Notes under the pieces: model-generated | Told to the model about the DNA's origin: nothing | Database searches by the model: none | What the model saw: only the letters and a program-made list of their open reading frames with translations | Part shown: positions 1 through 64,000 of the stretch, piece after piece | How the letters are laid out: each line of letters starts with the position of its first letter | Position numbering within the stretch: the stretch's first letter is position 1 | Translations under genes and position numbers: made by a program | Virus record (IMG/VR): IMGVR_UViG_3300042973_000021 | Span: 32,001 to 96,000 of that record | DNA length: 64,000 nt | Strand: one strand, 5' to 3' | Source of the DNA: a virus | Lineage: Duplodnaviria; Caudoviricetes

Positions 1-550
1 CAGCGTCACCATCAAAATCCGATGCCTCGAGAATCTCATCAATCTGGCAAATGCCTTCGTTCCAGATGACATCTTCCGGCTTGACGTCCGATCCGAAAAA
101 GAACCGCGCTGCGTTGAGTGCCTTCCTGTCCAGAAACGGATATCTATTCTGAATAGCTGTCTTTACACTGTTATAAAGATCCGCGTCGGTATATTTCCTT
201 ACCGGAAACAGGATATGAAGCCTCGGTCTTGGAGACTTTTCGCCTTTCCACTTCATGTTGTTGCGGCTCGGCAGAATTACATGATCTACATCCTTCAGTT
301 CCTCATGCAGCTTCTCCGCCGTCATCCAATCATCCGGATTCTCCGAATGATCGTTGTCGCAATCCTGCGGTATGCAGAACGACTCCTCGAAGTTCTCGAT
401 TTTCCGATAGCTGTTCTTGTATTTTGCAAACACCTGATCATGCTTTGCTGCCTCTGCAATTCCCGCGGCATCCGTGATGACCTGCTTATGCGGATAGGTG
501 CAGTTCTCGGCATCCTCTCTGACATCCGCCGTGTATAAAATCACTTCCAT
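1..550 (-). CDS. Phage/plasmid primase (P4/D5-family), N-terminal part; runs off the left window edge
   Basis: Not in the ORF track. Manual translation from ATG 550 gives MEVILYTADVREDAENCTYPH...DCDNDHSENPDDW...SRNNMKWKGEKSPRPRLH...DRKALNAARFFFG, open to position 1. Resembles the N-terminus of Firmicute prophage primases. Confidence 0.75.
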   Translation of the reverse strand, partial: MEVILYTADVREDAENCTYPHKQVITDAAGIAEAAKHDQVFAKYKNSYRKIENFEESFCIPQDCDNDHSENPDDWMTAEKLHEELKDVDHVILPSRNNMKWKGEKSPRPRLHILFPVRKYTDADLYNSVKTAIQNRYPFLDRKALNAARFFFGSDVKPEDVIWNEGICQIDEILEASDFDGDA

Positions 551-554
551 ATAG

Positions 555-1313
555 TTAATCCTCCCTGAACAGGACGTATTCACGGCCCTGGTATTCTTCT
601 TTCAGCTTTCCCTTGATATATGGCTTCACATATGAAACGCGGCCATCTCTGTAATGGCGGTAATGACCTCGAACGCCCCATGCCGGACAATGCCATTCGG
701 TAAAATTTCTGTGGTTGACCTGAACCTTAGAAATATCTCCTTTGAAATGTGAGATACGGACCTTTCCCGGTTTCGTGAACGGCGCGGCAAGCGGCAGATT
801 GCTTCTGATGCCTTTCCTGTATTCCTTACGTTCGTTCAGCTCTATCGGTCTAAAGTGAAGCAGATACTGAATTGCAAAGAATGAAAGATATACGCAGTCC
901 TCATGGTCAGAAAGCTCATTATCTCCGTGTGCCGCAAGATACTCCGGCAATACAGCTCTTGCACCTTCCACCGTGCCGCTGGCTCCAATCCATTCATAGG
1001 TTTCCATGAAAAACATCGCCTTTCTGCCAAGCGTTGTGAAACAGATGCCCGCAAAGGCGCGGGAAGAATAAACTTTTCTTCCGTCCAGCGCTGGTGCAGG
1101 TACTTTCTCCGGATCGATGCCTTCCTCAAAAATCAACTCGCAATGTCCCTTATCATCTCTGCACTCCAGCATGAATTTCTCCAGTGCCGGATTATCGAGG
1201 AGTCTTTGCCGCTCAGAATCCTTGAGCTGTAATCCCAAGTCTGCTAAAGACTGAAGCTGTGATTCTGTAACAGCAATCCAGTTTGTGCGGATTTTCTCGT
1301 CGCTTTCTGTCAT
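555..1313 (-). CDS. Hypothetical phage protein (C-terminal WGVRGHYRHY..G..YVKPYIKG motif)
   Basis: 252-aa ORF with a 4-nt overlap to the upstream gene and a 4-nt gap to the primase. Confidence 0.7.
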   Translation of the reverse strand: MTESDEKIRTNWIAVTESQLQSLADLGLQLKDSERQRLLDNPALEKFMLECRDDKGHCELIFEEGIDPEKVPAPALDGRKVYSSRAFAGICFTTLGRKAMFFMETYEWIGASGTVEGARAVLPEYLAAHGDNELSDHEDCVYLSFFAIQYLLHFRPIELNERKEYRKGIRSNLPLAAPFTKPGKVRISHFKGDISKVQVNHRNFTEWHCPAWGVRGHYRHYRDGRVSYVKPYIKGKLKEEYQGREYVLFRED

Positions 1314-1660
1314 GCCCGCACCTCCTCACACGCTTCCGTGAAATAACGGATTGTCATCCTGCGCTGCCTTGCTCTGTCGATCTCCGTCTTCATGCCAGAG
1401 GATACCCGGCTGCCAAACACCCACAGCTCGTCGCATTTCCCGAGGAAGATCAGATCCATAAAGAGCGCAAGCTCTCGTTCACTGTCCTCCTTCATGTATT
1501 GCGGCAGCATCAGATGCGGCGTGAGCGGTATTGCTCCCTCATCTACTGCGAAGCGGCTGTACCTTCTCGCATCCTGAGTGTTCTTATCTGTATCGCCGGA
1601 ATATGGCGAGCAGACATAAACGAGCGGACGGTACTGCTTCTTCTGATTTGTGTTAGCCAT
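1310..1660 (-). CDS. DUF4406-like / nucleoside 2-deoxyribosyltransferase-fold phage protein
   Basis: VYVCSPYSGD...PHL...CDELWVFG...S.GM..EI motif. AAGGAG RBS before ATG 1660. Paralog of 62742..63161. Confidence 0.8.
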   Translation of the reverse strand: MANTNQKKQYRPLVYVCSPYSGDTDKNTQDARRYSRFAVDEGAIPLTPHLMLPQYMKEDSERELALFMDLIFLGKCDELWVFGSRVSSGMKTEIDRARQRRMTIRYFTEACEEVRA

Positions 1661-1711
1661 CGTCACTAACTCCTTTCGTTTATTTGTGAAAGGCTTTTCA
1701 TCCCTTCCGAT

Positions 1712-1870
1712 GGCTATGTAGCCAAACCGGTCATTTTTCCGGTCCCGGCAAAGAAATATTTCAAAACGCGCAAAAAGACCTGCATCGCTGCCTTTGAATA
1801 AGGAAGAAATGCAGGTCTTAAAAATTTTTTTGGATTTGACCGGAAAATCCGGGTGTTTGGCTACATAGCC
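1712..1870. promoter_or_regulatory. Pair of divergent, identically built promoter-like motifs GACCGGAAAA-N7-GTTTGGCTACATAGCC
   Basis: Plus copy at 1838-1870 and minus copy at 1744-1712, with an inner 11-bp inverted repeat (1775-1785/1809-1819), between divergent operons. Confidence 0.65.
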
Positions 1871-1892
1871 GGTGAAAGGAGGACAGACAGCC

Positions 1893-2111
1893 ATGCAGGA
1901 AACAAGAGAAATGAAATCACCGGCCGAAAAGCGTGAGCTGATCGATACGCTGATCGCCATCAGCGTTGTGTCAAGACGGCTGGCGAGAAAACTCGAAATG
2001 CAGATGTTAAAGGAGGACAAACATGGGCAAGATGAGCGAACTGTCGATGACGCTCGACGCGCTGATCGACACAGGGCAGAAGTTAACAGAATGCGGAGAA
2101 GAGCTGATTAA
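1893..2111 (+). CDS. Small hypothetical protein
   Basis: AAAGGAGG RBS before ATG 1893; first ORF of the rightward operon; overlaps the next gene. Confidence 0.5.
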   Translation: MQETREMKSPAEKRELIDTLIAISVVSRRLARKLEMQMLKEDKHGQDERTVDDARRADRHRAEVNRMRRRAD

Positions 2112-2391
2112 GACGGCAAGGGAAATCCGGGCTGCGTTCTCGGAGCCGGAACCCGCAGCAGAGCCGAAGGCCACTGCTCCGACGCAGGAAGAAGCTACCG
2201 CCACACCGGAGAAGGAGCCTGAGAAAACCTATACCAAAGAGGAAGTGCGAAAACTCCTCGCAGAGAAGTCGGTGGCAGGCTTCCGGGAACAGGCAAAGGC
2301 TCTGGTGAAGAAATACGGCGGAGGGAGTCTGACGGACGTCGATCCGGCGAAGTATCCCGACCTCGTCAAGGAAGCGGAGGCACTGCAATGA
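2023..2391 (+). CDS. Conserved phage replication-module protein (often labelled Rrp5-like)
   Basis: AAGGAGG RBS. N-terminal coil, Pro/Ala/Glu linker, C-terminal EEVR..LA.KS..G....KYG..L..VDP..Y..L domain. Confidence 0.75.
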   Translation: MGKMSELSMTLDALIDTGQKLTECGEELIKTAREIRAAFSEPEPAAEPKATAPTQEEATATPEKEPEKTYTKEEVRKLLAEKSVAGFREQAKALVKKYGGGSLTDVDPAKYPDLVKEAEALQ

Positions 2392-3509
2392 GCAAGCACG
2401 CACTGCTCTCCGCGTCATCGTGCCACCGATGGCTTCAGTGTCCGCCGAGCGCAAAGAGATGCGCCAGTGTTCCAGACCAGTCAAGCGAATACGCCAGACA
2501 GGGAACCGCCGCACATGAGCTCTGCCAGTACAAGGTAGAACACGCACTCGGCAGAAACGCGCGAGACCCGACTGAGGATCTGGATTATTTCGACGAGGAG
2601 ATGGACCGGTGTTCCGATCAGTACTGCTCTTATGTAACGGAGCAGGTCGAGGAAGCAAAGAAACACTGCGCTGATCCGGCAGTATTCGTAGAACAGCGAC
2701 TGGATTTCTCTCGCTGGGTGCCGGAAGGCTTCGGAACCGGCGACTGCGTGATCGCCGCGGATGAGCTTCTCCAGATCATCGATTACAAGCATGGTCTTGG
2801 AATACTCGTGAACGCCGAAATGAATCCGCAGATGATGTGTTACGCACTGGGAGCTTTGGAAATGTTCGATGGAATCTACGACATCGAGAATATTCGGATG
2901 ACCATCTTCCAGCCAAGGCGCGACAACATCAGCACCTTCGAGATTTCCAAGGCGGATCTTCTCAAATGGGCAGACGAGGTACTCGCTCCCGCCGCAAGGC
3001 TCGCCTACAAAGGTGAGGGAGAATACAAGGCCGGAGACCACTGCCAGTTCTGCGCCGTGAAAGCGACCTGCCGGAAACGCGCCGAGTACAATCTGGAGCT
3101 CGCGAAGTACGACTTCCAGATGCCGCCGGACTTATCCGACGATGAGATCGACATGGTTCTTATGAAGGCGGATGAGCTCGTATCCTGGGCGAACGACATT
3201 AAGGAATACGCCCTGCAGCAGGCTCTCTCCGGGACGGAATATCCTGATTTCAAAGTAGTAGCGGGACGCTCCGTCACGAAATATACCGATGAAGATGCTG
3301 TTGCAGAAACCGTAAAGAAGCTGGGCTATGAGCCCTACGAGCGAAAGCTCCTCGGCATCACGGCAATGAAATCTCTTCTCGGCAAGAAGCAGTTTGAAGA
3401 GGCTCTCGGTAGCCTGACTTACAAGCCACCGGGAAAACCGACACTCGTACCAAAGTCGGACAAGCGTCCGGCGATGAATACAGCAAAAACAGATTTTGAA
3501 AATGTTTAA
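2388..3509 (+). CDS. DUF2800 family PD-(D/E)XK (Cas4-like) nuclease
   Basis: HALLSASS.HRWL.CPPS, GTGD, IIDYKHG and HCQFC...C motifs. Confidence 0.85.
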   Translation: MSKHALLSASSCHRWLQCPPSAKRCASVPDQSSEYARQGTAAHELCQYKVEHALGRNARDPTEDLDYFDEEMDRCSDQYCSYVTEQVEEAKKHCADPAVFVEQRLDFSRWVPEGFGTGDCVIAADELLQIIDYKHGLGILVNAEMNPQMMCYALGALEMFDGIYDIENIRMTIFQPRRDNISTFEISKADLLKWADEVLAPAARLAYKGEGEYKAGDHCQFCAVKATCRKRAEYNLELAKYDFQMPPDLSDDEIDMVLMKADELVSWANDIKEYALQQALSGTEYPDFKVVAGRSVTKYTDEDAVAETVKKLGYEPYERKLLGITAMKSLLGKKQFEEALGSLTYKPPGKPTLVPKSDKRPAMNTAKTDFENV

Positions 3510-3522
3510 GGAGGACAAGATT

Positions 3523-4092
3523 ATGTCAAAGAAGTTTATCAATCCCACGAAGGTTATCACCGGCCCGCAGACCAGATGGAGCTATGCAAACGTCTGGGAC
3601 GCGAAATCCATCAACGGCGGCACGCCGAAATTCAGCGTCAGCCTCATCATCCCGAAGTCTGACACGGTGACCGTGAACAAGATCAAGGCAGCGATTCAGG
3701 CAGCTTACGAGGAAGGCGAGTCGAAGCTCAAGGGCAATTCCAGAAGCGTTCCTCCGCTTTCCGCAATCAAGACGCCTCTCCGTGATGGTGACGCTGAGCG
3801 TCCGGATGATCCGGCCTACGCAAACAGCTACTTCATCAACGCCAACAGCACCACGGCTCCCGGCATCGTGGATGCCGACCGCAATCCGATTCTGGAACGC
3901 AGCGAAGTCTACTCCGGCGTTTACGGCAGAACGTCCATCAATCTGTACGCTTTCAACACGAACGGCAACAAGGGTATCGCCTGCGGCCTGAACAATCTGC
4001 AGAAGATCCGCGATGGCGAACCGCTCGGAAGCAGAAGCCGCGCCGAGGACGACTTCGACATTGACGATGATGACGACGATTTTCTGAACTGA
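3523..4092 (+). CDS. DUF2815 family phage single-stranded DNA-binding protein
   Basis: PLRDGD, YSGVYGR, GNKGIACGLNN motifs and acidic C-terminal tail ending DDDFLN. Confidence 0.88.
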   Translation: MSKKFINPTKVITGPQTRWSYANVWDAKSINGGTPKFSVSLIIPKSDTVTVNKIKAAIQAAYEEGESKLKGNSRSVPPLSAIKTPLRDGDAERPDDPAYANSYFINANSTTAPGIVDADRNPILERSEVYSGVYGRTSINLYAFNTNGNKGIACGLNNLQKIRDGEPLGSRSRAEDDFDIDDDDDDFLN

Positions 4093-4171
4093 TTGCAAAT
4101 AACTGAAAACCATAGTGGGCGGCGGCTGTCCCGCCGCTGTCCACGGCAATTTAAGAAAAGAGGTATACATC

Positions 4172-4369
4172 ATGGAACTTGCAAACAATGTAGTAGCTTT
4201 GATCGCCAACAGCTTATGCTGCGTCCTTATCCTGGCATTTATCGTCGGAGTGGTTCAGGGCATCCGCTTCATGCTTCAGGCAAAGAATCAGGACAAGGAA
4301 GAATATGAGCTCAAGAAGGAAAAGGAACAGCTCGATCTGGAAGAACAGAAAGCGCGTTTGAAAAACTGA
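4172..4369 (+). CDS. Small predicted membrane protein
   Basis: GAGGT RBS, one hydrophobic segment followed by a charged tail. Confidence 0.55.
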   Translation: MELANNVVALIANSLCCVLILAFIVGVVQGIRFMLQAKNQDKEEYELKKEKEQLDLEEQKARLKN

Positions 4370-4437
4370 ATAAAACAATCGAAACGGCGGGCGGCAGGGT
4401 TCTCTCTGCCGCCTTTGCCAATTCAGGAGGAATTTGA

Positions 4438-6426
4438 ATGCATGAGTTAGATATAGATTTGGAGACGTACAGCAGCAACGACCTGTCAAAATGCGGCGTT
4501 TATAAATATTCCGAAGCCGATGACTTTGAGATTCTGCTGTTCGGATATTCTGCTGACGGCGGCGAAGTCCAAGTAATTGATCTGGCCTCGGGAGAATCCA
4601 TCCCGGATGAAATAATAGATGCCCTGACCGATGACGATGTAATCAAATGGGCGCATAACAGCCAGTTCGAGAGAATCTGCCTTTCCCGGTACCTGCGCGA
4701 CCGCGGCATCAGTCTTGATCCGTTCCACGACAATCACCCGCTGTCGACTGAGTGTGCAAAATATCTGAACCCGGAAAGCTGGCGCTGTTCCATGATTTGG
4801 GGAGCATATCTCGGGCTGCCATTATCGCTTGATAAAGTCGGCAGTGTCCTGAAACTGGAGCAGAGAAAAATGTCAGAAGGCAAAGCTCTGATACGGTACT
4901 TCTGTGTCCCATGCGCTCCCACGAAATCAAACGGCGGACGCACAAGGAATCTCCCGGCAGATGATCCGGGAAAATGGTCGGTTTTCAAAGCGTACAACAA
5001 GCGTGATGTTGAGGTGGAAATAAAGATAAAAGCCCGGCTGCAAGGATTCCCTGTACCGGACTTTGTATGGGATGAATATCACATTGATCAGGAGATCAAC
5101 GACAGAGGCATTCTGATTGATATGGAGCTTGTGGACAGCGCAATTGCAATGGACGACCGCTCCAAGCAGGAGCTGTCGGATAAAATGAAGGAGCTGACGC
5201 ATCTGGATAATCCGGGCAGCGTGCAGCAGATGAAGCAGTGGCTCGCTGACAACGGTATGGAGATGGAGAGTCTCGGCAAAAAGGAAGTCGCCGCTGCCAT
5301 CAAGACTGCTCCGCCAGAACTCGCTAATATTCTCACGCTACGCCAACAGCTCGCAAAATCCTCGGTCAAGAAATACCAGGCGATGAAAACGGCGGTCTGC
5401 AAGGATGGCCGGGCGCACGGGATGTTTCAATTTTACGGAGCGAACCGCAGCGGGCGCTGGGCTGGACGTATTATTCAATTGCAGAATTTGCCGCAGAATC
5501 ACATCCCGGATCTGGAACAAGCGAGAAAACTTGTGAAGACAGGCGACTACGAAATGGTGTCGATGCTGTATGGCGATGTGCCGGATACGCTATCCCAGCT
5601 CATCCGCACCGCCTTCATTCCTAAGCCGGGATACAAGTTCGTCGTCAGTGATTTCTCCGCCATCGAGGCGAGGGTGCTGTCCTATCTCGCAAATGAGAAG
5701 TGGCGTATCGACGTCTTTAACAACAACGGCGATATTTACTGCGCATCAGCCAGTGCAATGTTCGGTGTTCCGGTTGAAAAGCATGGGCAGAACGCACACC
5801 TGCGGCAGAAAGGCAAAATTGCGGAATTGGCTCTCGGTTACGGCGGCTCAGTCGGAGCGTTGAAGGCGATGGGCGCACTCGACATGGGACTTACTGAAGA
5901 CGAGCTTTATCCGCTTGTATCCTCATGGCGCGCTGCCAATCCGAACATCGTGCAGTTCTGGTGGGACGTCGACCGCTGCGTTACCGATACCGTTCAGAAG
6001 CATCTTCGCACAGAGACGCATGGTATTGTCTTCAGCTATAAGTCCGGCATGATATTTATCACACTTCCATCCGGCAGACGACTTTCCTACGTAAAACCGA
6101 GGATGGGGCTGAACCGATTCGGTTCGGAATCTGTCACTTACATGGGAATCAGCTCCACGAAGAAATGGGAACGAATCGAGAGCTACGGTCCGAAATTCGT
6201 GGAAAATATCGTGCAGGCGATCAGCCGAGACATTCTCGCCTACGCCATGAAGACACTCCGCTGCTGCGCCATCGTCGGACACGTCCACGATGAGCTGATT
6301 ATCGAGTGCGATCCGTGCGTATCACTTGATGCTGTCTGTGAGCAGATGGGCCGGACGCCGCCGTGGGTACCGGGACTCAAGCTGAATGCGGACGGGTATG
6401 AGTGCCAGTTTTATATGAAAAGCTGA
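4438..6426 (+). CDS. Phage-type family A DNA polymerase with 3'-5' exonuclease
   Basis: DLET (ExoI), DFSAIEAR (motif A), RQKGKIAELALGYG (motif B), VHDE (motif C). Confidence 0.93.
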   Translation: MHELDIDLETYSSNDLSKCGVYKYSEADDFEILLFGYSADGGEVQVIDLASGESIPDEIIDALTDDDVIKWAHNSQFERICLSRYLRDRGISLDPFHDNHPLSTECAKYLNPESWRCSMIWGAYLGLPLSLDKVGSVLKLEQRKMSEGKALIRYFCVPCAPTKSNGGRTRNLPADDPGKWSVFKAYNKRDVEVEIKIKARLQGFPVPDFVWDEYHIDQEINDRGILIDMELVDSAIAMDDRSKQELSDKMKELTHLDNPGSVQQMKQWLADNGMEMESLGKKEVAAAIKTAPPELANILTLRQQLAKSSVKKYQAMKTAVCKDGRAHGMFQFYGANRSGRWAGRIIQLQNLPQNHIPDLEQARKLVKTGDYEMVSMLYGDVPDTLSQLIRTAFIPKPGYKFVVSDFSAIEARVLSYLANEKWRIDVFNNNGDIYCASASAMFGVPVEKHGQNAHLRQKGKIAELALGYGGSVGALKAMGALDMGLTEDELYPLVSSWRAANPNIVQFWWDVDRCVTDTVQKHLRTETHGIVFSYKSGMIFITLPSGRRLSYVKPRMGLNRFGSESVTYMGISSTKKWERIESYGPKFVENIVQAISRDILAYAMKTLRCCAIVGHVHDELIIECDPCVSLDAVCEQMGRTPPWVPGLKLNADGYECQFYMKS

Positions 6427-6427
6427 A

Positions 6428-6466
6428 AAGAGTGGCTCCTGAATCATTCTGCAGGAGCCACTTCTT
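6428..6466. terminator. Probable bidirectional intrinsic terminator
   Basis: 11-bp stem AGTGGCTCCTG/CAGGAGCCACT between the convergent polymerase and abiA genes. Confidence 0.7.
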
Positions 6467-7680
6467 ATATTATCTTTTTTGCGCAGCCCATTGGCTATAG
6501 TGTTGAGCAGCATAAGCATCAATCAGACGATCTAAGTCTTCTTGCGATTTTTCCAAATCCTTACTGGAATTATTGCTGTCTATAAGATCCGCTGAAGAAT
6601 GACATAATGGATTCTGATTTCTAAACTGATGTGCATTTTTAATGGTGGAATCACAATTATAAATGCCATCATATAGCTTCTTAAACGCAGGCTCTTTGTA
6701 ATAGGCCTTGTAATTTGGCTTTTTACACGTCGGATCTACTCCAGATCGAAACGCCATATCCGCAGAAATCCTGTCGAAGAAATTCTTATAATACGCATAT
6801 GCCCCAAGGTAATTTGAACGGTTCTCTTCGCATATATGCATAAAGTAAAGAAACAACGCCTTTCTATCTTTTCCGATCGCATATAGATAACGATTCCACT
6901 TTAATGGTCGTAGCTGACTAAGAAAGCTTCTTTTACATGAGTATTCATAATATGAATATAAATCAGGGCTTTTCTCCCTAAGAATTTTTAGCAAATCTAT
7001 ATGCTGAAACTTACTCTGAATCAAATATGCAATGGCTATAGTTGTATCATATGAATTCCATATGCCCGCTCTATATCTTATAAACAGCTGATTTAGCATA
7101 GCTTTGATCGCACTATCACTTCCAGACTGCATCACCATTACAGACAACCTCTTGGGATCAATTGATAAAAAAGAAATATCCTGTTCAATGATTCTGAGTA
7201 ATTCTGTAGTAGTATCAGGCTTTTTCAGTTCCGTTTGGTTTTCATAAACGAAGTAATTATAAACTGACATCGCAGTAAGCTCGATATCATCTGAATGAAA
7301 ATGCTCTTCAATAAGATTGAGATATTGTTCATATGTGATTCCATGATTTTGAACGCATTTATATACATCTTTCAGAAATTCACATATTCTGTCATTAAAG
7401 AGTTCTCCAAGAGAATGTTCTATTCCATTAATGTATTCATCATACAAAGACCTTTTCAAGCTTTCATTTATTTCGCCACATCTTTTAAGAGCACATTTTC
7501 CCACATTCAGAGACAGCCCATGATCTTTTAATATTGATGAATATGCATTTTTTATCGTGTTATATGTGCGTTTAAGATCTTCAAAATCTGTATCTGTTGA
7601 AAAAAGAATATACAGATCATCAACATAACGTATCATGTGGAAATCTTTAAAATTTCCCACATTTGTCTTTATAAAAGAAT

Positions 7681-8897
7681 GGTAGATTGTAAAATGAACT
7701 TGAACAGCTGAATAGAGTAAAATCCATAGTGGATTTCTGGTAGAATAAAGTCGCGAAACAAAAATTCACCGAAAGGAGTCCACTATGGATCAACTTAATT
7801 CTACCATGATTACACCCGATCGCGAAAGGGGTCAGCACCTGAGATTTGAAGAAAGATGCAGTATCAGGATCTTCAAAAAGCTTGGTTACTCTCTCCGCAA
7901 GATTGCTCAGCAGATCGACTGCTCTCCATCCACTGTGATGTACGAACTTCGGCGTGGTACAGGCGAACGCAGGGGCAGCAGAGGAAGATTTCCACAATAC
8001 TCCGCCAGACGTGGCCAGCAGAACTATGAGATCAATCGATCCCGTTGTCACAAGGCACACAAGATTGCGGGTGCCCAGCCCTTCCTGGAATGGATGTATG
8101 GAAAGATCAAACATCACAAGTGGTCTCTTGATGCCTGTGTGGGTTATGCCAAACGGGAGCAGCTGTTTCCAGCAGAACAGATTCCATGCACAAAAACTTT
8201 GTACAATGAGCTCTGGGCAGGAAATCTCGAGATTCACCCTGCAGATGTTCCGGAAGCACTGTCCAGAAAGTCCCACAAAAATCACAGAGTCCGCCAGAAC
8301 AAGCATATCCTGGGCAAAAGCATCGAAGAACGCCCTGAGGAAGTGATGGAACGGATTCACTGTGGTCACTGGGAGATTGATACGGTAGTAGGCCATAAAA
8401 GCGGCAAAGAATCGGTTGTCCTTACTCTGCTTGAGAAGAAGACTGATTACTATATGGCCATCAAAATCCCGGGAAAGGACGCTGACTCTGTCATGACGGC
8501 TCTGGAAGTGTTGCGTGAAGAATACCAGGAGCACTTCACGGAGATCTTCCAATCCATTACAGCCGACAATGGCAATGAGTTTGCCAGACTTTGTGAGATG
8601 GAAAAATATGGTATATATGTATATTTTGCCCATCCATATTCGTCCTGGGAAAGGCCACAGAATGAACGGCACAATCGCATTCTTCGCAGATTTATTCCCA
8701 AGGGTGCCTCGATAGAGCGATACAGTGCGGAACAAATCTGCAGCTTTGCAGATGAGATCAACGCATTGCCCCGAAAGGCGCTAGGCTACTGCACTCCAGA
8801 GGAGCTATTCGAGAAGTTTCTCGATCAGGTATATTCAGTTGACAAGGTTCAATCAGCTTCGTAACTGCTACTGTTCAATTTGAACTTGCAATTTACG
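7681..8897 (+). mobile_element. IS30-family insertion sequence
   Basis: Imperfect ~27-bp terminal inverted repeats; 13-bp target duplication TTTATAAAAGAAT at 7668-7680 and 8898-8910. Confidence 0.9.
7785..8864 (+). CDS. IS30-family DDE transposase
   Basis: N-terminal HTH, GHWEIDTV, TADNGNEF, HPYSSWERPQNE, PRKALGY. Confidence 0.95.
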   Translation: MDQLNSTMITPDRERGQHLRFEERCSIRIFKKLGYSLRKIAQQIDCSPSTVMYELRRGTGERRGSRGRFPQYSARRGQQNYEINRSRCHKAHKIAGAQPFLEWMYGKIKHHKWSLDACVGYAKREQLFPAEQIPCTKTLYNELWAGNLEIHPADVPEALSRKSHKNHRVRQNKHILGKSIEERPEEVMERIHCGHWEIDTVVGHKSGKESVVLTLLEKKTDYYMAIKIPGKDADSVMTALEVLREEYQEHFTEIFQSITADNGNEFARLCEMEKYGIYVYFAHPYSSWERPQNERHNRILRRFIPKGASIERYSAEQICSFADEINALPRKALGYCTPEELFEKFLDQVYSVDKVQSAS

Positions 8898-9595
8898 TTT
8901 ATAAAAGAATGGAGCTCTGTATCGATTTTATCAAGGTAAATAACTGTAGCAAGATATGAAGATGCCATACTATTTTCTATAAGTGGGTAATCTCCATTTC
9001 CACAAAAAAGCAAAAGCTCTTTCATAAGAAGAATTTCACTCTGAGAAATTTCTTGTGTTGAACTATTACATACTTCATCAATTCTGGCCATCAGTTCATT
9101 TACATTGATGTTCCCGTAAAAATTTGTAATATCTGTCTTTATAAAATACTGACATTCCTGAGCATATGCATTGATTGCTTTATAAAAATTATCATAATCA
9201 TGCCCATATTTTGCGCGTGATTGGTTATAGTTCCCTGCGTAAAAAACTTCTATGTCATTTGGGCGTTCTGGAATATATTTACATGAAATTTCTTTTCCTA
9301 TTGATTGAAGCACCAAAAATAATAACGGAGAAATCAAAGCAGAATTCCGGAAGCTGCCGTCACCCTTTTGGATAAAATTTTCAGAATGGCGCATAACTTC
9401 AGGGAATAAAACAAAACCTCCAGAATCTATATACTTATCAAAGAATTCTCTGCTTTTTATCAGTTCCTTATCGTCGTCTGATATTTTTGTGTAAGGAAAC
9501 CACTGCAGATATGCTTTTAAAGAACCCTGCGAAATTGAAAAATACATTTCGCATATCTCTTTCCATACGTCATATGAAATACCAAACATCTAATC

Positions 9596-11725
9596 TTATT
9601 CCACTCCCAGCGCCTTGAACACTGCGTCTTCCGCGCTCTGATAAAAGATAATCTGAAAGTTTCCCATCAGTTCCGGTGGCACGGCTCCCATGTCTGCTGC
9701 CGAAGTTATCGGAAGCAGAATCTTCTTTGCTCCGCTGTCAAGGCATACCTGCAGCGCGTTTGCCAGCTCATCCACCTTGATCATAGAACCGGCGATACTG
9801 ATCTCTCCCAGCACGGCAAGAGAACTCTGTGTCGGACGATTCAGCGCAATCGAGCAAATAGAAATAACCGTCGGCAGAGCCAGCTTGTCTGTAATTCCAA
9901 TGCCCTGCAGATCCTGATAATTGATGTTGTAATCCTTCGACGTCATGCTGATGGAGCCGCTGATCCGCTTTGCATTTGCCTTCAGGAAATTGAACGCCGT
10001 ATTCGTCGCTTCCTTCGCGCCGCGATCACTTCCAAGGCCCGTGCATACGAGCTTCCCAGTTCCCGGCAGCATCTGCGATTCCAAGCGGAATACACCGAGC
10101 ATCCCACTCTTACCACGAGAAACCGTGTAAACCTGTCCCGGATTGCAGATACCCTCCGGGATCAGCTTTCCGCCGCCCTGCTCCGGCACGGAGACATATT
10201 TCTCTTCAAAGGTCTCATTGTCGATATAGCTGAAATTCACATCGTAGAATTCCATGCCGCCGAGCTTCTTGAGCTGCTCTTTGACACGGCGGCGCATTTC
10301 GAGAGAAATCTTCAGGACTTCCTCTACGTCGTCCTTCGTGAATTCGCCGTTCGGATACATAAGCTTCAGGTATCCGTCCACCATCCTGCGGACCGCAATG
10401 ACGTCACGCTGGTTCAGATTCTTTCCAAGATGGAAATAATGATCCAGCGCATCTCCGAGCTGCTCTTTCCGCATCTCGCGAATCCATCCGGCCAGATAAT
10501 CGGTAATAAAACCATAGTCATCTGTAAAATGCTCCGGTCGGAACTTCGGTACCTCCCATCCTGGCAGATAGCAGTGAATACGGTCAAGGAACGCTGTATC
10601 GGTTCCCATTTCCGGCGGGAACGGATCAAAGAGGCTGGATGTCTTCAGGAGCACATCGACACTCTGATTGATATTGCCAACGAAAACCATCGACGCAGAA
10701 GCAGCCTTTTCTTCCTTTCCACGGGCAAAAGAACCAGATGCCATGTAATCCTTCATGATCTGAATTCCGTCGTTATCTTTGAATTTGATCCCGGCGACCT
10801 CATCAAACGCCACACAGTCCCACAGCCCGACAAGCCCGATAGTCTTTCTTCCCATATTGTAGAAAAGATTCGCGACCGTCGTCTGGCCTCCGGAAACAAG
10901 AATACTGTTCGGCGATACCTCTTTATAGAGATACGACTTTCCGGTCGAACGTGGTCCGAGCTCACAGAGATTGAAGTTATTCTCGATCAGCGGAATCATC
11001 CGGGTGAGAAGCAGCCATTTCTCTCTGTATGTCAATTCATCCGGTTCCATTCCGATCGAGCGCATCAGAATATCGAGCCATTCATCCTTCGTGAAGTCTT
11101 TTCGTCCTTCTTTCAGGCCATCCATATCCACGCTTGGCAACTGGATCGGCGTAAGCTTGCGGATGCTGATCGGCGTCAGGTCCTTCTGCTTTTTCCGCTT
11201 CGACTGAATGCGATCGCCGGAAGGCGAGATAATATCCGGCACCGCGTCTTCGCCGGAATCATATTCCAGCTGAACAATACACCAGATTCCGCCGCAGAGC
11301 AGGCGATCATACTTCTCCGGGTACTCTTCACTGATTGGAATCCCGGCAAGGCCGAGATTGGAGAAGCTTGCCTCATACTCGTCATAACGAAGATTGAGAT
11401 TCACCGTCACCATATCGATAATGGTGTGGCTTCCTCTCTGACGGAGCTTCGACAGAACCTTCTGCGCTTCATCTGGACGGACAAAGTTATCCGCCAGAAT
11501 CCGCTTCACATTTTCAATACCCTGTTCGATGACTTCCTCGTCATCAGAGCTGCAGTACTGGCCGAGAAGAAATTCCAGGACATAAACCGGCACATTTGCG
11601 CCTTCCTTGATCTTCTTGGTCAGGTCCTTCCGCACGATCTTTCCGTCAAAGTTCTGACGGAGCTTTTCTTTTATGATTTCACGGGTGCTCTTTTCCCCGG
11701 TAGAAATATCATCCATTCGTATCAC
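9596..11725 (-). CDS. brxL: BREX Lon-related AAA+ protein BrxL
   Basis: ANVPVYVLEFLLG, ELGPRSTGKS Walker A, VAFDEVAG Walker B, C-terminal Lon-like domain. Confidence 0.93.
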   Translation of the reverse strand: MIRMDDISTGEKSTREIIKEKLRQNFDGKIVRKDLTKKIKEGANVPVYVLEFLLGQYCSSDDEEVIEQGIENVKRILADNFVRPDEAQKVLSKLRQRGSHTIIDMVTVNLNLRYDEYEASFSNLGLAGIPISEEYPEKYDRLLCGGIWCIVQLEYDSGEDAVPDIISPSGDRIQSKRKKQKDLTPISIRKLTPIQLPSVDMDGLKEGRKDFTKDEWLDILMRSIGMEPDELTYREKWLLLTRMIPLIENNFNLCELGPRSTGKSYLYKEVSPNSILVSGGQTTVANLFYNMGRKTIGLVGLWDCVAFDEVAGIKFKDNDGIQIMKDYMASGSFARGKEEKAASASMVFVGNINQSVDVLLKTSSLFDPFPPEMGTDTAFLDRIHCYLPGWEVPKFRPEHFTDDYGFITDYLAGWIREMRKEQLGDALDHYFHLGKNLNQRDVIAVRRMVDGYLKLMYPNGEFTKDDVEEVLKISLEMRRRVKEQLKKLGGMEFYDVNFSYIDNETFEEKYVSVPEQGGGKLIPEGICNPGQVYTVSRGKSGMLGVFRLESQMLPGTGKLVCTGLGSDRGAKEATNTAFNFLKANAKRISGSISMTSKDYNINYQDLQGIGITDKLALPTVISICSIALNRPTQSSLAVLGEISIAGSMIKVDELANALQVCLDSGAKKILLPITSAADMGAVPPELMGNFQIIFYQSAEDAVFKALGVE

Positions 11726-11730
11726 ATCCT

Positions 11731-14340
11731 TTAGCTGAAGAAATCGAAGTCATCCACAGCAAAAGCAATGTCTATGGAGAATTCTTCGCGCTGTGGCAGC
11801 TGCAGACCGCTTTCGTCCGCAATCACCAGATAATAGCTTTCTTTATTGCTGTATTTCATTGATTTCAGGTTGAAGCTCACGCGGAACGTTCTGTCCTGAT
11901 TGTTGCTGCTCGTTTTATCCGCAATTACTCGCTGCGTATCGCTAACCTGTTTTCCTTCTGAATCTACAAAGTACAGAAGATAATTAGTAGCCTCACGGTT
12001 ATCGCCGACTGCTTCCTTCTGATAGAAATTCAGAGAGAAGATCATATTGCTGATCTTGCGGCTTGCCGAGAGAAGGCTCAGCGTCACGGGTTTTGTATCA
12101 TACTTTTTCTTATTCTTCTGATATCCGGCGCTGTCCGTACGCATGTAATGGTAATCGATCACCGGCACGACCATCTCCTGCAGGCTGATACCTCCATGCA
12201 CGAAGTTCAGGCCACCGCCTTTCTTTTTGATCCGGGTGTTTCCTATCGGTGCAAAAGCGTCATACTGCGTGCCATCCAGAAATTTTACCGGAAGCAGATA
12301 CTCCGGCTTCGCACCTTTTTTCGTAATAAGATAACGGCGATCCACTTCCACATCATCAGCTGAAGATGTCGTCTTATCCACCTTTGCATCCTCCGTCAAC
12401 GGCTTATAGGTGTAGATAAAGCCGTGGTCAGAAGTGATGTATATCCTCGTTCCGCTGAACTCATTGACAATGATACGCACCATGTTCTTGAGCTCGGAAA
12501 TCGCATCACTGCAAGAGTCAAAAACAAGTGCTTCATCGGTATGGCTGGTCTCATCAATCTTGTCATGGTAGATATATACGACATCCATGCCCTTTACCAG
12601 AGCGCTGCGCTCAGCACGCTTCATCTTGATGATATCCTTGTACTTCAGCGCCACGCTTGCCGGATTCGCTTTCTTCAGGATTCCGTCCCGGTACTGCGCA
12701 TCTGTCGGCTGGCCGTCCGCCAGAACGCCCACGACGCCATTCGATTTCAACTCCGCCGTCAGTTCCTTATGCGGCAGAAGCGCCGTCATGCCGAACTTCG
12801 TCACAGTTGGGAAAATGCCCTCGCAGGATGACAGCTTAACCTCTGCCTGCGTTTCCCGGCGCAGCTCTTCAGATAGTGTTGCCGCTACTTCATAGCGCAT
12901 GGCATCGGAAATAATCACAAACACGCGAGTATCGGCATTCTGCACGTGGGTGCGATAGAAATCCCGCTGCTGCGGCACCTCCATAATCCTGCCGTATTCC
13001 TTCAGGTTGTCCGATGCGGCAGTTGCCCAGTTGGTGCCAAGATTATCCAGATACCAGTTTGCGTACAGTCCTTCCACATTGTCCGCCACATGCTTAAACA
13101 GGTCGTCGAGCAGCGGATTGGATGAATTCAGAGATTTCCCGAACGCCACATGGAAAAGCCTGTAGCAGGTATCCATCTTATAGTAATCAGTAGTGTATTC
13201 CTTCCAGACCTTATGCGGCTCCACGGTATGAAATCCGGCGGCATGGTCCAGATAGAACTTCTGCATGTGCGCGACCTCCAGAACTCCCTCATAAAAGTTC
13301 TGCACTCGCTCATACCAAAGCATCGTCCGGCGCTGCTCCGCGGTCTGTTCGATGACATCCACATTAATCGTATGATCGATGATGTCCGTCATCAGTTTTT
13401 TCAGAATGCACTCATCGATGCACGGAAAGATTTCTGTCTGGGTAAGCTCTTCAATCGGCAGCTGACTGAATCTTGCCGGAAGGCGTAGTTCATCTTCGGT
13501 CTGTCTTGCAATGCTATAAAGCTCCCGCGTCTCATCCGAATGCATCCACTCCGACATGAAATCGTAGCAATAGCTCTGATGCGGGATAGAAATAAACCCA
13601 TCCAGACCGATCAGATTATCCATGCGCATAGTACGTGTTGCCGCCGTCATCAGGATATGGCAGGAGAGCCTGCCGAGATCAGGCGTTTCCTCACGATAAC
13701 CGGTGACCTGAGCCACCATCTGCCAGAAAACAGAGTATGCTCCATATTTTACGAGAGACTGGTATATGCTGTTCTGCTCCTGATCAGTTCCGGCACGGAG
13801 CACCGTCCGGATCAGAAGATTCGGCTCGGTATCCTTCACACCACAGAGAATCGCGATCACAGCCTTATGCAGATGCACAGGTGCAGTGATCTTCTGATTG
13901 AGATTTGCCACCTTCGTGCGGTGAGCCTTCGTCTTGAAGAACGGACGATAATCCTTCACAGTCTTCCGCAGGTTCGCCGTATTCTCAATCCCCATCTCTT
14001 CGAGCCAGATGGAAACAAGATCCGCGCGGAATTCCTCACTGTAAAGCTGCACGGGCAGGAGCCAGTTTTTTTCATCCGGATAGGTGACCGGGCAATAGAC
14101 ACAGAAGTTACTCGTCCTGTCATCATGCGTCAGAAGCTTCTTTACTTCAAAATTATTCGTCTCATCCAGAGCGATGAGCTTTGCATCCGCCAGTTTGATT
14201 TCTCCGTTCTGAACCTTCTCCTCGAAATCCCTGTCCTCGTCGTACCAGAAGATGATCCGGCGCTGATAGAACTCCGGAAGCGAAGCAGCAAACCGGCGGT
14301 TTAATTCCTGTATTACTTTATCTGAATCAGGCAGAGCCAT
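11731..14340 (-). CDS. pglZ: BREX-1 PglZ phosphatase-domain protein
   Basis: RIIFWYD N-terminus, IISDAMRYE, TSDHG, FVHGGISLQE. Confidence 0.93.
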   Translation of the reverse strand: MALPDSDKVIQELNRRFAASLPEFYQRRIIFWYDEDRDFEEKVQNGEIKLADAKLIALDETNNFEVKKLLTHDDRTSNFCVYCPVTYPDEKNWLLPVQLYSEEFRADLVSIWLEEMGIENTANLRKTVKDYRPFFKTKAHRTKVANLNQKITAPVHLHKAVIAILCGVKDTEPNLLIRTVLRAGTDQEQNSIYQSLVKYGAYSVFWQMVAQVTGYREETPDLGRLSCHILMTAATRTMRMDNLIGLDGFISIPHQSYCYDFMSEWMHSDETRELYSIARQTEDELRLPARFSQLPIEELTQTEIFPCIDECILKKLMTDIIDHTINVDVIEQTAEQRRTMLWYERVQNFYEGVLEVAHMQKFYLDHAAGFHTVEPHKVWKEYTTDYYKMDTCYRLFHVAFGKSLNSSNPLLDDLFKHVADNVEGLYANWYLDNLGTNWATAASDNLKEYGRIMEVPQQRDFYRTHVQNADTRVFVIISDAMRYEVAATLSEELRRETQAEVKLSSCEGIFPTVTKFGMTALLPHKELTAELKSNGVVGVLADGQPTDAQYRDGILKKANPASVALKYKDIIKMKRAERSALVKGMDVVYIYHDKIDETSHTDEALVFDSCSDAISELKNMVRIIVNEFSGTRIYITSDHGFIYTYKPLTEDAKVDKTTSSADDVEVDRRYLITKKGAKPEYLLPVKFLDGTQYDAFAPIGNTRIKKKGGGLNFVHGGISLQEMVVPVIDYHYMRTDSAGYQKNKKKYDTKPVTLSLLSASRKISNMIFSLNFYQKEAVGDNREATNYLLYFVDSEGKQVSDTQRVIADKTSSNNQDRTFRVSFNLKSMKYSNKESYYLVIADESGLQLPQREEFSIDIAFAVDDFDFFS

Positions 14341-14354
14341 AAGCTTCGCCTCCT

Positions 14355-17300
14355 TTACTTTATCTTCGCCAGAACATCCTGGAATATTGCGTAGTTGTGC
14401 TTCACGCCGTCATCCAAATCAATCGATATCATTTGATCCGCAAGATGGTGGATCTTTTCCTCATACAAACGTGTCTCTTCCGCCTGATCACGGAGCTTTG
14501 TGAGCTGCTTGTTCAGACGAACACGCTCCGATGTCGACGCACCATTGATCTGGCATTCAAGACCAGAAATTGCTGTGCGATACCTTGCCTGCTGCTCATG
14601 CACATAGTCCGTCCGAATGCGGGCAATCGTGTCCGGCTGGTAGCGGTGCATATAGATAAGGCACTTAAAGCCGTTCTTTTTGCCGGAGTCGAAAAGCCAG
14701 TAAATCGGGCGCTTCTGGTAGATCTTGCAATGATCCTTGTAAAAATCCTTTATGAAATAATTTCGGATGACTTCACGTGATGTAGCGCCTTTTTCACCCA
14801 GCGCATCTGCGATAAACTTCAGATTCTCCTCCAGTGTACCCTCGCCGTATACTGTGCGGACAAATTCCACAAATCTGCCTACAATGTCGTCTGTAAAATA
14901 CTCATCATCCGTAATGGGAATAATAGCGTCTTTGTCCGGAATGAAAGTTTTGTACTTCGAGCCGTCCCAATTTCCGCCAGCATAGGCGAGACCGTCTACA
15001 TCAAGAGAATACCTACCAAACATACAGCCAACTGCATAGGAAACAAACGAGCGTATATCCCGACCAAGGTCAGCCTTGCGGACGGTCACGTCCTTGTCAT
15101 CTTCCTCCGGCGTCAGCTCATCCTGCAAGCCGTAGATGTCGATAAAGATACGGTTCAGCTCTTCCTCATTAGCTTTCAGCTGATTGAAGCGGTCGTCGCA
15201 TTCCTGCTGCCACTGGGTGAAGGCTTCTTTGATGGTATGCGTGTTGCGAATCAGCGGATGCTTTTGAAAATCCCATGAGGTTTCAAAGGAGTCCCAGTCA
15301 TTTTTTGACAGCAAAACACATTCTTGTGCTCGAGATATAATTCCTGCCTGTTGATTTTCCTGAACTATAAGTACCGGAAAATTTTTAAAATCTCCTACCT
15401 GCAAATTGATCGTTGGATTCAACATCTTAAAAACGTAATTTGCCACAGGTGTTGATAAAATAGCCAACAGATACATCAAATTACATTTTCCTGTATAAAA
15501 CGCCGACATACCAGAAACATCATGTATACCACCTGTAGTCCTATACCGTATGCTGAAGCCACCGGATGTTATCAAACCCCAAGTAATTGCGTCTTTAAAA
15601 TACGAATCTGTATTTTGTGGCCGAGATCTAAGTTTTCCATGATTATCTACGAAATGTTTTATTTCAAATCCATCATTCTCCCAATTAACAAGATAGTCAT
15701 AATTTCCATACCAGTTTCGTCTTTCTCCTCCTTTGTTATAAGGAACCCACTTTTTCCCACTCTTAAGGAGTTCATCAGCATTTGCTGAATCATATTTACA
15801 TTTTTGCGGATCAACTTCATACCAAAATCTTAAAAACCTATTATTATCCCCAGTAGCCAGCCCCTGCTTAACAGATACCAACTTCTCTGTTGATAGCCCT
15901 TTCTCAAAGTCCGCCAGCATATTTGAACTCACCCAATACGCCACCGGGCTGCCGGGGATTTTGGAGAAGTTGGACTGGGAGGATTCGTAGAAGAAGCCAC
16001 AATCCGGATTTGATAATGCTTCCTTTACCTTCCTGCGCTGGACTTCCATGCCACCTGTGAAATCGGACAGGCGGAAATATTCGCCCTTACTTTCTGCTTT
16101 GCCATTTTTCAAAACAAATGAGCAAATCGGCACAGTAGCTTCTTCAAATGCGGAGTACTCGAACTGAATCAATGTAGTGATGGCTTTGTTATTAAGAATG
16201 TAATTCCGCAGCGGTTCGTATGTCTTGATAAACATCCAGACCATAGGCGTCATGAATCCGGAATATCCATTCTCCTCGCAGAATCCAAAATTTCTGTAAA
16301 CGAACACACTGAACAGGTCGCCTTTGTAATCGGCATAGTTGTCAGCGATATACTTCTTCAGCTTTGCGTCAAACTTATTGAGGTACGGCGGATTTGTTGC
16401 CACGACTGCATATTTGTCGGACAGAATCTTTGCCTCACGCACAAGCGGAAGAAGTGTACCCAATGCTGTATCTCTGTAGAGATCAACATCATTCTCGATT
16501 TCCGCAAACCGTGCAAAAAGTGCGTCAAAGTCCACAGGCTTTATCTGAATGATAGAGCCATATTCCTTGGCATCCCGTGTGTCATCTATGATTGACTGTA
16601 TATCTTTCTTGAGCTTGTCGCTGCCATTGGCAAAGTAATCAATGGTAAAGGAATCTACATGATTGCTTTCCTTTATCTCATAGAAATGTGGCTGGATGCC
16701 GCGTTTCAGGAAACGTCTGTCATACTGCATTGCCTTCATCATGATAGCAAAACTGGCGAGCTGCGCCGCACGTTCGTCAATGTCAAGTCCAAACAGATTA
16801 TTCTGTACAATAGAAGCCGCTGCTTCCCGTTCTGTATAACCGTATTCGGTATAGATTTTCTCAAGCACATCAAAGGTATAAACCCCAAAGTGAGCACTGC
16901 CCATACAAGGATCGAATACGGTGAGCTGTTCTGGAGTTATCTTTTCATTCACAATCGAAATATTGCCATCCTTCGGCGCGACAAAATACTCCAATACATT
17001 TTTCAGATTGCTGTTTGAATTCCGTTCAATCCAGTATCTTCCGACAGAATTATCAATGATATAGCGAACTACCCAATCAGGTGTAAATAGCTCCGTCGCA
17101 GCTGGAATATCTTCTTTCTCTACAGTTTTCTTTCCAATAGCATTTACTACCTTTTCATGTTTTTCCGACATGTAATACTGGTAAAGCCATCCAATAATTT
17201 CAATTTGCCCGCCCTCTTCTACATTCCAGTCTTTCTCCGGAATATCAGTAATCATTCGTTCCACAACGCTTCCTTCCCGGAGCAGATTGTCCGGGAAGAG

Positions 17301-17807
17301 CAACTCGGTGTAGTCTGCGATCTTCTGGAACATTCCCGGCAGCACACTGGAGAGTGCATTGCACTGCGTGATGATAAGGTACTTGAACAGTGCGTCGTCA
17401 TCATTAGCATCCTTCAGGGCATAGACTTTCTCCATGTCGAGACCGTCCAGATCCAGATGAATTGCCTCGGCCAGGATCTCCGGCTTGAACTTCCCGTTTT
17501 CATCCGTAAACACACGAATTCGGGACGGAAGGTAATTATTGACCTCCATAAACCGCAGAGCCGCAAAACGGTTGAACCAGGTATAGGCGACTTCCTCCAT
17601 CACCTGATCCTGTCCCTTTTCCTTTACCTGCCCGATCAGCGCCGCACGCTGCTTCTTCTCATCCGCTGTCAGAAGAACGCCATGCGCAGAGTCCGCATTT
17701 GGATCTGCATCCGCGCTGATTTCATATTGATCTGCCTTCTGCGACACGCGCTCAATGAGTTCGTTTCTTGCCCAGACGGCGTATTTCTTTATTGCATTCT
17801 TATCCAT
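14355..17807 (-). CDS. pglX: BREX-1 adenine-specific DNA methyltransferase PglX (BrxX)
   Basis: EEVAYTWFNR, FTPDWVV, DPCMGSAH, NPPY, KRPIYW, IDLDDGVK.NY. Confidence 0.95.
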   Translation of the reverse strand: MDKNAIKKYAVWARNELIERVSQKADQYEISADADPNADSAHGVLLTADEKKQRAALIGQVKEKGQDQVMEEVAYTWFNRFAALRFMEVNNYLPSRIRVFTDENGKFKPEILAEAIHLDLDGLDMEKVYALKDANDDDALFKYLIITQCNALSSVLPGMFQKIADYTELLFPDNLLREGSVVERMITDIPEKDWNVEEGGQIEIIGWLYQYYMSEKHEKVVNAIGKKTVEKEDIPAATELFTPDWVVRYIIDNSVGRYWIERNSNSNLKNVLEYFVAPKDGNISIVNEKITPEQLTVFDPCMGSAHFGVYTFDVLEKIYTEYGYTEREAAASIVQNNLFGLDIDERAAQLASFAIMMKAMQYDRRFLKRGIQPHFYEIKESNHVDSFTIDYFANGSDKLKKDIQSIIDDTRDAKEYGSIIQIKPVDFDALFARFAEIENDVDLYRDTALGTLLPLVREAKILSDKYAVVATNPPYLNKFDAKLKKYIADNYADYKGDLFSVFVYRNFGFCEENGYSGFMTPMVWMFIKTYEPLRNYILNNKAITTLIQFEYSAFEEATVPICSFVLKNGKAESKGEYFRLSDFTGGMEVQRRKVKEALSNPDCGFFYESSQSNFSKIPGSPVAYWVSSNMLADFEKGLSTEKLVSVKQGLATGDNNRFLRFWYEVDPQKCKYDSANADELLKSGKKWVPYNKGGERRNWYGNYDYLVNWENDGFEIKHFVDNHGKLRSRPQNTDSYFKDAITWGLITSGGFSIRYRTTGGIHDVSGMSAFYTGKCNLMYLLAILSTPVANYVFKMLNPTINLQVGDFKNFPVLIVQENQQAGIISRAQECVLLSKNDWDSFETSWDFQKHPLIRNTHTIKEAFTQWQQECDDRFNQLKANEEELNRIFIDIYGLQDELTPEEDDKDVTVRKADLGRDIRSFVSYAVGCMFGRYSLDVDGLAYAGGNWDGSKYKTFIPDKDAIIPITDDEYFTDDIVGRFVEFVRTVYGEGTLEENLKFIADALGEKGATSREVIRNYFIKDFYKDHCKIYQKRPIYWLFDSGKKNGFKCLIYMHRYQPDTIARIRTDYVHEQQARYRTAISGLECQINGASTSERVRLNKQLTKLRDQAEETRLYEEKIHHLADQMISIDLDDGVKHNYAIFQDVLAKIK

Positions 17808-17871
17808 GAAAGAGTCCTCTCTTAGTTCTACTCTGTATAACTTCTGCCAGCCAAATCAAAGATTTGGGGCA

Positions 17872-20800
17872 TCAGTTAAGTTTAATTCCGTCGCAGTCCT
17901 TCAGAAGCGCATTCAGGTAGGAGCGCATCCGCTCCACATAGTCATTTACATCGTCTTCACTTTCCAGCGTTGCCTGCTTGAAAATCGCCTGACGATAGCA
18001 GTTCTTGATATGCTTCTTCGGCTGATCCGGCTGCACAGGCTTTACCGGTTTCTTCGGCTTCTTTGCGGATTCAATCGCCGCAACGGTGTCGTCCTTGTAG
18101 TTCCACATCTGTGTGGTCATGCCGTCGAGCAGGACAATAGTTCTGGTGGTGGCGATCTGACTCTTCATCTGCGTGAAGTAGTTGTCCGCCTTCTCTATGA
18201 CATTTCTGAATTCGCCGCCTTCGCCTGCCGCCTGATGAATCTCAGCGAGGCACTGGCGCACAATCTCCAGAAGATCTGCACGCTTTTCCTCGAGCAGCTT
18301 ATTATGCCCGGCACGGACTTTATCCATCAGTCCATTGAGCTCCGGAATCTGTCTGTAGACAGCCGGATTGCTGCCGTTTACCAGTGTGATCTTCCGGATC
18401 TGGTTCAGCGCTTCATTGGTTTCCTCATCCTTCTGAATATACGGCAGGTCGTTCCGGAGATCGGCTTCCATCTTCACTGCAGAATCAAACACCGTAACCT
18501 GGTTCTTAAAGAACGCTTCGACCGGCTGCATGTCGTCCTTGCTGTCAAACAGCTTCGTTTCGTCTGCTACCAGACGGTCAATCAGCGCGATGTCGTCCTT
18601 CTCCTGCGAGAGCACGTCGTCCATCAGCTTGATGGCTGCTGTTACCTTGTCGTGATCCGGGTATTTGTGGCCCGCATACCGGCTGTTCAGTTCCTCGTAA
18701 TGCTGCTTCTGATCTTTGAACTTGTCCAGAATCAGCTTAACGAGAGCATCCTGATCATCTGGCACGTCCATGATGTCGAAGTACTCCCGCATGATCTCTT
18801 TTGCGGCTTTCATTTTCTGCGCGGAGGCAGACTGCTTCATGGAAATCATGGCCTTGCCGCGCTCTGTCTTTTTGCGGAGCATATCCGGAAGCTTCGGATT
18901 GTCCGGGCGAATCTGTGCGCCGCCGTATTTAATCGTAACCTTCTGCTGATAAATCAGAAGTGCCACAACCGCGGCGATGTCGATTTCCTTCCAGCCGTAC
19001 GGAATCTTCTGATAGCGCGTCTGGATGTCGTCCATCGAGGTCGGAAGCTTCTTCATGGACTGCATTTCGAGGTACTCCTCGACCTTGGCAGCAGCATCAC
19101 GGTTGTTCTCCATACCGGCCATTTCCGGATTGGTTCCGCGCAGAATCTCGATGATATCTGCATCCGTTTCCGCATTCTTTGTAATCAGGTCGAGCTCGCT
19201 GTAGACGTGCGCCACAAGATATTCGAGAGCTTGATCAATCTTGGAAACCGGCGTTCCGCTCTTGATTTCGATATGCTCGCCGTCTACATAGAACTCCGCA
19301 CCGGCGATGGCTTTCTCAAGTTCTTCCTTGGCGGAGGTTTCATACTTTCCGGCCTCGTCCTGCTGGTCGCGAATGATGTCCTGCACGGATTTCGCCAGCT
19401 GATTCACATTGCGCTGCTTCACATACTTGCGAATCTTCATGGCGTTTTCCAGAGACTCGTAGTATGGCGTATCTGCGAGCACGACAATGGCGGCTCCCTT
19501 GGATTCCGTCATCAGACGCAGTTCCTGCTTGTCCGTCACGTCCGTAGCTACTGTTAGGAAGCGGAGCGTCATGCCACCAGTCACCGCACCGATGGAAGTG
19601 GAATCCACCATCTCATCAAACGGGAAGTCGTATTTCCCATACCGGTATTTCTTCTGTGTATAGATATCGCCGAAGATCATCTGCCCGATACGCTCAACGA
19701 TCTTGGCGGTATCTACAGATGTATTCGCGATGTCTCGCGCAATATCCTGCTCCTCATCGGTGAGGAAGATATAGGCATCGCCGCGGCGGTCAATATAGTT
19801 CTGGCTCTTCAGGCGGTCGAGCGACTTCTGCACCGTCTGCCGGAGCTCGATCTTATCCGTCCGGATATCATCCGACATCAGAATGACGATGTTATCAAGG
19901 TTTGCCTTTACATCATCGATGTAGCGAATGAGGTAGAGGAGCTTTAATACCTTGACGTCATAGTCTTCAATGCCGTCATGATTATCCGCGGCCTTCTGGC
20001 AGCGCTCGATCACGCGGCGGATAGAGCCGTCGAGGAAGGAGTGCACGCTGTCATAGAAAGGATAGAGCGGAGCAATCGCATGCTCGTCCTTATCCTCGAT
20101 GGATTTTGCTACGATCTGGAAGCCGTCCAGCATCGACCGCTCTGCACCGGAGTAGTGCTTTCCGGCAGCGCCATGCTTGCGGATTTCCGAGAAAATCTTC
20201 TGAATCAGGATGAACTGATACGGCACAAACGGATAGTTCACAACGAACTCCTCCGGGCCGCTGTATCCCTTAATATCGAGCACAGAATCGGTGAAGCTGA
20301 ACAGGTTCTTCAGCACGTAGTCGTTGCGCTCATACAGGTCAGTAAGAACGGTCTTGGCTTCCGACTTCTTGGTGAGGAGTCTCTTCTGGATGACCTCATC
20401 CACGGCAGAGGAGGACAGGGAAAGTCTCGTCTTAAACCGCGCCTGAATGCGGGAGAACTCATCCATGCGAACCTTGATGATCTCGTCGATGGCTTCCTGT
20501 CCGGTGCAGACGATCCACACCTTGCCGCCGCATTCGCTTCCAACCTTCTCAACAAGGGACTGAAGGTTCAGGAGCAGGTTTGTATCCGTGCCAACATACT
20601 GGCCAACCTCGTCCACCATAAAGAGAAGCCTGAAGTTCTTCGGCTTGCTGTTCACATAGTCCTTAATCTCAGATACGAGCTGTGCAATGCTGATCTCCGC
20701 GGTCTCCGTTCCATTGAACCAGTTACGGGCAGCGGTCTCGCTCATGCCGAGCACTTCCTCGAGTGTCTCGACCACATCATCCTCGAAGAAGCCGAAGGAT

Positions 20801-21387
20801 TCTCTTGTCTCCACCCACGGAGCGCCGTTCTTTTCTTCAAACACACGGCGGAATTCTTCTGTCTTTCCCTGTTTTGCGACGAACTGCTCCAGCTTTGCCA
20901 CCTTCAGGTCCTCCCCGAGAAAGCCGAGATGGTTATAGAACATCTTCGCAAAAACCTTCAGCACAGCGGTATTGTCCTTATTGCTGAAGCCTTCAATATC
21001 GATATTGAAAAGGATTGTCTCCGTCGGTGCCTTCGTCGCCTTGTCGATCAGCATGAAGGTGGCCGGATCATCCGCAAATTTCTTGCGGAACCGCTCGACC
21101 GTAGACATGCCGTTGATGGTCCTGTTTTCCAGAATATAGGAGAGCATCTTCAAGAAGTGAGATTTACCACTTCCAAAGAAGCCGGAAATCCAGACGCCGA
21201 TATCCGCTGTCGGCGTATCAAAAGCGTCGTCGTAATAATTGAAGAAGGTAATGAAATGCCGCTTCAATTCGCGCGTAATGACATACTCGTTTAATTCCTG
21301 CTCGGTTGTCGTGTCTTCCTGGTCTACTTTGATGACACCATTTATTTTTCGGTTGATGTCATCGACAAACATGTCCTGAATTCTCAT
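17872..21387 (-). CDS. brxC: BREX P-loop ATPase BrxC
   Basis: GVWISGFFGSGKSH Walker A, MVDEVGQY Walker B, YPFVPYQ; 1171 aa. Confidence 0.95.
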   Translation of the reverse strand: MRIQDMFVDDINRKINGVIKVDQEDTTTEQELNEYVITRELKRHFITFFNYYDDAFDTPTADIGVWISGFFGSGKSHFLKMLSYILENRTINGMSTVERFRKKFADDPATFMLIDKATKAPTETILFNIDIEGFSNKDNTAVLKVFAKMFYNHLGFLGEDLKVAKLEQFVAKQGKTEEFRRVFEEKNGAPWVETRESFGFFEDDVVETLEEVLGMSETAARNWFNGTETAEISIAQLVSEIKDYVNSKPKNFRLLFMVDEVGQYVGTDTNLLLNLQSLVEKVGSECGGKVWIVCTGQEAIDEIIKVRMDEFSRIQARFKTRLSLSSSAVDEVIQKRLLTKKSEAKTVLTDLYERNDYVLKNLFSFTDSVLDIKGYSGPEEFVVNYPFVPYQFILIQKIFSEIRKHGAAGKHYSGAERSMLDGFQIVAKSIEDKDEHAIAPLYPFYDSVHSFLDGSIRRVIERCQKAADNHDGIEDYDVKVLKLLYLIRYIDDVKANLDNIVILMSDDIRTDKIELRQTVQKSLDRLKSQNYIDRRGDAYIFLTDEEQDIARDIANTSVDTAKIVERIGQMIFGDIYTQKKYRYGKYDFPFDEMVDSTSIGAVTGGMTLRFLTVATDVTDKQELRLMTESKGAAIVVLADTPYYESLENAMKIRKYVKQRNVNQLAKSVQDIIRDQQDEAGKYETSAKEELEKAIAGAEFYVDGEHIEIKSGTPVSKIDQALEYLVAHVYSELDLITKNAETDADIIEILRGTNPEMAGMENNRDAAAKVEEYLEMQSMKKLPTSMDDIQTRYQKIPYGWKEIDIAAVVALLIYQQKVTIKYGGAQIRPDNPKLPDMLRKKTERGKAMISMKQSASAQKMKAAKEIMREYFDIMDVPDDQDALVKLILDKFKDQKQHYEELNSRYAGHKYPDHDKVTAAIKLMDDVLSQEKDDIALIDRLVADETKLFDSKDDMQPVEAFFKNQVTVFDSAVKMEADLRNDLPYIQKDEETNEALNQIRKITLVNGSNPAVYRQIPELNGLMDKVRAGHNKLLEEKRADLLEIVRQCLAEIHQAAGEGGEFRNVIEKADNYFTQMKSQIATTRTIVLLDGMTTQMWNYKDDTVAAIESAKKPKKPVKPVQPDQPKKHIKNCYRQAIFKQATLESEDDVNDYVERMRSYLNALLKDCDGIKLN

Positions 21388-21400
21388 TTGGCGGCTCCTC

Positions 21401-21961
21401 CTATATCACATTGAACGCCCTGTAATAAGGGTTCGGTTTTAATCGGTCAAACAGCTTCACATGCCTTCCGTCGAATGTTCCCGGATACATTACGAGAATC
21501 GGAACACCGCCGACTCTCGGCTGCAGGGCTTCCAGAAGCATATGGATACGCATGAATGGGAACACATCACCCACACCTGTCAGAAGCAGAACATCTCCCT
21601 TTTCCGGCGGCGTGCTGCAGATCTTATCTACATAGGCCTGCACATTGATGGATTTTTCGATCATCTTCTGCAGCTGATCCTTCCCGCGCTTTTTCTCCTG
21701 ATCTGCCATGCGGGAAAGAATCCTCTTGTCCTCACAGCACTGCAGGAAGATCTCATATAAATTATTTTCTTTCAGACGGCACGGCAGTGTCTGGTCTGTT
21801 AGAATCTGCCGCACGAAGTGACGGACACGCATTTCATCCCTCGCTTCATAGCAGAACATCCTGATATTTACTTCGTTGGACAAGCCGTTTCCTTCCAGAA
21901 AATCCGGGTCCTTCAGGAGATCACGCACCCTGTCCAGACGTTCATCTATATTTCCTTCCAT
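21401..21961 (-). CDS. brxB: BrxB (DUF1788)
   Basis: GLSNEV, LTGVGDVFPFMR.H, YPG.FDG, NPYYRAF. Confidence 0.9.
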   Translation of the reverse strand: MEGNIDERLDRVRDLLKDPDFLEGNGLSNEVNIRMFCYEARDEMRVRHFVRQILTDQTLPCRLKENNLYEIFLQCCEDKRILSRMADQEKKRGKDQLQKMIEKSINVQAYVDKICSTPPEKGDVLLLTGVGDVFPFMRIHMLLEALQPRVGGVPILVMYPGTFDGRHVKLFDRLKPNPYYRAFNVI

Positions 21962-21969
21962 GTTTCCTC

Positions 21970-22599
21970 CTACGACAGGCAGTTGAAGGCTGGCAGAGCC
22001 TCCGTCGTCCCGTCGTTCCTGATCGCGTTTTCAAGTACCGGGCTAATCAGCACCGGATTCAGATGATCCGCCTTCGTGCTGTCCAGATATTCATTCTCTA
22101 CGAGTGTTTTCGTCAGCACCTGCCGAACCTTCGTAATAGTGGAATCACTCCACGTGGCCACCCAGTCGTCCTGCTCCTGCAGCCGCATGAAGAATGTGTT
22201 CAGATCCACCCTGCCGAACGAGCTGTCGAGTTTCTGATATTTCTCTCCGATGACCGTCAGCATAAAGTCCCATACCAGACGGTACTGCCGCATCATGGCA
22301 TACAGACAGATCTGCTTTGCCACATCACTCGGCTGCGTCGCAATGGCCGTAACAAGCGAATCGTCCTCCATTGCTTCAAGCCTCCGGATGCAGGCAAGCG
22401 CCATCTTACGGACGGACTTTTCCGTCGGATACTGAAACAGATTCTCCGACACGATGTGTTCAACCACAGCATCCTTATCAAGCCCGTCGTTTACGAGCTT
22501 TGCCGTAGTACGCATTTCATAAAACAAAAACTGTTCCCGCGTAATCGCGGCATTATAAGGACTGGCTTCTTTGAGTGCCTTGTTTGTACTTTGCGGCAT
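21970..22599 (-). CDS. brxA: BrxA (DUF1819)
   Basis: Y.A.IT.E.F...E, ENLFQ, WSDSTI.K; canonical position upstream of brxB. Start codon approximate. Confidence 0.88.
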   Translation of the reverse strand: MPQSTNKALKEASPYNAAITREQFLFYEMRTTAKLVNDGLDKDAVVEHIVSENLFQYPTEKSVRKMALACIRRLEAMEDDSLVTAIATQPSDVAKQICLYAMMRQYRLVWDFMLTVIGEKYQKLDSSFGRVDLNTFFMRLQEQDDWVATWSDSTITKVRQVLTKTLVENEYLDSTKADHLNPVLISPVLENAIRNDGTTEALPAFNCLS

Positions 22600-22843
22600 T
22601 CTTCTTTTCCTCCGGTTTATTGGCGGCTCCCTTTTCATCATCATCCGGAACCGTTTCTACAATTTCATTAATATTGCAGTTCAATGCTTCGCAGATCTTC
22701 AAAAGCACATCGGTCGTCAGGTTTTCGCCTTTGCCGAGCTTCGCAAGGGAAGCTGTGCTGATCCCACTTAATTCCCGCAAATCCTTCTTTGACATTTCCC
22801 GTTTTGCAAGTATTACCCATAAGGGTCTGTAACTGATACGCAT
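22553..22843 (-). CDS. XRE/Cro-C1 family HTH regulator
   Basis: ISYRPLW..L..R.MSKKDL....GIS..SLAKLGKGEN.TT.VL.KIC.AL.C pattern; GGAGGT RBS. Confidence 0.85.
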   Translation of the reverse strand: MRISYRPLWVILAKREMSKKDLRELSGISTASLAKLGKGENLTTDVLLKICEALNCNINEIVETVPDDDEKGAANKPEEKKNAAKYKQGTQRSQSL

Positions 22844-22859
22844 ACGCACCTCCATCAGT

Positions 22860-24575
22860 TTATTTCTCGTCATCCTCTGACGGCACTTCGCCCGACTCGT
22901 TTTCTGTCTTCTTAGCCCATGACCATCCGAACAGCTCTCCGCCATCGCTATGAAGTTCGATCACGCGGGTATCGTAGACTGTCTTTGCTGTATATTCCGT
23001 AAACGCCTTATGCTTATCGAACGATATGAAGACCTGCTTCCCGCTGTTCACGTAGAGCTGCATGATCTTATCAATCGGCAGGTCAGCTATGTTCTTGAAG
23101 ATCAGGGAGTCATGAACGATAAACGGAAGCTCCGTAGTCTTGAATACACTCAGGTCAAAAATGATGAGATTCTTATAATTTTCTCCTGTGCCAGAATTCC
23201 AGTCACAGCCGAATGTATATTTCGGATTTCCATTCTTTGCATCTGAGAATTTAATCTCAGGAGCATACTGTTTTCCATCGTATATAAAGTCGTTCATCCG
23301 GACCATTTCCTGATTGATTATGGTCTGAATGGTATCCAGCTGGCTCTTTCTGGCATCCTCCATGCGGGTCTTGGCGTCTTTAGTCTCATTGGCAAGTTTC
23401 TGGGATTCATCATATCCTTCATTCTGCGTTTTCAGGAAATTGATCCTGCTGCGCAGCCGGACCGTTTCATCCAGAAACTTCTTCGAGACATGTGTCGGAA
23501 CACCAAGCTTACGCTGTTCTTCCTCCAGCCGCTGCATTTCCTTCGTAGATTCAGCGATGAGAGCTTCCAGCCTCTGTACTTCTTCCGACATCTCATCCGT
23601 CAGGATGGTCTGCATCTTCTTATGGAAATGTTCGATGGTTTCGAGCTTTTCAATATCGGCGTCAGGGAAGAACTCCCGAAGGTCCTGAATATCGTCGGAT
23701 GTTGGCGTCAGGCCTTCCTCAAGGTTTGCCTTGACGGCATTCAGCTGCGATACGAGCCTTGTTCTGCGCCGCTTAAGGACAGTGATCTGTCCCTTGATTT
23801 CCGCTGCCTTATCAAGCTGAGCGGTATCCGCCTCCGCGAGAGAACTGTCTTCTTTATCAAGAAGCTCCTCCAGCTGCTTTTCGAGTTCTTCGATTTCCTT
23901 GGTATTGGCCTTGACCTGTTTCTTCGTCCTCGCAACGGTTACAATTTCTCCCAGATTGGTGGCGGTTATTCTGACGGTTTTGCGTTTGTTCTTTGCTTTG
24001 TAGAAATCCTCATACTCCTTCACAAGGTCATAAACGCCGTAGATCTGCTCCAGCGCCTTAATCGCATCCGCATCCGGCTCTTTGCCATATTGCAGCGGAA
24101 ACTCCTCGCTGTAATTATGCCTGCCGTAGATTCTCGCGAAGCGTCCTACCAGGCTGCGCCAGCTGCACTGCGCTGTCTGAATTTGATAGGAGGCAAAGAG
24201 ATGATCCTGAAAATCAGTCAGCGGCATCGGATCGCCGATCTCGTTATAATTCTCATCGCATATACTGACATGAGTAGGGTCCAGCGTGCTTCTGGAATAA
24301 TACTCGATACGCTCTCCAAACTTGAAAGCGAACTTGATGACGTGGTTTCCGACAAATTTGACTACGTTATTTTTTGTTTTCTCACTGTCCAGATAATCGC
24401 CGCCGCCAAAGCAGAAATCCACTGCCAGAAGAAAAGTGGATTTTCCGATGGAGTTTTCACCCTGCTTATCGCCAAGGACAGTGTTCAGACCCGGTCGGAA
24501 CCTAATCCGTCCTCTCGGGACACGCTGCCCGTTTATGGTTTCAGCGAACTGGTCGCATTCTATTTCATACAACAT
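22860..24575 (-). CDS. SMC/Rad50-like ABC ATPase, DUF2326 type (Lamassu LmuB-like)
   Basis: GLNTVLG....NSIGKST Walker A, central coiled coil, GTGENYK signature region, FIVHDS Walker B. Confidence 0.8.
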   Translation of the reverse strand: MLYEIECDQFAETINGQRVPRGRIRFRPGLNTVLGDKQGENSIGKSTFLLAVDFCFGGGDYLDSEKTKNNVVKFVGNHVIKFAFKFGERIEYYSRSTLDPTHVSICDENYNEIGDPMPLTDFQDHLFASYQIQTAQCSWRSLVGRFARIYGRHNYSEEFPLQYGKEPDADAIKALEQIYGVYDLVKEYEDFYKAKNKRKTVRITATNLGEIVTVARTKKQVKANTKEIEELEKQLEELLDKEDSSLAEADTAQLDKAAEIKGQITVLKRRRTRLVSQLNAVKANLEEGLTPTSDDIQDLREFFPDADIEKLETIEHFHKKMQTILTDEMSEEVQRLEALIAESTKEMQRLEEEQRKLGVPTHVSKKFLDETVRLRSRINFLKTQNEGYDESQKLANETKDAKTRMEDARKSQLDTIQTIINQEMVRMNDFIYDGKQYAPEIKFSDAKNGNPKYTFGCDWNSGTGENYKNLIIFDLSVFKTTELPFIVHDSLIFKNIADLPIDKIMQLYVNSGKQVFISFDKHKAFTEYTAKTVYDTRVIELHSDGGELFGWSWAKKTENESGEVPSEDDEK

Positions 24576-24792
24576 AGCGCAGTACTTCCTCATTTTCGTC
24601 GTATTCAATCTTTCTAAGTGCATATAAGCAGTCGAGCACATCTATGAATTCATTTACGCCGTCCATCTTCTTTATCACGCGCCGGTACAGCTCATGCACG
24701 CTTAAAGGCTCTTTCCGCAGTTCCTTCAGCACGACAGGGAACTTGGAAAGTGTGCTCTCGTTATATGAGTAAAGCTTATTCGGCAATAACAT
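24565..24792 (-). CDS. ABC three-component system middle component (LmuC-like)
   Basis: 75 aa, MLLPNK..SY.ES.L...LD.LYAL..I pattern; overlaps both neighbours. Confidence 0.75.
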   Translation of the reverse strand: MLLPNKLYSYNESTLSKFPVVLKELRKEPLSVHELYRRVIKKMDGVNEFIDVLDCLYALRKIEYDENEEVLRYVV

Positions 24793-25912
24793 CGAATGCC
24801 TCACATTTCTGCGTGAAATATGCGATGACGATCTCGCAGTCACGCCATTTTTCATTTGTTGCGTCATACAGCCACTTCGTCATCTCATAAAAGATCTGGT
24901 CCTGACTGTATCCCTTATCTCGGAAACTCACATACATATACCGAACCTGCTGGCAGAACGGATTAAACCGCAGCTTGCCCTCACGCCCCATCTCCTGAAA
25001 GACCTCATGGACGTCATTGAAATAAACATTCACATCTGTCTTGATACGAAGATACAGTGCAAAATCGCTTATTTTCTGTTTCACAGGAACCGGATCGTAA
25101 TTCAGGTCAATATCTGTGGGAGGCGTGATGAAAGGGATCTTTTCTATTACGCGCCGGACGCCTTCCTGCACATGTTGATCGGCTCGAATTTCCTGATCTT
25201 CATGAGCATTGATTAGAGACTCCTTTATTTCCATCATCCGGGAAATATCATCAGGAGTCTTAAGAGCAGCGTACTTTGCCGCGCATTCCGGGCAAAGCGC
25301 GATTAGATTGGATGGCTCATTGGAAGAATTGCTCGGATCAATAACTGCGACGTCATAGATCAGCTCGGTATGTCCGTCACGGTATGTAAAAAGTGATTTC
25401 TGGCATCCGTCATTTGGGCATACACTTCCGGTTTCTGCAACGAGGCCTATACCGTATTTTTCTTTCAATGTTGCCATCTGAATGGCAGGGACACCGCCGC
25501 TTGTTGCTGCAAGGGTGGTGTCTTTTGTTTTTGGTGCAGCCGCATGGTCGATGATGTCCTTGAACCGAGCTGCTATGCATGAGCAGTAATTACTGCTGTC
25601 AATGTCAGGAAACCACGGCTTAAACGAATCAAAGAGATACTCAATCGTGTCATCGGAATCCGTCTGAATGTATTTAGCAAAATTCCCGGTATCGAGAGAG
25701 CCGGAAATCTTGGAGGCGAGTTCCGATATGTCATTCTGTCCGTAGTAGTAGGCCTTATAAGTCCGTGGCAGGGTTTCATCAACGGGATCGTCTTCAGATT
25801 CTGGCAAATAGATCTTTTCAAATAATTCTTTGGCAAAAACCTCAACTTTTCTGTTCCGCCGATACTTCGTCGAAAGCAGCTTCGCGAAGATTTCGAATTC
25901 AGTATCTGCCAA
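24776..25912 (-). CDS. ABC three-component/Lamassu effector (LmuA-like): HNH-like zinc finger plus C-terminal domain
   Basis: CPNDGC...N..SNLIALCPEC; C-terminal Q.QIF.EM..W...CEIVIAYF.Q.CE.F; AGGAGG RBS before TTG 25912. Confidence 0.75.
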   Translation of the reverse strand: MADTEFEIFAKLLSTKYRRNRKVEVFAKELFEKIYLPESEDDPVDETLPRTYKAYYYGQNDISELASKISGSLDTGNFAKYIQTDSDDTIEYLFDSFKPWFPDIDSSNYCSCIAARFKDIIDHAAAPKTKDTTLAATSGGVPAIQMATLKEKYGIGLVAETGSVCPNDGCQKSLFTYRDGHTELIYDVAVIDPSNSSNEPSNLIALCPECAAKYAALKTPDDISRMMEIKESLINAHEDQEIRADQHVQEGVRRVIEKIPFITPPTDIDLNYDPVPVKQKISDFALYLRIKTDVNVYFNDVHEVFQEMGREGKLRFNPFCQQVRYMYVSFRDKGYSQDQIFYEMTKWLYDATNEKWRDCEIVIAYFTQKCEAFDVIAE

Positions 25913-25936
25913 TAGAGATCCCTCCTTCCATGCGTA

Positions 25937-25966
25937 CATGTACGGTCATGTACAGTCGTGTACTCT
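25937..25966. repeat. Three tandem 10-bp repeats with a TGTAC core (operator-like)
   Basis: CATGTACGGT CATGTACAGT CGTGTACTCT, just upstream of the effector RBS. Confidence 0.6.
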
Positions 25967-26050
25967 CGGGAGCGGTGAAAAATGCCGTTTCCCGTATACT
26001 CAAGATACAGGAAGGAGATGAACCGTCCGACATGAAACCGATGCTATTTA

Positions 26051-26079
26051 ATTTTACCACAGTTTCGCACGATGGTCAA
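26051..26079 (-). promoter_or_regulatory. Sigma-A-type promoter for the defence operon
   Basis: TTGACC-17 nt-TAAAAT with an extended TG, pointing into the operon. Confidence 0.7.
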
Positions 26080-26144
26080 TCTTAAATTCGTCATCGCAAA
26101 TTATTTTACAGCGATGCAACAATTTATTCATTTCCTGTAACGCG

Positions 26145-26375
26145 TCCCGAGCACGACGTTAAAAGGCTCTCCTGAACCTGACTCACCTTCTTCGTGGCCA
26201 CGAGGTGTGTTCGTAGTCAGGCGATGGAAAGACAAATGAATAGAGTGCCAGCTTACGAACGGCTGGTCACCGAAATGAGGCGGAGCAATCCGCATGAGGT
26301 GACCGACGATGTCTAACACAACTGGCAGCCATATGGGTGGTCTCCGCCTCGGTTTGAAAACCGAAAGGAGATCGC
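26145..26375 (+). ncRNA. Candidate structured leader RNA upstream of the sigma-like gene
   Basis: Series of nested hairpins including a GCAA tetraloop; the last stem pairs with the RBS. Confidence 0.4.
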
Positions 26376-26379
26376 TTAT

Positions 26380-27033
26380 ATGGCAATCAAAGACAACAAC
26401 TGGAAATCTTACAATGACGCGCCGCTGAAGGATGGCGAGGTTCTCGTACCTCAGCTGGTAAGCAAGGAGTACGCAATGGGCCTCAAGGCCAATATGTCGA
26501 ACCTGAGAACGTGGGAAAAAAGCGGCATCAGTTATCTGGTGATGTTCATCCCGGTGCCAAAAGATCAGGAGAAGCAGGCATGGTCTATCTTCAATGTTGA
26601 GGTGAACGAACTTCTCGATGAGAAGCTCGGGCCGAACAGATTCAGCCGTTGCATGGTCCCGCAGCCGGATGGCAGCAAGAATCCCTGCCCGAAGAAAAAT
26701 GGCAATAATCATGAATGCTGTGCCAACTGCCCGTTCCGTAATATTTACGAGAAGGAAGATCGCAGCATGGTGTACTGGAGTCAGCTTGAGGAAACCGAAT
26801 ATGCTGGAGGCGTTGAATCTCACGCCGATGATGATTATAAGGTCGAGGCCCTTCTGGAAGACCTGATCAACGAACTTGAACAAAAGAATCCGAAGCTCGC
26901 ACGTATCGTCACTCTCGGTTACGCCGGGTACAGCAAGGCAGAAATCTTCGAAATGATCGGCGTTCAGAAGACGCAGGGATATGACCTGTTCAAAGAAGCC
27001 GAACGTCTGACGAAGGAGTTCCTGTTCGACTAA
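26380..27033 (+). CDS. Sigma-70 region 4-like (ECF-like) regulator with a Cys-rich insert
   Basis: RC...CP...CC..CPF cluster and C-terminal HTH (GYSKAEIFEMIGV); AAGGAG RBS. Confidence 0.65.
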   Translation: MAIKDNNWKSYNDAPLKDGEVLVPQLVSKEYAMGLKANMSNLRTWEKSGISYLVMFIPVPKDQEKQAWSIFNVEVNELLDEKLGPNRFSRCMVPQPDGSKNPCPKKNGNNHECCANCPFRNIYEKEDRSMVYWSQLEETEYAGGVESHADDDYKVEALLEDLINELEQKNPKLARIVTLGYAGYSKAEIFEMIGVQKTQGYDLFKEAERLTKEFLFD

Positions 27034-27064
27034 TCGCTGAATTGAGATAATCTGTGCTGATTGG

Positions 27065-27111
27065 GCCGGATGCCTGACGCTGCGAAAGCGGCTGACGGTG
27101 TCCGGCCTTTT
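27065..27111 (+). terminator. Intrinsic terminator after the sigma-like gene
   Basis: GGCCGGATGCC/GGTGTCCGGCC stem followed by a T-tract. Confidence 0.6.
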
Positions 27112-27222
27112 CTGTACCCGTACCCATAAACGATAGGCATACAATCACACGGTAAAAGGCTATCGTGTGATTATGGTTTCATTTCGCTTTCCTGACGCTC
27201 CGGACGTAAAAAGAGCAGCGGC

Positions 27223-28092
27223 TCAGACACATTCAATCTGAATACCGCTGCCGCTAAAAACCGCAGAAACGCTTGATTTGTCGGTGTTTTTCACATATAT
27301 GCTATCGCTTGATTGTATCAAAATCGCGAGTCTTAGGTTCTGCAATATCTTTTTCAGTGTTTCTGGTCTCCATTTGGCTTTGCCTGCCGCTGTAAGAATA
27401 CCGTCTGTTTCCAGCCCTCTTGCTATCTGTAAAAGGCTTGCTCCCTCAAGGTACTCTCTGTAAATCCGTTTAACAACCTCAGCACCCTTTGGTTCAATCA
27501 CTAGCTGCTTATTTTCATCCTTGGTGTATCCAAGGAAACGCTTGTGGTTGACCTGTACTTCACCTTGTTGATAGCGATACTGAATACCTAGCTTAACGTT
27601 CTGGCTTAAGGATTGGCTTTCTTGTTGGGCAAGGGATGCCATAATGGTCAGCAAGATTTCCCCCTTGGAATCCATGGTGTTGATATTCTCTTTCTCGAAG
27701 AACACAGCAACGTTTTTATCCTTTAATTGACGGATGTATTTAAGGCAGTCCAACGTGTTTCTAGCGAATCGGCTGATGGATTTTGTGATAATCATATCAA
27801 TATTGCCCGCCATACACTCTTCAATCATGCGGTTGAATTCATCACGCTTTTTGGTATTTGTACCTGTGATACCGTCATCCGCAAAAATTCCTGCCAATTC
27901 CCATTCCTTGTTCTTCTTAATATAATTTGTATAATGTTCAATCTGAATGTCATAGCTTGAAGCTTGCTCCTCACTATCCGTTGAAACACGACAGTAAGCA
28001 GCCACTCGTATTTTTGATTTGCTTTCACTATTTTTATTATTTCCAACCCGTTTAATTGCCGGAATCACTGTTACATTCCTACTTACCGCCAC
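27223..28092 (-). pseudogene. Large serine recombinase, C-terminally truncated
   Basis: AAYCRVST catalytic Ser and KSISRFARN. Similarity stops at ILQN (residue ~252) where the neighbouring paralog continues NEKY.GD..LQK; zinc ribbon and coiled coil are missing. Confidence 0.8.
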
Positions 28093-28095
28093 TTG

Positions 28096-28509
28096 TTAGA
28101 CCTCACTTTCTATCAAACTGTAGGCATATTCTGCCTGCTTATATGGATCTTCATATTTTTGCACCAGAGGTTTTGCTTTGAACTTTACAGGGTAATCCCT
28201 TTCCGGTTCATCTTTAGGCTCCCATATCCTTCCGAGCTTTTCTGCTCGTTTTCGTTTTTCTACTCTGGCTTTTTCAAAGGTCTCTTCATCAATAATTGGA
28301 GGGTAGAATTCATCGCCCAAGTAATGCTTGTTCTGCAACATCTTACTTGCTGTGGCATGGTAGCAGTCTAGCCCAGCTTTTTTAGCAGCGCCCTTCAAAG
28401 AAAGTCCTGCTAAGTACCCTGAAAATAATTCTCTTACTTTTTCTGCTGCTATATCATCCACAACAGCCTTTCCATCTTCAATTCTATATCCATAGGGTGT
28501 GTGACCCAT
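28096..28509 (-). CDS. Small recombinase-domain accessory protein
   Basis: HTPYGY.I.DG, N.HYLGDEFYP.II; middle gene of the triple recombinase cassette. Confidence 0.8.
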   Translation of the reverse strand: MGHTPYGYRIEDGKAVVDDIAAEKVRELFSGYLAGLSLKGAAKKAGLDCYHATASKMLQNKHYLGDEFYPPIIDEETFEKARVEKRKRAEKLGRIWEPKDEPERDYPVKFKAKPLVQKYEDPYKQAEYAYSLIESEV

Positions 28510-30075
28510 CTAATTCACCAACCTCTCCTTCAATGTGATTCCACATTTTAATTCAAATCCGACTTCCTCTCGTGAAAAAACAATAATCTTTTCTACGTAA
28601 TTTTCAAACAGCTCATCCTCATAGGCTGTGAGCATTTTGGACTTAGTGGCAAACTTAAGTAAACGGTCAACTTCGTCTACTTTTGCAAAATTGCCATTGA
28701 CGGAACGAGTAAGTTGATCCTTTTCAGCAAGAAGCCTTTCTCTTTCTGCTTCCAGTGAATTCTTTTCTTTATTAAACAGGGCAGGTTCCAGATACCCTTT
28801 GGCCATTAAATCCGTCAGCATCTGGCTCTGCTCCATGTTGTTTTCAATCTTAGTTTCCAATTCTTCAATTCTGCGAAAACTTGCCGCATTGTTCTGGTTA
28901 CGTAACCCATTCAAAAGTGGTCTTAATATGAATTTCTGACCGAAAATGAGTTTATTCATCATCGTGACAAATGCAGTCTTTGTATCATCATCTCGTATGA
29001 ACTGCATAGAACATTCCGTTATATTGCTTATATGCTTACTGCAGCACCAAGCAATGTATTTTCTTGGACCGGATGAATGAATCCGTCTTTTAAAGGTACT
29101 GCCACATTCCGAGCAGATAATTTTGCTAGAGAAAGCATATCGGTTTAGATATTTGCTGTTGCGCTTTTCGATGCCTTTTTCTTTTGCTCTCTGATTAAGA
29201 ATGGCATCTACAGCTTCAAAATCCTCATAGCTGATAATTGCCTCATGGTGGTTTTCTACTAGATACATATTTTTCTCACCATAATTGGTATGCCTGTTAA
29301 AATGGCTGTCAGTATAAGTCTTTTGCAAAATAACGTCGCCAGTATATTTTTCATTGGTCAGAATCCCTCGAATGGTAGTAGCCGTCCAACGGCCACCTCT
29401 TTTTGATGGGATACCCTTTTGATTAAGATTATTTGCAACTTTCTGTGTACCTTTGCCCGATAATACTTCTGCAAAAATATACTTTACAATTTCAGCCTGC
29501 TTAGGGATTACTTTCATTTGACCATCAATGTTTTGATACCCATATGGTGGGTAGGAAATTATAAAGGTTCCGTTTTGAAATCGTCTTTGAATGGCCCACT
29601 TCGTATTCTCTGAAATGGAAATTGACTCACTTTCTGCAAGCCCACTTAAAATGGAGAGCATCAATTCACTTTCCATTGAACCTGTATTGATGTTTTCCTT
29701 CTCAAAATAGATATGAACCCCAAGGTCTATCAGTTTTCGAACCATCTCCAAGCAGTCTGTAGTATTTCTCGCAAATCGGCTGATGGACTTTGTAATGATT
29801 AAGTCAATTCTCCCAGTTTCACAGTCTGATAACATTCTAAGTAGGTCAGAGCGGTTTTCCTTTTTCGTGCCGCTGATACCCTCGTCATAATATAAGCCTG
29901 CGTATTCCCATTCTGGATTTGCCTTTATGTAGCTCTCATAATGGGCCTTTTGTGCTTGCAGGCTGACAAGTTGTTCATCACTGCCTGTTGAAACTCGGCA
30001 ATAGGCAACTACTCGTGTTTTTGGCTTAATAAAAGAGTTGGCCGTATTTCCTTCTATTTTCGTTATCTTTTTCAT
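28510..30075 (-). CDS. Large serine recombinase (integrase)
   Basis: [23 protein letters not shown], zinc ribbon CSECGS...WCC..H, coiled coil. Confidence 0.92.
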   Translation of the reverse strand: MKKITKIEGNTANSFIKPKTRVVAYCRVSTGSDEQLVSLQAQKAHYESYIKANPEWEYAGLYYDEGISGTKKENRSDLLRMLSDCETGRIDLIITKSISRFARNTTDCLEMVRKLIDLGVHIYFEKENINTGSMESELMLSILSGLAESESISISENTKWAIQRRFQNGTFIISYPPYGYQNIDGQMKVIPKQAEIVKYIFAEVLSGKGTQKVANNLNQKGIPSKRGGRWTATTIRGILTNEKYTGDVILQKTYTDSHFNRHTNYGEKNMYLVENHHEAIISYEDFEAVDAILNQRAKEKGIEKRNSKYLNRYAFSSKIICSECGSTFKRRIHSSGPRKYIAWCCSKHISNITECSMQFIRDDDTKTAFVTMMNKLIFGQKFILRPLLNGLRNQNNAASFRRIEELETKIENNMEQSQMLTDLMAKGYLEPALFNKEKNSLEAERERLLAEKDQLTRSVNGNFAKVDEVDRLLKFATKSKMLTAYEDELFENYVEKIIVFSREEVGFELKCGITLKERLVN

Positions 30076-30102
30076 CCTCTCACCTCCTTCTTGGTAGGTC
30101 AC

Positions 30103-30131
30103 ATATTACCTCTGAAACCCTTATATATCAA
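30103..30131 (-). promoter_or_regulatory. Sigma-A promoter of the recombinase cassette
   Basis: TTGATA-17 nt-TAATAT. Confidence 0.55.
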
Positions 30132-30358
30132 CGATTCGAGGGCATTATCTCCTTCAAAAATGGAGAGAAAGTTTGGCGATTTAGTGCGCCTATTTTGTTG
30201 AATTCCACTTCCGTTATTAAGCCTTTTTCGAGCATCTTACTCAGCAACTTTTCTGCCCTATAATAATCAAATTCTCTTTGAAGCGCCTCAGCACTTAAAA
30301 GTGTCTTTTTAGAAATGCTTATTTGATCTTGTTTATCTGTAATTTTAGTTATCTGCAT
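30128..30358 (-). CDS. Small SHOCT-like protein preceding the recombinases
   Basis: REFDY......ML..GLIT..EF.KI...NR..FSP pattern; GGAGG RBS. Confidence 0.7.
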   Translation of the reverse strand: MQITKITDKQDQISISKKTLLSAEALQREFDYYRAEKLLSKMLEKGLITEVEFNKIGALNRQTFSPFLKEIMPSNR

Positions 30359-30436
30359 ATAGGCAACCTCCATTTCTACAGTGAAAACCCTGCACCTATA
30401 TGCAAAAATCCCTAATGATTCGAACCCCTAAAGGTC

Positions 30437-30478
30437 AAAAAAAAATGACCCGAAGAGCTATTACACTCCTCAGGTCAT
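30437..30478 (-). terminator. Intrinsic terminator after the amidase
   Basis: ATGACC..GAG/CTC..GGTCAT stem plus a long U tract on the minus strand. Confidence 0.7.
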
Positions 30479-30489
30479 AGGTAAAAGTG

Positions 30490-31191
30490 TTAATCATACT
30501 TTATAAACGAATCCGTAAAGCCAGCCTTTTTCGCTTTGGCAAGCTGTGCCTCTGCATTGGCTTTTACAGAATAGGCACCGATTTGCACACGATAATATTT
30601 CTTTTTCTCCTGTTCTGCAGGCTTCTCTCCTTCACTTAATAGCTTTTTCACATCCGCTCTGAAGATATCCATGCTTTTTCCATGCTTTGGAAACCAGTTT
30701 TTCGGATCGCCATGATTACTTGCGATGCCTTTTTGATATCCTTCATAGTGGCCAATAACATCTTTTTCGGTTAAGTTATAGAGCTTGCAGAGATACACAC
30801 ACAGTTCTACCGCTTCCTTATAAACCGCATTAAAATACGAGGCATCGGTCAAACCGTCCTCGCAGATTTCAAAACCAATATGAGTATCATTTGCCTTTCC
30901 ACCTGCATGCCAGCCACGATGGTTCCATGGCAGGGTTTGATAAGTGGCAATTGAACCATCCTTAAGCTTTCCAATGAATGCATGAACACATACTTGCCTC
31001 CCACCTGGTTTATCCTGATTCCAGTGATTGTTGTACTCGTTTACACCCAACAGGCCATCGTCCGGTCCAACGTATCTACGAAGATACGGATTATTTGCAC
31101 CAGTGCTATGAACCATGATGCCCTTCGGTATAATCTTTCTGCCTGCCTTATAACACGCATTTTCAGTTAGAATAAGTTTCCTCAGATTCAT
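30490..31191 (-). CDS. Endolysin: N-acetylmuramoyl-L-alanine amidase with SPOR domain
   Basis: IMVHSTG, WHAG, GFEICE, HGDP; C-terminal YRVQIGAYS..NA. Confidence 0.9.
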   Translation of the reverse strand: MNLRKLILTENACYKAGRKIIPKGIMVHSTGANNPYLRRYVGPDDGLLGVNEYNNHWNQDKPGGRQVCVHAFIGKLKDGSIATYQTLPWNHRGWHAGGKANDTHIGFEICEDGLTDASYFNAVYKEAVELCVYLCKLYNLTEKDVIGHYEGYQKGIASNHGDPKNWFPKHGKSMDIFRADVKKLLSEGEKPAEQEKKKYYRVQIGAYSVKANAEAQLAKAKKAGFTDSFIKYD

Positions 31192-31598
31192 TACTCATTT
31201 CCTCCTTTGTTATGCAACTGTACAAGAATGTCTTTTAACTTTTCTGGTATTGGCAATCCTAGTCGACCAGCATTTTCTAACATAGATATTCCTTCATTGG
31301 AGCAATAAAAAAAGATAATGGCTGTCCGGAGCACGCTCCCCTCTCCGATAAGGTTCGTATCAATCATATGTCCGATTCCGACTAAAACAAAAATAAGCAC
31401 CTTCTTAAAGATGCCCCTAAATCCGATCTCACTAGATAGCTTCTTATCAACAATGGCACACATGACACCAGTGATATAATCAGCTATCGTCAATGCCACT
31501 AATGCATATAAAAAACCATCAAAACCACCTAAAAACCAGCCCAAGAATCCACCAAGTGCTGTAAGGGCAACTTGTACCCCATTCCATATTTCCTTCAT
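31191..31598 (-). CDS. Phage holin
   Basis: DYITG, LSS.IG..GI.KK, NEGIS..EN...G.PIP; hydrophobic; adjacent to the amidase. Confidence 0.9.
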   Translation of the reverse strand: MKEIWNGVQVALTALGGFLGWFLGGFDGFLYALVALTIADYITGVMCAIVDKKLSSEIGFRGIFKKVLIFVLVGIGHMIDTNLIGEGSVLRTAIIFFYCSNEGISMLENAGRLGLPIPEKLKDILVQLHNKGGNE

Positions 31599-31676
31599 GA
31601 TTTTTACCTCCTTCGTGATTGGTGAATATATAAAAAGAGTGCTTGCAATTTTTCGCAAACACTCCTGAATCGTTAA

Positions 31677-34148
31677 TTATATTTGTTTAGGCAGTGCCTC
31701 CCATAGCCTCATATCCTCTTGGCCTAAAGACCATATGGCAATTCCTCTAAGCTTCCATCGATACGCTGCCTCGTTTGCCCAATAAACAAGGCTGTCTACA
31801 TCCTGATAATAAAGAATAGAAAAACCGTCAGCATCTCCAAGAAACAAACGTGAAATCCAGACATTGATGTCCTTGGGAACGATTTTTACTGAATAATCAT
31901 TTCCACAGACTAATGGCAAAAGACCTGAATGGAAGAAATCATAATCCATAGAGATGTCCTGGTTTCGTGTAGAAGCTTCCTCCACATCATTGTTAACTGT
32001 GAAAACCTGAAACTCACTATCCCATGTTACACCGGTTCTTGCCAGCCGCCCATACTCAGTTGTGGTTCCATCCGGGAAGGTTACATCAAACCTTTCATAA
32101 GGTTCATAAGTCCAGGCATCTCCCAGTCTAAGTAATTCACATAGAATACGTCCATCAGACCGAACCCCGGCATACCCTCCTGAAAAACCACTAAGCGTCG
32201 CTGTAAAGCGCAAAACATTGCTTGCTCCAGAATAAACCCTCACAGAGTTACCTCGTATCCTCATTTCAATGGTGTACATTCTTGGATTTGAGCGAAGATC
32301 TGCTGATGCCGTTTTAACGATTTCAGTGGTGTAACTGCCAATTAAAGAAGCACCATTATATAGTTCAATACGCTGTGTATTAAAGTTTAAACAGCAAAAG
32401 ACATTACCACAAAAAATGCCTGCACGACCACTTCCCTCTGGAGTAAAGGCCAACCTTGCCCGCAAATGAACATCTGAAAACCCACTATACTTCCACGCCA
32501 ATTGGCCATACCCGTCAAGCTGCGAATAGGGACGACTGGCGGGATCATTTTGATTTTGCCATACCTGCCACTCGCCGCTTAGTGCTGTCCAGTAGCTGGA
32601 GGGAAGTGGATTGTCATCTCTGAAGTCTTCATACCAAATTAGTGCTGAATCAGGCTTTCTGCGTAGCACCTCAGTGGTCAATTTAAAACCTTTATCGGGT
32701 TCAGCCATTAAACCGTTCACATCTTTAAATTTGCGAGGAGATAGCATAAACTCTGCCTCTCCAGCAGAAGGTTCTTCAGAAAAACTCGAACATACTCGAA
32801 ATCCATAGAACTGCACACCTGGTACTGAGGTACTAACGCTGACAGTATGGGTACCAGCTGAAAGAAATACACCAGAAACCAAGGAAAGCCAACAAGTTGT
32901 TCGCCAATATGGCCACCACAGCCTATTCTCGCTAAATACCTTACTTGTCCCGTCAAGTGAAACATGAATGCTATTCTTATCCCAGAAGGGAAATGAGATG
33001 CGAATGGCTACATCATAAATACCAGCAGATGAAATTTCAAATTCGTATTCGGCTTCACCTTCTTCACCAAGTGTTATCATTTGAGAAGAAACCGATACAT
33101 TACCAGTATAGCTATCAGGAGTTCCGCCACTACGATCTACATATATCGTGCCAAATTCAGTTTTTTGCTGCTTGCTATAGGCAGTCAAATACCTGCGACG
33201 GTTATAAGTTTCACCCAGTAAAGGATAGGTTCTTGAAACTGCATCCCAGCCTTCCATGTAGTCATACACATGTGGCAAGGCCCAAGGCACCTTATCATAA
33301 TCATCCCAATACGCTATGATAGGAATCATGGGCTGTGGTGGTCCATCATCCGTAAAGTTATATCCCCCTGTCATCCAAAGCTGTGCCGCATAATATGTGT
33401 TTGAAATCCCACGATAAGTGATGCCCAGATTTTCTGGTGTATCGTGGATTCTCCAGTTCCAACCATATGCAGGCAGTCCTAAAAATATTTTTTCAGGAGT
33501 CATAACCCGGACTGCATAATCATAAATGCCTTCCAACCAATCCCTGGGAGATACCGAACCCGGTGCAGAGCCTGCCCACGCCATGCCATAACTCATAATC
33601 GCTGCTGTATCACAATAGGCATTCAAGTCTTCATAAACACACCAGTTTTCGCCACCAACCGAGCCTTGTACTCCAGTCATGCCCGGTAGACAAATATTTA
33701 CGAGTTTCGAAGAATCATAGGCTTTAACAGAGTTATATATGTCTCGAAATAGAGCATTAGCAGCATCCTTGTTTTCATAGCCACCTCCACGTTCCAAGTC
33801 TATATCCACTCCAGCACACCAAGGATACTTATTCATGATGCGAATAATCTCAGTAAGAAATTTATCCTTTGCACCATTGGTGTTATTTCTAAGGGCTGTA
33901 AAAATAGAAGCCGTACCATGGTTCATGATTGTAAGCAGCCATTTGATATGAGGCCAGCGGTTAATGTAAGTAAGCATACTGGATATGCTTGTTCCTGTTT
34001 CTGTTATGGTCCCGGTGATATCCACTTCAAAAGTAAAAATACCCACCGTATCAATTCGATCACCATAGTCTCGTAATGCTTGATACATGCGGGTATTCCC
34101 CATGAAACTCCAGACCATACAACGCTTACCTTTTAAATAGTCAATCAA
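31677..34148 (-). CDS. Glycoside hydrolase family 18 protein with inserted beta-rich domains
   Basis: GVDIDLE (DxDxE), IMSY, LGLPAYG, GIAIWSLGQED. Confidence 0.85.
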   Translation of the reverse strand: MIDYLKGKRCMVWSFMGNTRMYQALRDYGDRIDTVGIFTFEVDITGTITETGTSISSMLTYINRWPHIKWLLTIMNHGTASIFTALRNNTNGAKDKFLTEIIRIMNKYPWCAGVDIDLERGGGYENKDAANALFRDIYNSVKAYDSSKLVNICLPGMTGVQGSVGGENWCVYEDLNAYCDTAAIMSYGMAWAGSAPGSVSPRDWLEGIYDYAVRVMTPEKIFLGLPAYGWNWRIHDTPENLGITYRGISNTYYAAQLWMTGGYNFTDDGPPQPMIPIIAYWDDYDKVPWALPHVYDYMEGWDAVSRTYPLLGETYNRRRYLTAYSKQQKTEFGTIYVDRSGGTPDSYTGNVSVSSQMITLGEEGEAEYEFEISSAGIYDVAIRISFPFWDKNSIHVSLDGTSKVFSENRLWWPYWRTTCWLSLVSGVFLSAGTHTVSVSTSVPGVQFYGFRVCSSFSEEPSAGEAEFMLSPRKFKDVNGLMAEPDKGFKLTTEVLRRKPDSALIWYEDFRDDNPLPSSYWTALSGEWQVWQNQNDPASRPYSQLDGYGQLAWKYSGFSDVHLRARLAFTPEGSGRAGIFCGNVFCCLNFNTQRIELYNGASLIGSYTTEIVKTASADLRSNPRMYTIEMRIRGNSVRVYSGASNVLRFTATLSGFSGGYAGVRSDGRILCELLRLGDAWTYEPYERFDVTFPDGTTTEYGRLARTGVTWDSEFQVFTVNNDVEEASTRNQDISMDYDFFHSGLLPLVCGNDYSVKIVPKDINVWISRLFLGDADGFSILYYQDVDSLVYWANEAAYRWKLRGIAIWSLGQEDMRLWEALPKQI

Positions 34149-34735
34149 AGGCGCTCACTTCCTTCCTGCATTTCTTGAAACTCAAATAATACCCGGGCTG
34201 ATTTTCTGTCTTCTAGCTTTATCACATGTTTGCTATCACCGGATGCTGTATATTGAAAAAAACCTTCCTTATCAGTTGGGTTTCCGTTCTTTAAACACTG
34301 CCTAGTTGATGCTAGTAGCGAAAAGGTATCACCTGGACTAACTGCCTCATTAAATATCACCTTGTGCGCCCCTGCTCCTTGAGACAATTGGATACTGCCT
34401 GCAGCCATATTTTGGTTGGGATAAATATGACAGTCAAGGCCAGCGGAAGTTGAACCCAGATTGAAGAGAATAACCGTCTCTCCGCTACGAACCACTCCGT
34501 TATAAAAACGAGCGGGAACAATAACACCGCCCTCCCGGAATTTTTGAAGCATCGTTTCTGTATTAATTGTATAACCAGTTAGACGATCACCTTCCTGAGC
34601 CTGAATATCAGTGAAATAAACAGTACCTGTGCAATCTCCAAGAAGTAGTTTCACTGTTACGCTTACTACTCGTTTATCCTCTTTACAATGAATCGTCTCA
34701 GCAAACCTGGTAAATGTTACTGACATCTGCACCAC
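34145..34735 (-). CDS. Tail/baseplate-region hypothetical protein
   Basis: 196-aa ORF overlapping the GH18 start; N-terminus resembles the preceding 64-aa ORF (DC.G.V.FTD...Q.G). Confidence 0.7.
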   Translation of the reverse strand: MVQMSVTFTRFAETIHCKEDKRVVSVTVKLLLGDCTGTVYFTDIQAQEGDRLTGYTINTETMLQKFREGGVIVPARFYNGVVRSGETVILFNLGSTSAGLDCHIYPNQNMAAGSIQLSQGAGAHKVIFNEAVSPGDTFSLLASTRQCLKNGNPTDKEGFFQYTASGDSKHVIKLEDRKSARVLFEFQEMQEGSERL

Positions 34736-34930
34736 CTACCCATCCAACGTCCACTTAATTTCTGACACATGACCAATCCAGCCCGTAGCAACAGAACCAC
34801 CTTGCAAAAGCATATCTGTAAAGAACACCTCACCAGAACAATCAGTAATGAAAAGACGGATGGTAAGCGACTTTATCTTTCCAATACCTCTCGGTGTAAT
34901 AGCATGTGCTGTCTGTGAAAAATAAGCCAT
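34736..34930 (-). CDS. Small tail protein (beta-sandwich fragment)
   Basis: AAGGAG RBS; in frame with both neighbours. Confidence 0.6.
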   Translation of the reverse strand: MAYFSQTAHAITPRGIGKIKSLTIRLFITDCSGEVFFTDMLLQGGSVATGWIGHVSEIKWTLDG

Positions 34931-34945
34931 AGCACTGGCTCCTTC

Positions 34946-37468
34946 CTAAAAGAGATCAATAAACCTGGTTTCTGTCGACCCATCCTCATATTCAATGACA
35001 ACTTCAATCCCAACTTGCCCGTTTGGCCCTTTCTGAAGATTTTCCGATGCAATCTGCGCTGAGAAAGTGTAACTCTTCCTACTGGCAGGATAAACGGTCT
35101 GGGATAGACTTTTCGTCATCCCTAAAACGCCCTCAGCTTTAAAAGAAGCTGTTCCTGATACACCATTATTAGGGTCAACTGTAAAACCTGAACTTAACCA
35201 ATAGGTTAGACCATCATCAGCTCGTGAATTTCGTAGATGATTAAAAGGCACTAAGTCTTTTAATTCCTGACGGTCAAGAACATCAGTGGAAGATAAAATA
35301 TCGGCTGCTTTATCCCATCCAGCAGAGGAATCTCCTAATTCTCTTAAAGTTGTTGATAGCTCCAGCACTGTTTTCCATGGTTCTTGTAGATTATATTGTC
35401 TGCGAACTACACGAGTTTTGACAGATAACTTCAAATCTCTATCATCCACAGTTACTATATCACCTAGTTTCCATGCCTCATGCTCATATCCTGTCAACAC
35501 TGATAAGTCCATTGCAGAGAGAACATATGAGATTCGTGGCTTCGCATACTGAGCTAAGCGCATATTAGCGAACTCAAGCAGCTGATAAGGGTTGCTGATT
35601 GATGAAGCATCCAGCGTTCCAACTCTAACTTCTGATGAATAGCTATAATCCTCAACATACTCTTTATTACCATTGATAGAAGCAAATGTTATACCATCTT
35701 TTCCATAAGCATAAAGGCGAGTGATTAGACTTCTAGTATCCACTACGCGCTGTATACTTTTCATGTTCTTTCTATAGCAAAATAATGCCCCACTATCAGT
35801 ACCTCCAAATGTCAAAAGGTGTACCAGACGATTGGCACTATCGAAAATCAAGTCACCACCATGAATATTCTGTATGGCTCGAAGAATAGATAAAGCATTC
35901 TTCTCTGTTGATTGCCATGTTCGTTTTGTACTGACAGTGACATTTCCTAATGACCAGCCAGTACCAAGTAAGGCATAGCGCATAGGTACTTCTGGTGTCT
36001 CTGCGACAAATTCCATGGGTTCTTTTTCAGCGCTAAAGGAAAGATCATAAAATGCAGCTTCCGCATATACCTGAGTTACAACTCTTCCATCTGAGCTTTT
36101 CTCATCTGTTATGGTTCGAATACGATAAACATCATTGACAATCTGCACCTGTTTTTCATTGTCTAAGGTCTCGCGCTTGGAATCATGAAATGGCAGTTTA
36201 AACTCCAAAATATCAGCTCCATTCACCTCACTTGTTACCACAATATCAAAGGCATTTTCTAACACCGCTTCCCAAGCCCCGTTAGTATCCAACACAACTG
36301 GTCTGGCAAATCCAAGTCTCTCATAAGGAGGTTTTGGTATATCATGTAGTTGTATTTCAAGAAGTTTAGGAGTTCTACTGGTGTCTTGAGTAGATAATGT
36401 AATTCGATAACGGATATATTCTCTGTTAGGCGACTGCAGTTCCCCACTTGCTCCAACGGCCTGCCATTCAGTCCAGCTAGACAGATCGTCTGATGTAGAA
36501 GTTTCCACTAGGCTTATGGCTGTTATACCTGCGGTGTATTCACTTGTAACTGATACCCTGCCCGTTCCTGCAAGACTACAGGCAGCTGCTATCGTAAAAA
36601 GCTGACCACTTTGTGCATAGACTCCGTTTGTTGCTTTCAACATGACAGAGCCAGGGTCCGCAAGAGCATCTACATCAGCAGCACTGTCACCACCGTTTGC
36701 CAAAATTGAAGATTTGAAATAGGAAATAAGATCCTCCATGGTAAGTAAAGAATCTTTTTCATAAAACCAGTCATCAAATCCTCCTGCGTAATAATAGGTA
36801 TTTGCATGCATCCCCATCACAATATCCGCAACACAAGATTGATTTAAGTCTCCAGTGAATGTTCGAACTGGAGATTGCCAAACAGCGCCATCACTTCGGT
36901 CACAAAGTAAGTTCTGCACCCTTTTGTTGTTTACCTCGATAACAGAAGCGATAAAGTACCACCCGTTATTCTTTAGGGTAATAGTAGGCGTTTCGGTCTG
37001 ATCATATATCAAGGAGCCTGAGGCATTATACAGCATTAATCGCAACCTTCCCTGAAATAAAGAAACATAAAAAATTGGCTGACCAGGCCCTTGTCTAGTA
37101 TTAAAAATCGGGATATACGTCTGCCCTACAGAATAAGTAGTTGGATTTATCCATCCGCCAACAACAATCTTTTCACCTAAATCACTAAAAAAGCTACCGT
37201 CATTGGTAGCCACTAAATGAGTCTTTTCACTTGTTGGATTAATGATATTCTGCCTGAAATATCTTCCTAATCTACCGGATAACAAGTTGGCTGATGTGCC
37301 TGACCATCCGGATACAAAGAAGTTTCTGTTATGACCGGAGTCATCTGTAAGCATATTGTTGCTATCTGGTGCGGCTTCATTAAATCGCCACAGAGCAACT
37401 GTCTTCTCGCTTACAGGAAACTCACCCGTAAAATCCGTCTGTGATGTTAAGATTGATTTAATTGCCAC
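34946..37468 (-). CDS. Tail spike/Tal-like minor structural protein with N-terminal LamG/ConA-like domain
   Basis: ALWRFNE...W..I...DD (LamG-like); TRLYAYGKDG and LGD.VTV.D (prophage tail endopeptidase-like). Confidence 0.8.
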   Translation of the reverse strand: MAIKSILTSQTDFTGEFPVSEKTVALWRFNEAAPDSNNMLTDDSGHNRNFFVSGWSGTSANLLSGRLGRYFRQNIINPTSEKTHLVATNDGSFFSDLGEKIVVGGWINPTTYSVGQTYIPIFNTRQGPGQPIFYVSLFQGRLRLMLYNASGSLIYDQTETPTITLKNNGWYFIASVIEVNNKRVQNLLCDRSDGAVWQSPVRTFTGDLNQSCVADIVMGMHANTYYYAGGFDDWFYEKDSLLTMEDLISYFKSSILANGGDSAADVDALADPGSVMLKATNGVYAQSGQLFTIAAACSLAGTGRVSVTSEYTAGITAISLVETSTSDDLSSWTEWQAVGASGELQSPNREYIRYRITLSTQDTSRTPKLLEIQLHDIPKPPYERLGFARPVVLDTNGAWEAVLENAFDIVVTSEVNGADILEFKLPFHDSKRETLDNEKQVQIVNDVYRIRTITDEKSSDGRVVTQVYAEAAFYDLSFSAEKEPMEFVAETPEVPMRYALLGTGWSLGNVTVSTKRTWQSTEKNALSILRAIQNIHGGDLIFDSANRLVHLLTFGGTDSGALFCYRKNMKSIQRVVDTRSLITRLYAYGKDGITFASINGNKEYVEDYSYSSEVRVGTLDASSISNPYQLLEFANMRLAQYAKPRISYVLSAMDLSVLTGYEHEAWKLGDIVTVDDRDLKLSVKTRVVRRQYNLQEPWKTVLELSTTLRELGDSSAGWDKAADILSSTDVLDRQELKDLVPFNHLRNSRADDGLTYWLSSGFTVDPNNGVSGTASFKAEGVLGMTKSLSQTVYPASRKSYTFSAQIASENLQKGPNGQVGIEVVIEYEDGSTETRFIDLF

Positions 37469-37472
37469 CAGA

Positions 37473-38246
37473 TCACCTCCATCTGCTTTTGGCCAGAATC
37501 TTCAGCTCCGAAAATGTTGCTCCCACAGCTGATACTGTTATTTCATTTTCACCTTTGTGAAGTACAGGGAAGTTTAACTCATCCAGGACTGGAAGCCCAT
37601 TTCGAAGTGTATTTCCGTTGGCATCGGTTATTTTTGCTGTCACTAATCCGCTATCAATTACAAGCACTTCATCTGCCGTCAAAGCTCCAACTACTCGAAG
37701 TTCCTCTCCATTCGTGGTAATAGAAATATATGTGGATGTAGATCCACTTATTGATCCCTTAAGTTGATATATCGGTTCTGAATCTGTATTCCCGGTTATT
37801 CTTTGGATCTCATGAGTTCCAACACTTGAAATCGTGAATTGTTCATCTGTCAGCGCATAGGCGTGAGGATCAGGACAGATAAACTTCAACTCAAAGGCAC
37901 CTGCAGTTCTAAGTAATCTCTCGCATTCTACTTGTTCAGTGAGGCGAGCAAAAAAGAATCGATTCGGAATATCCTCTAATATAAGCTGCTTAAGGCCGTT
38001 CATAGGGTTGAGCCACTCTGCAAGATCATCTAACACGCTCACTAAATCTGCAAAGCTCTTTTGAGGATATATGCTACAGCTAATCGTAATGATCCGCTCT
38101 GAGATATCACAACCAAAGTCAGCAACCCCTGCCTTCCCCGGAACAACCTCATACGCGTTTCTTAATGCGGGCGATGCCTGCCAACTTGTGAGCCTTGCTT
38201 TTATCTTCATATTCTTTGAGTTAATACCGTTATAAATAAAGCCCAT
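37473..38246 (-). CDS. Distal tail protein (Dit)
   Basis: GF.YNG..S, VPG..G, F.C.DP.AY; located after the tape measure gene. Confidence 0.8.
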   Translation of the reverse strand: MGFIYNGINSKNMKIKARLTSWQASPALRNAYEVVPGKAGVADFGCDISERIITISCSIYPQKSFADLVSVLDDLAEWLNPMNGLKQLILEDIPNRFFFARLTEQVECERLLRTAGAFELKFICPDPHAYALTDEQFTISSVGTHEIQRITGNTDSEPIYQLKGSISGSTSTYISITTNGEELRVVGALTADEVLVIDSGLVTAKITDANGNTLRNGLPVLDELNFPVLHKGENEITVSAVGATFSELKILAKSRWR

Positions 38247-39383
38247 ACATCGCCCTCCTTTACGCAGTTATAAATCTTCCTTGTGCTCGAGATCCTGTCT
38301 GCATCAAATTGTATAACTCCTGTGAAATCTTCCGAATATCGTCTTCACTTCGAACAATCATCTGCTGTATCGTAATTAATGACCCTCCAAATGTTCCATA
38401 TCCGCTACTAATACCGGCTCCATTCATATTCAGATTAGGGTTAATGTCAAAATCAGTAGGGATAGCGTTTTGCATATCCTGGCTAACACTATTCATGGCT
38501 TTTTCAAAACCGACACCAATACCCTCTCCCATGTTTTCGCCAATTCCAGCAAACAATGTAGATGGCGATCGAATTCCAAAGAAATTTTTTATTTTATCTA
38601 CTACACCACCAAAAAAGCCTGAGATTTTATCCCAAAGCCAGGCTCCAGCATCTGAAATACCCTGCCACAAACCTTTGATTAAATTGGTCCCAACCTGGGC
38701 AATTTGCCAAATAGATCCTGTAAAACCTTTAACCAGTGCCGCAATAATTTGTGGCACTGCTTTAACAACCTCTACTATAATGGCTGGAAGGTTCTTAATC
38801 AGCGAAACCAACAGCATGATTCCTGCTTGAATGATCTGTGGTATGCTGCCAATAATAGCATTCACAAGGGAGGATACAATCTTTGGTATAGCAGTAATAA
38901 CTGTTGTAATAATTAGTGGTAGATTTTGAATCAGTGCCACTAGCAGTTGAACCCCAGCATCAATGAGCAGTGGGATTGAGCCCAAAATCGCTGTGATTAA
39001 CCCGTCAACAATCTGAGGAATTGCTTCTACAATGGCGGTAATGATTTCTGGCAAAGCACCAATTAAAGATGTCAGAAGTTGAATACCAGCCTCGATTATT
39101 TGAGGTATTGCGCCTATAACAAAATTTACTATGCCAGTAATAATGGCTGGCAAAGCCGCGATCAGCACTGGAAGGGCATCTAAAATACCTTGAGTTAATC
39201 CAAGTACAAGTTGCAGAGCTGCTTCTAAAACCATAGGAAGGTTATCCAAAAGCCCCTGTACGATTTGTACCACCGCTGAAACTGCAGCAGGAATTAACTG
39301 TGGCAGAGCTTCTGCAATTCCACTTATTATGGTTCCAATCATTTGAATACCTGCTGTAATTAGCGCTGGAAGTGTTTCAATGA

Positions 39384-40833
39384 GGGTTTGTCAAGTTAAG
39401 TGTGTAAGTCTTTTTAAATTATCTCGGATGGAATATTTTTCCACCCGAGATTTTTGGCTTTAGTACTCTTCATATTTCAGAAGCCGATCCTTCATTGACT
39501 CTTCCAGAAGCAGCTGATTCCGCACCATCGCCCAGTTAGATACCGGTCTGGTCCAACGCTTGTAAAGCTCGGTAATGCGAAGATAGAGAATCTTGAATAC
39601 GGCGTCTTCGCTTGGAAATGCGCCCTTTTTGGTCACTTTTCGGAAGCTGGAGTTTACTGATTCGATCGGGTTGGTGGTGTACATGACCTTCCTGACAGCG
39701 CTGCCATAGTCAAACAGCTGCTCGACGTGGTTCCAATTCCTGACCCAGACATCAACGGCTCCCGGATAGCTGCCTCCCCAGGTCTCCTTAAATCGGGCAA
39801 ATTCGGCCTGTGCCGCCTTTAAACTGGAGGCTCCGTAGATTTTCTTTAACTGTGCGGTAAAGCGCTTGTATTCTTTCGATGGAATGTACTTCACGGAATT
39901 CCGGATCAGATGGACAATGCACCGCTGGACCACCACGCCAGGGAAAATCGCTTTTGCACCTTCTTCCAGGCCAGAGACACCGTCCATACTGATGAACAGC
40001 ACATCTTCAACGCCGCGGCCCTTCAATTCATCAAAAATCTGCATCCAGCTGTGCTTGCCTTCAGTGTCCGTAATCCAGAGACCCAGGACATCTTTCATTC
40101 CGTTCACATCATAGCCAAGGATGACATAAACAGCGCATTCTTTCGCCTCATACTCCCTGCGGATGGTCACATACATGCAGTCCACGAAAAGGAATGTGTA
40201 GAACTTCTTGAGCGGTCTGTTCTGCCACTCGTCAACCTGATCCAGAACACGGTCCGTGATGTTGGAAACGGTTTCTGCTGAAATTTCAAAGCCATAGATG
40301 TCATCGATGGTCGCTTGGATATCTCTCTGGCTCATACCGCGGGCATACATAGCCAGAACCTTGTCCTCAATGCCGCTAACGTCTCTGGTCCGCTTTGGAA
40401 TTGTCTGTGGTTCAAAGGAGGCGTCACGATCACGTGGAACACTGACCGGTACTTCTCCAAACTTTGTTTTCACATTTTTCTGAATATATCCGTTTCGACG
40501 GTTGTCGGTAGACTTGCCTCCACGTTCATTGGATTTGTAACCGAGGTGGCTGTCCATCTCTCCCTGCAGCATGGCTTCGAACATAGGTCCGAAGATATCC
40601 TTCAGTGCATCCTGCATTTCATCAACATTTTTAGGCTGATATTCATCGATGATCTTCTGGGCGATCGTTCTTCCAGTATCGTTCTTATCGCGTTTTTTAC
40701 GTGTCATAGGTGCTGTATTCATCCTTTCAATTATTTCTTTCTACCATACCGCACTCTATGAAAAAGATAAAGTGCGTAAGTTACGTGTTTGAAATTAGTT
40801 ACCGGTAACTTACACACTTAATATTACACCCTC
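39384..40833 (-). mobile_element. IS256-family insertion sequence
   Basis: 26-bp imperfect inverted repeats ending TTAAGTGTGTAAGT; 8-bp target duplication TTCAATGA at 39376-39383 and 40834-40841. Confidence 0.9.
39460..40722 (-). CDS. IS256-family transposase
   Basis: RNGY, VPRDR, DG..G, QRC.VH..RN, YTTN.IES. Confidence 0.95.
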   Translation of the reverse strand: MNTAPMTRKKRDKNDTGRTIAQKIIDEYQPKNVDEMQDALKDIFGPMFEAMLQGEMDSHLGYKSNERGGKSTDNRRNGYIQKNVKTKFGEVPVSVPRDRDASFEPQTIPKRTRDVSGIEDKVLAMYARGMSQRDIQATIDDIYGFEISAETVSNITDRVLDQVDEWQNRPLKKFYTFLFVDCMYVTIRREYEAKECAVYVILGYDVNGMKDVLGLWITDTEGKHSWMQIFDELKGRGVEDVLFISMDGVSGLEEGAKAIFPGVVVQRCIVHLIRNSVKYIPSKEYKRFTAQLKKIYGASSLKAAQAEFARFKETWGGSYPGAVDVWVRNWNHVEQLFDYGSAVRKVMYTTNPIESVNSSFRKVTKKGAFPSEDAVFKILYLRITELYKRWTRPVSNWAMVRNQLLLEESMKDRLLKYEEY

Positions 40834-42303
40834 TTCAATGATTCCATTGACTAATGTCATCAGTAGCATGACTGCAGCTTCTGTTATTTGCGGTAATGCA
40901 GTGGTAAGCCCTTGAACCAGAGAAATAATAATCTGCGAAGCAATATCTACTACAATTGGCAACTGCTCAGATATAAACTGAACTGCTTCCTCTAAGATTC
41001 CTCCAAAAGCATCAATTAAGCCTTGAACACCGTCTTTTTCAAATGCTCCAGACAATTCATCGACCCAACCATTAACCATGGGAAGAACGGTACCGGAAAG
41101 CATAGTTGTTAAGCCTTCAGCAAGTTGGCCCTTCAATGAAGCAACACCATCTTCGAGAGTTGCCATCTGCCCAGAAAAGGTTTTTGACTGAGCTTCCATT
41201 GACCCATAGAAACGCCCACCTTCCGATGTAGCTGAGGCAAACGCTTCTGCGACCATATCTGCAGATATTGCCCCTTTGGACATTTCATCCTTAAGTTCAC
41301 CAATGGATTTTCCTGTCTTACGCGAGATCTCCTCTAGTGGGTTAAATCCTGCATTAATCATTTGCATCAAGTCCTGTCCGGTTAACTTACCAGTAGAGGA
41401 CATTTGTGCAAATGCCAGTGTCAGGCTTTTGAACTTCTCGGCATCTCCCTGAGATATATCACCCAGCTGCTTCATGCGTTTTTGAGCTTCTTCTGCAGAC
41501 ATACCAAAGCTCATAAGGGTTTGAGCTGATTGGGCAAGATCCTGCATTCCAAATGGTGTAGCTGCTGCTTCTTTTTTCAGATCATTAACCAGCTTTTGAG
41601 CTTTAGCCTCATCACCAAGCATGGTGGTAAAGGAAGCTGTGTAGTTTTCCATTTGAGCGTTGTACTCAACGCCATCTTTCATAGCGCCTATAAAGGCTTT
41701 TCCAATTCCCGCAATGGCTGAGCCTAAAGCTTTTACCCCACCAATTATGGCTTCTGATAACAAATTTGCTTTAAGTACATCTCCAAAAACAGAGGTTTTC
41801 TTGCTAGCATCATCCATTTCATCGCCAACATCATCAACATTATCTGCAAGTTCATTGGCTGCATCAGCGGCATCTTCCATGTTATCAGCACTATCATCTG
41901 TGGCGTCGGCATGGTCTCGTAGCGCTTTATGGTTATTTTCAAGTTCCCGCTCCATGCCATTAAGTTCAGCCAATGCTTTATTTAGTTGAATCTGCCAGTT
42001 TTGGGTTCTACGATCGTTTTCTCCAAAAGAAGTAGAGGCGTTATCTAGGGCAGCACGTAGTGTCTCTATTTTTTCTTTTTGTGCATCAATGGATTTTTCT
42101 AATACTTCATTTCTTGCAGTTAAGGCTTGGATGGATTTATCGTTTTTATCAAACTGGGAACTGACTAGAGCCATCTCACTACCTAATACTTTAAATGCTT
42201 GGTTAATGTCACGAAGTGCATTTTTGAATTCCTTTTCGCCTTCCACTCCGATTTTTAAACCAAAATTATCTGCCAAGATTACCGCCTCCTTTCTTTTGAA
42301 AGA

Positions 42304-42513
42304 TCAAATACCATAAGGAATAATGTCATCGATGTAAATCTTCCGTTTTGGTTTGGACATTCCAAGAAACTGCTTATGGCACTCCCATAAATCCATAAGC
42401 AAGCCAATAGGTGTAAGCCATGTTTCCTCTTCGGTACGATTTAAATGAACTGTCCCGTAATATAAAAGCCGGGTAAAGAGTTCATTCTCGTTTACCCGGT
42501 TTAAACGTTTTTT
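42304..42513 (-). CDS. Tail assembly chaperone -1 frameshift extension (lambda gpGT-like)
   Basis: Slippery A AAA AAC at 42513-42507, 7-nt spacer, 9-bp stem; -1 frame open to TGA at 42304. Confidence 0.8.
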   Translation of the reverse strand, partial: KKRLNRVNENELFTRLLYYGTVHLNRTEEETWLTPIGLLMDLWECHKQFLGMSKPKRKIYIDDIIPYGI

Positions 42514-42875
42514 GAGTCATCTTCAGATTCTACATTTCTCTTGGTTCCCTTAAACATTGCTTCTGTCAAAGCATTCTTATAAGTAGCTAGTTCCAAAGGA
42601 GATGTGAGAAGTTCAACTTCTTCTTGAGTAAGCAGCGGCTTTTTGTTATCTGGATTTCGAAGGTTGTGAATGAGTAGGCTCTGATTGGCCATTAAAGTTA
42701 TCAGCCAGACTATTTCATCCAGTGCCATTTCGAAGTTCTCAGACTTCAGTAATTTCTCACCCAAATTTTCAAGACCGCCATATCTCCCAGCAATTTCTTT
42801 TGTGGCTTTAGTGGTAAGAATAAGCTCATACTCCTGCCCGCCAATATTGATCTTTGCACTTCTTTCGTTATCCAT
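42501..42875 (-). CDS. Tail assembly chaperone (gpG-like)
   Basis: Lies between the major tail and tape measure genes; ends at the slippery site. Confidence 0.8.
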   Translation of the reverse strand: MDNERSAKINIGGQEYELILTTKATKEIAGRYGGLENLGEKLLKSENFEMALDEIVWLITLMANQSLLIHNLRNPDNKKPLLTQEEVELLTSPLELATYKNALTEAMFKGTKRNVESEDDSKNV

Positions 42876-42887
42876 TCCAATCCCCCC

Positions 42888-43490
42888 TTATTCTCCACTT
42901 CCGCCAGAAGCAGCAAATGTAGGCTCATACACTTCGCTATACCAACCATTAATAATTGCCTGGGTTACGCCCTCATCACCCTCGTTTACTTCTGCTTTCC
43001 ATGGATGCTTACCCTGACCATCCAGCTTATTTCTACGAAGTACTGTTCCTTCAATGGTCGGAGTTGAGAAAGTAATACTATCACCTTTGGTCGCCAAGTT
43101 TGTTGCAGGAATTCCAAACTTCACACGATACAGCCAAAAGTATCGGTATTTACCGTTTGCCTTTTGTGCTCTAAAGCCAATTGCAACAGGAGCCCCGCCA
43201 TCCTCACTGGTTGAAATGAGTACATGGTTGTCATCAATGGTTGCTCCTGTTAAATCTCCTGCAGCTGTTACCCCTATATCATCAATACCGAGAGTAAGGG
43301 TACCACTTTTAAATTCTTTGACAATTTCAGCGGCACCATCATCGGCATAAAGAGTGGCCTCAGCAAGCTCAACGGAAAGTTCTGCACTGATTGCTTTTGC
43401 TAGCGGCATCGGTGTATCATAGGTTTCATCACCGTTGTCATCTTCGGTGATTTTTGCATAATAAAGTCTATCCAGACCGATTGTAGCCAT
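42888..43490 (-). CDS. Major tail protein
   Basis: IGL..LYYA, LYADDG, GFRA.K.NG..RYFW; AGGAGG RBS. Confidence 0.88.
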   Translation of the reverse strand: MATIGLDRLYYAKITEDDNGDETYDTPMPLAKAISAELSVELAEATLYADDGAAEIVKEFKSGTLTLGIDDIGVTAAGDLTGATIDDNHVLISTSEDGGAPVAIGFRAQKANGKYRYFWLYRVKFGIPATNLATKGDSITFSTPTIEGTVLRRNKLDGQGKHPWKAEVNEGDEGVTQAIINGWYSEVYEPTFAASGGSGE

Positions 43491-43669
43491 GTTTTATTCC
43501 TCCTCGTATAGTAAGTTTAGAATCCTCTTTCGAGGTAATTTCCAGTTCGTTTATTGCTCTTTGATAACTTCATAGATGGTAGTTCAGATAGTGGGGGGCT
43601 AGCCCCCCATTATCTGAAAATTCTTGGGTTGGACTTTTCGGGATGTCCCTAGATAATGGTCTTAGGATC

Positions 43670-43855
43670 GTTTGGGGAAATTCTTTCTCCTCCTGTAGCT
43701 TTGACTACTAAAAAAGTCTGTTTCCCCAGCTCTTGTTTGAACTTCTAACCCGCAGGCCGTTCCCTTTGGCAGCCCATGCTGGAAGTTGCAGCTTCCAGGC
43801 AGCTCATGGACCAAAGTGAGTTCTAATACGCGAGGGTGATTGACCGACAAGTGCG
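43670..43855 (+). ncRNA. Putative IS110 bridge RNA (target- and donor-binding loops)
   Basis: Stem TGGGGAAA/TTTCCCCA encloses TCCTCCT and AAAAG, matching the target; second loop carries CCGCAGG and ATACG, matching the donor junction. Confidence 0.7.
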
Positions 43856-43913
43856 CTGGGGGTATCCCGAAGAGTCCTTCCCCTGATCCTAAAATGAAAG
43901 GAGGTTAACCCCA

Positions 43914-45143
43914 ATGAAACTATTTGTTGGAATAGACGTTAGCTCTCAGGATATGAAAGCTTGTGTCATGAATTTTGCAGGAGAAGCATTAACTGCTTTC
44001 ACTGTTGAAAACAACTTAACAGGGGCATCTTATCTGAGAGATCAGATTGTCAAGATAGCCCAAAAAAACTCAATTTCCGAGATTCAAATCGGAATGGAGG
44101 CCACATCTGTTTACAGTTGGCATCCAGCTATGTTTTTTCATGAAGATGAATCTCTTAGGGAATTTAATACTAAAGTCTTTACCATTAACCCAAAACTGAT
44201 AAAAAAGTTTAAAGAGTCCTACGTTGATCTGGATAAAACAGACCAAGTCGATGCTTGGATTATTGCGGATCGACTAAGGTTTGGACGTCTTCCACTAACG
44301 GCGGTCATGCAGGAACAATTTATTGCCCTTCAAAGAGTGACAAGAATGAGGTACCATCTCGTTCACGATTTGACACGGGAAAAACAGTATTTCCTTCAAC
44401 ATCTCTTTTACAAGTGCAGTTCCTTTACGACCGAAGTGGACAGCTCAGTGTTTGGAAATGCCATGCTAGAGCTATTCCAAGAGCAATATAGCTTAGATGA
44501 AATTTGCTCAATGGATCTTCAGGAACTTGCTAGTTATCTTCAGGAAAAGGGCAAACGTCGTTTTACAGACGCCGAATGTGTGGCGAAGTCCATTCAAAAG
44601 GCTGCGCGGTCTTCCTATCGACTATCGAAGTGTGTGGAAGATTCCATCGACCTTTTGTTAGCGACTTCTATTGAGTCCATCCGTAGTACTACTAAACAGA
44701 TCAAGGAATTGGACAAGGCCATCCAGAAGATTATAGACGGTATTCCTAATACCCTGCAGACGATTCCTGGAATAGGACCGGTCTACTGCGCTGGTATCTT
44801 AGCTGAAATTGGACAAATTGACCGGTTTAGTGACCAAGCATCAATTGCCAAATATGCTGGATTAACTTGGTCAAAGCATCAATCAGGAAAGTTTCAAGCT
44901 GAGGAAACCAAAATGATACGCTCAGGTAATCGTTATCTTCGTTATTACCTTGTTGAAGCTGCCAACTCGGTACAACGGTGTGAACCTGAATTTAGGGCAT
45001 ACTACCTGAAAAAGTATCATGAGGTTCCCAAGCACCAACACAAAAGAGCACTCGTCTTAACCGCAAGAAAACTTGTGCGTCTGATCGATGCGCTGCTACG
45101 CAACGATCAAGTCTACACGCCAAGAAGGAAGGTGAATAACTAA
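43914..45143 (+). CDS. IS110-family DEDD recombinase/transposase
   Basis: VGIDVS, MEATS, KTDQVDA, IPGIG, QSG, GN.YLR. Confidence 0.95.
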   Translation: MKLFVGIDVSSQDMKACVMNFAGEALTAFTVENNLTGASYLRDQIVKIAQKNSISEIQIGMEATSVYSWHPAMFFHEDESLREFNTKVFTINPKLIKKFKESYVDLDKTDQVDAWIIADRLRFGRLPLTAVMQEQFIALQRVTRMRYHLVHDLTREKQYFLQHLFYKCSSFTTEVDSSVFGNAMLELFQEQYSLDEICSMDLQELASYLQEKGKRRFTDAECVAKSIQKAARSSYRLSKCVEDSIDLLLATSIESIRSTTKQIKELDKAIQKIIDGIPNTLQTIPGIGPVYCAGILAEIGQIDRFSDQASIAKYAGLTWSKHQSGKFQAEETKMIRSGNRYLRYYLVEAANSVQRCEPEFRAYYLKKYHEVPKHQHKRALVLTARKLVRLIDALLRNDQVYTPRRKVNN

Positions 45144-45256
45144 GGGATGAGATATCCTAAATCCTTCAATTATTTCCAGTAAATGGATGGAAATTTTACT
45201 GGGTTTCTTTAGTATTGCCTTTTTTAGATGCTGGTGGGTTTAAAATTTCCAATTCC

Positions 45257-45634
45257 TTAGATTTTTGGGCTTGACATATTACCGCAGGACTTTTCCAATT
45301 GAAATTCATATGGTTTAGCCACATCTATGGCATAATGGTGATAATCGGTATCATCCTCATGTCCGATGTATCGACGATCCGTTATCGTAAAATCCGCACC
45401 TAGAAGAGTGCGGACAATGGCATTTTTTATAGCTGTATAACTGCCTTTCACAAATAAGGAAAGTCTGGCTTCCTGTACTTCATATCCCGGTGTGTTATCC
45501 GCATGAACCTCAAACAAATCAATAAGAGGTGTAATCACAAGATAAGTATCAGGAGGAACACCAGAAAATCTTCCTGTTTCTACTGGGATACCGCACAATT
45601 CTGCTATGAGATTAAGCTCATTTAATATACTCAT
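45257..45634 (-). CDS. Tail completion/terminator-like protein; C-terminus altered by IS110
   Basis: Position between the HK97 gp10-like gene and the major tail gene. Confidence 0.7.
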   Translation of the reverse strand: MSILNELNLIAELCGIPVETGRFSGVPPDTYLVITPLIDLFEVHADNTPGYEVQEARLSLFVKGSYTAIKNAIVRTLLGADFTITDRRYIGHEDDTDYHHYAIDVAKPYEFQLEKSCGNMSSPKI

Positions 45635-46062
45635 AAGTTTTCGACCTCCTGCTCAAACATCTTCTTCATAGCGTCAATACATGCTTTTCTTGAAGCCCTT
45701 CTTGCAGGCTTTAAAAATGGTTTTGGTGGCTGACCCGATTTTCCATATTCGATGATATTGGCAATCTTAGCGTTACTTTCGCCGCTTCTTCGTGGCTCCT
45801 TAAAACCTATCTTCACGTTGAAATTGCCATTCCAGTCCACTTTAGCGGGAGAAAGACCCAACGAACTAATCAGTTCTCCTGTAGACCGACTTTTTTCTTT
45901 TGTTCCACTACCAACTATAGCTTGCAAATTAGATCTAACCTTTTCCAAAACGATTTCCCCGCCTGACTCAAGTACCTTTGGGATGATTTCATCCGTCTTA
46001 TCGCCAAGCTTTGAAAGCTTTAAAAGAAAATCCTCAGGCATTTTTACTTGTAACTTAGCCAC
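45631..46062 (-). CDS. HK97 gp10-family protein
   Basis: TG.L..S, EYG.S.QP.KPF.KPA. Confidence 0.85.
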   Translation of the reverse strand: MAKLQVKMPEDFLLKLSKLGDKTDEIIPKVLESGGEIVLEKVRSNLQAIVGSGTKEKSRSTGELISSLGLSPAKVDWNGNFNVKIGFKEPRRSGESNAKIANIIEYGKSGQPPKPFLKPARRASRKACIDAMKKMFEQEVENL

Positions 46063-46390
46063 TTGACCCCACCACCTTTTTTGCCAAGGCTTCAATATAC
46101 ATGCCTCGACCTTTTACATCTTCAACATTTGTAATCTCATAGCGGCCATCATTACACACAATCACCATATTGGTAGATACCTCAACATCAGGTATCTTAC
46201 GAAAACAAAACAGAGCAGTTGCTTCAGAAAATGCCGCTCGGTTAGCCCACTTTTCATTTCCATGACGATCTTCCTTATAAGCACGAACGGAAGCGAGGAT
46301 GGTGTCCTTAGATTTACCAAAGCCTTCACTGTCTTTCGTTCTTTCAACAAAAATGAGATCGATAAAGGTATTCATTTTTCCAAAACTCAT
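46055..46390 (-). CDS. Head-tail adaptor (head closure)
   Basis: KD.EGF, GRY.I..VEDVKGR; gene position. Confidence 0.8.
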   Translation of the reverse strand: MSFGKMNTFIDLIFVERTKDSEGFGKSKDTILASVRAYKEDRHGNEKWANRAAFSEATALFCFRKIPDVEVSTNMVIVCNDGRYEITNVEDVKGRGMYIEALAKKVVGSSG

Positions 46391-46393
46391 ACT

Positions 46394-46711
46394 CTACACC
46401 TTCCAATCCCGGTCAAGCCTGAGCAGTAAATTTACAGTGTTCCAAACCTGCTGGCCTGCCTACACGTTATCAGCAAAAAAGCCGCCAGTGCTACCATCCC
46501 TACTTTCATAGAAGTGAGATGACAACATAATGACGGCCTGCTCGGTAGTTGGCGGCATTGTGTTCTCATTATAATGACCTTCCGGTACATGCTGATAACT
46601 CTCGGCATATGCGATAGCGGTGGTGATGTACATCTGAAGAAGTTCATCATCGCGATCGTGCTCAAGAATTAGATTTGCTTTAACTTTTTCTAAAAGTGTC
46701 ATCACCATCAC
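46394..46711 (-). pseudogene. Head-tail connector (gp6-like) with probable premature TAG
   Basis: LEKVKANL.L.H..DD.LL...HFYESR. TAG at 46462-46460, after which the frame continues AGQQVWNTVNLLLRLDRDWKV to a stop 3 nt before the next gene. Confidence 0.7.
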
Positions 46712-46719
46712 TATCCTTT

Positions 46720-46938
46720 CTAAGGTGTATCTCCATTCATGATTCCTGCAGTTTTCAGCTTACTGAGCAAGGCATTAAAGTCCGTCACTAGAGCTTCTAC
46801 AGTATCCGCAGTGCTTGCCGGTTGATTTTCAAGAACAGGGAGCCCAGTTACTTTGGCTCCCTCTTCAATGACAAGTTCTCCACCAATAACAGTTTTTTCT
46901 CCACCTTGTTCGGTGTAGTTCTTTGCGTTATAGCTCAT
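46720..46938 (-). CDS. Small head-associated (head fibre-like) protein
   Basis: NYTEQGG..TVIGG.L, DFNALL.KLK.AG; GGAGGT RBS. Confidence 0.65.
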   Translation of the reverse strand: MSYNAKNYTEQGGEKTVIGGELVIEEGAKVTGLPVLENQPASTADTVEALVTDFNALLSKLKTAGIMNGDTP

Positions 46939-46953
46939 AATTTGCACCTCCCA

Positions 46954-48159
46954 TTAAGCTTTCTGCTGAAGAACTTTGATGGCTTCAGGTAAAATGAGCT
47001 TTCCATCTACACGCTGGCTCGCAAGGAAACCAACCTGCCCAGTAGTTGCAAAAAGCTCGTTTAAACGTTTGAAAGAACGCCCCTGTCTGTCAGCAATCCA
47101 ATAGTATCCGAAATCACCGAAGGCAATCGTCTTTGCTCCGGCTTCAATAATAGGAGCATAAGCAGAAGTGTAAACCGGACGATTCAGCAACGTATCTGGA
47201 GTACCTGCTGTTAAAGAAGGCTGCCACAGATATTGACCTTGACCATCTTTCAGTTTACGGATTGCTTTTACTGTTGCATCATTCATCAAGAATACTGCGT
47301 TCTTTCTGTAAGGAGCCTTTAGGGAATAAACAAGATCGATAATCTCATCTGCCGTAATGGCAGTTGCAGACCCGGCTGTCACTCCAAGCTGTGCACCACC
47401 AGTAGCGTTGAAAATTCCTGTAGGTTTCCCATCTGCATCTCCAACTAAAAAAGCTTCTTCTTCCTTAGCACCGATTCTACGGGCAAATTCAGTGGAGATA
47501 TAATTCTCCAGATCAAATACACTGTCATTGAGAAGTTCATCAGAAACTTTAATCATTGTACCCAGCTTATAGGCACCGATAGATGTCTGGCCAAATACAG
47601 AATCGCTCTCATCAAACTCCTCACCTTCATCAAGCCAAGCCGCTGTACCCTTAGTCACAACAACAGGGATTTTGCGGTCACCGCTTGAAGTCTGAATAAT
47701 TTTTGCCAGTTTACGGAATACATTCTCTTCCTCAAGGGTTTGAACTAAAGTACGCTCAAATTCATCAGGAACAAGATATCCTCCCTCTGAATCAGTGCCT
47801 ACAGACAAAGCATTTAGCACATCATGACGAGGATTTTTGCTACGCATTACGTTCCAGAATGCCTTTCTGTACTCATCACTGGCTCTTCCGGTCTTTGTAT
47901 CCATCCCCGGAATAGCTGGTTTTTCGGTAAGAGGTGTGTTTACAGGCTTATTAAGCTCTGCTTCAAGAGCTTCTTGGCGCTCCAATCTTGCGATTTCCTT
48001 ACCCAGATTAATAATATCTGCTTCCATTTTGTCGTAGGTTGCGGCATCCTCTGCGGACACAAGTCCATCACTACCACGCTTTGAATCAAGAAATGCCTTT
48101 GCTGCTTCCCATGCTTTTGCGCGCTTTTCACGCAGTTCAAGAATTTTACTCATTTTCAT
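46954..48159 (-). CDS. HK97-fold major capsid protein
   Basis: GGYLVP, S.ELL.DS, LKD..G.YLW, FGDF, RVDG. Confidence 0.93.
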   Translation of the reverse strand: MKMSKILELREKRAKAWEAAKAFLDSKRGSDGLVSAEDAATYDKMEADIINLGKEIARLERQEALEAELNKPVNTPLTEKPAIPGMDTKTGRASDEYRKAFWNVMRSKNPRHDVLNALSVGTDSEGGYLVPDEFERTLVQTLEEENVFRKLAKIIQTSSGDRKIPVVVTKGTAAWLDEGEEFDESDSVFGQTSIGAYKLGTMIKVSDELLNDSVFDLENYISTEFARRIGAKEEEAFLVGDADGKPTGIFNATGGAQLGVTAGSATAITADEIIDLVYSLKAPYRKNAVFLMNDATVKAIRKLKDGQGQYLWQPSLTAGTPDTLLNRPVYTSAYAPIIEAGAKTIAFGDFGYYWIADRQGRSFKRLNELFATTGQVGFLASQRVDGKLILPEAIKVLQQKA

Positions 48160-48165
48160 TCCCTC

Positions 48166-48846
48166 CTAATATTTCAATAAATTAAGCCGCTCATAAAGCG
48201 ATTCGGCTGACTGTTTTACAACTGGTTTTTGAAGCTTATTCATTAGTGAATTGGTCACTGCTCTTCTGCTGAAGACAAAGCTATCTTGTAGTGCACTCTC
48301 TCCTGGTTTGAACATAATGTCATCTGCAAAACCAAGCTCGACTGCCTTATTTGCATTTAGCCAAGTTTCAGCATCCATCAGGTGAGATAACCTTGTTCTA
48401 GACAAACCGGTTTTAAGTTCATAAGCGTTGATGATACTTTCCTTAACTTCATCCAGCATCTGCATTGCCTTTTGCATCTCCTCGCTATCGCCAATGGCTA
48501 TGGTGAAAGGATTATGGATCATCATCAGTGATGTTGGAGACATTAAAACTTCTGTACCTGCCATGGCAATGACCGAGGCGGCTGATGCTGCGATGCCATC
48601 AATCTTTATGGTGACATTGCCTTTATAATCCATCAGCATGTTGTAAATCTGTGATGCTGCGATACAATCACCACCAGGTGAATTAATCCAAACTACTATG
48701 TCACCCTCGCCACTCATTAGCTCTGCTTTAAAAGCAGCAGGAGTAATATCATCATCAAACCAACTCTCCTCAGCAATTGCACCGTTTAGATAGAGGGTCC
48801 GTGACTGTGTATCTTCATCACGCACCCAATTCCAAAATTTCTTCAT
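48166..48846 (-). CDS. ClpP-like head maturation protease
   Basis: INSPGG, AASAAS, MIHNP, ETW..A..AVELGFAD. Confidence 0.92.
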   Translation of the reverse strand: MKKFWNWVRDEDTQSRTLYLNGAIAEESWFDDDITPAAFKAELMSGEGDIVVWINSPGGDCIAASQIYNMLMDYKGNVTIKIDGIAASAASVIAMAGTEVLMSPTSLMMIHNPFTIAIGDSEEMQKAMQMLDEVKESIINAYELKTGLSRTRLSHLMDAETWLNANKAVELGFADDIMFKPGESALQDSFVFSRRAVTNSLMNKLQKPVVKQSAESLYERLNLLKY

Positions 48847-50108
48847 TCATTTTTTCCCTCCATTCCTTCTTTATTTGCGAATATGCCTGCGTCCGCAAGC
48901 TTGGTCATATTGCCATTGATTAGATATAAGTCCCCGCCAAGCTCAGGTGGGATTCGGTCAAGGTTTTCAAGCTCCCTAATATCATTGGCACTCATCCAAC
49001 CATTCTGTCTCGCGGTTGCATAACCGTTCATCCGAGAGACATAATCACCTCGAAGCAGTCCATCCACATTAAACTTGGCAAAATAGAGCTTCTTTTCATC
49101 TGGTCTTAAAAGTGATCGGCTGATGGCCTGCTCCCAACGGATCACCCAAGGGTCCAAAGTGTATTTCACAAACTCCAGTGACTGTTGCTCAATATTAGAA
49201 AAGCTCGATTTTTCCAAGTCCCCAACCATATGTGGAGGTACGCGGAAAATCCGAGCGATTTCATTAATCTGAAACTTTCTTGTCTCTAAAAACTGAGCTT
49301 GTTCTGGTGAGATACCAATAGACTGATACTTCATCCCTTCCTCAAGCACTGCCACACGATGGGAGTTGCTGCTTCCTTGATAAGCCGCATTCCAGCTATC
49401 TCGCACTTTTTGTGGGTCTTTAATCGTTCCAGGATGCTCAAGTACACCTCCCGGAGCTGCTCCATTTGCGAAAAACTTAGCTCCATATTCCTCACAGGCT
49501 ATGGCCATACCAATGGCATTCTTGGCCATTGCAATTGGAGAATACCCTACTAGTCCATCAAATCCTAAGCCAGGAATATGGAGTACATCGCTTGGCCTTA
49601 GTGTGACTGTCATTCCATTCATCGTAGGTGCTTCATCAGAATATCTGGTATAGGTATAATAAAGAGCACCACTGTAATCGCGGTCCACCGACATTCGATT
49701 TGGCATTAACGGATACAGTGCTATGACTTCACCTTTTCCATTTCGAATAATCTGTGCATAAGCATTGCCCCATAATAAAAGATGAGTCATCAACGTCTCC
49801 CGAAAAACGAAGGAACTCATCTCTGGGTTAGGTTCATCATGTAATAAAAAATACAGCGGATGAGAAAGAGCCTTTTCCTTACTGCCGCTTGCAGTGTATT
49901 TATATAGGTGTAGGGGTAGCCCTGCCACAGCCTCTGCAAGTATTCTTACGCATGAATAGACCGCTGTCATTTGCATTGCTGTATGTTCGTTTACAGGCTT
50001 ACCGCTGGTTGTTCCACCAAAAAAGAAGCTATAATTGCTTCCTGTGGTTCGATCCTTCGGTTTATCACGCGCTTTGAAAATATTAGAAAACAATCCCATC
50101 TGCATCAC
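48843..50108 (-). CDS. HK97-family portal protein
   Basis: LLLWGNAY, G.SPI, IARIFRVPP, NIEQQ. Confidence 0.93.
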   Translation of the reverse strand: MMQMGLFSNIFKARDKPKDRTTGSNYSFFFGGTTSGKPVNEHTAMQMTAVYSCVRILAEAVAGLPLHLYKYTASGSKEKALSHPLYFLLHDEPNPEMSSFVFRETLMTHLLLWGNAYAQIIRNGKGEVIALYPLMPNRMSVDRDYSGALYYTYTRYSDEAPTMNGMTVTLRPSDVLHIPGLGFDGLVGYSPIAMAKNAIGMAIACEEYGAKFFANGAAPGGVLEHPGTIKDPQKVRDSWNAAYQGSSNSHRVAVLEEGMKYQSIGISPEQAQFLETRKFQINEIARIFRVPPHMVGDLEKSSFSNIEQQSLEFVKYTLDPWVIRWEQAISRSLLRPDEKKLYFAKFNVDGLLRGDYVSRMNGYATARQNGWMSANDIRELENLDRIPPELGGDLYLINGNMTKLADAGIFANKEGMEGKNE

Positions 50109-50117
50109 TCTCCTTTG

Positions 50118-51725
50118 CTACAAAATAAGAAGCCCTCGACCGTCATAAACGGAGTTACCTGTTCCACCTTTGCGAATTGCTCGGTCAAGAGCCATAATGG
50201 TAGCGACAGCTCCATCTATTCTTTCAGTTGATTTTTCTTTATCCGGTTTGATATTTCCAGCAGGGTCAGTACGTATAAAGATGTTATCCATCATCCATCG
50301 GAGCACCGGATGACCACCATGCGCCAGTTTCTCTTCCAAGGTAAGCTTCATAAGCTCCTTCGTTGGCGGACTCATATCTTTAAAACCTTGACCGAAAGGA
50401 ACTACTGTAAACCCAAGGTTCTCTAAGTTTTGTGTCATCTGCACAGCTCCCCACCGGTCAAAGGCAATTTCTCGAATGTTGTACTTTAAGCCCAGCTCTT
50501 CGATAAAGTTTTCGATGTATCCATAATGCACCACGTTTCCTTCAGTGGTGTGTAAGAACCCCTGCTTCTCCCAAACATCATAAGGAACATGATCACGCTT
50601 TACCCTTTGGTCCAGATTATCTTCCGGTATCCAGAAGTAGGGAAGAACGATGTATTTATCTCCTTCATACTCAGGCGGGAAGATAAGTACGAACGCTGTA
50701 ATATCTGTAGTAGATGATAAGTCCAAACCACCGAAGCATTCTCTTCCTACAAGGTTTTCTGGATTTACAGCAAATGAACATTTATCCCACTTTTCCATAG
50801 GCATCCAACGTACCGACTGTTTAACCCATTGATTTAGACGAAGTTGTCTAAATAAGTTTTCTTCTGCTGGATTTTGTTTTGCACTTTCACAAGCAATATG
50901 AATTTTTTCTATATCAACGGTAATGCCCATTGAGGGGTTGGCTTTCGCCCACACCTTTGGATCGGTCCAGTCATCATTTTCATCTGCACCATAAATAACT
51001 GGATAAAATGTTGGATCAACCTTTCGTCCTTCTAGAATATCTTTAGCCTTTTGATGCACCTCGTAGCAAATAGAGTGAGTATCATTTCCGGCAGTCGTAA
51101 TTAAAAAATACAGCGGCTGCTTTCTTGCATCACCTGAGCCATGGGTCATGACATCAAAAAGCTGTCTATTGGGTTGCGCATGAAGTTCATCAAATACAAC
51201 ACCATGCACATTTAGTCCATGCTTGGTATACGCTTCTGCAGACAAAACTTGATAGAAACTACCTAGCGGTTTATAAACAAGTCGTTTTTGCGATAGTACC
51301 GGTTTAATTCTTGCTTTCAGAGCTGGACATTGTTCTACCATATCCACTGCTACATCAAAAACAATGGAAGCTTGCTGTCTGTCAGATGCACATCCGTATA
51401 CTTCACCGCCATGCTCAAAATCACCACAGGTAAGCAGTAACGCAACCGCTGCTGCAAGCTCAGATTTACCTTGCTTTTTAGCGATTTCGATATATGCCAT
51501 ATTAAATTGACGGTAACCATTAGGCTTTATAATCCCAAACACATCGCGGATAATCTGTTCCTGCCAGTCAATAAGTTCAAATGGCTGCCCATACCATTCT
51601 CCCTTCGTATGTTTTAAGCAATTAATAAAAGACACCGCAATGTCTGCAGCGTCCTTATCATATACCGAACCATCCGCCTTAAAGATGGTCGGCTTATATT
51701 TTTTTAGTTTACGTATGGCCGCCAC
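50118..51725 (-). CDS. Terminase large subunit
   Basis: KKQGKS Walker A, VVFDELH Walker B, GLDLSSTTD, RIDG. Confidence 0.93.
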   Translation of the reverse strand: MAAIRKLKKYKPTIFKADGSVYDKDAADIAVSFINCLKHTKGEWYGQPFELIDWQEQIIRDVFGIIKPNGYRQFNMAYIEIAKKQGKSELAAAVALLLTCGDFEHGGEVYGCASDRQQASIVFDVAVDMVEQCPALKARIKPVLSQKRLVYKPLGSFYQVLSAEAYTKHGLNVHGVVFDELHAQPNRQLFDVMTHGSGDARKQPLYFLITTAGNDTHSICYEVHQKAKDILEGRKVDPTFYPVIYGADENDDWTDPKVWAKANPSMGITVDIEKIHIACESAKQNPAEENLFRQLRLNQWVKQSVRWMPMEKWDKCSFAVNPENLVGRECFGGLDLSSTTDITAFVLIFPPEYEGDKYIVLPYFWIPEDNLDQRVKRDHVPYDVWEKQGFLHTTEGNVVHYGYIENFIEELGLKYNIREIAFDRWGAVQMTQNLENLGFTVVPFGQGFKDMSPPTKELMKLTLEEKLAHGGHPVLRWMMDNIFIRTDPAGNIKPDKEKSTERIDGAVATIMALDRAIRKGGTGNSVYDGRGLLIL

Positions 51726-51740
51726 CTCCTTATGGCTACG

Positions 51741-51766
51741 AAAAAAGGAACCCCGCAGAGTTCCTT
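51741..51766 (-). terminator. Terminator ending the amidoligase cassette
   Basis: AAGGAAC/GTTCCTT stem followed by a U tract on the minus strand. Confidence 0.6.
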
Positions 51767-51781
51767 CAAAATTTGTTTAAG

Positions 51782-51967
51782 TTATTCTGTTTTCGCTTCC
51801 CCTATCAGAATAAAATGGACATACGCTCCCTTGTTCTTTTCAAGGTAATCTACTAGCTCAATATAGCCTTCTCTTAAAGCAATACTAGTCACAACCGGAA
51901 GATCAAACATATTTGTTTCACCTGTTTCTCGAATGGCAAATATTTGTTTCATAATTATCTCATTCAT
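51782..51967 (-). CDS. DUF5049-like small protein
   Basis: QI.AIR.TG.TNMFD...V. Confidence 0.75.
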   Translation of the reverse strand: MNEIIMKQIFAIRETGETNMFDLPVVTSIALREGYIELVDYLEKNKGAYVHFILIGEAKTE

Positions 51968-52418
51968 TGGCTACCTCCTCCGATTCTACTGAATCGGTTG
52001 TCGCTTTGCGCAGGATTTCCACATCGAAGCCTGCACTCTTATAGCCTTCTAAAATTGTACTGTAATAATAACAGCTCGGCTGTCCAAGCGGCCTTCCATC
52101 ATTCATGATGTATACCATCGCCTTAACGGTTTTACCTCCAAACTTCACTTTTATTGTTTCCTTGCGATAAAGGAACGGCCATCCCTCGTAACGGTCAAGT
52201 GCCGATTCATCGACAGGTGTGATTTCCCACACTAAAACGGGTACGTTGCCACCCTTAAAAGGCTCGATGGTCGCCACAGCGCCCGCATGTGCCCCTCTAA
52301 ATAATAAACGGTGGTCATTGATTTGACTTGCTCCTAACACCTTCGCTGTGGGGCATCTGTTGGCCATTTGTTTCAGGTTAAGGTTGGAGCCATAGGCAAG
52401 ATATAATTTATTATTCAT
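51960..52418 (-). CDS. Gamma-glutamylcyclotransferase (AIG2-like)
   Basis: YLAYGSNL, LDRYEG.P..Y. Confidence 0.88.
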   Translation of the reverse strand: MNNKLYLAYGSNLNLKQMANRCPTAKVLGASQINDHRLLFRGAHAGAVATIEPFKGGNVPVLVWEITPVDESALDRYEGWPFLYRKETIKVKFGGKTVKAMVYIMNDGRPLGQPSCYYYSTILEGYKSAGFDVEILRKATTDSVESEEVANE

Positions 52419-52453
52419 TGTAATCCTCCTTAGCTTTGTGGGTTAGGGGCAGC

Positions 52454-53353
52454 TCAGGCCGCCCGAAACCGCCATGCAGCTGAACCCGAAAGTGCTGCGG
52501 TCAAATGCTCTCTGCAGTTTGCAAATTCATCACCAATGAAACCAATCCGGTTTAGGTAGGTTCTCATGGCAAATTTCTCGTTCTCCACCTGTGGTTTCTT
52601 TGCTGATGCACACTTTTGTGTTAAGGCTTGATGGTTGATGGCAAGCGCTAGAACAATGTAGCTTCTCATCTTTCCAGCATGAAGCTCGCTGTTAAAACCT
52701 CTAAGTTCAACTGTATGGTTTCCGGTAAAAAAGCTGTGAAGGTTGAGGAAATGGTAGCGGCTGTTGTGGTAATGAGTGCTTCTACTCTCGCTGTAACCCT
52801 CGTACCAAATGTCCTCAATTTGTCTCATGGTTTTAGGCTTTTTGTGGTTCATCTTCTCAACCAAAATGCTGTCCATCTTTTTGCAGTAGCGCATTCGCTC
52901 CGGTGCAATCTGTAGTGCTTTATAAAATAAGTCATTTTTACTTGCAATGATATTTATAAAGTTTCGAATACTTCTTGGGGTATGTTCAGCACCGTCTAGA
53001 TGAATGTGAATGCCGCAAGATGTATTTGTAAAGGCTCCAGCTTTGCGAAGCTTTCTTACTATCTCCTGCAAAGTTTCAATGTCCTCCCGGTAAGTTAGGA
53101 TTGGGCTAACTAGCTCAACGCTATAATCTCTACCTGCAGCTACTTTTCTTCTGCCTTCTTTTCTTTGACAGTGAATGCTCCCATCATACATAAATCTCCA
53201 AACTCTACCATCTGGAGTTTTTACCTTCTTAGTGTCGTAGTAAGTCCCGCCTTCACTATAAGTGCCTTGCAAAAACTCTGCAGCAACTCTGGCTGCCCTT
53301 TCCCTTGTAATCCCTGTAAATTCAATCTCGATTCCGAATTTTGCACTTAACAT
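52454..53353 (-). CDS. Putative amidoligase (COOH-NH2 ligase type)
   Basis: FGIEIE, DGSI, ELVSP, SCGIHIH, RY..LN, TVE.R.FN. Confidence 0.88.
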   Translation of the reverse strand: MLSAKFGIEIEFTGITRERAARVAAEFLQGTYSEGGTYYDTKKVKTPDGRVWRFMYDGSIHCQRKEGRRKVAAGRDYSVELVSPILTYREDIETLQEIVRKLRKAGAFTNTSCGIHIHLDGAEHTPRSIRNFINIIASKNDLFYKALQIAPERMRYCKKMDSILVEKMNHKKPKTMRQIEDIWYEGYSESRSTHYHNSRYHFLNLHSFFTGNHTVELRGFNSELHAGKMRSYIVLALAINHQALTQKCASAKKPQVENEKFAMRTYLNRIGFIGDEFANCREHLTAALSGSAAWRFRAA

Positions 53354-53397
53354 CGTATCTCGCTCCTTTTAAAGTGTGTTTGTCCTTTCGGCATGTA

Positions 53398-53429
53398 CAT
53401 ATATCACTCTAAAAGGCTTATATAGCAAG
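53398..53429 (-). promoter_or_regulatory. Repeated promoter-like box CTTGCTAT-N9-TTAGAGTGATATATG (copy 1)
   Basis: Same sequence and spacing at 54437-54468; upstream of the amidoligase. Confidence 0.6.
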
Positions 53430-53488
53430 ACAATTCTGCAATATAAATCTACATATTTACTGCCATATTGGTCTTAAAATGTGTATGT

Positions 53489-53716
53489 TTACTCTTCGAT
53501 TTTCCTGCATAAATCCTCTCCAAAGACCACTCCAAGGGAACTGCCTGAATCCCAACTGACGTGGATGGTTCCCATGTCATCAACACTAGTAACCGTACCT
53601 TTAGTTCCAGGCTGAAGCTTGGTATAAGGGTCATTCATTTTAAGTAGCATGACACGAGTTCCCGGAGTGTAATAACTCCTAAGTTGTTTTAGCATTTCTG
53701 GGTGAATGATATTCAT
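53489..53716 (-). CDS. DUF4314 family protein
   Basis: G.RV.L..M.DPY, GTV..VDD.G.I.V.WD.GS.L. Confidence 0.82.
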   Translation of the reverse strand: MNIIHPEMLKQLRSYYTPGTRVMLLKMNDPYTKLQPGTKGTVTSVDDMGTIHVSWDSGSSLGVVFGEDLCRKIEE

Positions 53717-54417
53717 TATTCACTCACCTCCTTATGCTTGGCAATTCCGCTTTTGAAGGCAGAGCTACCCGACAGTTTGGAGAGGAGAATTTTTCGTTCG
53801 GTTTTGTATTCTGGACCGATAAAGCCAAGTCTTAGAAGGAAACAACGAAAGGCATACTTTTCATTATCCACTTCCTTAGCTGTGGCAGTGATTCTCTTCT
53901 GTTTTTTTGCCATATCACAAAGGGCTGTAATGAAATGCGTGTAAGCTTTAACTTTCTCAGCATCTTCATCAAAGGAAAACCAAGGGAATCGTAGAGTTTC
54001 CTCTGTTTGCTCAATAGGTAATTCCTCTACTCCAAGTGCTTTTTTAATGAGATCTCCTTTGCTTTCCAGAATCTTTTCCAAGTTACTTAAGGCAATGTCG
54101 GTGAAGTTTTCCTTAGGTATTTCAATTACCAACAAATCTGTATTATTTGTAAGCCCCTGTTCCAGGCCTTCTGGTTTCACATAAGTAAATCCTCGACTAT
54201 TAAGTTCATCAAGCAGTTTGACCGCTTTTTCGCCCACAACACCCTCATCAAAAATAAGAGCACCTTCCTTATCCACTTCAAATCTGCCTATTTGATAAAT
54301 AAATGTTGGTGCGCCTTTGTATTCAGGCTTTTCACCTAGTACTTCTCCAATCGCAGTAACGAGGGCCTTTCTCTCACCACCAGTACGATTAAATTCAATT
54401 TTCATCCTACATACCAC
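53716..54417 (-). CDS. Conserved prophage protein often labelled virulence-related
   Basis: RKALV, FPWF, NEKYAFRCFLLRLGFIG. Confidence 0.75.
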   Translation of the reverse strand: MVCRMKIEFNRTGGERKALVTAIGEVLGEKPEYKGAPTFIYQIGRFEVDKEGALIFDEGVVGEKAVKLLDELNSRGFTYVKPEGLEQGLTNNTDLLVIEIPKENFTDIALSNLEKILESKGDLIKKALGVEELPIEQTEETLRFPWFSFDEDAEKVKAYTHFITALCDMAKKQKRITATAKEVDNEKYAFRCFLLRLGFIGPEYKTERKILLSKLSGSSAFKSGIAKHKEVSE

Positions 54418-54436
54418 CTTTCTTATTTGGTAGTAC

Positions 54437-54468
54437 CATATATCACTCTAACGCTACACAATAGCAAG
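54437..54468 (-). promoter_or_regulatory. Repeated promoter-like box (copy 2)
   Basis: Identical boxes to 53398-53429. Confidence 0.6.
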
Positions 54469-54505
54469 TTATTTCTGTGCAAAAATGAATTTAAAACTTG
54501 CTCTA

Positions 54506-55750
54506 TCAATCTAATTCATCAGAAGATGTGGCTGCCACATTAAATGGAATCTTCTCTTTTTCTCGAATGACATATACCTCTTTATCTGTTCCAACCTGCT
54601 CGATGTAACGCTTCACAATAACATCGCAGTACTTTTCATCCAGCTCGATGGTATAGCAAATTCTATCGGTCTGTTCACAGGCAATCAGCGTCGAGCCAGA
54701 ACCTCCAAAAGGATCAAGTACGATACTATTAGTAAGGCTAGAATTCATAATGGGGTAGGCAATTAAAGCAATGGGCTTCATAGTCGGATGATCTGCATTC
54801 TTTTTCGGCTTATCAAATTCCCAAATGGTTGATTGCTTACGGTCTGAATACCAGAGATGCTTCCCCTTCTTTTTCCAACCGAATAGCACCGGTTCATGCT
54901 GCCACTGATAAGGGGATCTTCCAAGAACCAATGACTGTTTCTTCCAAATACAAGTACCGGAAAGATAAAAGCCTGCGTCAACAAAGGCTTTTCTAAAATT
55001 AAGTCCTTCTGTATCAGCATGGAAAACATATATACTTCCATCTGATGCCAATACCGATTCGATATTCTTAAAGGCATCTAATAAAAATTGATAAAATGCG
55101 TCATTGGCCATATTATCATTTTTGATTTTCCCAGCGGTTCCTTCATAGTTGACATTGTATGGGGGATCAGTTACCACCAGATTGGCGACCTTTCCTTCCA
55201 TTAAAATGTTATATGTTTCTTTTTTTGTGCTGTCTCCACATACCAGTCTGTGCTTACCAAGTATCCATACATCTCCTAAACGCGAAACAGCGGGCTTATT
55301 CAGCTCGCTGTCCACATCAAAATCATCTTCTTTTATTTTTTCTTTCATCGTATCCTTGAAAAGATCATCTAGTTCTCCGGGGTCAAAGCCTGTCAGCGAT
55401 ACATCAAAGTCTGCAGCATTTAAGTCTGTAATGAGAAGTGCTAGTTTCTCCCTATCCCAATCTCCATTTATTTTGTTCAATGCAATATTGAGGGCTTTTT
55501 CCTTTTCCTCATTCATCTCAACAACTACGCAATCCACTTCTTCCATACCCATGTTCAGTAGGATTTTCAACCGCTGATGGCCACCAACTACTCTGCCTGT
55601 GGTTCTATTCCAAATAACTGGTTCAACATAGCCAAACTCCGCAAGTGAGCGTTTTAACTTTTCGTACTCTGGATCACCCGGTTTTAAATCCTTTCTAGGA
55701 TTATAATCAGCAGGGATCAGCAGTTTCGTCTTAATTTTCTCAATCTGCAT
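54506..55750 (-). CDS. ParB-like domain fused to an N6/N4 DNA methyltransferase
   Basis: YNPR, GGHQR; TDPPY, HPTMKP, DPFGGSGST. Confidence 0.92.
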   Translation of the reverse strand: MQIEKIKTKLLIPADYNPRKDLKPGDPEYEKLKRSLAEFGYVEPVIWNRTTGRVVGGHQRLKILLNMGMEEVDCVVVEMNEEKEKALNIALNKINGDWDREKLALLITDLNAADFDVSLTGFDPGELDDLFKDTMKEKIKEDDFDVDSELNKPAVSRLGDVWILGKHRLVCGDSTKKETYNILMEGKVANLVVTDPPYNVNYEGTAGKIKNDNMANDAFYQFLLDAFKNIESVLASDGSIYVFHADTEGLNFRKAFVDAGFYLSGTCIWKKQSLVLGRSPYQWQHEPVLFGWKKKGKHLWYSDRKQSTIWEFDKPKKNADHPTMKPIALIAYPIMNSSLTNSIVLDPFGGSGSTLIACEQTDRICYTIELDEKYCDVIVKRYIEQVGTDKEVYVIREKEKIPFNVAATSSDELD

Positions 55751-56906
55751 ATTTTTCCACCGCCTCTTTTAGTTCGCTATATTTATTAACATCCTCCCAA
55801 GGGAAGAGGCAACTGTTAAAGTGACCATAGACTGCTGTATCAGAGTAATGAATGTTTCTAAGTCGCAACTTTTCTATAATTGCTGCAGGCCTCAAATTAA
55901 ATACTTCTTGAGCAGCAATGGTTAGAACTTCATCAGAAACTGTTCCTGTTCCAAAAGTATTTATAGAAAAAGCTACAGGATTTGCCTTGCCAATGGCATA
56001 GGAAATAGCCACTTCACATTTCTCTGCCAAATCACACCACACAATATGTTTAGCAATATACCTAGCCATGTAAGCTCCGCTTCGGTCAACTTTGGTCGGA
56101 TCTTTCCCACAAAGTGCTCCGCCACCATGTGATGCAAGTCCACCATAAGTATCCACCATGATCTTTCTTCCAGTTAAACCTGTATCTGCAGCAGGTCCTC
56201 CTAATACAAACTGTCCAGATGGATTAATAAGAATTTCTGTTTCATCATCAAAAGGGAAATCCTCAAAACACTGCCATAACACATTATTTAGAATATCTGA
56301 TTTTAACTCTTCCTGAGTTTTATTCTTTTCATGCTGAACTGACACTACAATGGTCTTAACTCTCACTGGAACATCATCATTATACTCAATGGTCACCTGT
56401 GCTTTTCCATCGGGAAGGATACCTTTAATAAGTTTACCTTTCCTTGCCTCATCTAGTTTCTTTACAATTCGATGAGATAAGACAAGGGGAAAGGGAAGCA
56501 TTTCTCTGGTTTCTTTTGTGGCATAACCATACATAGTACCTTGATCACCAGCGCCGATGGAACCATATTGTTCGTTTATACCATTTCGTGCTTCTAGTGC
56601 AGTATTCACACCAGCTGCAATATCAGAACTCTGATTGTGTACATATACATAAATTAAAAATTTCAAAGGGTTATAACCTAGTTCTTTTAGCACATTCTTA
56701 ACAATGCTTCTGATATCGATTTTCTCGCTGCAGGAGATCTCGCCCGCCACGATAATTTTTCCTTTAGTAGCCATAACCTCACAAGCTACGCGTGAGGCCT
56801 TATCTTTTCTAAGACATGCTTCCAAAATGCTGTCAGCAATAATATCGCACAGTTTATCAGGATGTCCTGCACATACACTTTCTGCTGTTAAATATCTCTT
56901 ACTCAT
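55740..56906 (-). CDS. metK: S-adenosylmethionine synthetase (phage-borne)
   Basis: ESV..GHPDK, GAGDQG, DTGLTGRK, GGGA..GKD.TKVDRS. Confidence 0.93.
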   Translation of the reverse strand: MSKRYLTAESVCAGHPDKLCDIIADSILEACLRKDKASRVACEVMATKGKIIVAGEISCSEKIDIRSIVKNVLKELGYNPLKFLIYVYVHNQSSDIAAGVNTALEARNGINEQYGSIGAGDQGTMYGYATKETREMLPFPLVLSHRIVKKLDEARKGKLIKGILPDGKAQVTIEYNDDVPVRVKTIVVSVQHEKNKTQEELKSDILNNVLWQCFEDFPFDDETEILINPSGQFVLGGPAADTGLTGRKIMVDTYGGLASHGGGALCGKDPTKVDRSGAYMARYIAKHIVWCDLAEKCEVAISYAIGKANPVAFSINTFGTGTVSDEVLTIAAQEVFNLRPAAIIEKLRLRNIHYSDTAVYGHFNSCLFPWEDVNKYSELKEAVEKYAD

Positions 56907-56923
56907 CTCACATCTCCTTATTA

Positions 56924-57475
56924 TTATTTACCTCTACGGGCAGTCAACAGTCGTTCCATCACATCATCCTGTGGATTTGTACCGGAATACTCTGTCGCAC
57001 AGTTTTCACGAACAATCTGATATATTTCCATCCAGAGTCTGTTGGTTTGACTCATAAAATTATGGCTCATGGAAACGTATGGACTTTGGATAGCGTTGCC
57101 AGTAGTTGGATGCTTAGCAAGAAAACCAAACTCACTTATTGCTTCCTCACACTGTATCCACCTAGCAGCACTCATGGCATATCTTTCTAATAGCTGTGGT
57201 AGAACTAGATGTGCACACCCTCGCTCCTCAAGCCATTTCCACGTAAGCTCATAAATTTCGCTAGCTACTAAGGTTTTACCATCCTTTTGTACTGCTGAAA
57301 GCATAGCCCTTGGCTGTGGCATCTCCTGCCCTTGAAGTTCTGCAGTATTTTTAAATTCAATAACTTCCAGTTTTCTTTTTCCGGGATTTCCCTCAGCAAT
57401 TTTATCTATAAGTGCTTTCTTTTTCTGGCCAGATCCAATACGGGCACCACCTCGATTTGTACCATCTTTGGCCAT
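56924..57475 (-). CDS. Terminase small subunit (P27-like)
   Basis: NPGKR, HPTTG....SP; directly after the HNH gene. Confidence 0.8.
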   Translation of the reverse strand: MAKDGTNRGGARIGSGQKKKALIDKIAEGNPGKRKLEVIEFKNTAELQGQEMPQPRAMLSAVQKDGKTLVASEIYELTWKWLEERGCAHLVLPQLLERYAMSAARWIQCEEAISEFGFLAKHPTTGNAIQSPYVSMSHNFMSQTNRLWMEIYQIVRENCATEYSGTNPQDDVMERLLTARRGK

Positions 57476-57587
57476 TAACTCACCTCTTTTCTTATTAAGG
57501 GGGTATTACCCCGTTTGAAACTGCGACTTTTTGCACGAAGCCCCACGCCCGTTGTCCGCTTAAAAAGCTGTAGAGATTCGACTCCCC

Positions 57588-57947
57588 CTACCGGGATGGC
57601 CAACGGTCTCCATCTCTTGCTGTGATGGCTGAGTGACAAGGAGTACAAAGAGCCATCAAGTTGCTTTCATCGTGTGTTCCTCCTCGAGACAAAGGAAGGA
57701 TGTGATGGACTTCAGCTGCTGGTGTCAGCTTTCCCTCTCTTTTGCACTCTTCACATAATGGATGAGCTGTAATGTAACGGTCACGTATTCTTTTCCACGC
57801 ACGCCCGTAACGCTTCCTCGTTTCAGGATCTCGCTGATATTTTTCATATCGTGAAGCTTCCTTTTTGGCATGATCAGGACAAAAGCGTCCATCAGTCAGC
57901 TCAGGACAACCGGGAGAAGAACATGGTCGTTTAGGTTTCCTTGGCAT
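57588..57947 (-). CDS. Packaging-associated HNH endonuclease
   Basis: PLCEEC, EVHHI.P...GG.H...NL..LC..CH. Confidence 0.9.
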   Translation of the reverse strand: MPRKPKRPCSSPGCPELTDGRFCPDHAKKEASRYEKYQRDPETRKRYGRAWKRIRDRYITAHPLCEECKREGKLTPAAEVHHILPLSRGGTHDESNLMALCTPCHSAITARDGDRWPSR

Positions 57948-57968
57948 TTTGCACCTCCATTTGGGCAT

Positions 57969-58001
57969 AGAAAAAGCCCTCGTGTTTTTTCCACGAAGGC
58001 T
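57969..58001 (-). terminator. Terminator-like hairpin upstream of the HNH gene
   Basis: AGCC.TCGTG/CACGA.GGCT stem followed by a U tract. Confidence 0.55.
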
Positions 58002-58067
58002 CTCTACAGTTTTTCACAATACCATTGTATAACCGATTGTGAGTAAAATCGTCCACGATATTACTCA

Positions 58068-58526
58068 TTACTTTCCGTAGAGTAGTAGTGCTAAATGCTG
58101 AAGCGCGCGATTCTTCTTGTTGTAAGCTGAAGAGCGTTCAATGTTAAAACGTTCACAGATGTTGTACACTGCATCAATCTGCTTTTGTTCATCGTCCAAA
58201 TAGAACTCCTTTAACACATACTGCTCATCCTCCGTTAAGGCATCCCACGCCGGTTGAAACCAGTCCATGTATTCCAGTGCTTGGCGATAGCGTTCTTTTA
58301 ATACATCAATTTCATTAATGCAGGCAATGAGCCTTTTCTCTCCAGCTTTTGGATCATGCGTTGATGGCATGCCATTTAGAACTGGAGAAACAGGAGAACT
58401 CATTTCTTCGTTGAGGGTGGCAATGTCCTCATCGGTATGTTCTATGATGTACTTCATGCTGCTGTAATCTTTTAAGGCATTGATTGCCGCTGCCCTTTTA
58501 TCTAAATATTGCTAGACAATGTTCAT
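58068..58526 (-). pseudogene. Putative late transcriptional activator (RinA/sigma region 4-like) with an early TAG
   Basis: GGAGGT RBS and ATG 58526 give MNIV*QYLDKR..., in frame with the 129-aa ORF; C-terminal HTH-like end. Confidence 0.65.
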
Positions 58527-58530
58527 TGTA

Positions 58531-59880
58531 TCAGACCTCCTTTAGCGTTGCTTTTACCGCATCTATCAGTGCGGCTTGGGTATTGTTTTTATCATTTAGG
58601 GCTTTCATTACACGTTCATCAATGGTGCCTTTGGCAATCAAGTGATGGATCACTACCGTTTCATTTTGTCCTTGACGCCAAAGACGGGCATTGGTTTGCT
58701 GGTAAAGCTCCAAGCTCCAAGTCAGGCCAAACCATACAAGTGTTGATCCTCCGGCTTGCAAGTTGAGGCCATGTCCTGCGGATGCGGGATGGATGACTGC
58801 AATGGGAATCTTTCCATCGTTCCATCTCTTAATAGAATCCCTAGTGGACAATACTTCGACCTCAAAGCGCTTTTGTATTCGAGATAAATCATGCTTAAAC
58901 CAATAAGCAATCAGAACAGGCTTGCCATTAGCGGCTTCGATTAAGTCTTCCAGTGCATCCAGCTTACGGTCATGTATATGAATAACGACACCTTGATCAT
59001 CATAGACTGCTCCGTTTGCCATCTGCAGGAGCTTTCCTGAAAGAGCCGCTGCATTGGCAGCAGTAATTTCCTCACCTTTCACCGTTGTAATGAAATCCCG
59101 CTTCATGGTATCGAGGGTTTTCATTTCTTTTTCAGAAAGCTTCACTGGCACTTCGTTTATAACCAACTCCGGCAGCTTAAGGTAATCAGAACCTTTCATG
59201 CTAATAGTGATGTCAGATATGAGCCTATAAATTGCTTCTTCCGCTCCTGGTTTTGGTTTGTAGGAGAAGATTACTTGTTGATTACGTTTATCCGGTACAA
59301 AGTAGTCCTCTCGATATCTGCCAATAAAGCGCCCAAGCCTTTGACCCATATCCAAGAGTCGATACTCTGCCCACAAATCCATCAATCCATTGGAGGATGG
59401 TGTTCCAGTGAGCCCTACGATCCTTTTTACCTTTGGCCTGACTTTAAGCAGACTTTTAAATCGTTTTGCTTGATGGGATTTGAAGGATGACAGCTCATCA
59501 ATTACCACCATGTCAAAATCAAAGGAGATTCCACTTCTTGAAATTAACCATTCGATATTTTCTCGATTGATGATGTATACCTGAGCTCTTTTCATTAGCG
59601 CTCGTTTTCTCTGAGCCACAGTACCAACTGCTACGGTGTAGTTAAGGCCTTTTAGATGATCCCACTTTTCAATCTCTGCAGGCCATGTATCTCTGGCAAC
59701 TCGAAAGGGTGCAATGACCAGAACCTTACGAACAAGAAAACTATCCAGTGTTAGATCAAAGATAGCAGATAAGGTAATAACGCTCTTGCCTAATCCCATA
59801 TCTAACAGCACTGCTGCTATGGGATGGGTGAGAATATACTCAGTGGCATAAACCTGATATTCATGAGGCTTGTATTTCAC
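58531..59880 (-). CDS. SNF2-family helicase
   Basis: DMGLGKS, VIDELS, LTGTP, GHGLNLQ, Q.NARL.RQGQ. Confidence 0.92.
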   Translation of the reverse strand: MKYKPHEYQVYATEYILTHPIAAVLLDMGLGKSVITLSAIFDLTLDSFLVRKVLVIAPFRVARDTWPAEIEKWDHLKGLNYTVAVGTVAQRKRALMKRAQVYIINRENIEWLISRSGISFDFDMVVIDELSSFKSHQAKRFKSLLKVRPKVKRIVGLTGTPSSNGLMDLWAEYRLLDMGQRLGRFIGRYREDYFVPDKRNQQVIFSYKPKPGAEEAIYRLISDITISMKGSDYLKLPELVINEVPVKLSEKEMKTLDTMKRDFITTVKGEEITAANAAALSGKLLQMANGAVYDDQGVVIHIHDRKLDALEDLIEAANGKPVLIAYWFKHDLSRIQKRFEVEVLSTRDSIKRWNDGKIPIAVIHPASAGHGLNLQAGGSTLVWFGLTWSLELYQQTNARLWRQGQNETVVIHHLIAKGTIDERVMKALNDKNNTQAALIDAVKATLKEV

Positions 59881-60142
59881 GAAGTATCCCTCCAATCTGT
59901 TCTATGTGATCCAGGCAGAATACCAAAAAACCAAGTGATTCTAACTGTCTTTTTCTCTTTTCTTGAAGTGGCCTTAAGGCTTTACCTGGAGCTTTCACCT
60001 CCACAAAAGCTAGTTTCCTACCCGGCAAAAGAATCAATCTGTCTGGCATTCCATCTAAACCTGATGATACAATCTTCAGCGCAATACCGCCTATATCTTT
60101 CACTGCTTTTACCAGTTGTTGTTCAATCCATTTTTCTCTCAT
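59861..60142 (-). CDS. VRR-NUC domain nuclease
   Basis: G.PDR, FVEVKAPG...RPLQ. Confidence 0.88.
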   Translation of the reverse strand: MREKWIEQQLVKAVKDIGGIALKIVSSGLDGMPDRLILLPGRKLAFVEVKAPGKALRPLQEKRKRQLESLGFLVFCLDHIEQIGGILREIQAS

Positions 60143-60152
60143 AGTTCCTCCA

Positions 60153-60415
60153 TGTTCCCTAAATCCAAAAAATCTCTATACGCGCGTATATATGCGTCTG
60201 CAGGTAATTTCCTCTTTTTGTCTTTAGGATTACTTTTAATAATTATTTTTGGAACAATGGAACAGAAGTTATAAAGTAGCCTACTTTACAAGGGGCTGCC
60301 GCCTGTTCCAATGAGGTGTACCAAAAGACCGTTTTTGTTTCACCGGAACAGGTGAAATCTGTTCCTGAAGAAAAATTGTTCCATACGTTCCAAACTAAAT
60401 TATGCTTTGGGAACA
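60153..60415. repeat. Cluster of GGAACA/TGTTCC repeats plus palindrome TATACGCGCGTATA; candidate replication origin
   Basis: Eight exact hexamers in both orientations with an AT-rich tract, downstream of the VirE gene. Confidence 0.55.
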
Positions 60416-62745
60416 TAAACCCATTGTGGTCCATAAAGCGGGATACGTTCTTTTCTCACTAGTCCCGTCCAGCCTCCGATACTTGCCATAATTGCAGATA
60501 TCTCATTGCCATCCACTCGTCGAAGATTGGCTCGATCCTTCCCAAAGCACTCACACCAGATTTCCATATTAGAAACCGATTTTCGTTTCCAAACACCTAC
60601 CCTTTGACTTTCACCAAACTCAGTCCCGTTGATATAGGCTCGGCGTTCATATAAATCCATGGTGTCCCAGTCTTCTGGTAAGAGCATATCTAGGTATTCA
60701 CGTACCAAACCTTCACGCTCATCTGATTCCATAGCTTCCCGCTGTTCTTCTTTTGCAAGTTTCTCAAGATTGGTATCAAGGTACAATTTTTCTCCAGCTT
60801 TCACAAAGGTAAGAGCCTCAGCCCATATCTGCAGAATTTCATCATGCTTTAGTTGCCAAGACTTTTTTGTACCATTTCCTGGAGTTTTTACCGGCCAGAA
60901 ACGACGGTTTCCTGTGGTGTCCCGCAAATAGCCTTTCTCAGCATTGGTGGTTCCGAAAAAGATACATTGTCTTAAGTGCGGAGTAGCTCTCCTGCCAAAG
61001 CTGGCACGATAAATGTCATTTTGGCGAGACAAGAAACTTCGAAGTGTTTCAACTTCAGCTTTTTTAAGTCCGGCTAGTTCTCCAATTTCTAAAATCCAGT
61101 AACCCTGAAGCTTTTCCGCCGCAGTCTTGTCCTTGGTATCCGACAAGTTCAAGCTATCTGAAAACCAGTCTCCACCTAACTTAGCAATGAGAGTGCTTTT
61201 TCCAACTCCCTGTGGGCCATTTAAAACCAACATGGAATCAAACTTGATGCCTGGAGTCAGTACACGAGAGATAGCCGCACATAGAGTTTTTCTTGTGACA
61301 GCCCGAACATATGGGTTATCTGATGCACCTAAATAATCGATGAGCAATGTATCTACTCGTGGTACCTTATCCCATTCAGGGAGTGCTTCAATAAACTCCC
61401 GAATCGGATGATAAGACCGGTCATCAGCTACTTTTGCTACTGCCACATCATAGTTTCTTGCAGAGAAGGTTCCGTAGCGGGTGTCGATGTAACTAATCAA
61501 CTGGGCATCGTCTGCATCTCTCCAGAACTTTGATGGATGCGGCCAAGGAACATCACCCTTTATTTCGAGACTATCGGATAGCTGATTAAATACAATGCTT
61601 TTCAGGTTTGGATCATTTTCGAGTATTAAAATCAAGTTTCTAAGGGTATTTTTAACTGATCCTGTCTTGTCAAGCTCCAGCTGCTTTTCCCAATCTTCAT
61701 CAATAAACTCCTTTTCAGCCTGAGCCTTTCTTTCTTCAGCAAACTGCTCTTTTACCCGTTCATCCTCCAAAGCCAGATCTGTCATGGCTTTAAACGAAGG
61801 CAGTTTACTTGGCGATGTATTTTCTGCAGCCTTTTCATCTAAGCCGCGAAACTTATGCACTCGTACCAAATCAAAAGCGTTTAGCAGCATTCCGCAAGCC
61901 GGATCGGTGGCATGATGGCTATAAGCAAATTTACCGTCATAGATTACCAAGCCCGCTGAAGAATCTGCTGGAATATAATCAAACCTGCCATTCATAGCAC
62001 TTGGTTCATATACATCCGCCAAAAATGTATTGATAGCTTCTTCAATGGTATAAGCTCTGCAAAATGCCCCGACAACGCCCTCTTTACTTAAAGGATCTGC
62101 TTGCTTTTTGATTTTCCTTTGTACAACCTCTGATTGTCTTGTGGATACAGGCCACATGGATGTATCCCGCCAATCTGCATATTTGGAAAGATAAACATCA
62201 GGATCTAAAAGCTCTCCATCCTTTTCTTTAAAGACAAATTCTCCATCAGACGGTGTAGATGGCCAATACATTAATCTTGAAGGTTCATAAGTGGTATCAT
62301 CGAATAAATTAATCCCAATCTCCTTTGCAACCATCCGGCCAAGGGCTGGGTATTCATCTTCTGTCACTTCTCTTCTTAGTGGTATGATTAGTCTCAGTCT
62401 TGGAGCTTCCGGTGTATGTTTATGTGTGGAATAGATGCAGCATTGAAAATCATGAAGTGATTCAATCTGCTCCCAAATCCCTGGTTTGGCATAATCCATA
62501 TCCAATGTAAGAAGGGAGCGGGAGAGGACATAACCATTTCTGCGCTTTCCTTCACGGAGAGCTCCTCCCACAAATCCACCCACATCTTTTATTGAGTCCT
62601 GCTGAGCGCGACTCATTTTGCGAAATTCAGACACTGTTTCTGTTGTTCGTATGGTAGACCCCACTCGGGCGATGAAGTCTTCCCATGTGATGTCTTTGTT
62701 CTTCCACTTTTTATCCATCCGGCTGTTACCAACCGCTATCTTCAT
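60400..62745 (-). CDS. Primase-helicase, VirE/VapE family
   Basis: LTLDMD, YSTHKH..PRLR, GPQGVGKST, FFGTTN, TGNRRF. Confidence 0.88.
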   Translation of the reverse strand: MKIAVGNSRMDKKWKNKDITWEDFIARVGSTIRTTETVSEFRKMSRAQQDSIKDVGGFVGGALREGKRRNGYVLSRSLLTLDMDYAKPGIWEQIESLHDFQCCIYSTHKHTPEAPRLRLIIPLRREVTEDEYPALGRMVAKEIGINLFDDTTYEPSRLMYWPSTPSDGEFVFKEKDGELLDPDVYLSKYADWRDTSMWPVSTRQSEVVQRKIKKQADPLSKEGVVGAFCRAYTIEEAINTFLADVYEPSAMNGRFDYIPADSSAGLVIYDGKFAYSHHATDPACGMLLNAFDLVRVHKFRGLDEKAAENTSPSKLPSFKAMTDLALEDERVKEQFAEERKAQAEKEFIDEDWEKQLELDKTGSVKNTLRNLILILENDPNLKSIVFNQLSDSLEIKGDVPWPHPSKFWRDADDAQLISYIDTRYGTFSARNYDVAVAKVADDRSYHPIREFIEALPEWDKVPRVDTLLIDYLGASDNPYVRAVTRKTLCAAISRVLTPGIKFDSMLVLNGPQGVGKSTLIAKLGGDWFSDSLNLSDTKDKTAAEKLQGYWILEIGELAGLKKAEVETLRSFLSRQNDIYRASFGRRATPHLRQCIFFGTTNAEKGYLRDTTGNRRFWPVKTPGNGTKKSWQLKHDEILQIWAEALTFVKAGEKLYLDTNLEKLAKEEQREAMESDEREGLVREYLDMLLPEDWDTMDLYERRAYINGTEFGESQRVGVWKRKSVSNMEIWCECFGKDRANLRRVDGNEISAIMASIGGWTGLVRKERIPLYGPQWVYVPKA

Positions 62746-63161
62746 ATCTTCTGCACCTCCTCGCAGTTTTCGGTAAAATACCGAATAGGAATACGATGCT
62801 TCGACGCTTTATCTATTTCTGCTTGCATTCCTTTTGAGATGTAGCGACCAAATACCCACAATTCCTCGCACTTTCTAAGCCAAACCATTCCAAAGAATAG
62901 TCCTAGTTTTCTTTGTTCAGGATCGCTATCATCTAGCACTTGTGGGTATAGCAGATGAGGAGCAAAAGGAATAGTTCCTTGCTCCACTGCAAACTTCAGG
63001 TATTTTCTAGCTTCATTTAGATTTTTCTCTATGTCTCCAGCAAAAGGAGAACAAATAAAAACGCAAGGTTTATAGCTTTTTGCTTTTTCTTCACGCATGA
63101 TATTTTCCATGGCTTCTGCTGCAGCCTCTTCTGGATAGCCTTCAGCGTTATATCTATCCAT
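62742..63161 (-). CDS. DUF4406-like phage protein
   Basis: FICSPFAGD, APHL.YPQ, CEELWVFG, S.GM..EI. Confidence 0.8.
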   Translation of the reverse strand: MDRYNAEGYPEEAAAEAMENIMREEKAKSYKPCVFICSPFAGDIEKNLNEARKYLKFAVEQGTIPFAPHLLYPQVLDDSDPEQRKLGLFFGMVWLRKCEELWVFGRYISKGMQAEIDKASKHRIPIRYFTENCEEVQKI

Positions 63162-63164
63162 AAG

Positions 63165-63956
63165 TTACATCTCCTCGAATTCGGACTCTTGTTCAATCAA
63201 TGGTAAAATGCCATGATCCTTAAGAAGCTCATAAATGAACAAGCGTCCTTTCTGAGTCCAGTAGGTATGAACCTTTGAATGCATCGTTCCATCATTTCCA
63301 GGGTACGTATGGGTTTTTGTCGTCGTATATCCATGTTGGGCATATTTTTGATATAAGAGCCAGATTTTCCCTTGACGGAACTGAACGCCAAGATCATGTA
63401 GATACTCATTGAACCAACGACCAGACTTTCCATAATCCTTGGCGATGGTTGTGATAGACACCGCATCCTTGCAGTTAAGCACCACATCGTAATAACTGGC
63501 TTTGGGTTTCATTTCTGCAATCTGCTGTTCTTGAATGCTAATGGTAGTTGTTAGCTCGGCATTTTTGGCTCTTTCGGCTTTAAGCTCCTGCAGTGCTTGA
63601 ATCAAAAAGTCCGGATTAGCAAGCAACTCATCTGTAGCATAAAGTCCATGCCTTCTGATGGAAGGAAGAACTTCATGAGTTACCCAGCGCTTGAACTTTT
63701 TAGCCCCTGGCTTTCGAGAAACCAATATCACGCTATAAAGGCCACTTTCATTGATAATAGATACTTCCTGTTTTCCTCCAGGGGTGTCGATAATATCGAC
63801 TCCCTTTTCATCACTGTCCAATCGAGATGTAACATCACGACTGTTTCCAATTTCTAGCACAGAACAGACATCCTTGAGTACCCACCAAGGATTGCCTTCC
63901 CTTAAAATTGTTCTGACATTGTTGCCCTCGTAGTTAAAAATCGTTAATTTGTTCAT
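63165..63956 (-). CDS. Phage antirepressor (BRO-N plus KilA-C/ANT)
   Basis: INESGLY, FKRWVT.EVLPSIR, IAKDYG, WTQKGR.FI. Confidence 0.92.
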   Translation of the reverse strand: MNKLTIFNYEGNNVRTILREGNPWWVLKDVCSVLEIGNSRDVTSRLDSDEKGVDIIDTPGGKQEVSIINESGLYSVILVSRKPGAKKFKRWVTHEVLPSIRRHGLYATDELLANPDFLIQALQELKAERAKNAELTTTISIQEQQIAEMKPKASYYDVVLNCKDAVSITTIAKDYGKSGRWFNEYLHDLGVQFRQGKIWLLYQKYAQHGYTTTKTHTYPGNDGTMHSKVHTYWTQKGRLFIYELLKDHGILPLIEQESEFEEM

Positions 63957-64000
63957 ATCGAACCTCCAGCATATAGTTGTAGAGCGATAAAACTTGCCCT

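What the first reader, a model, noticed from the sequence alone, without database searches (positions are those of the whole stretch)
6470..22843. Type 1 BREX with an AbiA reverse transcriptase-HEPN as its seventh gene
Seen: the RT gene starts 6 nt after the brxL stop on the same strand, with no promoter or terminator between them, and the only terminator I found is at 6428-6466. The reconstructed 629-aa protein has TDITNFY, YVDD and a C-terminal RNxNPLxH HEPN-like motif, and is visibly more AT-rich than the BREX genes. Known: AbiA is an RT-HEPN abortive infection protein, and BREX loci can carry backup effectors such as BrxU. Inference: this is a BREX-RT/HEPN composite in which the toxic RT-HEPN acts as a second line or guard, firing when BREX is inhibited (Ocr-like or SAM-lyase counter-defence), much as PrrC guards a type I RM system. 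I do not know this coupling as a described BREX subtype.
Basis: partly seen in the sequence, partly recalled or inferred. Interest (0 to 1): 0.85.

Follow-up and report, generated by a model that had tools for sequence, protein, structure and literature searches.

The report
BREX island with IS-broken AbiA cargo gene
A complete type 1 BREX phage-defence operon on a prophage is followed 6 bases later by an AbiA reverse-transcriptase defence gene that a transposable element has split; comparison with relatives shows AbiA is one of many interchangeable defence genes parked behind brxL, not a new BREX subtype.

Summary
brxA, brxB, brxC, pglX, pglZ and brxL are complete on the minus strand. An AbiA (RT-helical-HEPN) gene starts 6 nt after the brxL stop, is AT-rich, and ends at a strong hairpin terminator.

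The gene is dead in this window. A 1218-bp IS30-family element (7680-8897, 12-bp target duplication) splits it at codon 230. The intact 629-aa allele exists in three metagenome contigs of the same element.

The guard reading is not supported:
- Among about 178 AbiA loci (135 distinct proteins), only this clade sits directly after brxL.
- BREX proximity arose about three separate times, each in a different geometry.
- None of 61 nearest BrxL loci with room for abiA carries it.
- 47 of 67 carry some other same-strand gene within 100 nt of brxL (GmrSD, Mrr, GajA, TIR, SIR2, AbiH, HEPN, QatA, CD-NTase, Schlafen).
- A sister prophage has a GHKL-ATPase gene in exactly this slot.
- The 85%-identical sister abiA keeps only a pglZ/brxL relic upstream, yet dN/dS across that pair is 0.09.
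- Published work shows AbiA defends as a single gene.

Verdict: an ordinary defence-island cargo gene, probably co-transcribed with BREX and recently inactivated. Backup effectors beside BREX were already described in 2026. The scan noted this before only on this same stretch.

The parts
22553..22945 (-). Cro/C1-type HTH gene just upstream of brxA; its ORF overlaps the listed brxA ORF. Candidate regulator.
   Evidence: Pfam HTH_26 1.6e-19
21970..22644 (-). brxA
   Evidence: PADLOC BrxA 1.1e-67, Pfam BrxA 5e-65
21401..21961 (-). brxB
   Evidence: PADLOC BrxB 2e-68
17872..21387 (-). brxC (ATPase)
   Evidence: PADLOC BrxC E=0, model 1-1189 covered
14355..17807 (-). pglX (N6-adenine methyltransferase and specificity factor)
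   Evidence: PADLOC PglX E=0; Pfam Eco57I and N6_Mtase
11731..14340 (-). pglZ
   Evidence: PADLOC PglZ 4.7e-271
9596..11725 (-). brxL (Lon-like/MCM-type ATPase)
   Evidence: PADLOC BrxL E=0; Pfam BrxL_N, BrxL_ATPase, Lon_C
8898..9589 (-). abiA 5' fragment (codons 1 to about 230, RT fingers/palm with TDITNFY). The listed ORF 8849-9589 runs on into IS sequence.
   Evidence: PADLOC AbiA PDLC02341 2e-99, model 1-230; ATG lies 6 nt after the brxL stop
7680..8897 (+). IS30-family insertion sequence (1218 bp). Transposase ORF 7785-8864 (+), inverted repeats 7682-7707 / 8871-8896.
   Evidence: Pfam HTH_38 plus rve; IRs; a second copy 99.9% identical over 1221 nt at record 113359-114579 with its own 13-bp duplication
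7668..7679 (.). 12-bp target-site duplication TTCTTTTATAAA (minus-strand reading); the other copy is at 8898-8909
   Evidence: Flank comparison with the intact site in L008
6470..7679 (-). abiA 3' fragment: RYVDD palm, priming Tyr, helical domain, and HEPN_AbiA_CTD with RNQNPLCH
   Evidence: PADLOC AbiA 1e-123, model 230-602; Pfam HEPN_AbiA_CTD 3e-47; aligned to PDB 8OZ7
6428..6466 (.). Hairpin terminator between the convergent abiA and phage polA genes
   Evidence: -23.1 kcal/mol, z -3.84, U-rich tail
22860..25939 (-). Context: two-gene ABC-3C/Lamassu-like candidate defence pair upstream on the same strand. The products are a DUF2326 ATPase (593 aa) and a CTD11 protein (387 aa).
   Evidence: Pfam DUF2326 and CTD11; weak PADLOC LmuA/LmuB and PDC-M68A/B

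Best explanation
This is a complete type 1 BREX operon carried as cargo in a prophage array. It is followed by a stand-alone single-gene defence system, AbiA. AbiA is a protein-primed, template-independent DNA polymerase with helical and HEPN domains. It occupies a variable 'seventh-gene' slot bounded by the brxL stop codon and the terminator shared with phage polA.

In the intact allele, abiA is most likely co-transcribed with BREX (inferred from the 6-nt gap, an RBS inside the brxL 3' end, and no terminator). It would then act as an independent extra layer of immunity. It senses phage infection by itself and does not need BREX.

In this window an IS30-family element has recently split abiA, so only BREX can be functional, possibly together with the upstream ABC-3C-like pair.

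The juxtaposition arose by defence-island accretion and cassette exchange, not as a co-evolved composite.
For: 1. **Family membership.** abiA shows full-length AbiA matches, and the polymerase, priming-Tyr and HEPN residues are conserved.
2. **Clean IS insertion.** It has a target duplication and a near-identical second copy. The intact allele P0001 occurs in the same brxL-abiA-polA context in 3 contigs.
3. **The slot is variable.**
   - 47 of 67 nearest BrxL loci have a same-strand ORF of at least 180 aa within 100 nt of the brxL stop.
   - The 50 downstream ORFs that were clustered fall into 29 sequence clusters.
   - The annotated ones include GmrSD, Mrr-like, GajA, PDC-M22A, SpbK-TIR, DinG, QatA, HEPN, AbiH, TIR, SIR2, caspase, CD-NTase and Schlafen.
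   - None of the 61 loci with at least 2 kb downstream has abiA.
4. **Sister prophage L185** (BrxL 98%, PolA 90%). Homology breaks exactly at the brxL stop and at the polA end. A 349-aa GHKL-ATPase gene replaces abiA.
5. **AbiA is mostly elsewhere.**
   - 79 genome loci and 3 viral loci have no BREX gene within 10 kb.
   - 3 of the 80 metagenome loci have BREX nearby, and none of the 7 loci fetched for P0003, P0005 and P0015 do.
   - Those three differ in layout: brxL-abiH-abiA in two contigs, and abiA upstream of brxA in one.
   - A tree of 135 AbiA proteins needs 3 independent gains.
   - Near-identical AbiA modules (97% nt) occur with and without BREX.
6. **Each part survives without the other.** The P0002 lineage keeps an intact abiA behind a decayed pglZ fragment. 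That fragment is fused to the last codons of brxL (about 10). dN/dS between P0001 and P0002 is 0.09 at dS 0.9. The window keeps BREX with abiA destroyed.
7. **Published experiments.** L. lactis AbiA protects E. coli as a single gene (PMC11077055).
Against: - The brxL-abiA junction is tight, and it was conserved long enough to be ancestral to two lineages with dS about 0.9. It also persists across mosaic BREX variants. Some selective advantage of co-expression is therefore possible.
- Many occupants of the slot are abortive-type effectors. This is what a 'backup effector' model predicts (PMC12839542).
- No transcript or phenotype data exist for this element.
- Contexts of most of the 637 database homologues were not examined.
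Confidence: 0.8

Rival explanations
1. Guard or backup coupling. AbiA is functionally wired to BREX and fires when BREX is inhibited or overwhelmed, in the way PrrC guards EcoprrI.
For: - 6-nt spacing with no promoter-like or terminator-like site between the genes.
- The junction is ancestral to the P0001/P0002 clade.
- Published comparative work proposes backup HEPN, Schlafen and OLD effectors in BREX operons (PMC12839542).
- AbiH-AbiA also follows brxL in L268.
Against: - No conserved architecture: there are 3 independent associations, each with a different geometry.
- abiA persists intact after BREX loss.
- BREX persists after abiA loss (this window).
- The slot is swapped in sister prophage L185.
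- AbiA is autonomous in a heterologous host. HEPN R/H mutants still defend, and no cell death was detected (PMC11077055).
Confidence: 0.1
2. Selected inactivation. abiA was knocked out because it conflicts with the carrier prophage's own replication module (Gp2.5-like SSB/annealase, exonuclease, PolA next door). The IS insertion would then be adaptive rather than neutral decay.
For: - abiA lies beside the phage replication genes.
- The IS is active, with two near-identical copies in the record.
Against: - The intact allele coexists with the same polA neighbour in three independent samples.
- Other IS and transposase insertions litter the neighbouring prophage, which suggests general decay.
- There is no direct evidence of a conflict.
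Confidence: 0.08
3. Assembly artefact. The IS, or the brxL-abiA junction, is a chimeric join in a metagenome-derived record.
For: The record is an IMG/VR provirus, probably from a metagenome or draft assembly.
Against: - The junction is reproduced in three independent assemblies and, as a relic, in six more.
- The IS has inverted repeats and a clean 12-bp duplication. Its second copy has its own 13-bp duplication.
Confidence: 0.02

Closest known systems
Type 1 BREX (Goldfarb et al. 2015 definition; brxA-brxB-brxC-pglX-pglZ-brxL)
   Same: All six genes are present in canonical order and full length.
   Different: It is carried inside a tandem prophage array. It is preceded by an HTH gene and an ABC-3C/Lamassu-like pair, and followed by a seventh gene.
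Lactococcus lactis AbiA (PDB 8OZ7; Gapinska et al. 2024, PMC11077055)
   Same: Same three-domain architecture. Aligns over residues 4-614 at E 1.6e-65. RYVDD, the priming Tyr (Y306 here, Y298 in L. lactis) and the R-x6-H HEPN motif are conserved.
   Different: The sequence is distant: AbiA homologues from Lactobacillales genomes are about 28-33% identical to this clade. In this clade the gene sits directly behind brxL instead of standing alone. In this window it is split by an IS.
BREX plus BrxU (GmrSD) defence island of plasmid pEFER (Picton et al. 2021, PMC8565348)
   Same: An additional single-gene defence system lies in the same island as a type 1 BREX operon. GmrSD-like genes occupy the same post-brxL slot in 8 of the related loci examined here.
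   Different: The occupant here is an Abi-type reverse transcriptase, not a type IV restriction enzyme. No complementarity has been demonstrated.
'Auxiliary and backup effectors' of BREX loci (NAR 2026, PMC12839542)
   Same: That survey reports HEPN, Schlafen, TOPRIM/OLD and PD-(D/E)XK effectors encoded within or next to BREX operons. It interprets them as a second line against anti-defence.
   Different: Its main text has no occurrence of 'reverse transcriptase'. The held supplementary files gave only spurious hits for AbiA and RVT. AbiA's HEPN is reported to be structural rather than catalytic.
PrrC / EcoprrI guard system
   Same: A HEPN-type protein is encoded next to a methylation-based restriction system.
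   Different: Here the co-occurrence is not conserved and each partner survives without the other.

Membership tests
Type 1 BREX | Six core genes brxA, brxB, brxC, pglX, pglZ, brxL in one same-strand cluster | tested here: met
   PADLOC and Pfam hits with full model coverage for all six
Type 1 BREX | Non-palindromic site methylation and phage exclusion | not testable with these tools
   Needs methylome and phage assays
AbiA (UG/Abi RT, large AbiA) | RT-like palm with RYVDD catalytic motif | tested here: met
   RYVDD at residues 244-248 of the 629-aa product, invariant in 28 homologues
AbiA (UG/Abi RT, large AbiA) | C-terminal HEPN_AbiA_CTD with R-x6-H | tested here: met
   Pfam PF18732 at 3e-47 (160 bits against a cut-off of 27); R580 and H587 invariant
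AbiA (UG/Abi RT, large AbiA) | Priming tyrosine equivalent to L. lactis Y298 | tested here: met
   Y306 aligns with chain residue 400 of 8OZ7 (Y298 plus the tag offset) and is invariant (PMC11077055)
AbiA (UG/Abi RT, large AbiA) | Uninterrupted reading frame | tested here: not met
   Split at codon 230 by the IS at 7680-8897 in the window; intact in P0001 contigs L008-L010
AbiA (UG/Abi RT, large AbiA) | Template-independent, protein-primed DNA synthesis and anti-phage activity | not testable with these tools
   Biochemistry and phage assays required
BREX-dedicated guard or composite subtype | Conserved co-occurrence and fixed gene order with BREX across homologues | tested here: not met
   - 0 of 79 genome AbiA loci, 0 of 3 viral loci and 3 of 80 metagenome loci lie near BREX.
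- Those three have other geometries.
- None of the 61 BrxL loci with at least 2 kb downstream carries AbiA.
BREX-dedicated guard or composite subtype | Activity depends on BREX status | not testable with these tools
   Indirect evidence points against it: abiA is conserved after BREX decay
IS30 family insertion sequence | Single DDE transposase with N-terminal HTH and rve core | tested here: inconclusive
   HTH_38 scores 47 bits, above its cut-off. rve has E 8e-7 but scores 29.7 bits, below Pfam's 32.6-bit cut-off.
IS30 family insertion sequence | Terminal inverted repeats and a target-site duplication | tested here: met
   26-nt inverted repeats, 77% complementary. Duplications of 12 and 13 bp at the two copies. 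As I recall, IS30 itself makes only 2-3 bp duplications.

The most novel reading that the evidence does not exclude
The position immediately after brxL could be a dedicated docking site rather than a passive island edge. Interchangeable second-line effectors (AbiA, AbiH, HEPN, TIR, SIR2, GajA, GmrSD and others) would be placed there under BREX transcriptional and translational control. Their dosage or activation would then be tied to BREX, so AbiA would work as a BREX-linked backup. The exact-boundary cassette swap between sister prophages would reflect a specific exchange mechanism.
Probability: 0.08. Interest if true: 0.7.

Novelty: new member of a known kind. Interest (0 to 1): 0.25.

Why it matters
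It shows that a striking gene juxtaposition (BREX plus an RT-HEPN Abi gene 6 nt apart) need not be a new composite system.

The useful result is the picture of the post-brxL position as a busy, sharply bounded cargo slot in Bacillota-type BREX loci. About 70% of loci carry a tightly abutting seventh gene, and the sampled ORFs fall into 29 sequence clusters.

There are also natural 'reciprocal knock-outs': BREX without abiA here, and abiA with only a BREX relic in the sister lineage. These argue that the two systems work independently.

The locus also offers natural intact and IS-broken alleles on the same prophage background for testing layered defence.

Tried and rejected
- **Class-level genome search.** Searching the PADLOC AbiA model in 399 genomes of the class of a related BREX host gave no hit at E<=1e-30. 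AbiA is too rare for that sampling, so I switched to pattern-based locus retrieval.
- **First genome search.** It failed because a locus id cannot serve as the centre. I corrected this through handles.
- **brxL relics elsewhere.** I looked for brxL 3'-end relics upstream of all other AbiA loci. None were found outside the P0002 clade, apart from the real brxL genes in L268 and L269.
- **Closer pglZ allele for the L011 relic.** None was found; the best match was about 67% nt, so the relic is old.
- **Literature.** A search for AbiA together with BREX gave no paper describing the pairing. The supplements of the 2026 BREX survey gave only spurious hits for AbiA and RVT. A search for prophage-encoded BREX was inconclusive.
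- **PglZ in deposited phage genomes.** It matched only 8 records: short unannotated fragments, draft contigs and one 501-kb bacterial contig. None looked like a complete phage genome.
- **Not run.** Structure prediction and complex prediction were skipped. Family membership was already clear from sequence, and I do not claim that AbiA binds a BREX protein.
Full report
**What is at the coordinates**

The minus strand from 22945 down to 6470 carries these genes, in order:
- a Cro/C1-type HTH gene
- brxA, brxB, brxC, pglX, pglZ and brxL
- an AbiA gene

Every BREX protein matches its PADLOC and Pfam models over the full length.

- The brxL stop is at 9596-9598 and the next ATG at 9587-9589, leaving 6 nt between them.
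- A crude consensus scan finds no promoter-like or terminator-like site on that strand near the junction.
- After the abiA stop, a hairpin folds at -23.1 kcal/mol (z -3.8) and has a U-rich tail. It sits between abiA and the convergent phage polA gene.
- GC falls to about 0.35 over abiA, against about 0.50 over BREX.
- The motifs TDITNFY, RYVDD and RNQNPLCH are all present.

**The gene is broken**

The AbiA reading frame is in two pieces. The 5' piece (ORF 8849-9589) matches AbiA model positions 1-230, and the 3' piece (6470-7660) matches positions 230-602.

Between them lies a 1218-bp element (7680-8897) with these features:
- a transposase on the plus strand carrying HTH_38 and rve domains
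- 26-nt imperfect terminal inverted repeats
- a 12-bp target duplication, TTCTTTTATAAA
- a near-identical second copy (99.9% over 1221 nt) elsewhere in the 162-kb record, which has its own 13-bp duplication

Removing the element and one copy of the duplication restores an in-frame 629-aa product. This is a natural protein, P0001, 99% identical over the C-terminal fragment used as query. It is found intact in three metagenome contigs with the same pglZ-brxL-abiA-polA context. The insertion is therefore recent and polymorphic. In this window abiA is a pseudogene while BREX is intact.

**Family membership of the RT**

The intact allele aligns with the crystallised Lactococcus lactis AbiA (8OZ7) over residues 4-614 at E 1.6e-65. 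In an alignment of 28 homologues the following are invariant:
- RYVDD (residues 244-248)
- Y306, which aligns with the priming Tyr298 of the Lactococcus enzyme
- R580 and H587 of the HEPN R-x6-H motif

It is a bona fide large AbiA.

**Does AbiA recur behind brxL?**

I looked from both sides.

*From the BREX side:*
- None of the 80 nearest BrxL loci in species-representative genomes (76-93% identity) has AbiA on either side within the fetched flanks, which reach up to 6 kb.
- 61 of them have at least 2 kb downstream, enough room for a whole abiA.

*From the AbiA side:*
- 79 genome loci (28-66% identity, flanks up to 10 kb; 53 of the 83 loci scanned, a few of them duplicates, have at least 2.5 kb upstream) have no BREX gene.
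- 3 IMG/VR loci have none.
- The contexts of P0003, P0005 and P0015 (67-68% identity) are other islands: DUF4238/BrnT, SIR2, and a type I/IIG-like methylase with IS elements. They have 0.4-1.2 kb of upstream intergenic DNA.
- Three of 80 metagenome loci do have BREX nearby, but in other geometries:
  - L268 and L269 read brxL, then abiH 9 nt later, a small ORF, abiA, and then housekeeping genes.
  - L274 has abiA 0.6 kb upstream of brxA of a divergent BREX.
- On a tree of 135 distinct AbiA proteins the BREX-adjacent state needs three independent origins.
- The AbiA module of L268 is 97% identical at the DNA level to copies in L098 and L270. Those copies have no BREX, and homology starts only about 55-90 nt upstream of the ATG.

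AbiA therefore behaves as a mobile single-gene module of about 2 kb that sometimes lands at the edge of a BREX island.

**A relic in the sister lineage**

The closest independent AbiA is P0002 (85% identical overall, 92% in the N-terminal part and 82% in the C-terminal part). It has no BREX operon.

In all six contigs, however, the roughly 290 nt upstream of its ATG hold a decayed PglZ fragment. This fragment covers residues 583-651 and contains an in-frame stop. It is joined at an 'ED' microhomology to the last codons of brxL (about 10), followed by the stop and the same short spacer. The fragment is only about 67% identical to any pglZ sampled, so the deletion is old.

The brxL-abiA junction is thus ancestral to the P0001/P0002 clade. 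BREX was later lost while abiA stayed intact: dN/dS between the two alleles is 0.09 at dS 0.9. Together with the window, where BREX is intact and abiA is broken, these are natural reciprocal knock-outs. Each system persists without the other.

**The slot behind brxL is a cargo bay**

- Among 67 related BrxL loci with at least 1 kb downstream, 47 have a same-strand ORF of at least 180 aa starting within 100 nt of the brxL stop. In 35 of them it starts within 30 nt.
- The 50 downstream ORFs that I clustered fall into 29 sequence clusters.
- Cluster representatives were annotated as follows, with the number of loci in each cluster:

| Occupant | Loci |
|---|---|
| GmrSD/BrxU-like | 8 |
| Mrr-like PDC-S02 | 5 |
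| GajA | 3 |
| PDC-M22A | 3 |
| SpbK-type TIR | 3 |
| DinG-like helicase | 2 |
| QatA | 2 |
| Cthe_2314-type HEPN (in L018, one of the two closest BrxL relatives at 92%) | 1 |
| AbiH, CAP12-type TIR, SIR2, caspase-like, CD-NTase, Schlafen, DUF6414, PDC-S54 | 1 each |

- A sister prophage is the most telling case. L185 has BrxL 98% and PolA 90% identical. DNA homology with the window stops exactly at the brxL stop on one side and at the polA end on the other. The 1.1 kb in between encodes a 349-aa GHKL-type ATPase, starting 14 nt after brxL, instead of abiA.

This prophage family alone therefore shows three states of the slot: intact abiA, IS-broken abiA, and a different gene.

**Context**

- The record is an IMG/VR provirus of 162 kb, made of three related prophages in tandem plus small repeats.
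- On one side, the defence block (ABC-3C/Lamassu-like pair, HTH, BREX, abiA; about 6470-25939) is flanked by the phage exonuclease (DUF2800), Gp2.5-like SSB and PolA genes. On the other side lie two serine recombinases and the lysin and tail genes of the next prophage.
- In 67 of 80 related phages polA is followed by a DUF7768 gene on the same strand. Here the exo-SSB-polA block is inverted relative to DUF7768, so polA converges on abiA.
- Between the window and L008, identity varies by segment:
  - brxL-abiA-polA: 99.6-100%
  - brxC and the pglX 5' part: 82-88%
  - pglZ: 84-93%

  So BREX itself is mosaic.

**Mechanism and published background**

- Gapinska et al. 2024 (PMC11077055) show that L. 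lactis AbiA is a dimeric, protein-primed, template-independent DNA polymerase.
- In that study AbiA protects E. coli as a single gene.
- The HEPN domain is needed structurally, but R581A and H588A substitutions do not affect defence.
- No induced cell death was seen.
- This undercuts the premise of a 'toxic RT-HEPN' held in check by BREX.
- A 2026 survey of BREX (PMC12839542) already reports that BREX loci widely carry auxiliary and backup effectors in the same operon. It names HEPN, Schlafen, TOPRIM/OLD and PD-(D/E)XK types, and proposes them as a second line against anti-defence.
- That survey does not mention AbiA or reverse transcriptases in the text held. No paper pairing AbiA with BREX turned up.

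**Conclusion**

- The most likely reading (about 0.8) is an autonomous AbiA module in a variable post-brxL cargo slot of a prophage-borne BREX island. In its intact form it is probably co-transcribed with BREX, and it is now inactivated.
- A dedicated guard coupling is not excluded (about 0.1).
- The finding adds AbiA to the known list of BREX-adjacent accessory defence genes. It is not a new kind of system.
- Earlier notes of this scan on the same stretch proposed the same guard and operon ideas. No occurrence on other DNA was found.

Noticed in passing
window 22860-25939 (-): A two-gene candidate defence pair lies upstream of HTH-brxA. It encodes a 593-aa DUF2326 ATPase (weak LmuB and PDC-M68B hits) and a 387-aa protein with an ABC-3C CTD11 domain (weak LmuA and PDC-M68A hits). 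This looks like an ABC-three-component/Lamassu-like system packed on the same strand as BREX.
   Followed up: partly
L011 9709-10000 (also L012-L016): A PglZ pseudogene fragment (aa 583-651, with an in-frame stop) is fused at an 'ED' microhomology to the last codons of brxL (about 10). It sits directly upstream of an intact abiA (P0002). This is a fossil of a deleted BREX operon.
   Followed up: yes
L185 11996-13093: A sister prophage (BrxL 98%, PolA 90%) carries a 349-aa GHKL (HATPase_c) protein gene in the brxL-polA slot instead of abiA. Homology breaks exactly at the brxL stop and the polA end. The protein has no PADLOC hit, so it may be an undescribed defence gene.
   Followed up: partly
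window 11644-19639 versus L008: BREX is mosaic between two otherwise near-identical elements. brxL-abiA-polA is 99.6-100% identical and the pglX 3' part 97-100%. brxC and the pglX 5' part are 82-88%, and pglZ 84-93%. This suggests recombination among BREX alleles.
   Followed up: partly
window 1310-6426: The phage exo (DUF2800), SSB (Gp2.5-like) and PolA block is inverted relative to the DUF7768 gene. In 67 of 80 related IMG/VR phages polA is followed by DUF7768 on the same strand.
   Followed up: partly
window 7680-8897 and record 113359-114579: An IS30-family element is present in two near-identical copies (99.9% over 1221 nt). Their target duplications are 12 and 13 bp, much longer than the 2-3 bp I recall as typical of IS30 itself.
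   Followed up: partly
whole record (G000, 162 kb): The record holds three related prophages in tandem (about 0.5-59 kb, 59-99 kb and 122-158 kb), plus a 1.2-kb tandem repeat at 118.7-121.2 kb. Two serine recombinase genes lie at window 27223-28092 and 28510-30102.
   Followed up: partly
window 39460-40722 and 43914-45143: Further transposase genes interrupt the tail and tape-measure region of the neighbouring prophage (phrog transposase hits). This suggests the prophages are decaying.
   Followed up: no
L268 1378-6869: This is an independent BREX tail. brxL is followed 9 nt later by an AbiH gene, then a small ORF and an AbiA gene (64% identical to the window's), and then the housekeeping genes ahpC and yaaA. 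The same AbiA module (97% nt) occurs without BREX in L098 and L270.
   Followed up: yes

Follow-up and report, generated by a model that had tools for sequence, protein, structure and literature searches.

An insertion sequence lies within the tail operon of a prophage in the window, the 64,000-nt stretch of viral DNA that was analyzed here, and abuts the ribosome-binding site (RBS) of the major tail gene. The question raised by this locus is whether the insertion site was specified by an RNA encoded in the element itself. Overall, the data point to an IS110-group element with a bridge RNA, encoded in its left end, that directs it to ribosome-binding sites, a reading to which a probability of about 0.9 was assigned.

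The element and its insertion site

Window positions 43505-45289 (plus strand) correspond to an IS110-family insertion sequence of 1785 bp, located between the tail-terminator and major-tail genes and flanked on both sides by a CT core (Table 1). Neither terminal inverted repeats nor a longer target duplication were present. Written out, the target sequence of the element is TTATTCCTCCTTTTCC. The empty site, TTATTCCTC-CT-TTTCC with a single CT, was recovered from nine related phage contigs in IMG/VR as an exact match to the 32-nt reconstituted site. The sequence joined without the element (1 kb + 1 kb) was collinear with these contigs over approximately 2000 nt, at 92.6-99.6% identity; one of the nine ends early, giving an aligned length of 1863 nt. 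Because the site is uninterrupted in the nine contigs, the insertion was precise, with the 2-nt core at both junctions, as in the IS110 group. The preliminary description had taken the target to be the RBS of the major tail gene, and the exact empty sites, together with the phrog_88 match of that gene, bore this out; the RBS is still whole on the left flank.

At its 3' end, the tail-terminator gene lost two codons to the element: as read from the frame, the original end (..K-E-E-stop, stop at 43494-96) gave way to 11 IS-encoded codons. In addition, 1.8 kb of antisense DNA now lies within the tail operon, and a consensus scan of the minus strand revealed no outward-facing promoter in the left end able to re-drive the target gene. 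With such an antisense insertion in the operon, late gene expression of the prophage is probably impaired. The target class had been proposed to be mostly gene-sparing, which held for coding sequence only.

Only one copy of the element was found in the 162-kb provirus record, and copies were therefore sought in other assemblies, where a transposase identical to that of the window occurred at at least six sites; homologues number roughly 8000. Two full copies were compared base for base with the window element, of which one was identical and the other differed by a single base. Judged by sequence, the element is apparently intact and recently mobile. Megablast searches with the element gave no match among phages and only a 134-nt match at 78% among plasmids, and a protein-based search of viral contigs found nothing.

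The 409-aa recombinase contains the Pfam domain DEDD_Tnp_IS110 (PF01548, E 3.2e-29), followed by Transposase_20 (PF02371, E 5.1e-27), and scored 243 bits against NCBIfam NF033542, "IS110 family RNA-guided transposase" (cut-off 140). The match to solved chains reached only about E 1e-10; in the alignment to ISCro4 (9t56) and IS621 (8wt6), the motifs GIDVS, MEATS, KTDxxD and SG were kept. The DEDD residues were assigned to D8, E62, D110 and D113 and the catalytic loop to S324-G325, all in conserved motifs aligned to ISCro4, the catalytic residues of IS621 being D11/E60/D102/D105/S241-G242 (PMC11208158). According to this alignment, all catalytic residues of the IS110 group are present.

A structured RNA in the left end

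The left end of the element, 409 nt long and non-coding, encodes a structured RNA with a target loop and a donor loop, enclosed together with a small hairpin by a long closing helix. This helix was 98.6% paired among relatives, with compensatory changes in 11 pairs. For the complete 64-pair model, 87.7% of cells were paired, compared with 32-49% in controls with slid partners; compensatory changes occurred at 37 of the 64 pairs, and the covariation score was 0.351, against at most 0.124 in the controls. The inner stems had been defined by hand from single-sequence folds before pairs were counted. When 37 relatives were folded singly, nearly all gave the same succession of stem, internal loop and hairpin in the target loop, and a few minimum-energy folds departed from it. 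Run on the complete alignment, RNAalifold found no more than the closing helix and the small hairpin, plus a few spurious pairs, because MAFFT slips register in the inner stems. A scan of 43300-45500 against Rfam 15 (E up to 1) yielded two sub-threshold chance matches (U4 and a scaRNA) and no bridge-RNA family.

These pairing counts support the IS621-type arrangement of target and donor loops put forward in the preliminary description, whose coordinates for the target-loop stem, TCCTCCT, the GTAG/CTAC hairpin and AAAAG were all verified in the sequence. For the donor loop, the positions given for CCGCAGG and ATACG (43826-30) were correct, but the right donor guide is not ATACG; it reads ATA-NN-CGAG.

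Table 1. Positions of the insertion, its RNA features and the adjoining genes in the window
Feature	Position	Strand	Details
Major tail protein gene	42888..43490	-	phrog_88, E 2.9e-52
Left target half and core	43494..43504	+	TTATTCCTC + CT; on the minus strand SD AGGAGG (43499-43504), then AATAAAAC, then ATG
Left junction	43494-43509		TTATTCCTC 43494-43502; core CT 43503-4; element start CGTAT 43505-9
-10 box	43507..43512	+	TATAGT; tip of left end
GC-rich leader hairpin	43583..43618	+	self-match; between junction promoter and bridge RNA
Bridge RNA, structured region	43631..43877	+	single-sequence folds and covariation counts
Closing helix	43631-43652 with 43856-43877		21 pairs; encloses small hairpin, target loop and donor loop
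Small hairpin	43655-43672		within closing helix
Target-binding loop	43673..43728	+	basal stem 43673-81 / 43720-28
Target-loop stem sequences	43673-80 / 43721-28		TGGGGAAA/TTTCCCCA
Left target guide	43687-94		CTCCTCCT; last 7 match target (TCCTCCT 43688-94)
Target-loop distal hairpin	43695-43708		GTAG/CTAC, 43695-8 / 43705-8
Right target guide	43712-16		AAAAG
Donor-binding loop	43732..43851	+	basal stem 43732-37 / 43846-51; distal stems 43765-43815
Left donor guide	43750-56		CCGCAGG
Right donor guide	43826-34		ATA 43826-28; bulge CG 43829-30; CGAG 43831-34
Transposase/recombinase gene	43914..45143	+	409 aa; own SD 43897-43906
Tail-terminator gene	45257..45634	-	phrog_78, E 2.9e-12
-35 box	45271..45276	+	TTGACA; near right-end tip
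Right junction	45282-45296		element end CCGCAGGA 45282-9; core CT 45290-1; TTTCC 45292-6
Second core and right target half	45290..45296	+	CT + TTTCC

Circularisation would bring the right-end TTGACA and the left-end TATAGT to a distance of 17 nt, and the resulting junction promoter would drive the leader, the bridge RNA and the recombinase gene. At the sequence level, TTGACA-17 nt-TATAGT/TATAAT across the circle junction was kept in all relatives, which carry a different GC-rich hairpin at the place of the leader hairpin. The right end comprises 146 nt, with only the -35 box and the donor half. The two promoter boxes are paired up only in the circular form. Expression of the RNA, its binding by the protein and catalysis by the element are likewise predicted.

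Correspondence between guides and junctions

Since the 5' side of the target loop has the top-strand sequence of the target, the left target guide CUCCUCCU would pair with the bottom strand, that is, with AGGAGG of the opposite-strand gene, and the right target guide AAAAG on the 3' side would pair with CTTTT of the top strand. The donor loop would hold the joined ends of the element, CGCAGG serving the right end and ATA-NN-CGAG serving CT-CG-TAT. By analogy with IS621, the DEDD/Ser recombinase would exchange strands at the CT core. The element always comes to lie antisense to its target gene and abuts the SD precisely on its 5' side; SD and start codon are left whole, but the gene would be severed from upstream transcription.

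Copies and relatives whose transposases were 100% to 52% identical had junctions reading ..YCCTC-CT-TTW, at 60 independent left and 63 independent right flanks, and four copies at about 40% transposase identity showed the same pattern. Copies with identical transposase and target loop were located at ATTCCTC-CT-TTTT, TCTCCTC-CT-TTTT, ATCCCTC-CT-TTA and TTCCTCC-CT-TTTT, and sister elements had flanks of this type as well, so that the refutation test set in the preliminary description was passed. On the left (n = 60), 301 guide matches were counted, compared with a permuted mean of 247.3 (sd 7.9, z 6.8); on the right (n = 63), there were 201 against 160.5 (sd 6.3, z 6.4). On neither side did any of 20,000 permutations reach the observed value. 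The target-loop guides covary with the flanking target.

Short pyrimidine-rich and A-rich motifs of an AT-rich non-coding end could fit the flanks by chance, a 7-mer and a 5-mer being short enough to be a few percent likely each in 400 nt, but the same positions matched and covaried in the 60 and 63 independent junctions and both motifs lie within the internal loop of a covariation-supported helix, so that chance resemblance, rejected by the flank permutation test and the structure covariation counts, has almost no probability left.

Another objection is that SD-like flanks could reflect specificity of the protein, or survival bias if insertions are tolerated only directly upstream of an SD, with coincidental or structural motifs in the loops. 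Guide and flank hardly vary in their CTCCT, and this part alone therefore cannot tell RNA pairing and a fixed protein preference apart; insertions at other places would frequently be lethal and hence unseen. The discriminating evidence comes from the variable positions (-4, -6, -7, -8 and +3 to +5), which fitted the flanks of their own element far better than those of other elements. Three sister elements (100%, 93% and 85% identity) carry the guides TCCTCCT/CTTTTT, ATCTCCT/CTTTTG and CCCTCCT/CTATAG, and the sites followed the differing guides: ATCTCCT with CTTTTG was found at ATCTCCT|CTTTT, and CCCTCCT with CTATAG at CCCTCCT|CTAT. Proteins 85-93% identical but with different right guides thus sit at CTAT versus CTTT. 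Furthermore, in the window without the element (62 kb, both strands), the occupied site was the sole perfect 10/10 guide match, with five further sites at one mismatch. Set against these results, protein preference or survival bias is very improbable.

Equally improbable is the proposal that CUCCUCCU acts mainly in cis as an anti-SD that masks the RBS of the recombinase gene and throttles its translation, with targeting as a side effect. The sequence is perfectly complementary to the AGGAGG of that gene, 200 nt downstream on the same transcript, and the known control of the IS110-family transposase of ISPpu9 by its 5'-UTR structure (PMC8450116) offers a precedent. However, partition-function folding of 43626-43935 gave a pairing probability of about 0 between 43685-94 and 43894-907 and left 43689-94 unpaired within the target loop. 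Masking in cis explains neither the flank covariation nor the matching right guide.

Some points count against the bridge-RNA reading, among them the interrupted pairing of the left donor guide, the lack of a matching Rfam family and an overall RNA topology unlike that drawn for IS621. The effective guide is short, with 7-8 nt for the left side (core included) and 5 nt for the right. The guide match was poor at some sites (L029, L043, L051), and about 7 of the 60 had an extra C beside the core (..CTCC-CT versus ..CTC-CT in the guide), which simple contiguous pairing fails to explain.

The donor-loop guides match the element's own ends. Left-guide variants (CGCAGG, CACAGG, CGCTGG, CGTAGG, CACAAG) followed the right end in each lineage; this guide is not contiguously paired through the core, with GGCCG in the window copy versus GGCTG in most relatives. 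The right donor guide is discontiguous: NN in ATA-NN-CGAG varies among relatives, and the guide pairs with CT-CG-TAT, matching the description in PMC11208160.

Ribosome-binding sites as a target class and relation to known systems

In 41 of the 60 sites, the opposite strand had a start codon at offset 13-14, and ATG occurred at offset 11-16 in 40 of them, compared with about 9% expected by chance. In most loci, gene callers placed a minus-strand gene start at the expected position, and annotated genes start there too. In the first site set, 20/31 had an ORF of at least 60 codons (or of at least 30 codons running off the fetched flank). Reverse-complementing the composite target gives the extended Bacillota SD AAAGGAGG, and YCCTC-CT-TTW presumably reads as a DNA version of the 16S rRNA 3' tail. 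The element's own bridge RNA spells an anti-Shine-Dalgarno sequence, and hence insertions of the element and of its relatives are found where the RBS begins on its upstream side, as the preliminary description had proposed for the window copy.

The SD target class is common to the whole sampled clade, down to about 40% transposase identity, and the elements differ only in 2-3 guide bases on each side of an invariant CUCCU..AG. It seems reasonably likely that the class is hard-wired for the clade, purifying selection keeping a programmable guide on the RBS as a landing pad in any host, from 93% to about 40% identity (Bacillaceae to Clostridia). The CUCCU of the left guide is invariant and, with the right target, would spell the 16S rRNA 3' tail; the landing pad may be broadened by the tolerated 1-nt bulge beside the core, seen at about 12% of sites.

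With at least 60 insertions that arose independently, this is a natural case of a bridge RNA directed to a functional motif of every host gene, so that many sites are found in a new Bacillota genome, prophage or plasmid while coding sequence is spared. The ends CGTATA... and ...TTGACATATTACC-N6-W identify members of the clade, and where they insert can be predicted from the guide. The family is also of use for engineering, since its Gram-positive bridge recombinases are compact and come with natural guide variants and natural mismatch and bulge data.

The mechanism itself is known, and the window element adds a well-documented natural case rather than a new type of system. With the IS621 and ISCro4 bridge RNA-recombinase systems of the IS110 group (Durrant et al. 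2024, PMC11208160; Hiraizumi et al. 2024, PMC11208158) it shares a DEDD RuvC-like domain and a Tnp domain with a catalytic Ser-Gly loop, a guide RNA in the left end upstream of the gene, the CT core and, at the sequence level here, a promoter rebuilt across the circle junction. Two further points in common are a target loop with the top-strand sequence (left target + CT) on its 5' side and the complement of CT + right target on its 3' side, and a discontiguous 9:7 right donor guide in the donor loop. In contrast to IS621, the protein is longer (409 versus 326 aa), its two domains are separated by a longer stretch, and the RNA of about 247 nt is preceded by a 110-nt leader with a GC hairpin. 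Both loops are closed by a 21-pair helix, whereas IS621 RNA is drawn with one stem-loop at the 5' end and two more after it. The left guide has an effective length of 7-8 nt instead of 9, and the natural target is an RBS rather than the REP-like repeat of IS621.

IS1111-group elements with seekRNA (Siddiquee et al. 2024, PMC11187229) likewise combine a DEDD transposase with RNA-guided, site- and orientation-specific insertion, but their guide RNA lies downstream of the gene and they have subterminal inverted repeats. Membership in that group was rejected for the window element, given its upstream guides and the limited content of its right end.

RBS targeting was reported in 1997 for IS900 of Mycobacterium avium subsp. 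paratuberculosis (Doran et al., Microbiology 143:547, cited in PMC8141618). IS900 too is an IS110-family element that inserts in a single orientation where translation of host genes is initiated. That work is older than bridge RNAs (2024). IS900 reportedly inserts between SD and start codon and has been proposed to borrow host signals for an antisense ORF (hed). The window element, in contrast, entered 5' of the SD and left it joined to its gene; going into the left flank, the start codon is reached after 13-14 nt. The longest antisense ORF in the element was 62 aa, which, together with the SD-edge position, ruled out an IS900-type insertion with an element-spanning antisense ORF.

A further likeness was to ISBth166-family and other IS110-family elements of Bacillaceae, Alicyclobacillus, Anoxybacillus, Heyndrickxia and Clostridia. 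They have the same ends (CGTATA... / ...TTGACATATTACC-N6-(A/T)), RNA architecture and SD-type target, with 40-93% protein identity to the window's recombinase and other guide bases at the variable positions. No ISfinder-style name for the window's element was found among the annotations examined. The ISBth166-family copy on B. thuringiensis pBLB1_74 adjoins an annotated gene start at offset 14.

Element, recombinase and empty site

Direct reading of the sequence placed the two junctions 1785 bp apart, with a single long ORF between them, and all coordinates of the preliminary description proved exact. The ORF product is an IS110-family recombinase: it carries the Pfam domains DEDD_Tnp_IS110 and Transposase_20, scored 243 bits against NCBIfam NF033542 "IS110 family RNA-guided transposase" (cut-off 140), and could be aligned to the ISCro4 and IS621 recombinases of known structure. 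Its DEDD residues, read off by position, were D8, E62, D110 and D113, and its Ser-Gly loop S324-G325; the IS621 counterparts are listed in PMC11208158.

Coordinates of the element's features and of its neighbours
Feature	Position	Strand	Remark
Major tail protein gene, left neighbour	42888-43490	-	phrog_88, E 2.9e-52
Left junction	43494-502, CT 43503-4		TTATTCCTC, then CT, then CGTAT...; direct sequence reading
Leader hairpin	43583-43618		CAGATAGTGGGGGG-CTAG-CCCCCCATTATCTG
Bridge RNA basal helix	43631-52 / 43856-77		21 pairs
Right donor guide	ATA 43826-8, bulge 43829-30, CGAG 43831-4	+	register fitting all relatives
Ribosome-binding site of recombinase	43895-43906		minus strand AACCTC-CT-TTCA
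Recombinase ORF	43914-45143	+	409 aa
Tail-terminator gene, right neighbour	45257-45634	-	phrog_78
Right junction	45282-9, CT 45290-1		...CCGCAGGA, then CT, then TTTCC; direct sequence reading

The element lies in a prophage, in the structural module on the minus strand, within a 162-kb IMG/VR provirus record in which no second copy was found. The pre-insertion target claimed in the preliminary description, TTATTCCTC-CT-TTTCC, was recovered: the 32-nt predicted empty site with a single CT matched exactly in nine IMG/VR contigs, and the flanks joined without the IS (1 kb + 1 kb) were collinear with nine contigs at 92.6-99.6% identity, eight covering about 2000 nt and one, which ends early, 1863 nt. 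The predicted target is therefore real. In the IS-less window (62 kb), the occupied site was the sole perfect 10/10 guide match, with five one-mismatch sites.

No near copy was found in phage or plasmid collections. A protein-seeded scan, limited to one genome per species, yielded 70 loci at 93-35% identity in Bacillus, Alkalihalobacillus, Alicyclobacillus, Geobacillus/Anoxybacillus, Heyndrickxia, Paenibacillus, Virgibacillus and Clostridia MAGs. Exact-protein look-ups located the identical recombinase in 10 places and relatives at 93%, 93% and 85% identity in 30. In the plasmid collection, homologues of <60% identity also occurred in Bacillus (119 plasmids) and in Enterococcus (413 plasmid records, many of conjugative plasmids).

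The ends are CGTATA(G/A/T)T... and ...CTTGACATATTACC-N6-(A/T) in all relatives, with CT on both flanks. Joined in a circle, the ends form TTGACA, a 17-nt spacer and TATAGT, the predicted junction promoter known from IS110 elements (PMC11208160).

Target guides and insertion sites

In almost every relative, the target loop contained N(6-7)-CUCCU before its hairpin, and N(3-5)-AAG after it. Among 60 independent left junctions, the flank read leftwards as an invariant CCT, then T (75%), C (77%) and C (57%), while 63 right junctions gave CT-T-T-(T/A). Each guide fitted its own flank better than the flanks of others at positions -4, -6, -7, -8 and +3 to +5. The guide-flank sum was 301 on the left, compared to 247.3 ± 7.9 after permutation, and 201 on the right, compared to 160.5 ± 6.3; none of 20,000 permutations was as high on either side.

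Three sister elements offered the clearest test of covariation. Their sites followed their own guides, so that the flank-logo test proposed earlier for other copies was passed.

Guides and insertion sites of three sister elements
Element	Left guide	Right guide, given as its target	Sites
Window's element	TCCTCCT	CTTTTT	(A)TTCCTCCT-CTTTT, TCTCCTCCT-CTTTT, ATCCCTCCT-CTTTA
93% relative	ATCTCCT	CTTTTG	about 18, consensus ATCTCCT-CTTTT
85% relative	CCCTCCT	CTATAG	CCCTCCT-CTAT(A/T)

A flank pattern determined purely by the protein, or arising from survival bias, cannot explain this covariation among near-identical proteins.

Read from the opposite strand, the left flank was AGGAGG-N7-8-start. Of the 60 sites, 41 had a start codon at offset 13 or 14 from the core, and 40 had ATG at offset 11-16, for which roughly 9% is expected by chance. 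Of such starts in the first set, 20/31 opened ORFs that span at least 60 codons or that run off the fetched flank after 30 codons or more. In most look-up loci, a gene called on the minus strand started 13-15 nt from the element, and the copy on a B. thuringiensis plasmid that is annotated as "ISBth166 family" likewise adjoined an annotated gene start. Insertions at AGGA(A/G)-N-ATG sites were also seen for clostridial relatives of about 40% identity, whose guide is UUUUUCCU/CUUUC. The insertion sites are real ribosome-binding sites. Every insertion was antisense to its target gene, as an asymmetric guide would predict.

The observation in the preliminary description was thus confirmed, and its interpretation of the bridge RNA as an anti-Shine-Dalgarno guide is supported by guide-flank covariation and by the start codons opposite the left flanks, with three corrections (donor-guide register, guide lengths and the term "gene-sparing"). 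Published descriptions of bridge RNAs and their architecture date from 2024 (PMC11208160, PMC11208158), and IS900, of the IS110 family, is cited in PMC8141618 as targeting translation initiation signals (Doran et al. 1997). A literature search found no mention of Shine-Dalgarno in the bridge-RNA papers covered, whose supplementary target sets do include ribosome-binding-site-like targets (e.g. ..CATATTTCACCCCTCCTTTATC..), and no published statement of an anti-Shine-Dalgarno guide in a Bacillota bridge-RNA clade. Beyond print, as found, are the clade-wide conservation of this guide and a class of sites with a 1-nt bulge.

This class makes up about 12% of the insertion sites, with ..CTCC-CT at the site against ..CTC-CT in the guide (left junctions L027, L032, L075, L090, L099, L100, L110 and L122), as if the extra C beside the core were a tolerated 1-nt bulge in the target. 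Junction L010 similarly had an extra A beside the core. On the minus strand, the ribosome-binding site of the recombinase itself formed a near-cognate target (2/10 mismatches) for a head-to-head second copy.

Effect on the tail genes

The minus strand of the left flank read AGGAGGAATAAAAC-ATG; the tail gene's Shine-Dalgarno sequence thus begins with two bases that are complementary to the core CT. The target gene keeps this sequence and its start codon; hence the coding sequence is usually spared, and to this extent "gene-sparing" was apt. It did not hold for the upstream gene, whose last codons an insertion can reach where, as here, the operon is tightly packed: the terminator-gene frame originally ended ..K-E-E-TAA within the tail gene's Shine-Dalgarno region, and insertion swapped its last codons for 11 IS-encoded ones. 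Nor did it hold for transcription, as 1.8 kb of antisense DNA now cuts the target gene from its upstream transcript. A left-end scan found no outward promoter in the element's left end, and terminator-like hairpins on its minus strand were only weak.

Bridge RNA structure and donor guides

The 290 nt upstream of the recombinase gene were kept in all relatives, unlike the initial 120 nt of the left end. RNAalifold (37 sequences) returned the 21-pair basal helix with compensatory changes in 11 pairs. Single-sequence folds gave the same stem, internal loop and 4-5-bp hairpin for the target-guide region in nearly all 37, with a target-loop basal stem whose sequence varied between lineages.

In a hand-drawn 64-pair model, 87.7% of cells were paired, compared to 32-49% with partners slid, and 37 pairs had changes on both sides. 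Its covariation score was 0.351, compared to at most 0.124 in slid controls, and none of 500 shuffles was as high. The donor-loop stems are supported mainly by these pair counts and less by single-sequence folds of ten representatives, about half of which had a comparable layout.

The idea that CUCCUCCU acts in cis as an anti-Shine-Dalgarno against the recombinase's own ribosome-binding site found no support in the modelled folds: the partition-function pairing probability was about 0, and guide bases 43689-94 (6/7 of the matching bases) were predicted unpaired. Chance resemblance of guides to flanks was excluded by the guide-flank permutation test and the 64-pair counts.

The left donor guide varied (CGCAGG, CACAGG, CGCTGG/CGUUGG, CGTAGG, CACAAG), with the right end changing identically in each lineage; the pre-core base (A or T) was skipped and never matched. 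The right donor guide was ATA-NN-CGAG, with NN free (CG, TG, GG, AA, CA, GA, AG); by sequence match, ATA pairs with junction TAT and CGAG with CT-CG. This agrees with Durrant et al. (PMC11208160), who describe nine bases of RNA facing seven of DNA, and makes the ATACG proposed earlier one register of a CG repeat; ATA-NN-CGAG is the register compatible with all relatives. After CGCAGG, positions 43757-43758 were CC (GGCCG) here and in the Heyndrickxia group, and CT (GGCTG) in most relatives.

The perfect, GC-rich leader hairpin follows the junction promoter and precedes the bridge RNA. Neither strand carries a U-tract next to it, and it is therefore no obvious terminator. Relatives carried a different GC-rich hairpin at this position, e.g. 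GGGGGAGGGGCGCCCCTCCCCC in Anoxybacillus.

Several junctions were chimeric: their left flank recurred in another sample next to a different right flank (L076 vs L074; L091 vs L085 and L084; L102 vs L096). In L091 the left and right flanks belonged to two separate copies that lie 200 kb apart in a complete genome. This pattern suggests deletions or inversions between copies. Locus L051, with its left-end tip tandemly duplicated (CGTATAGTATATT x2) and a left flank fitting the guide poorly, may be an aberrant or rearranged copy.
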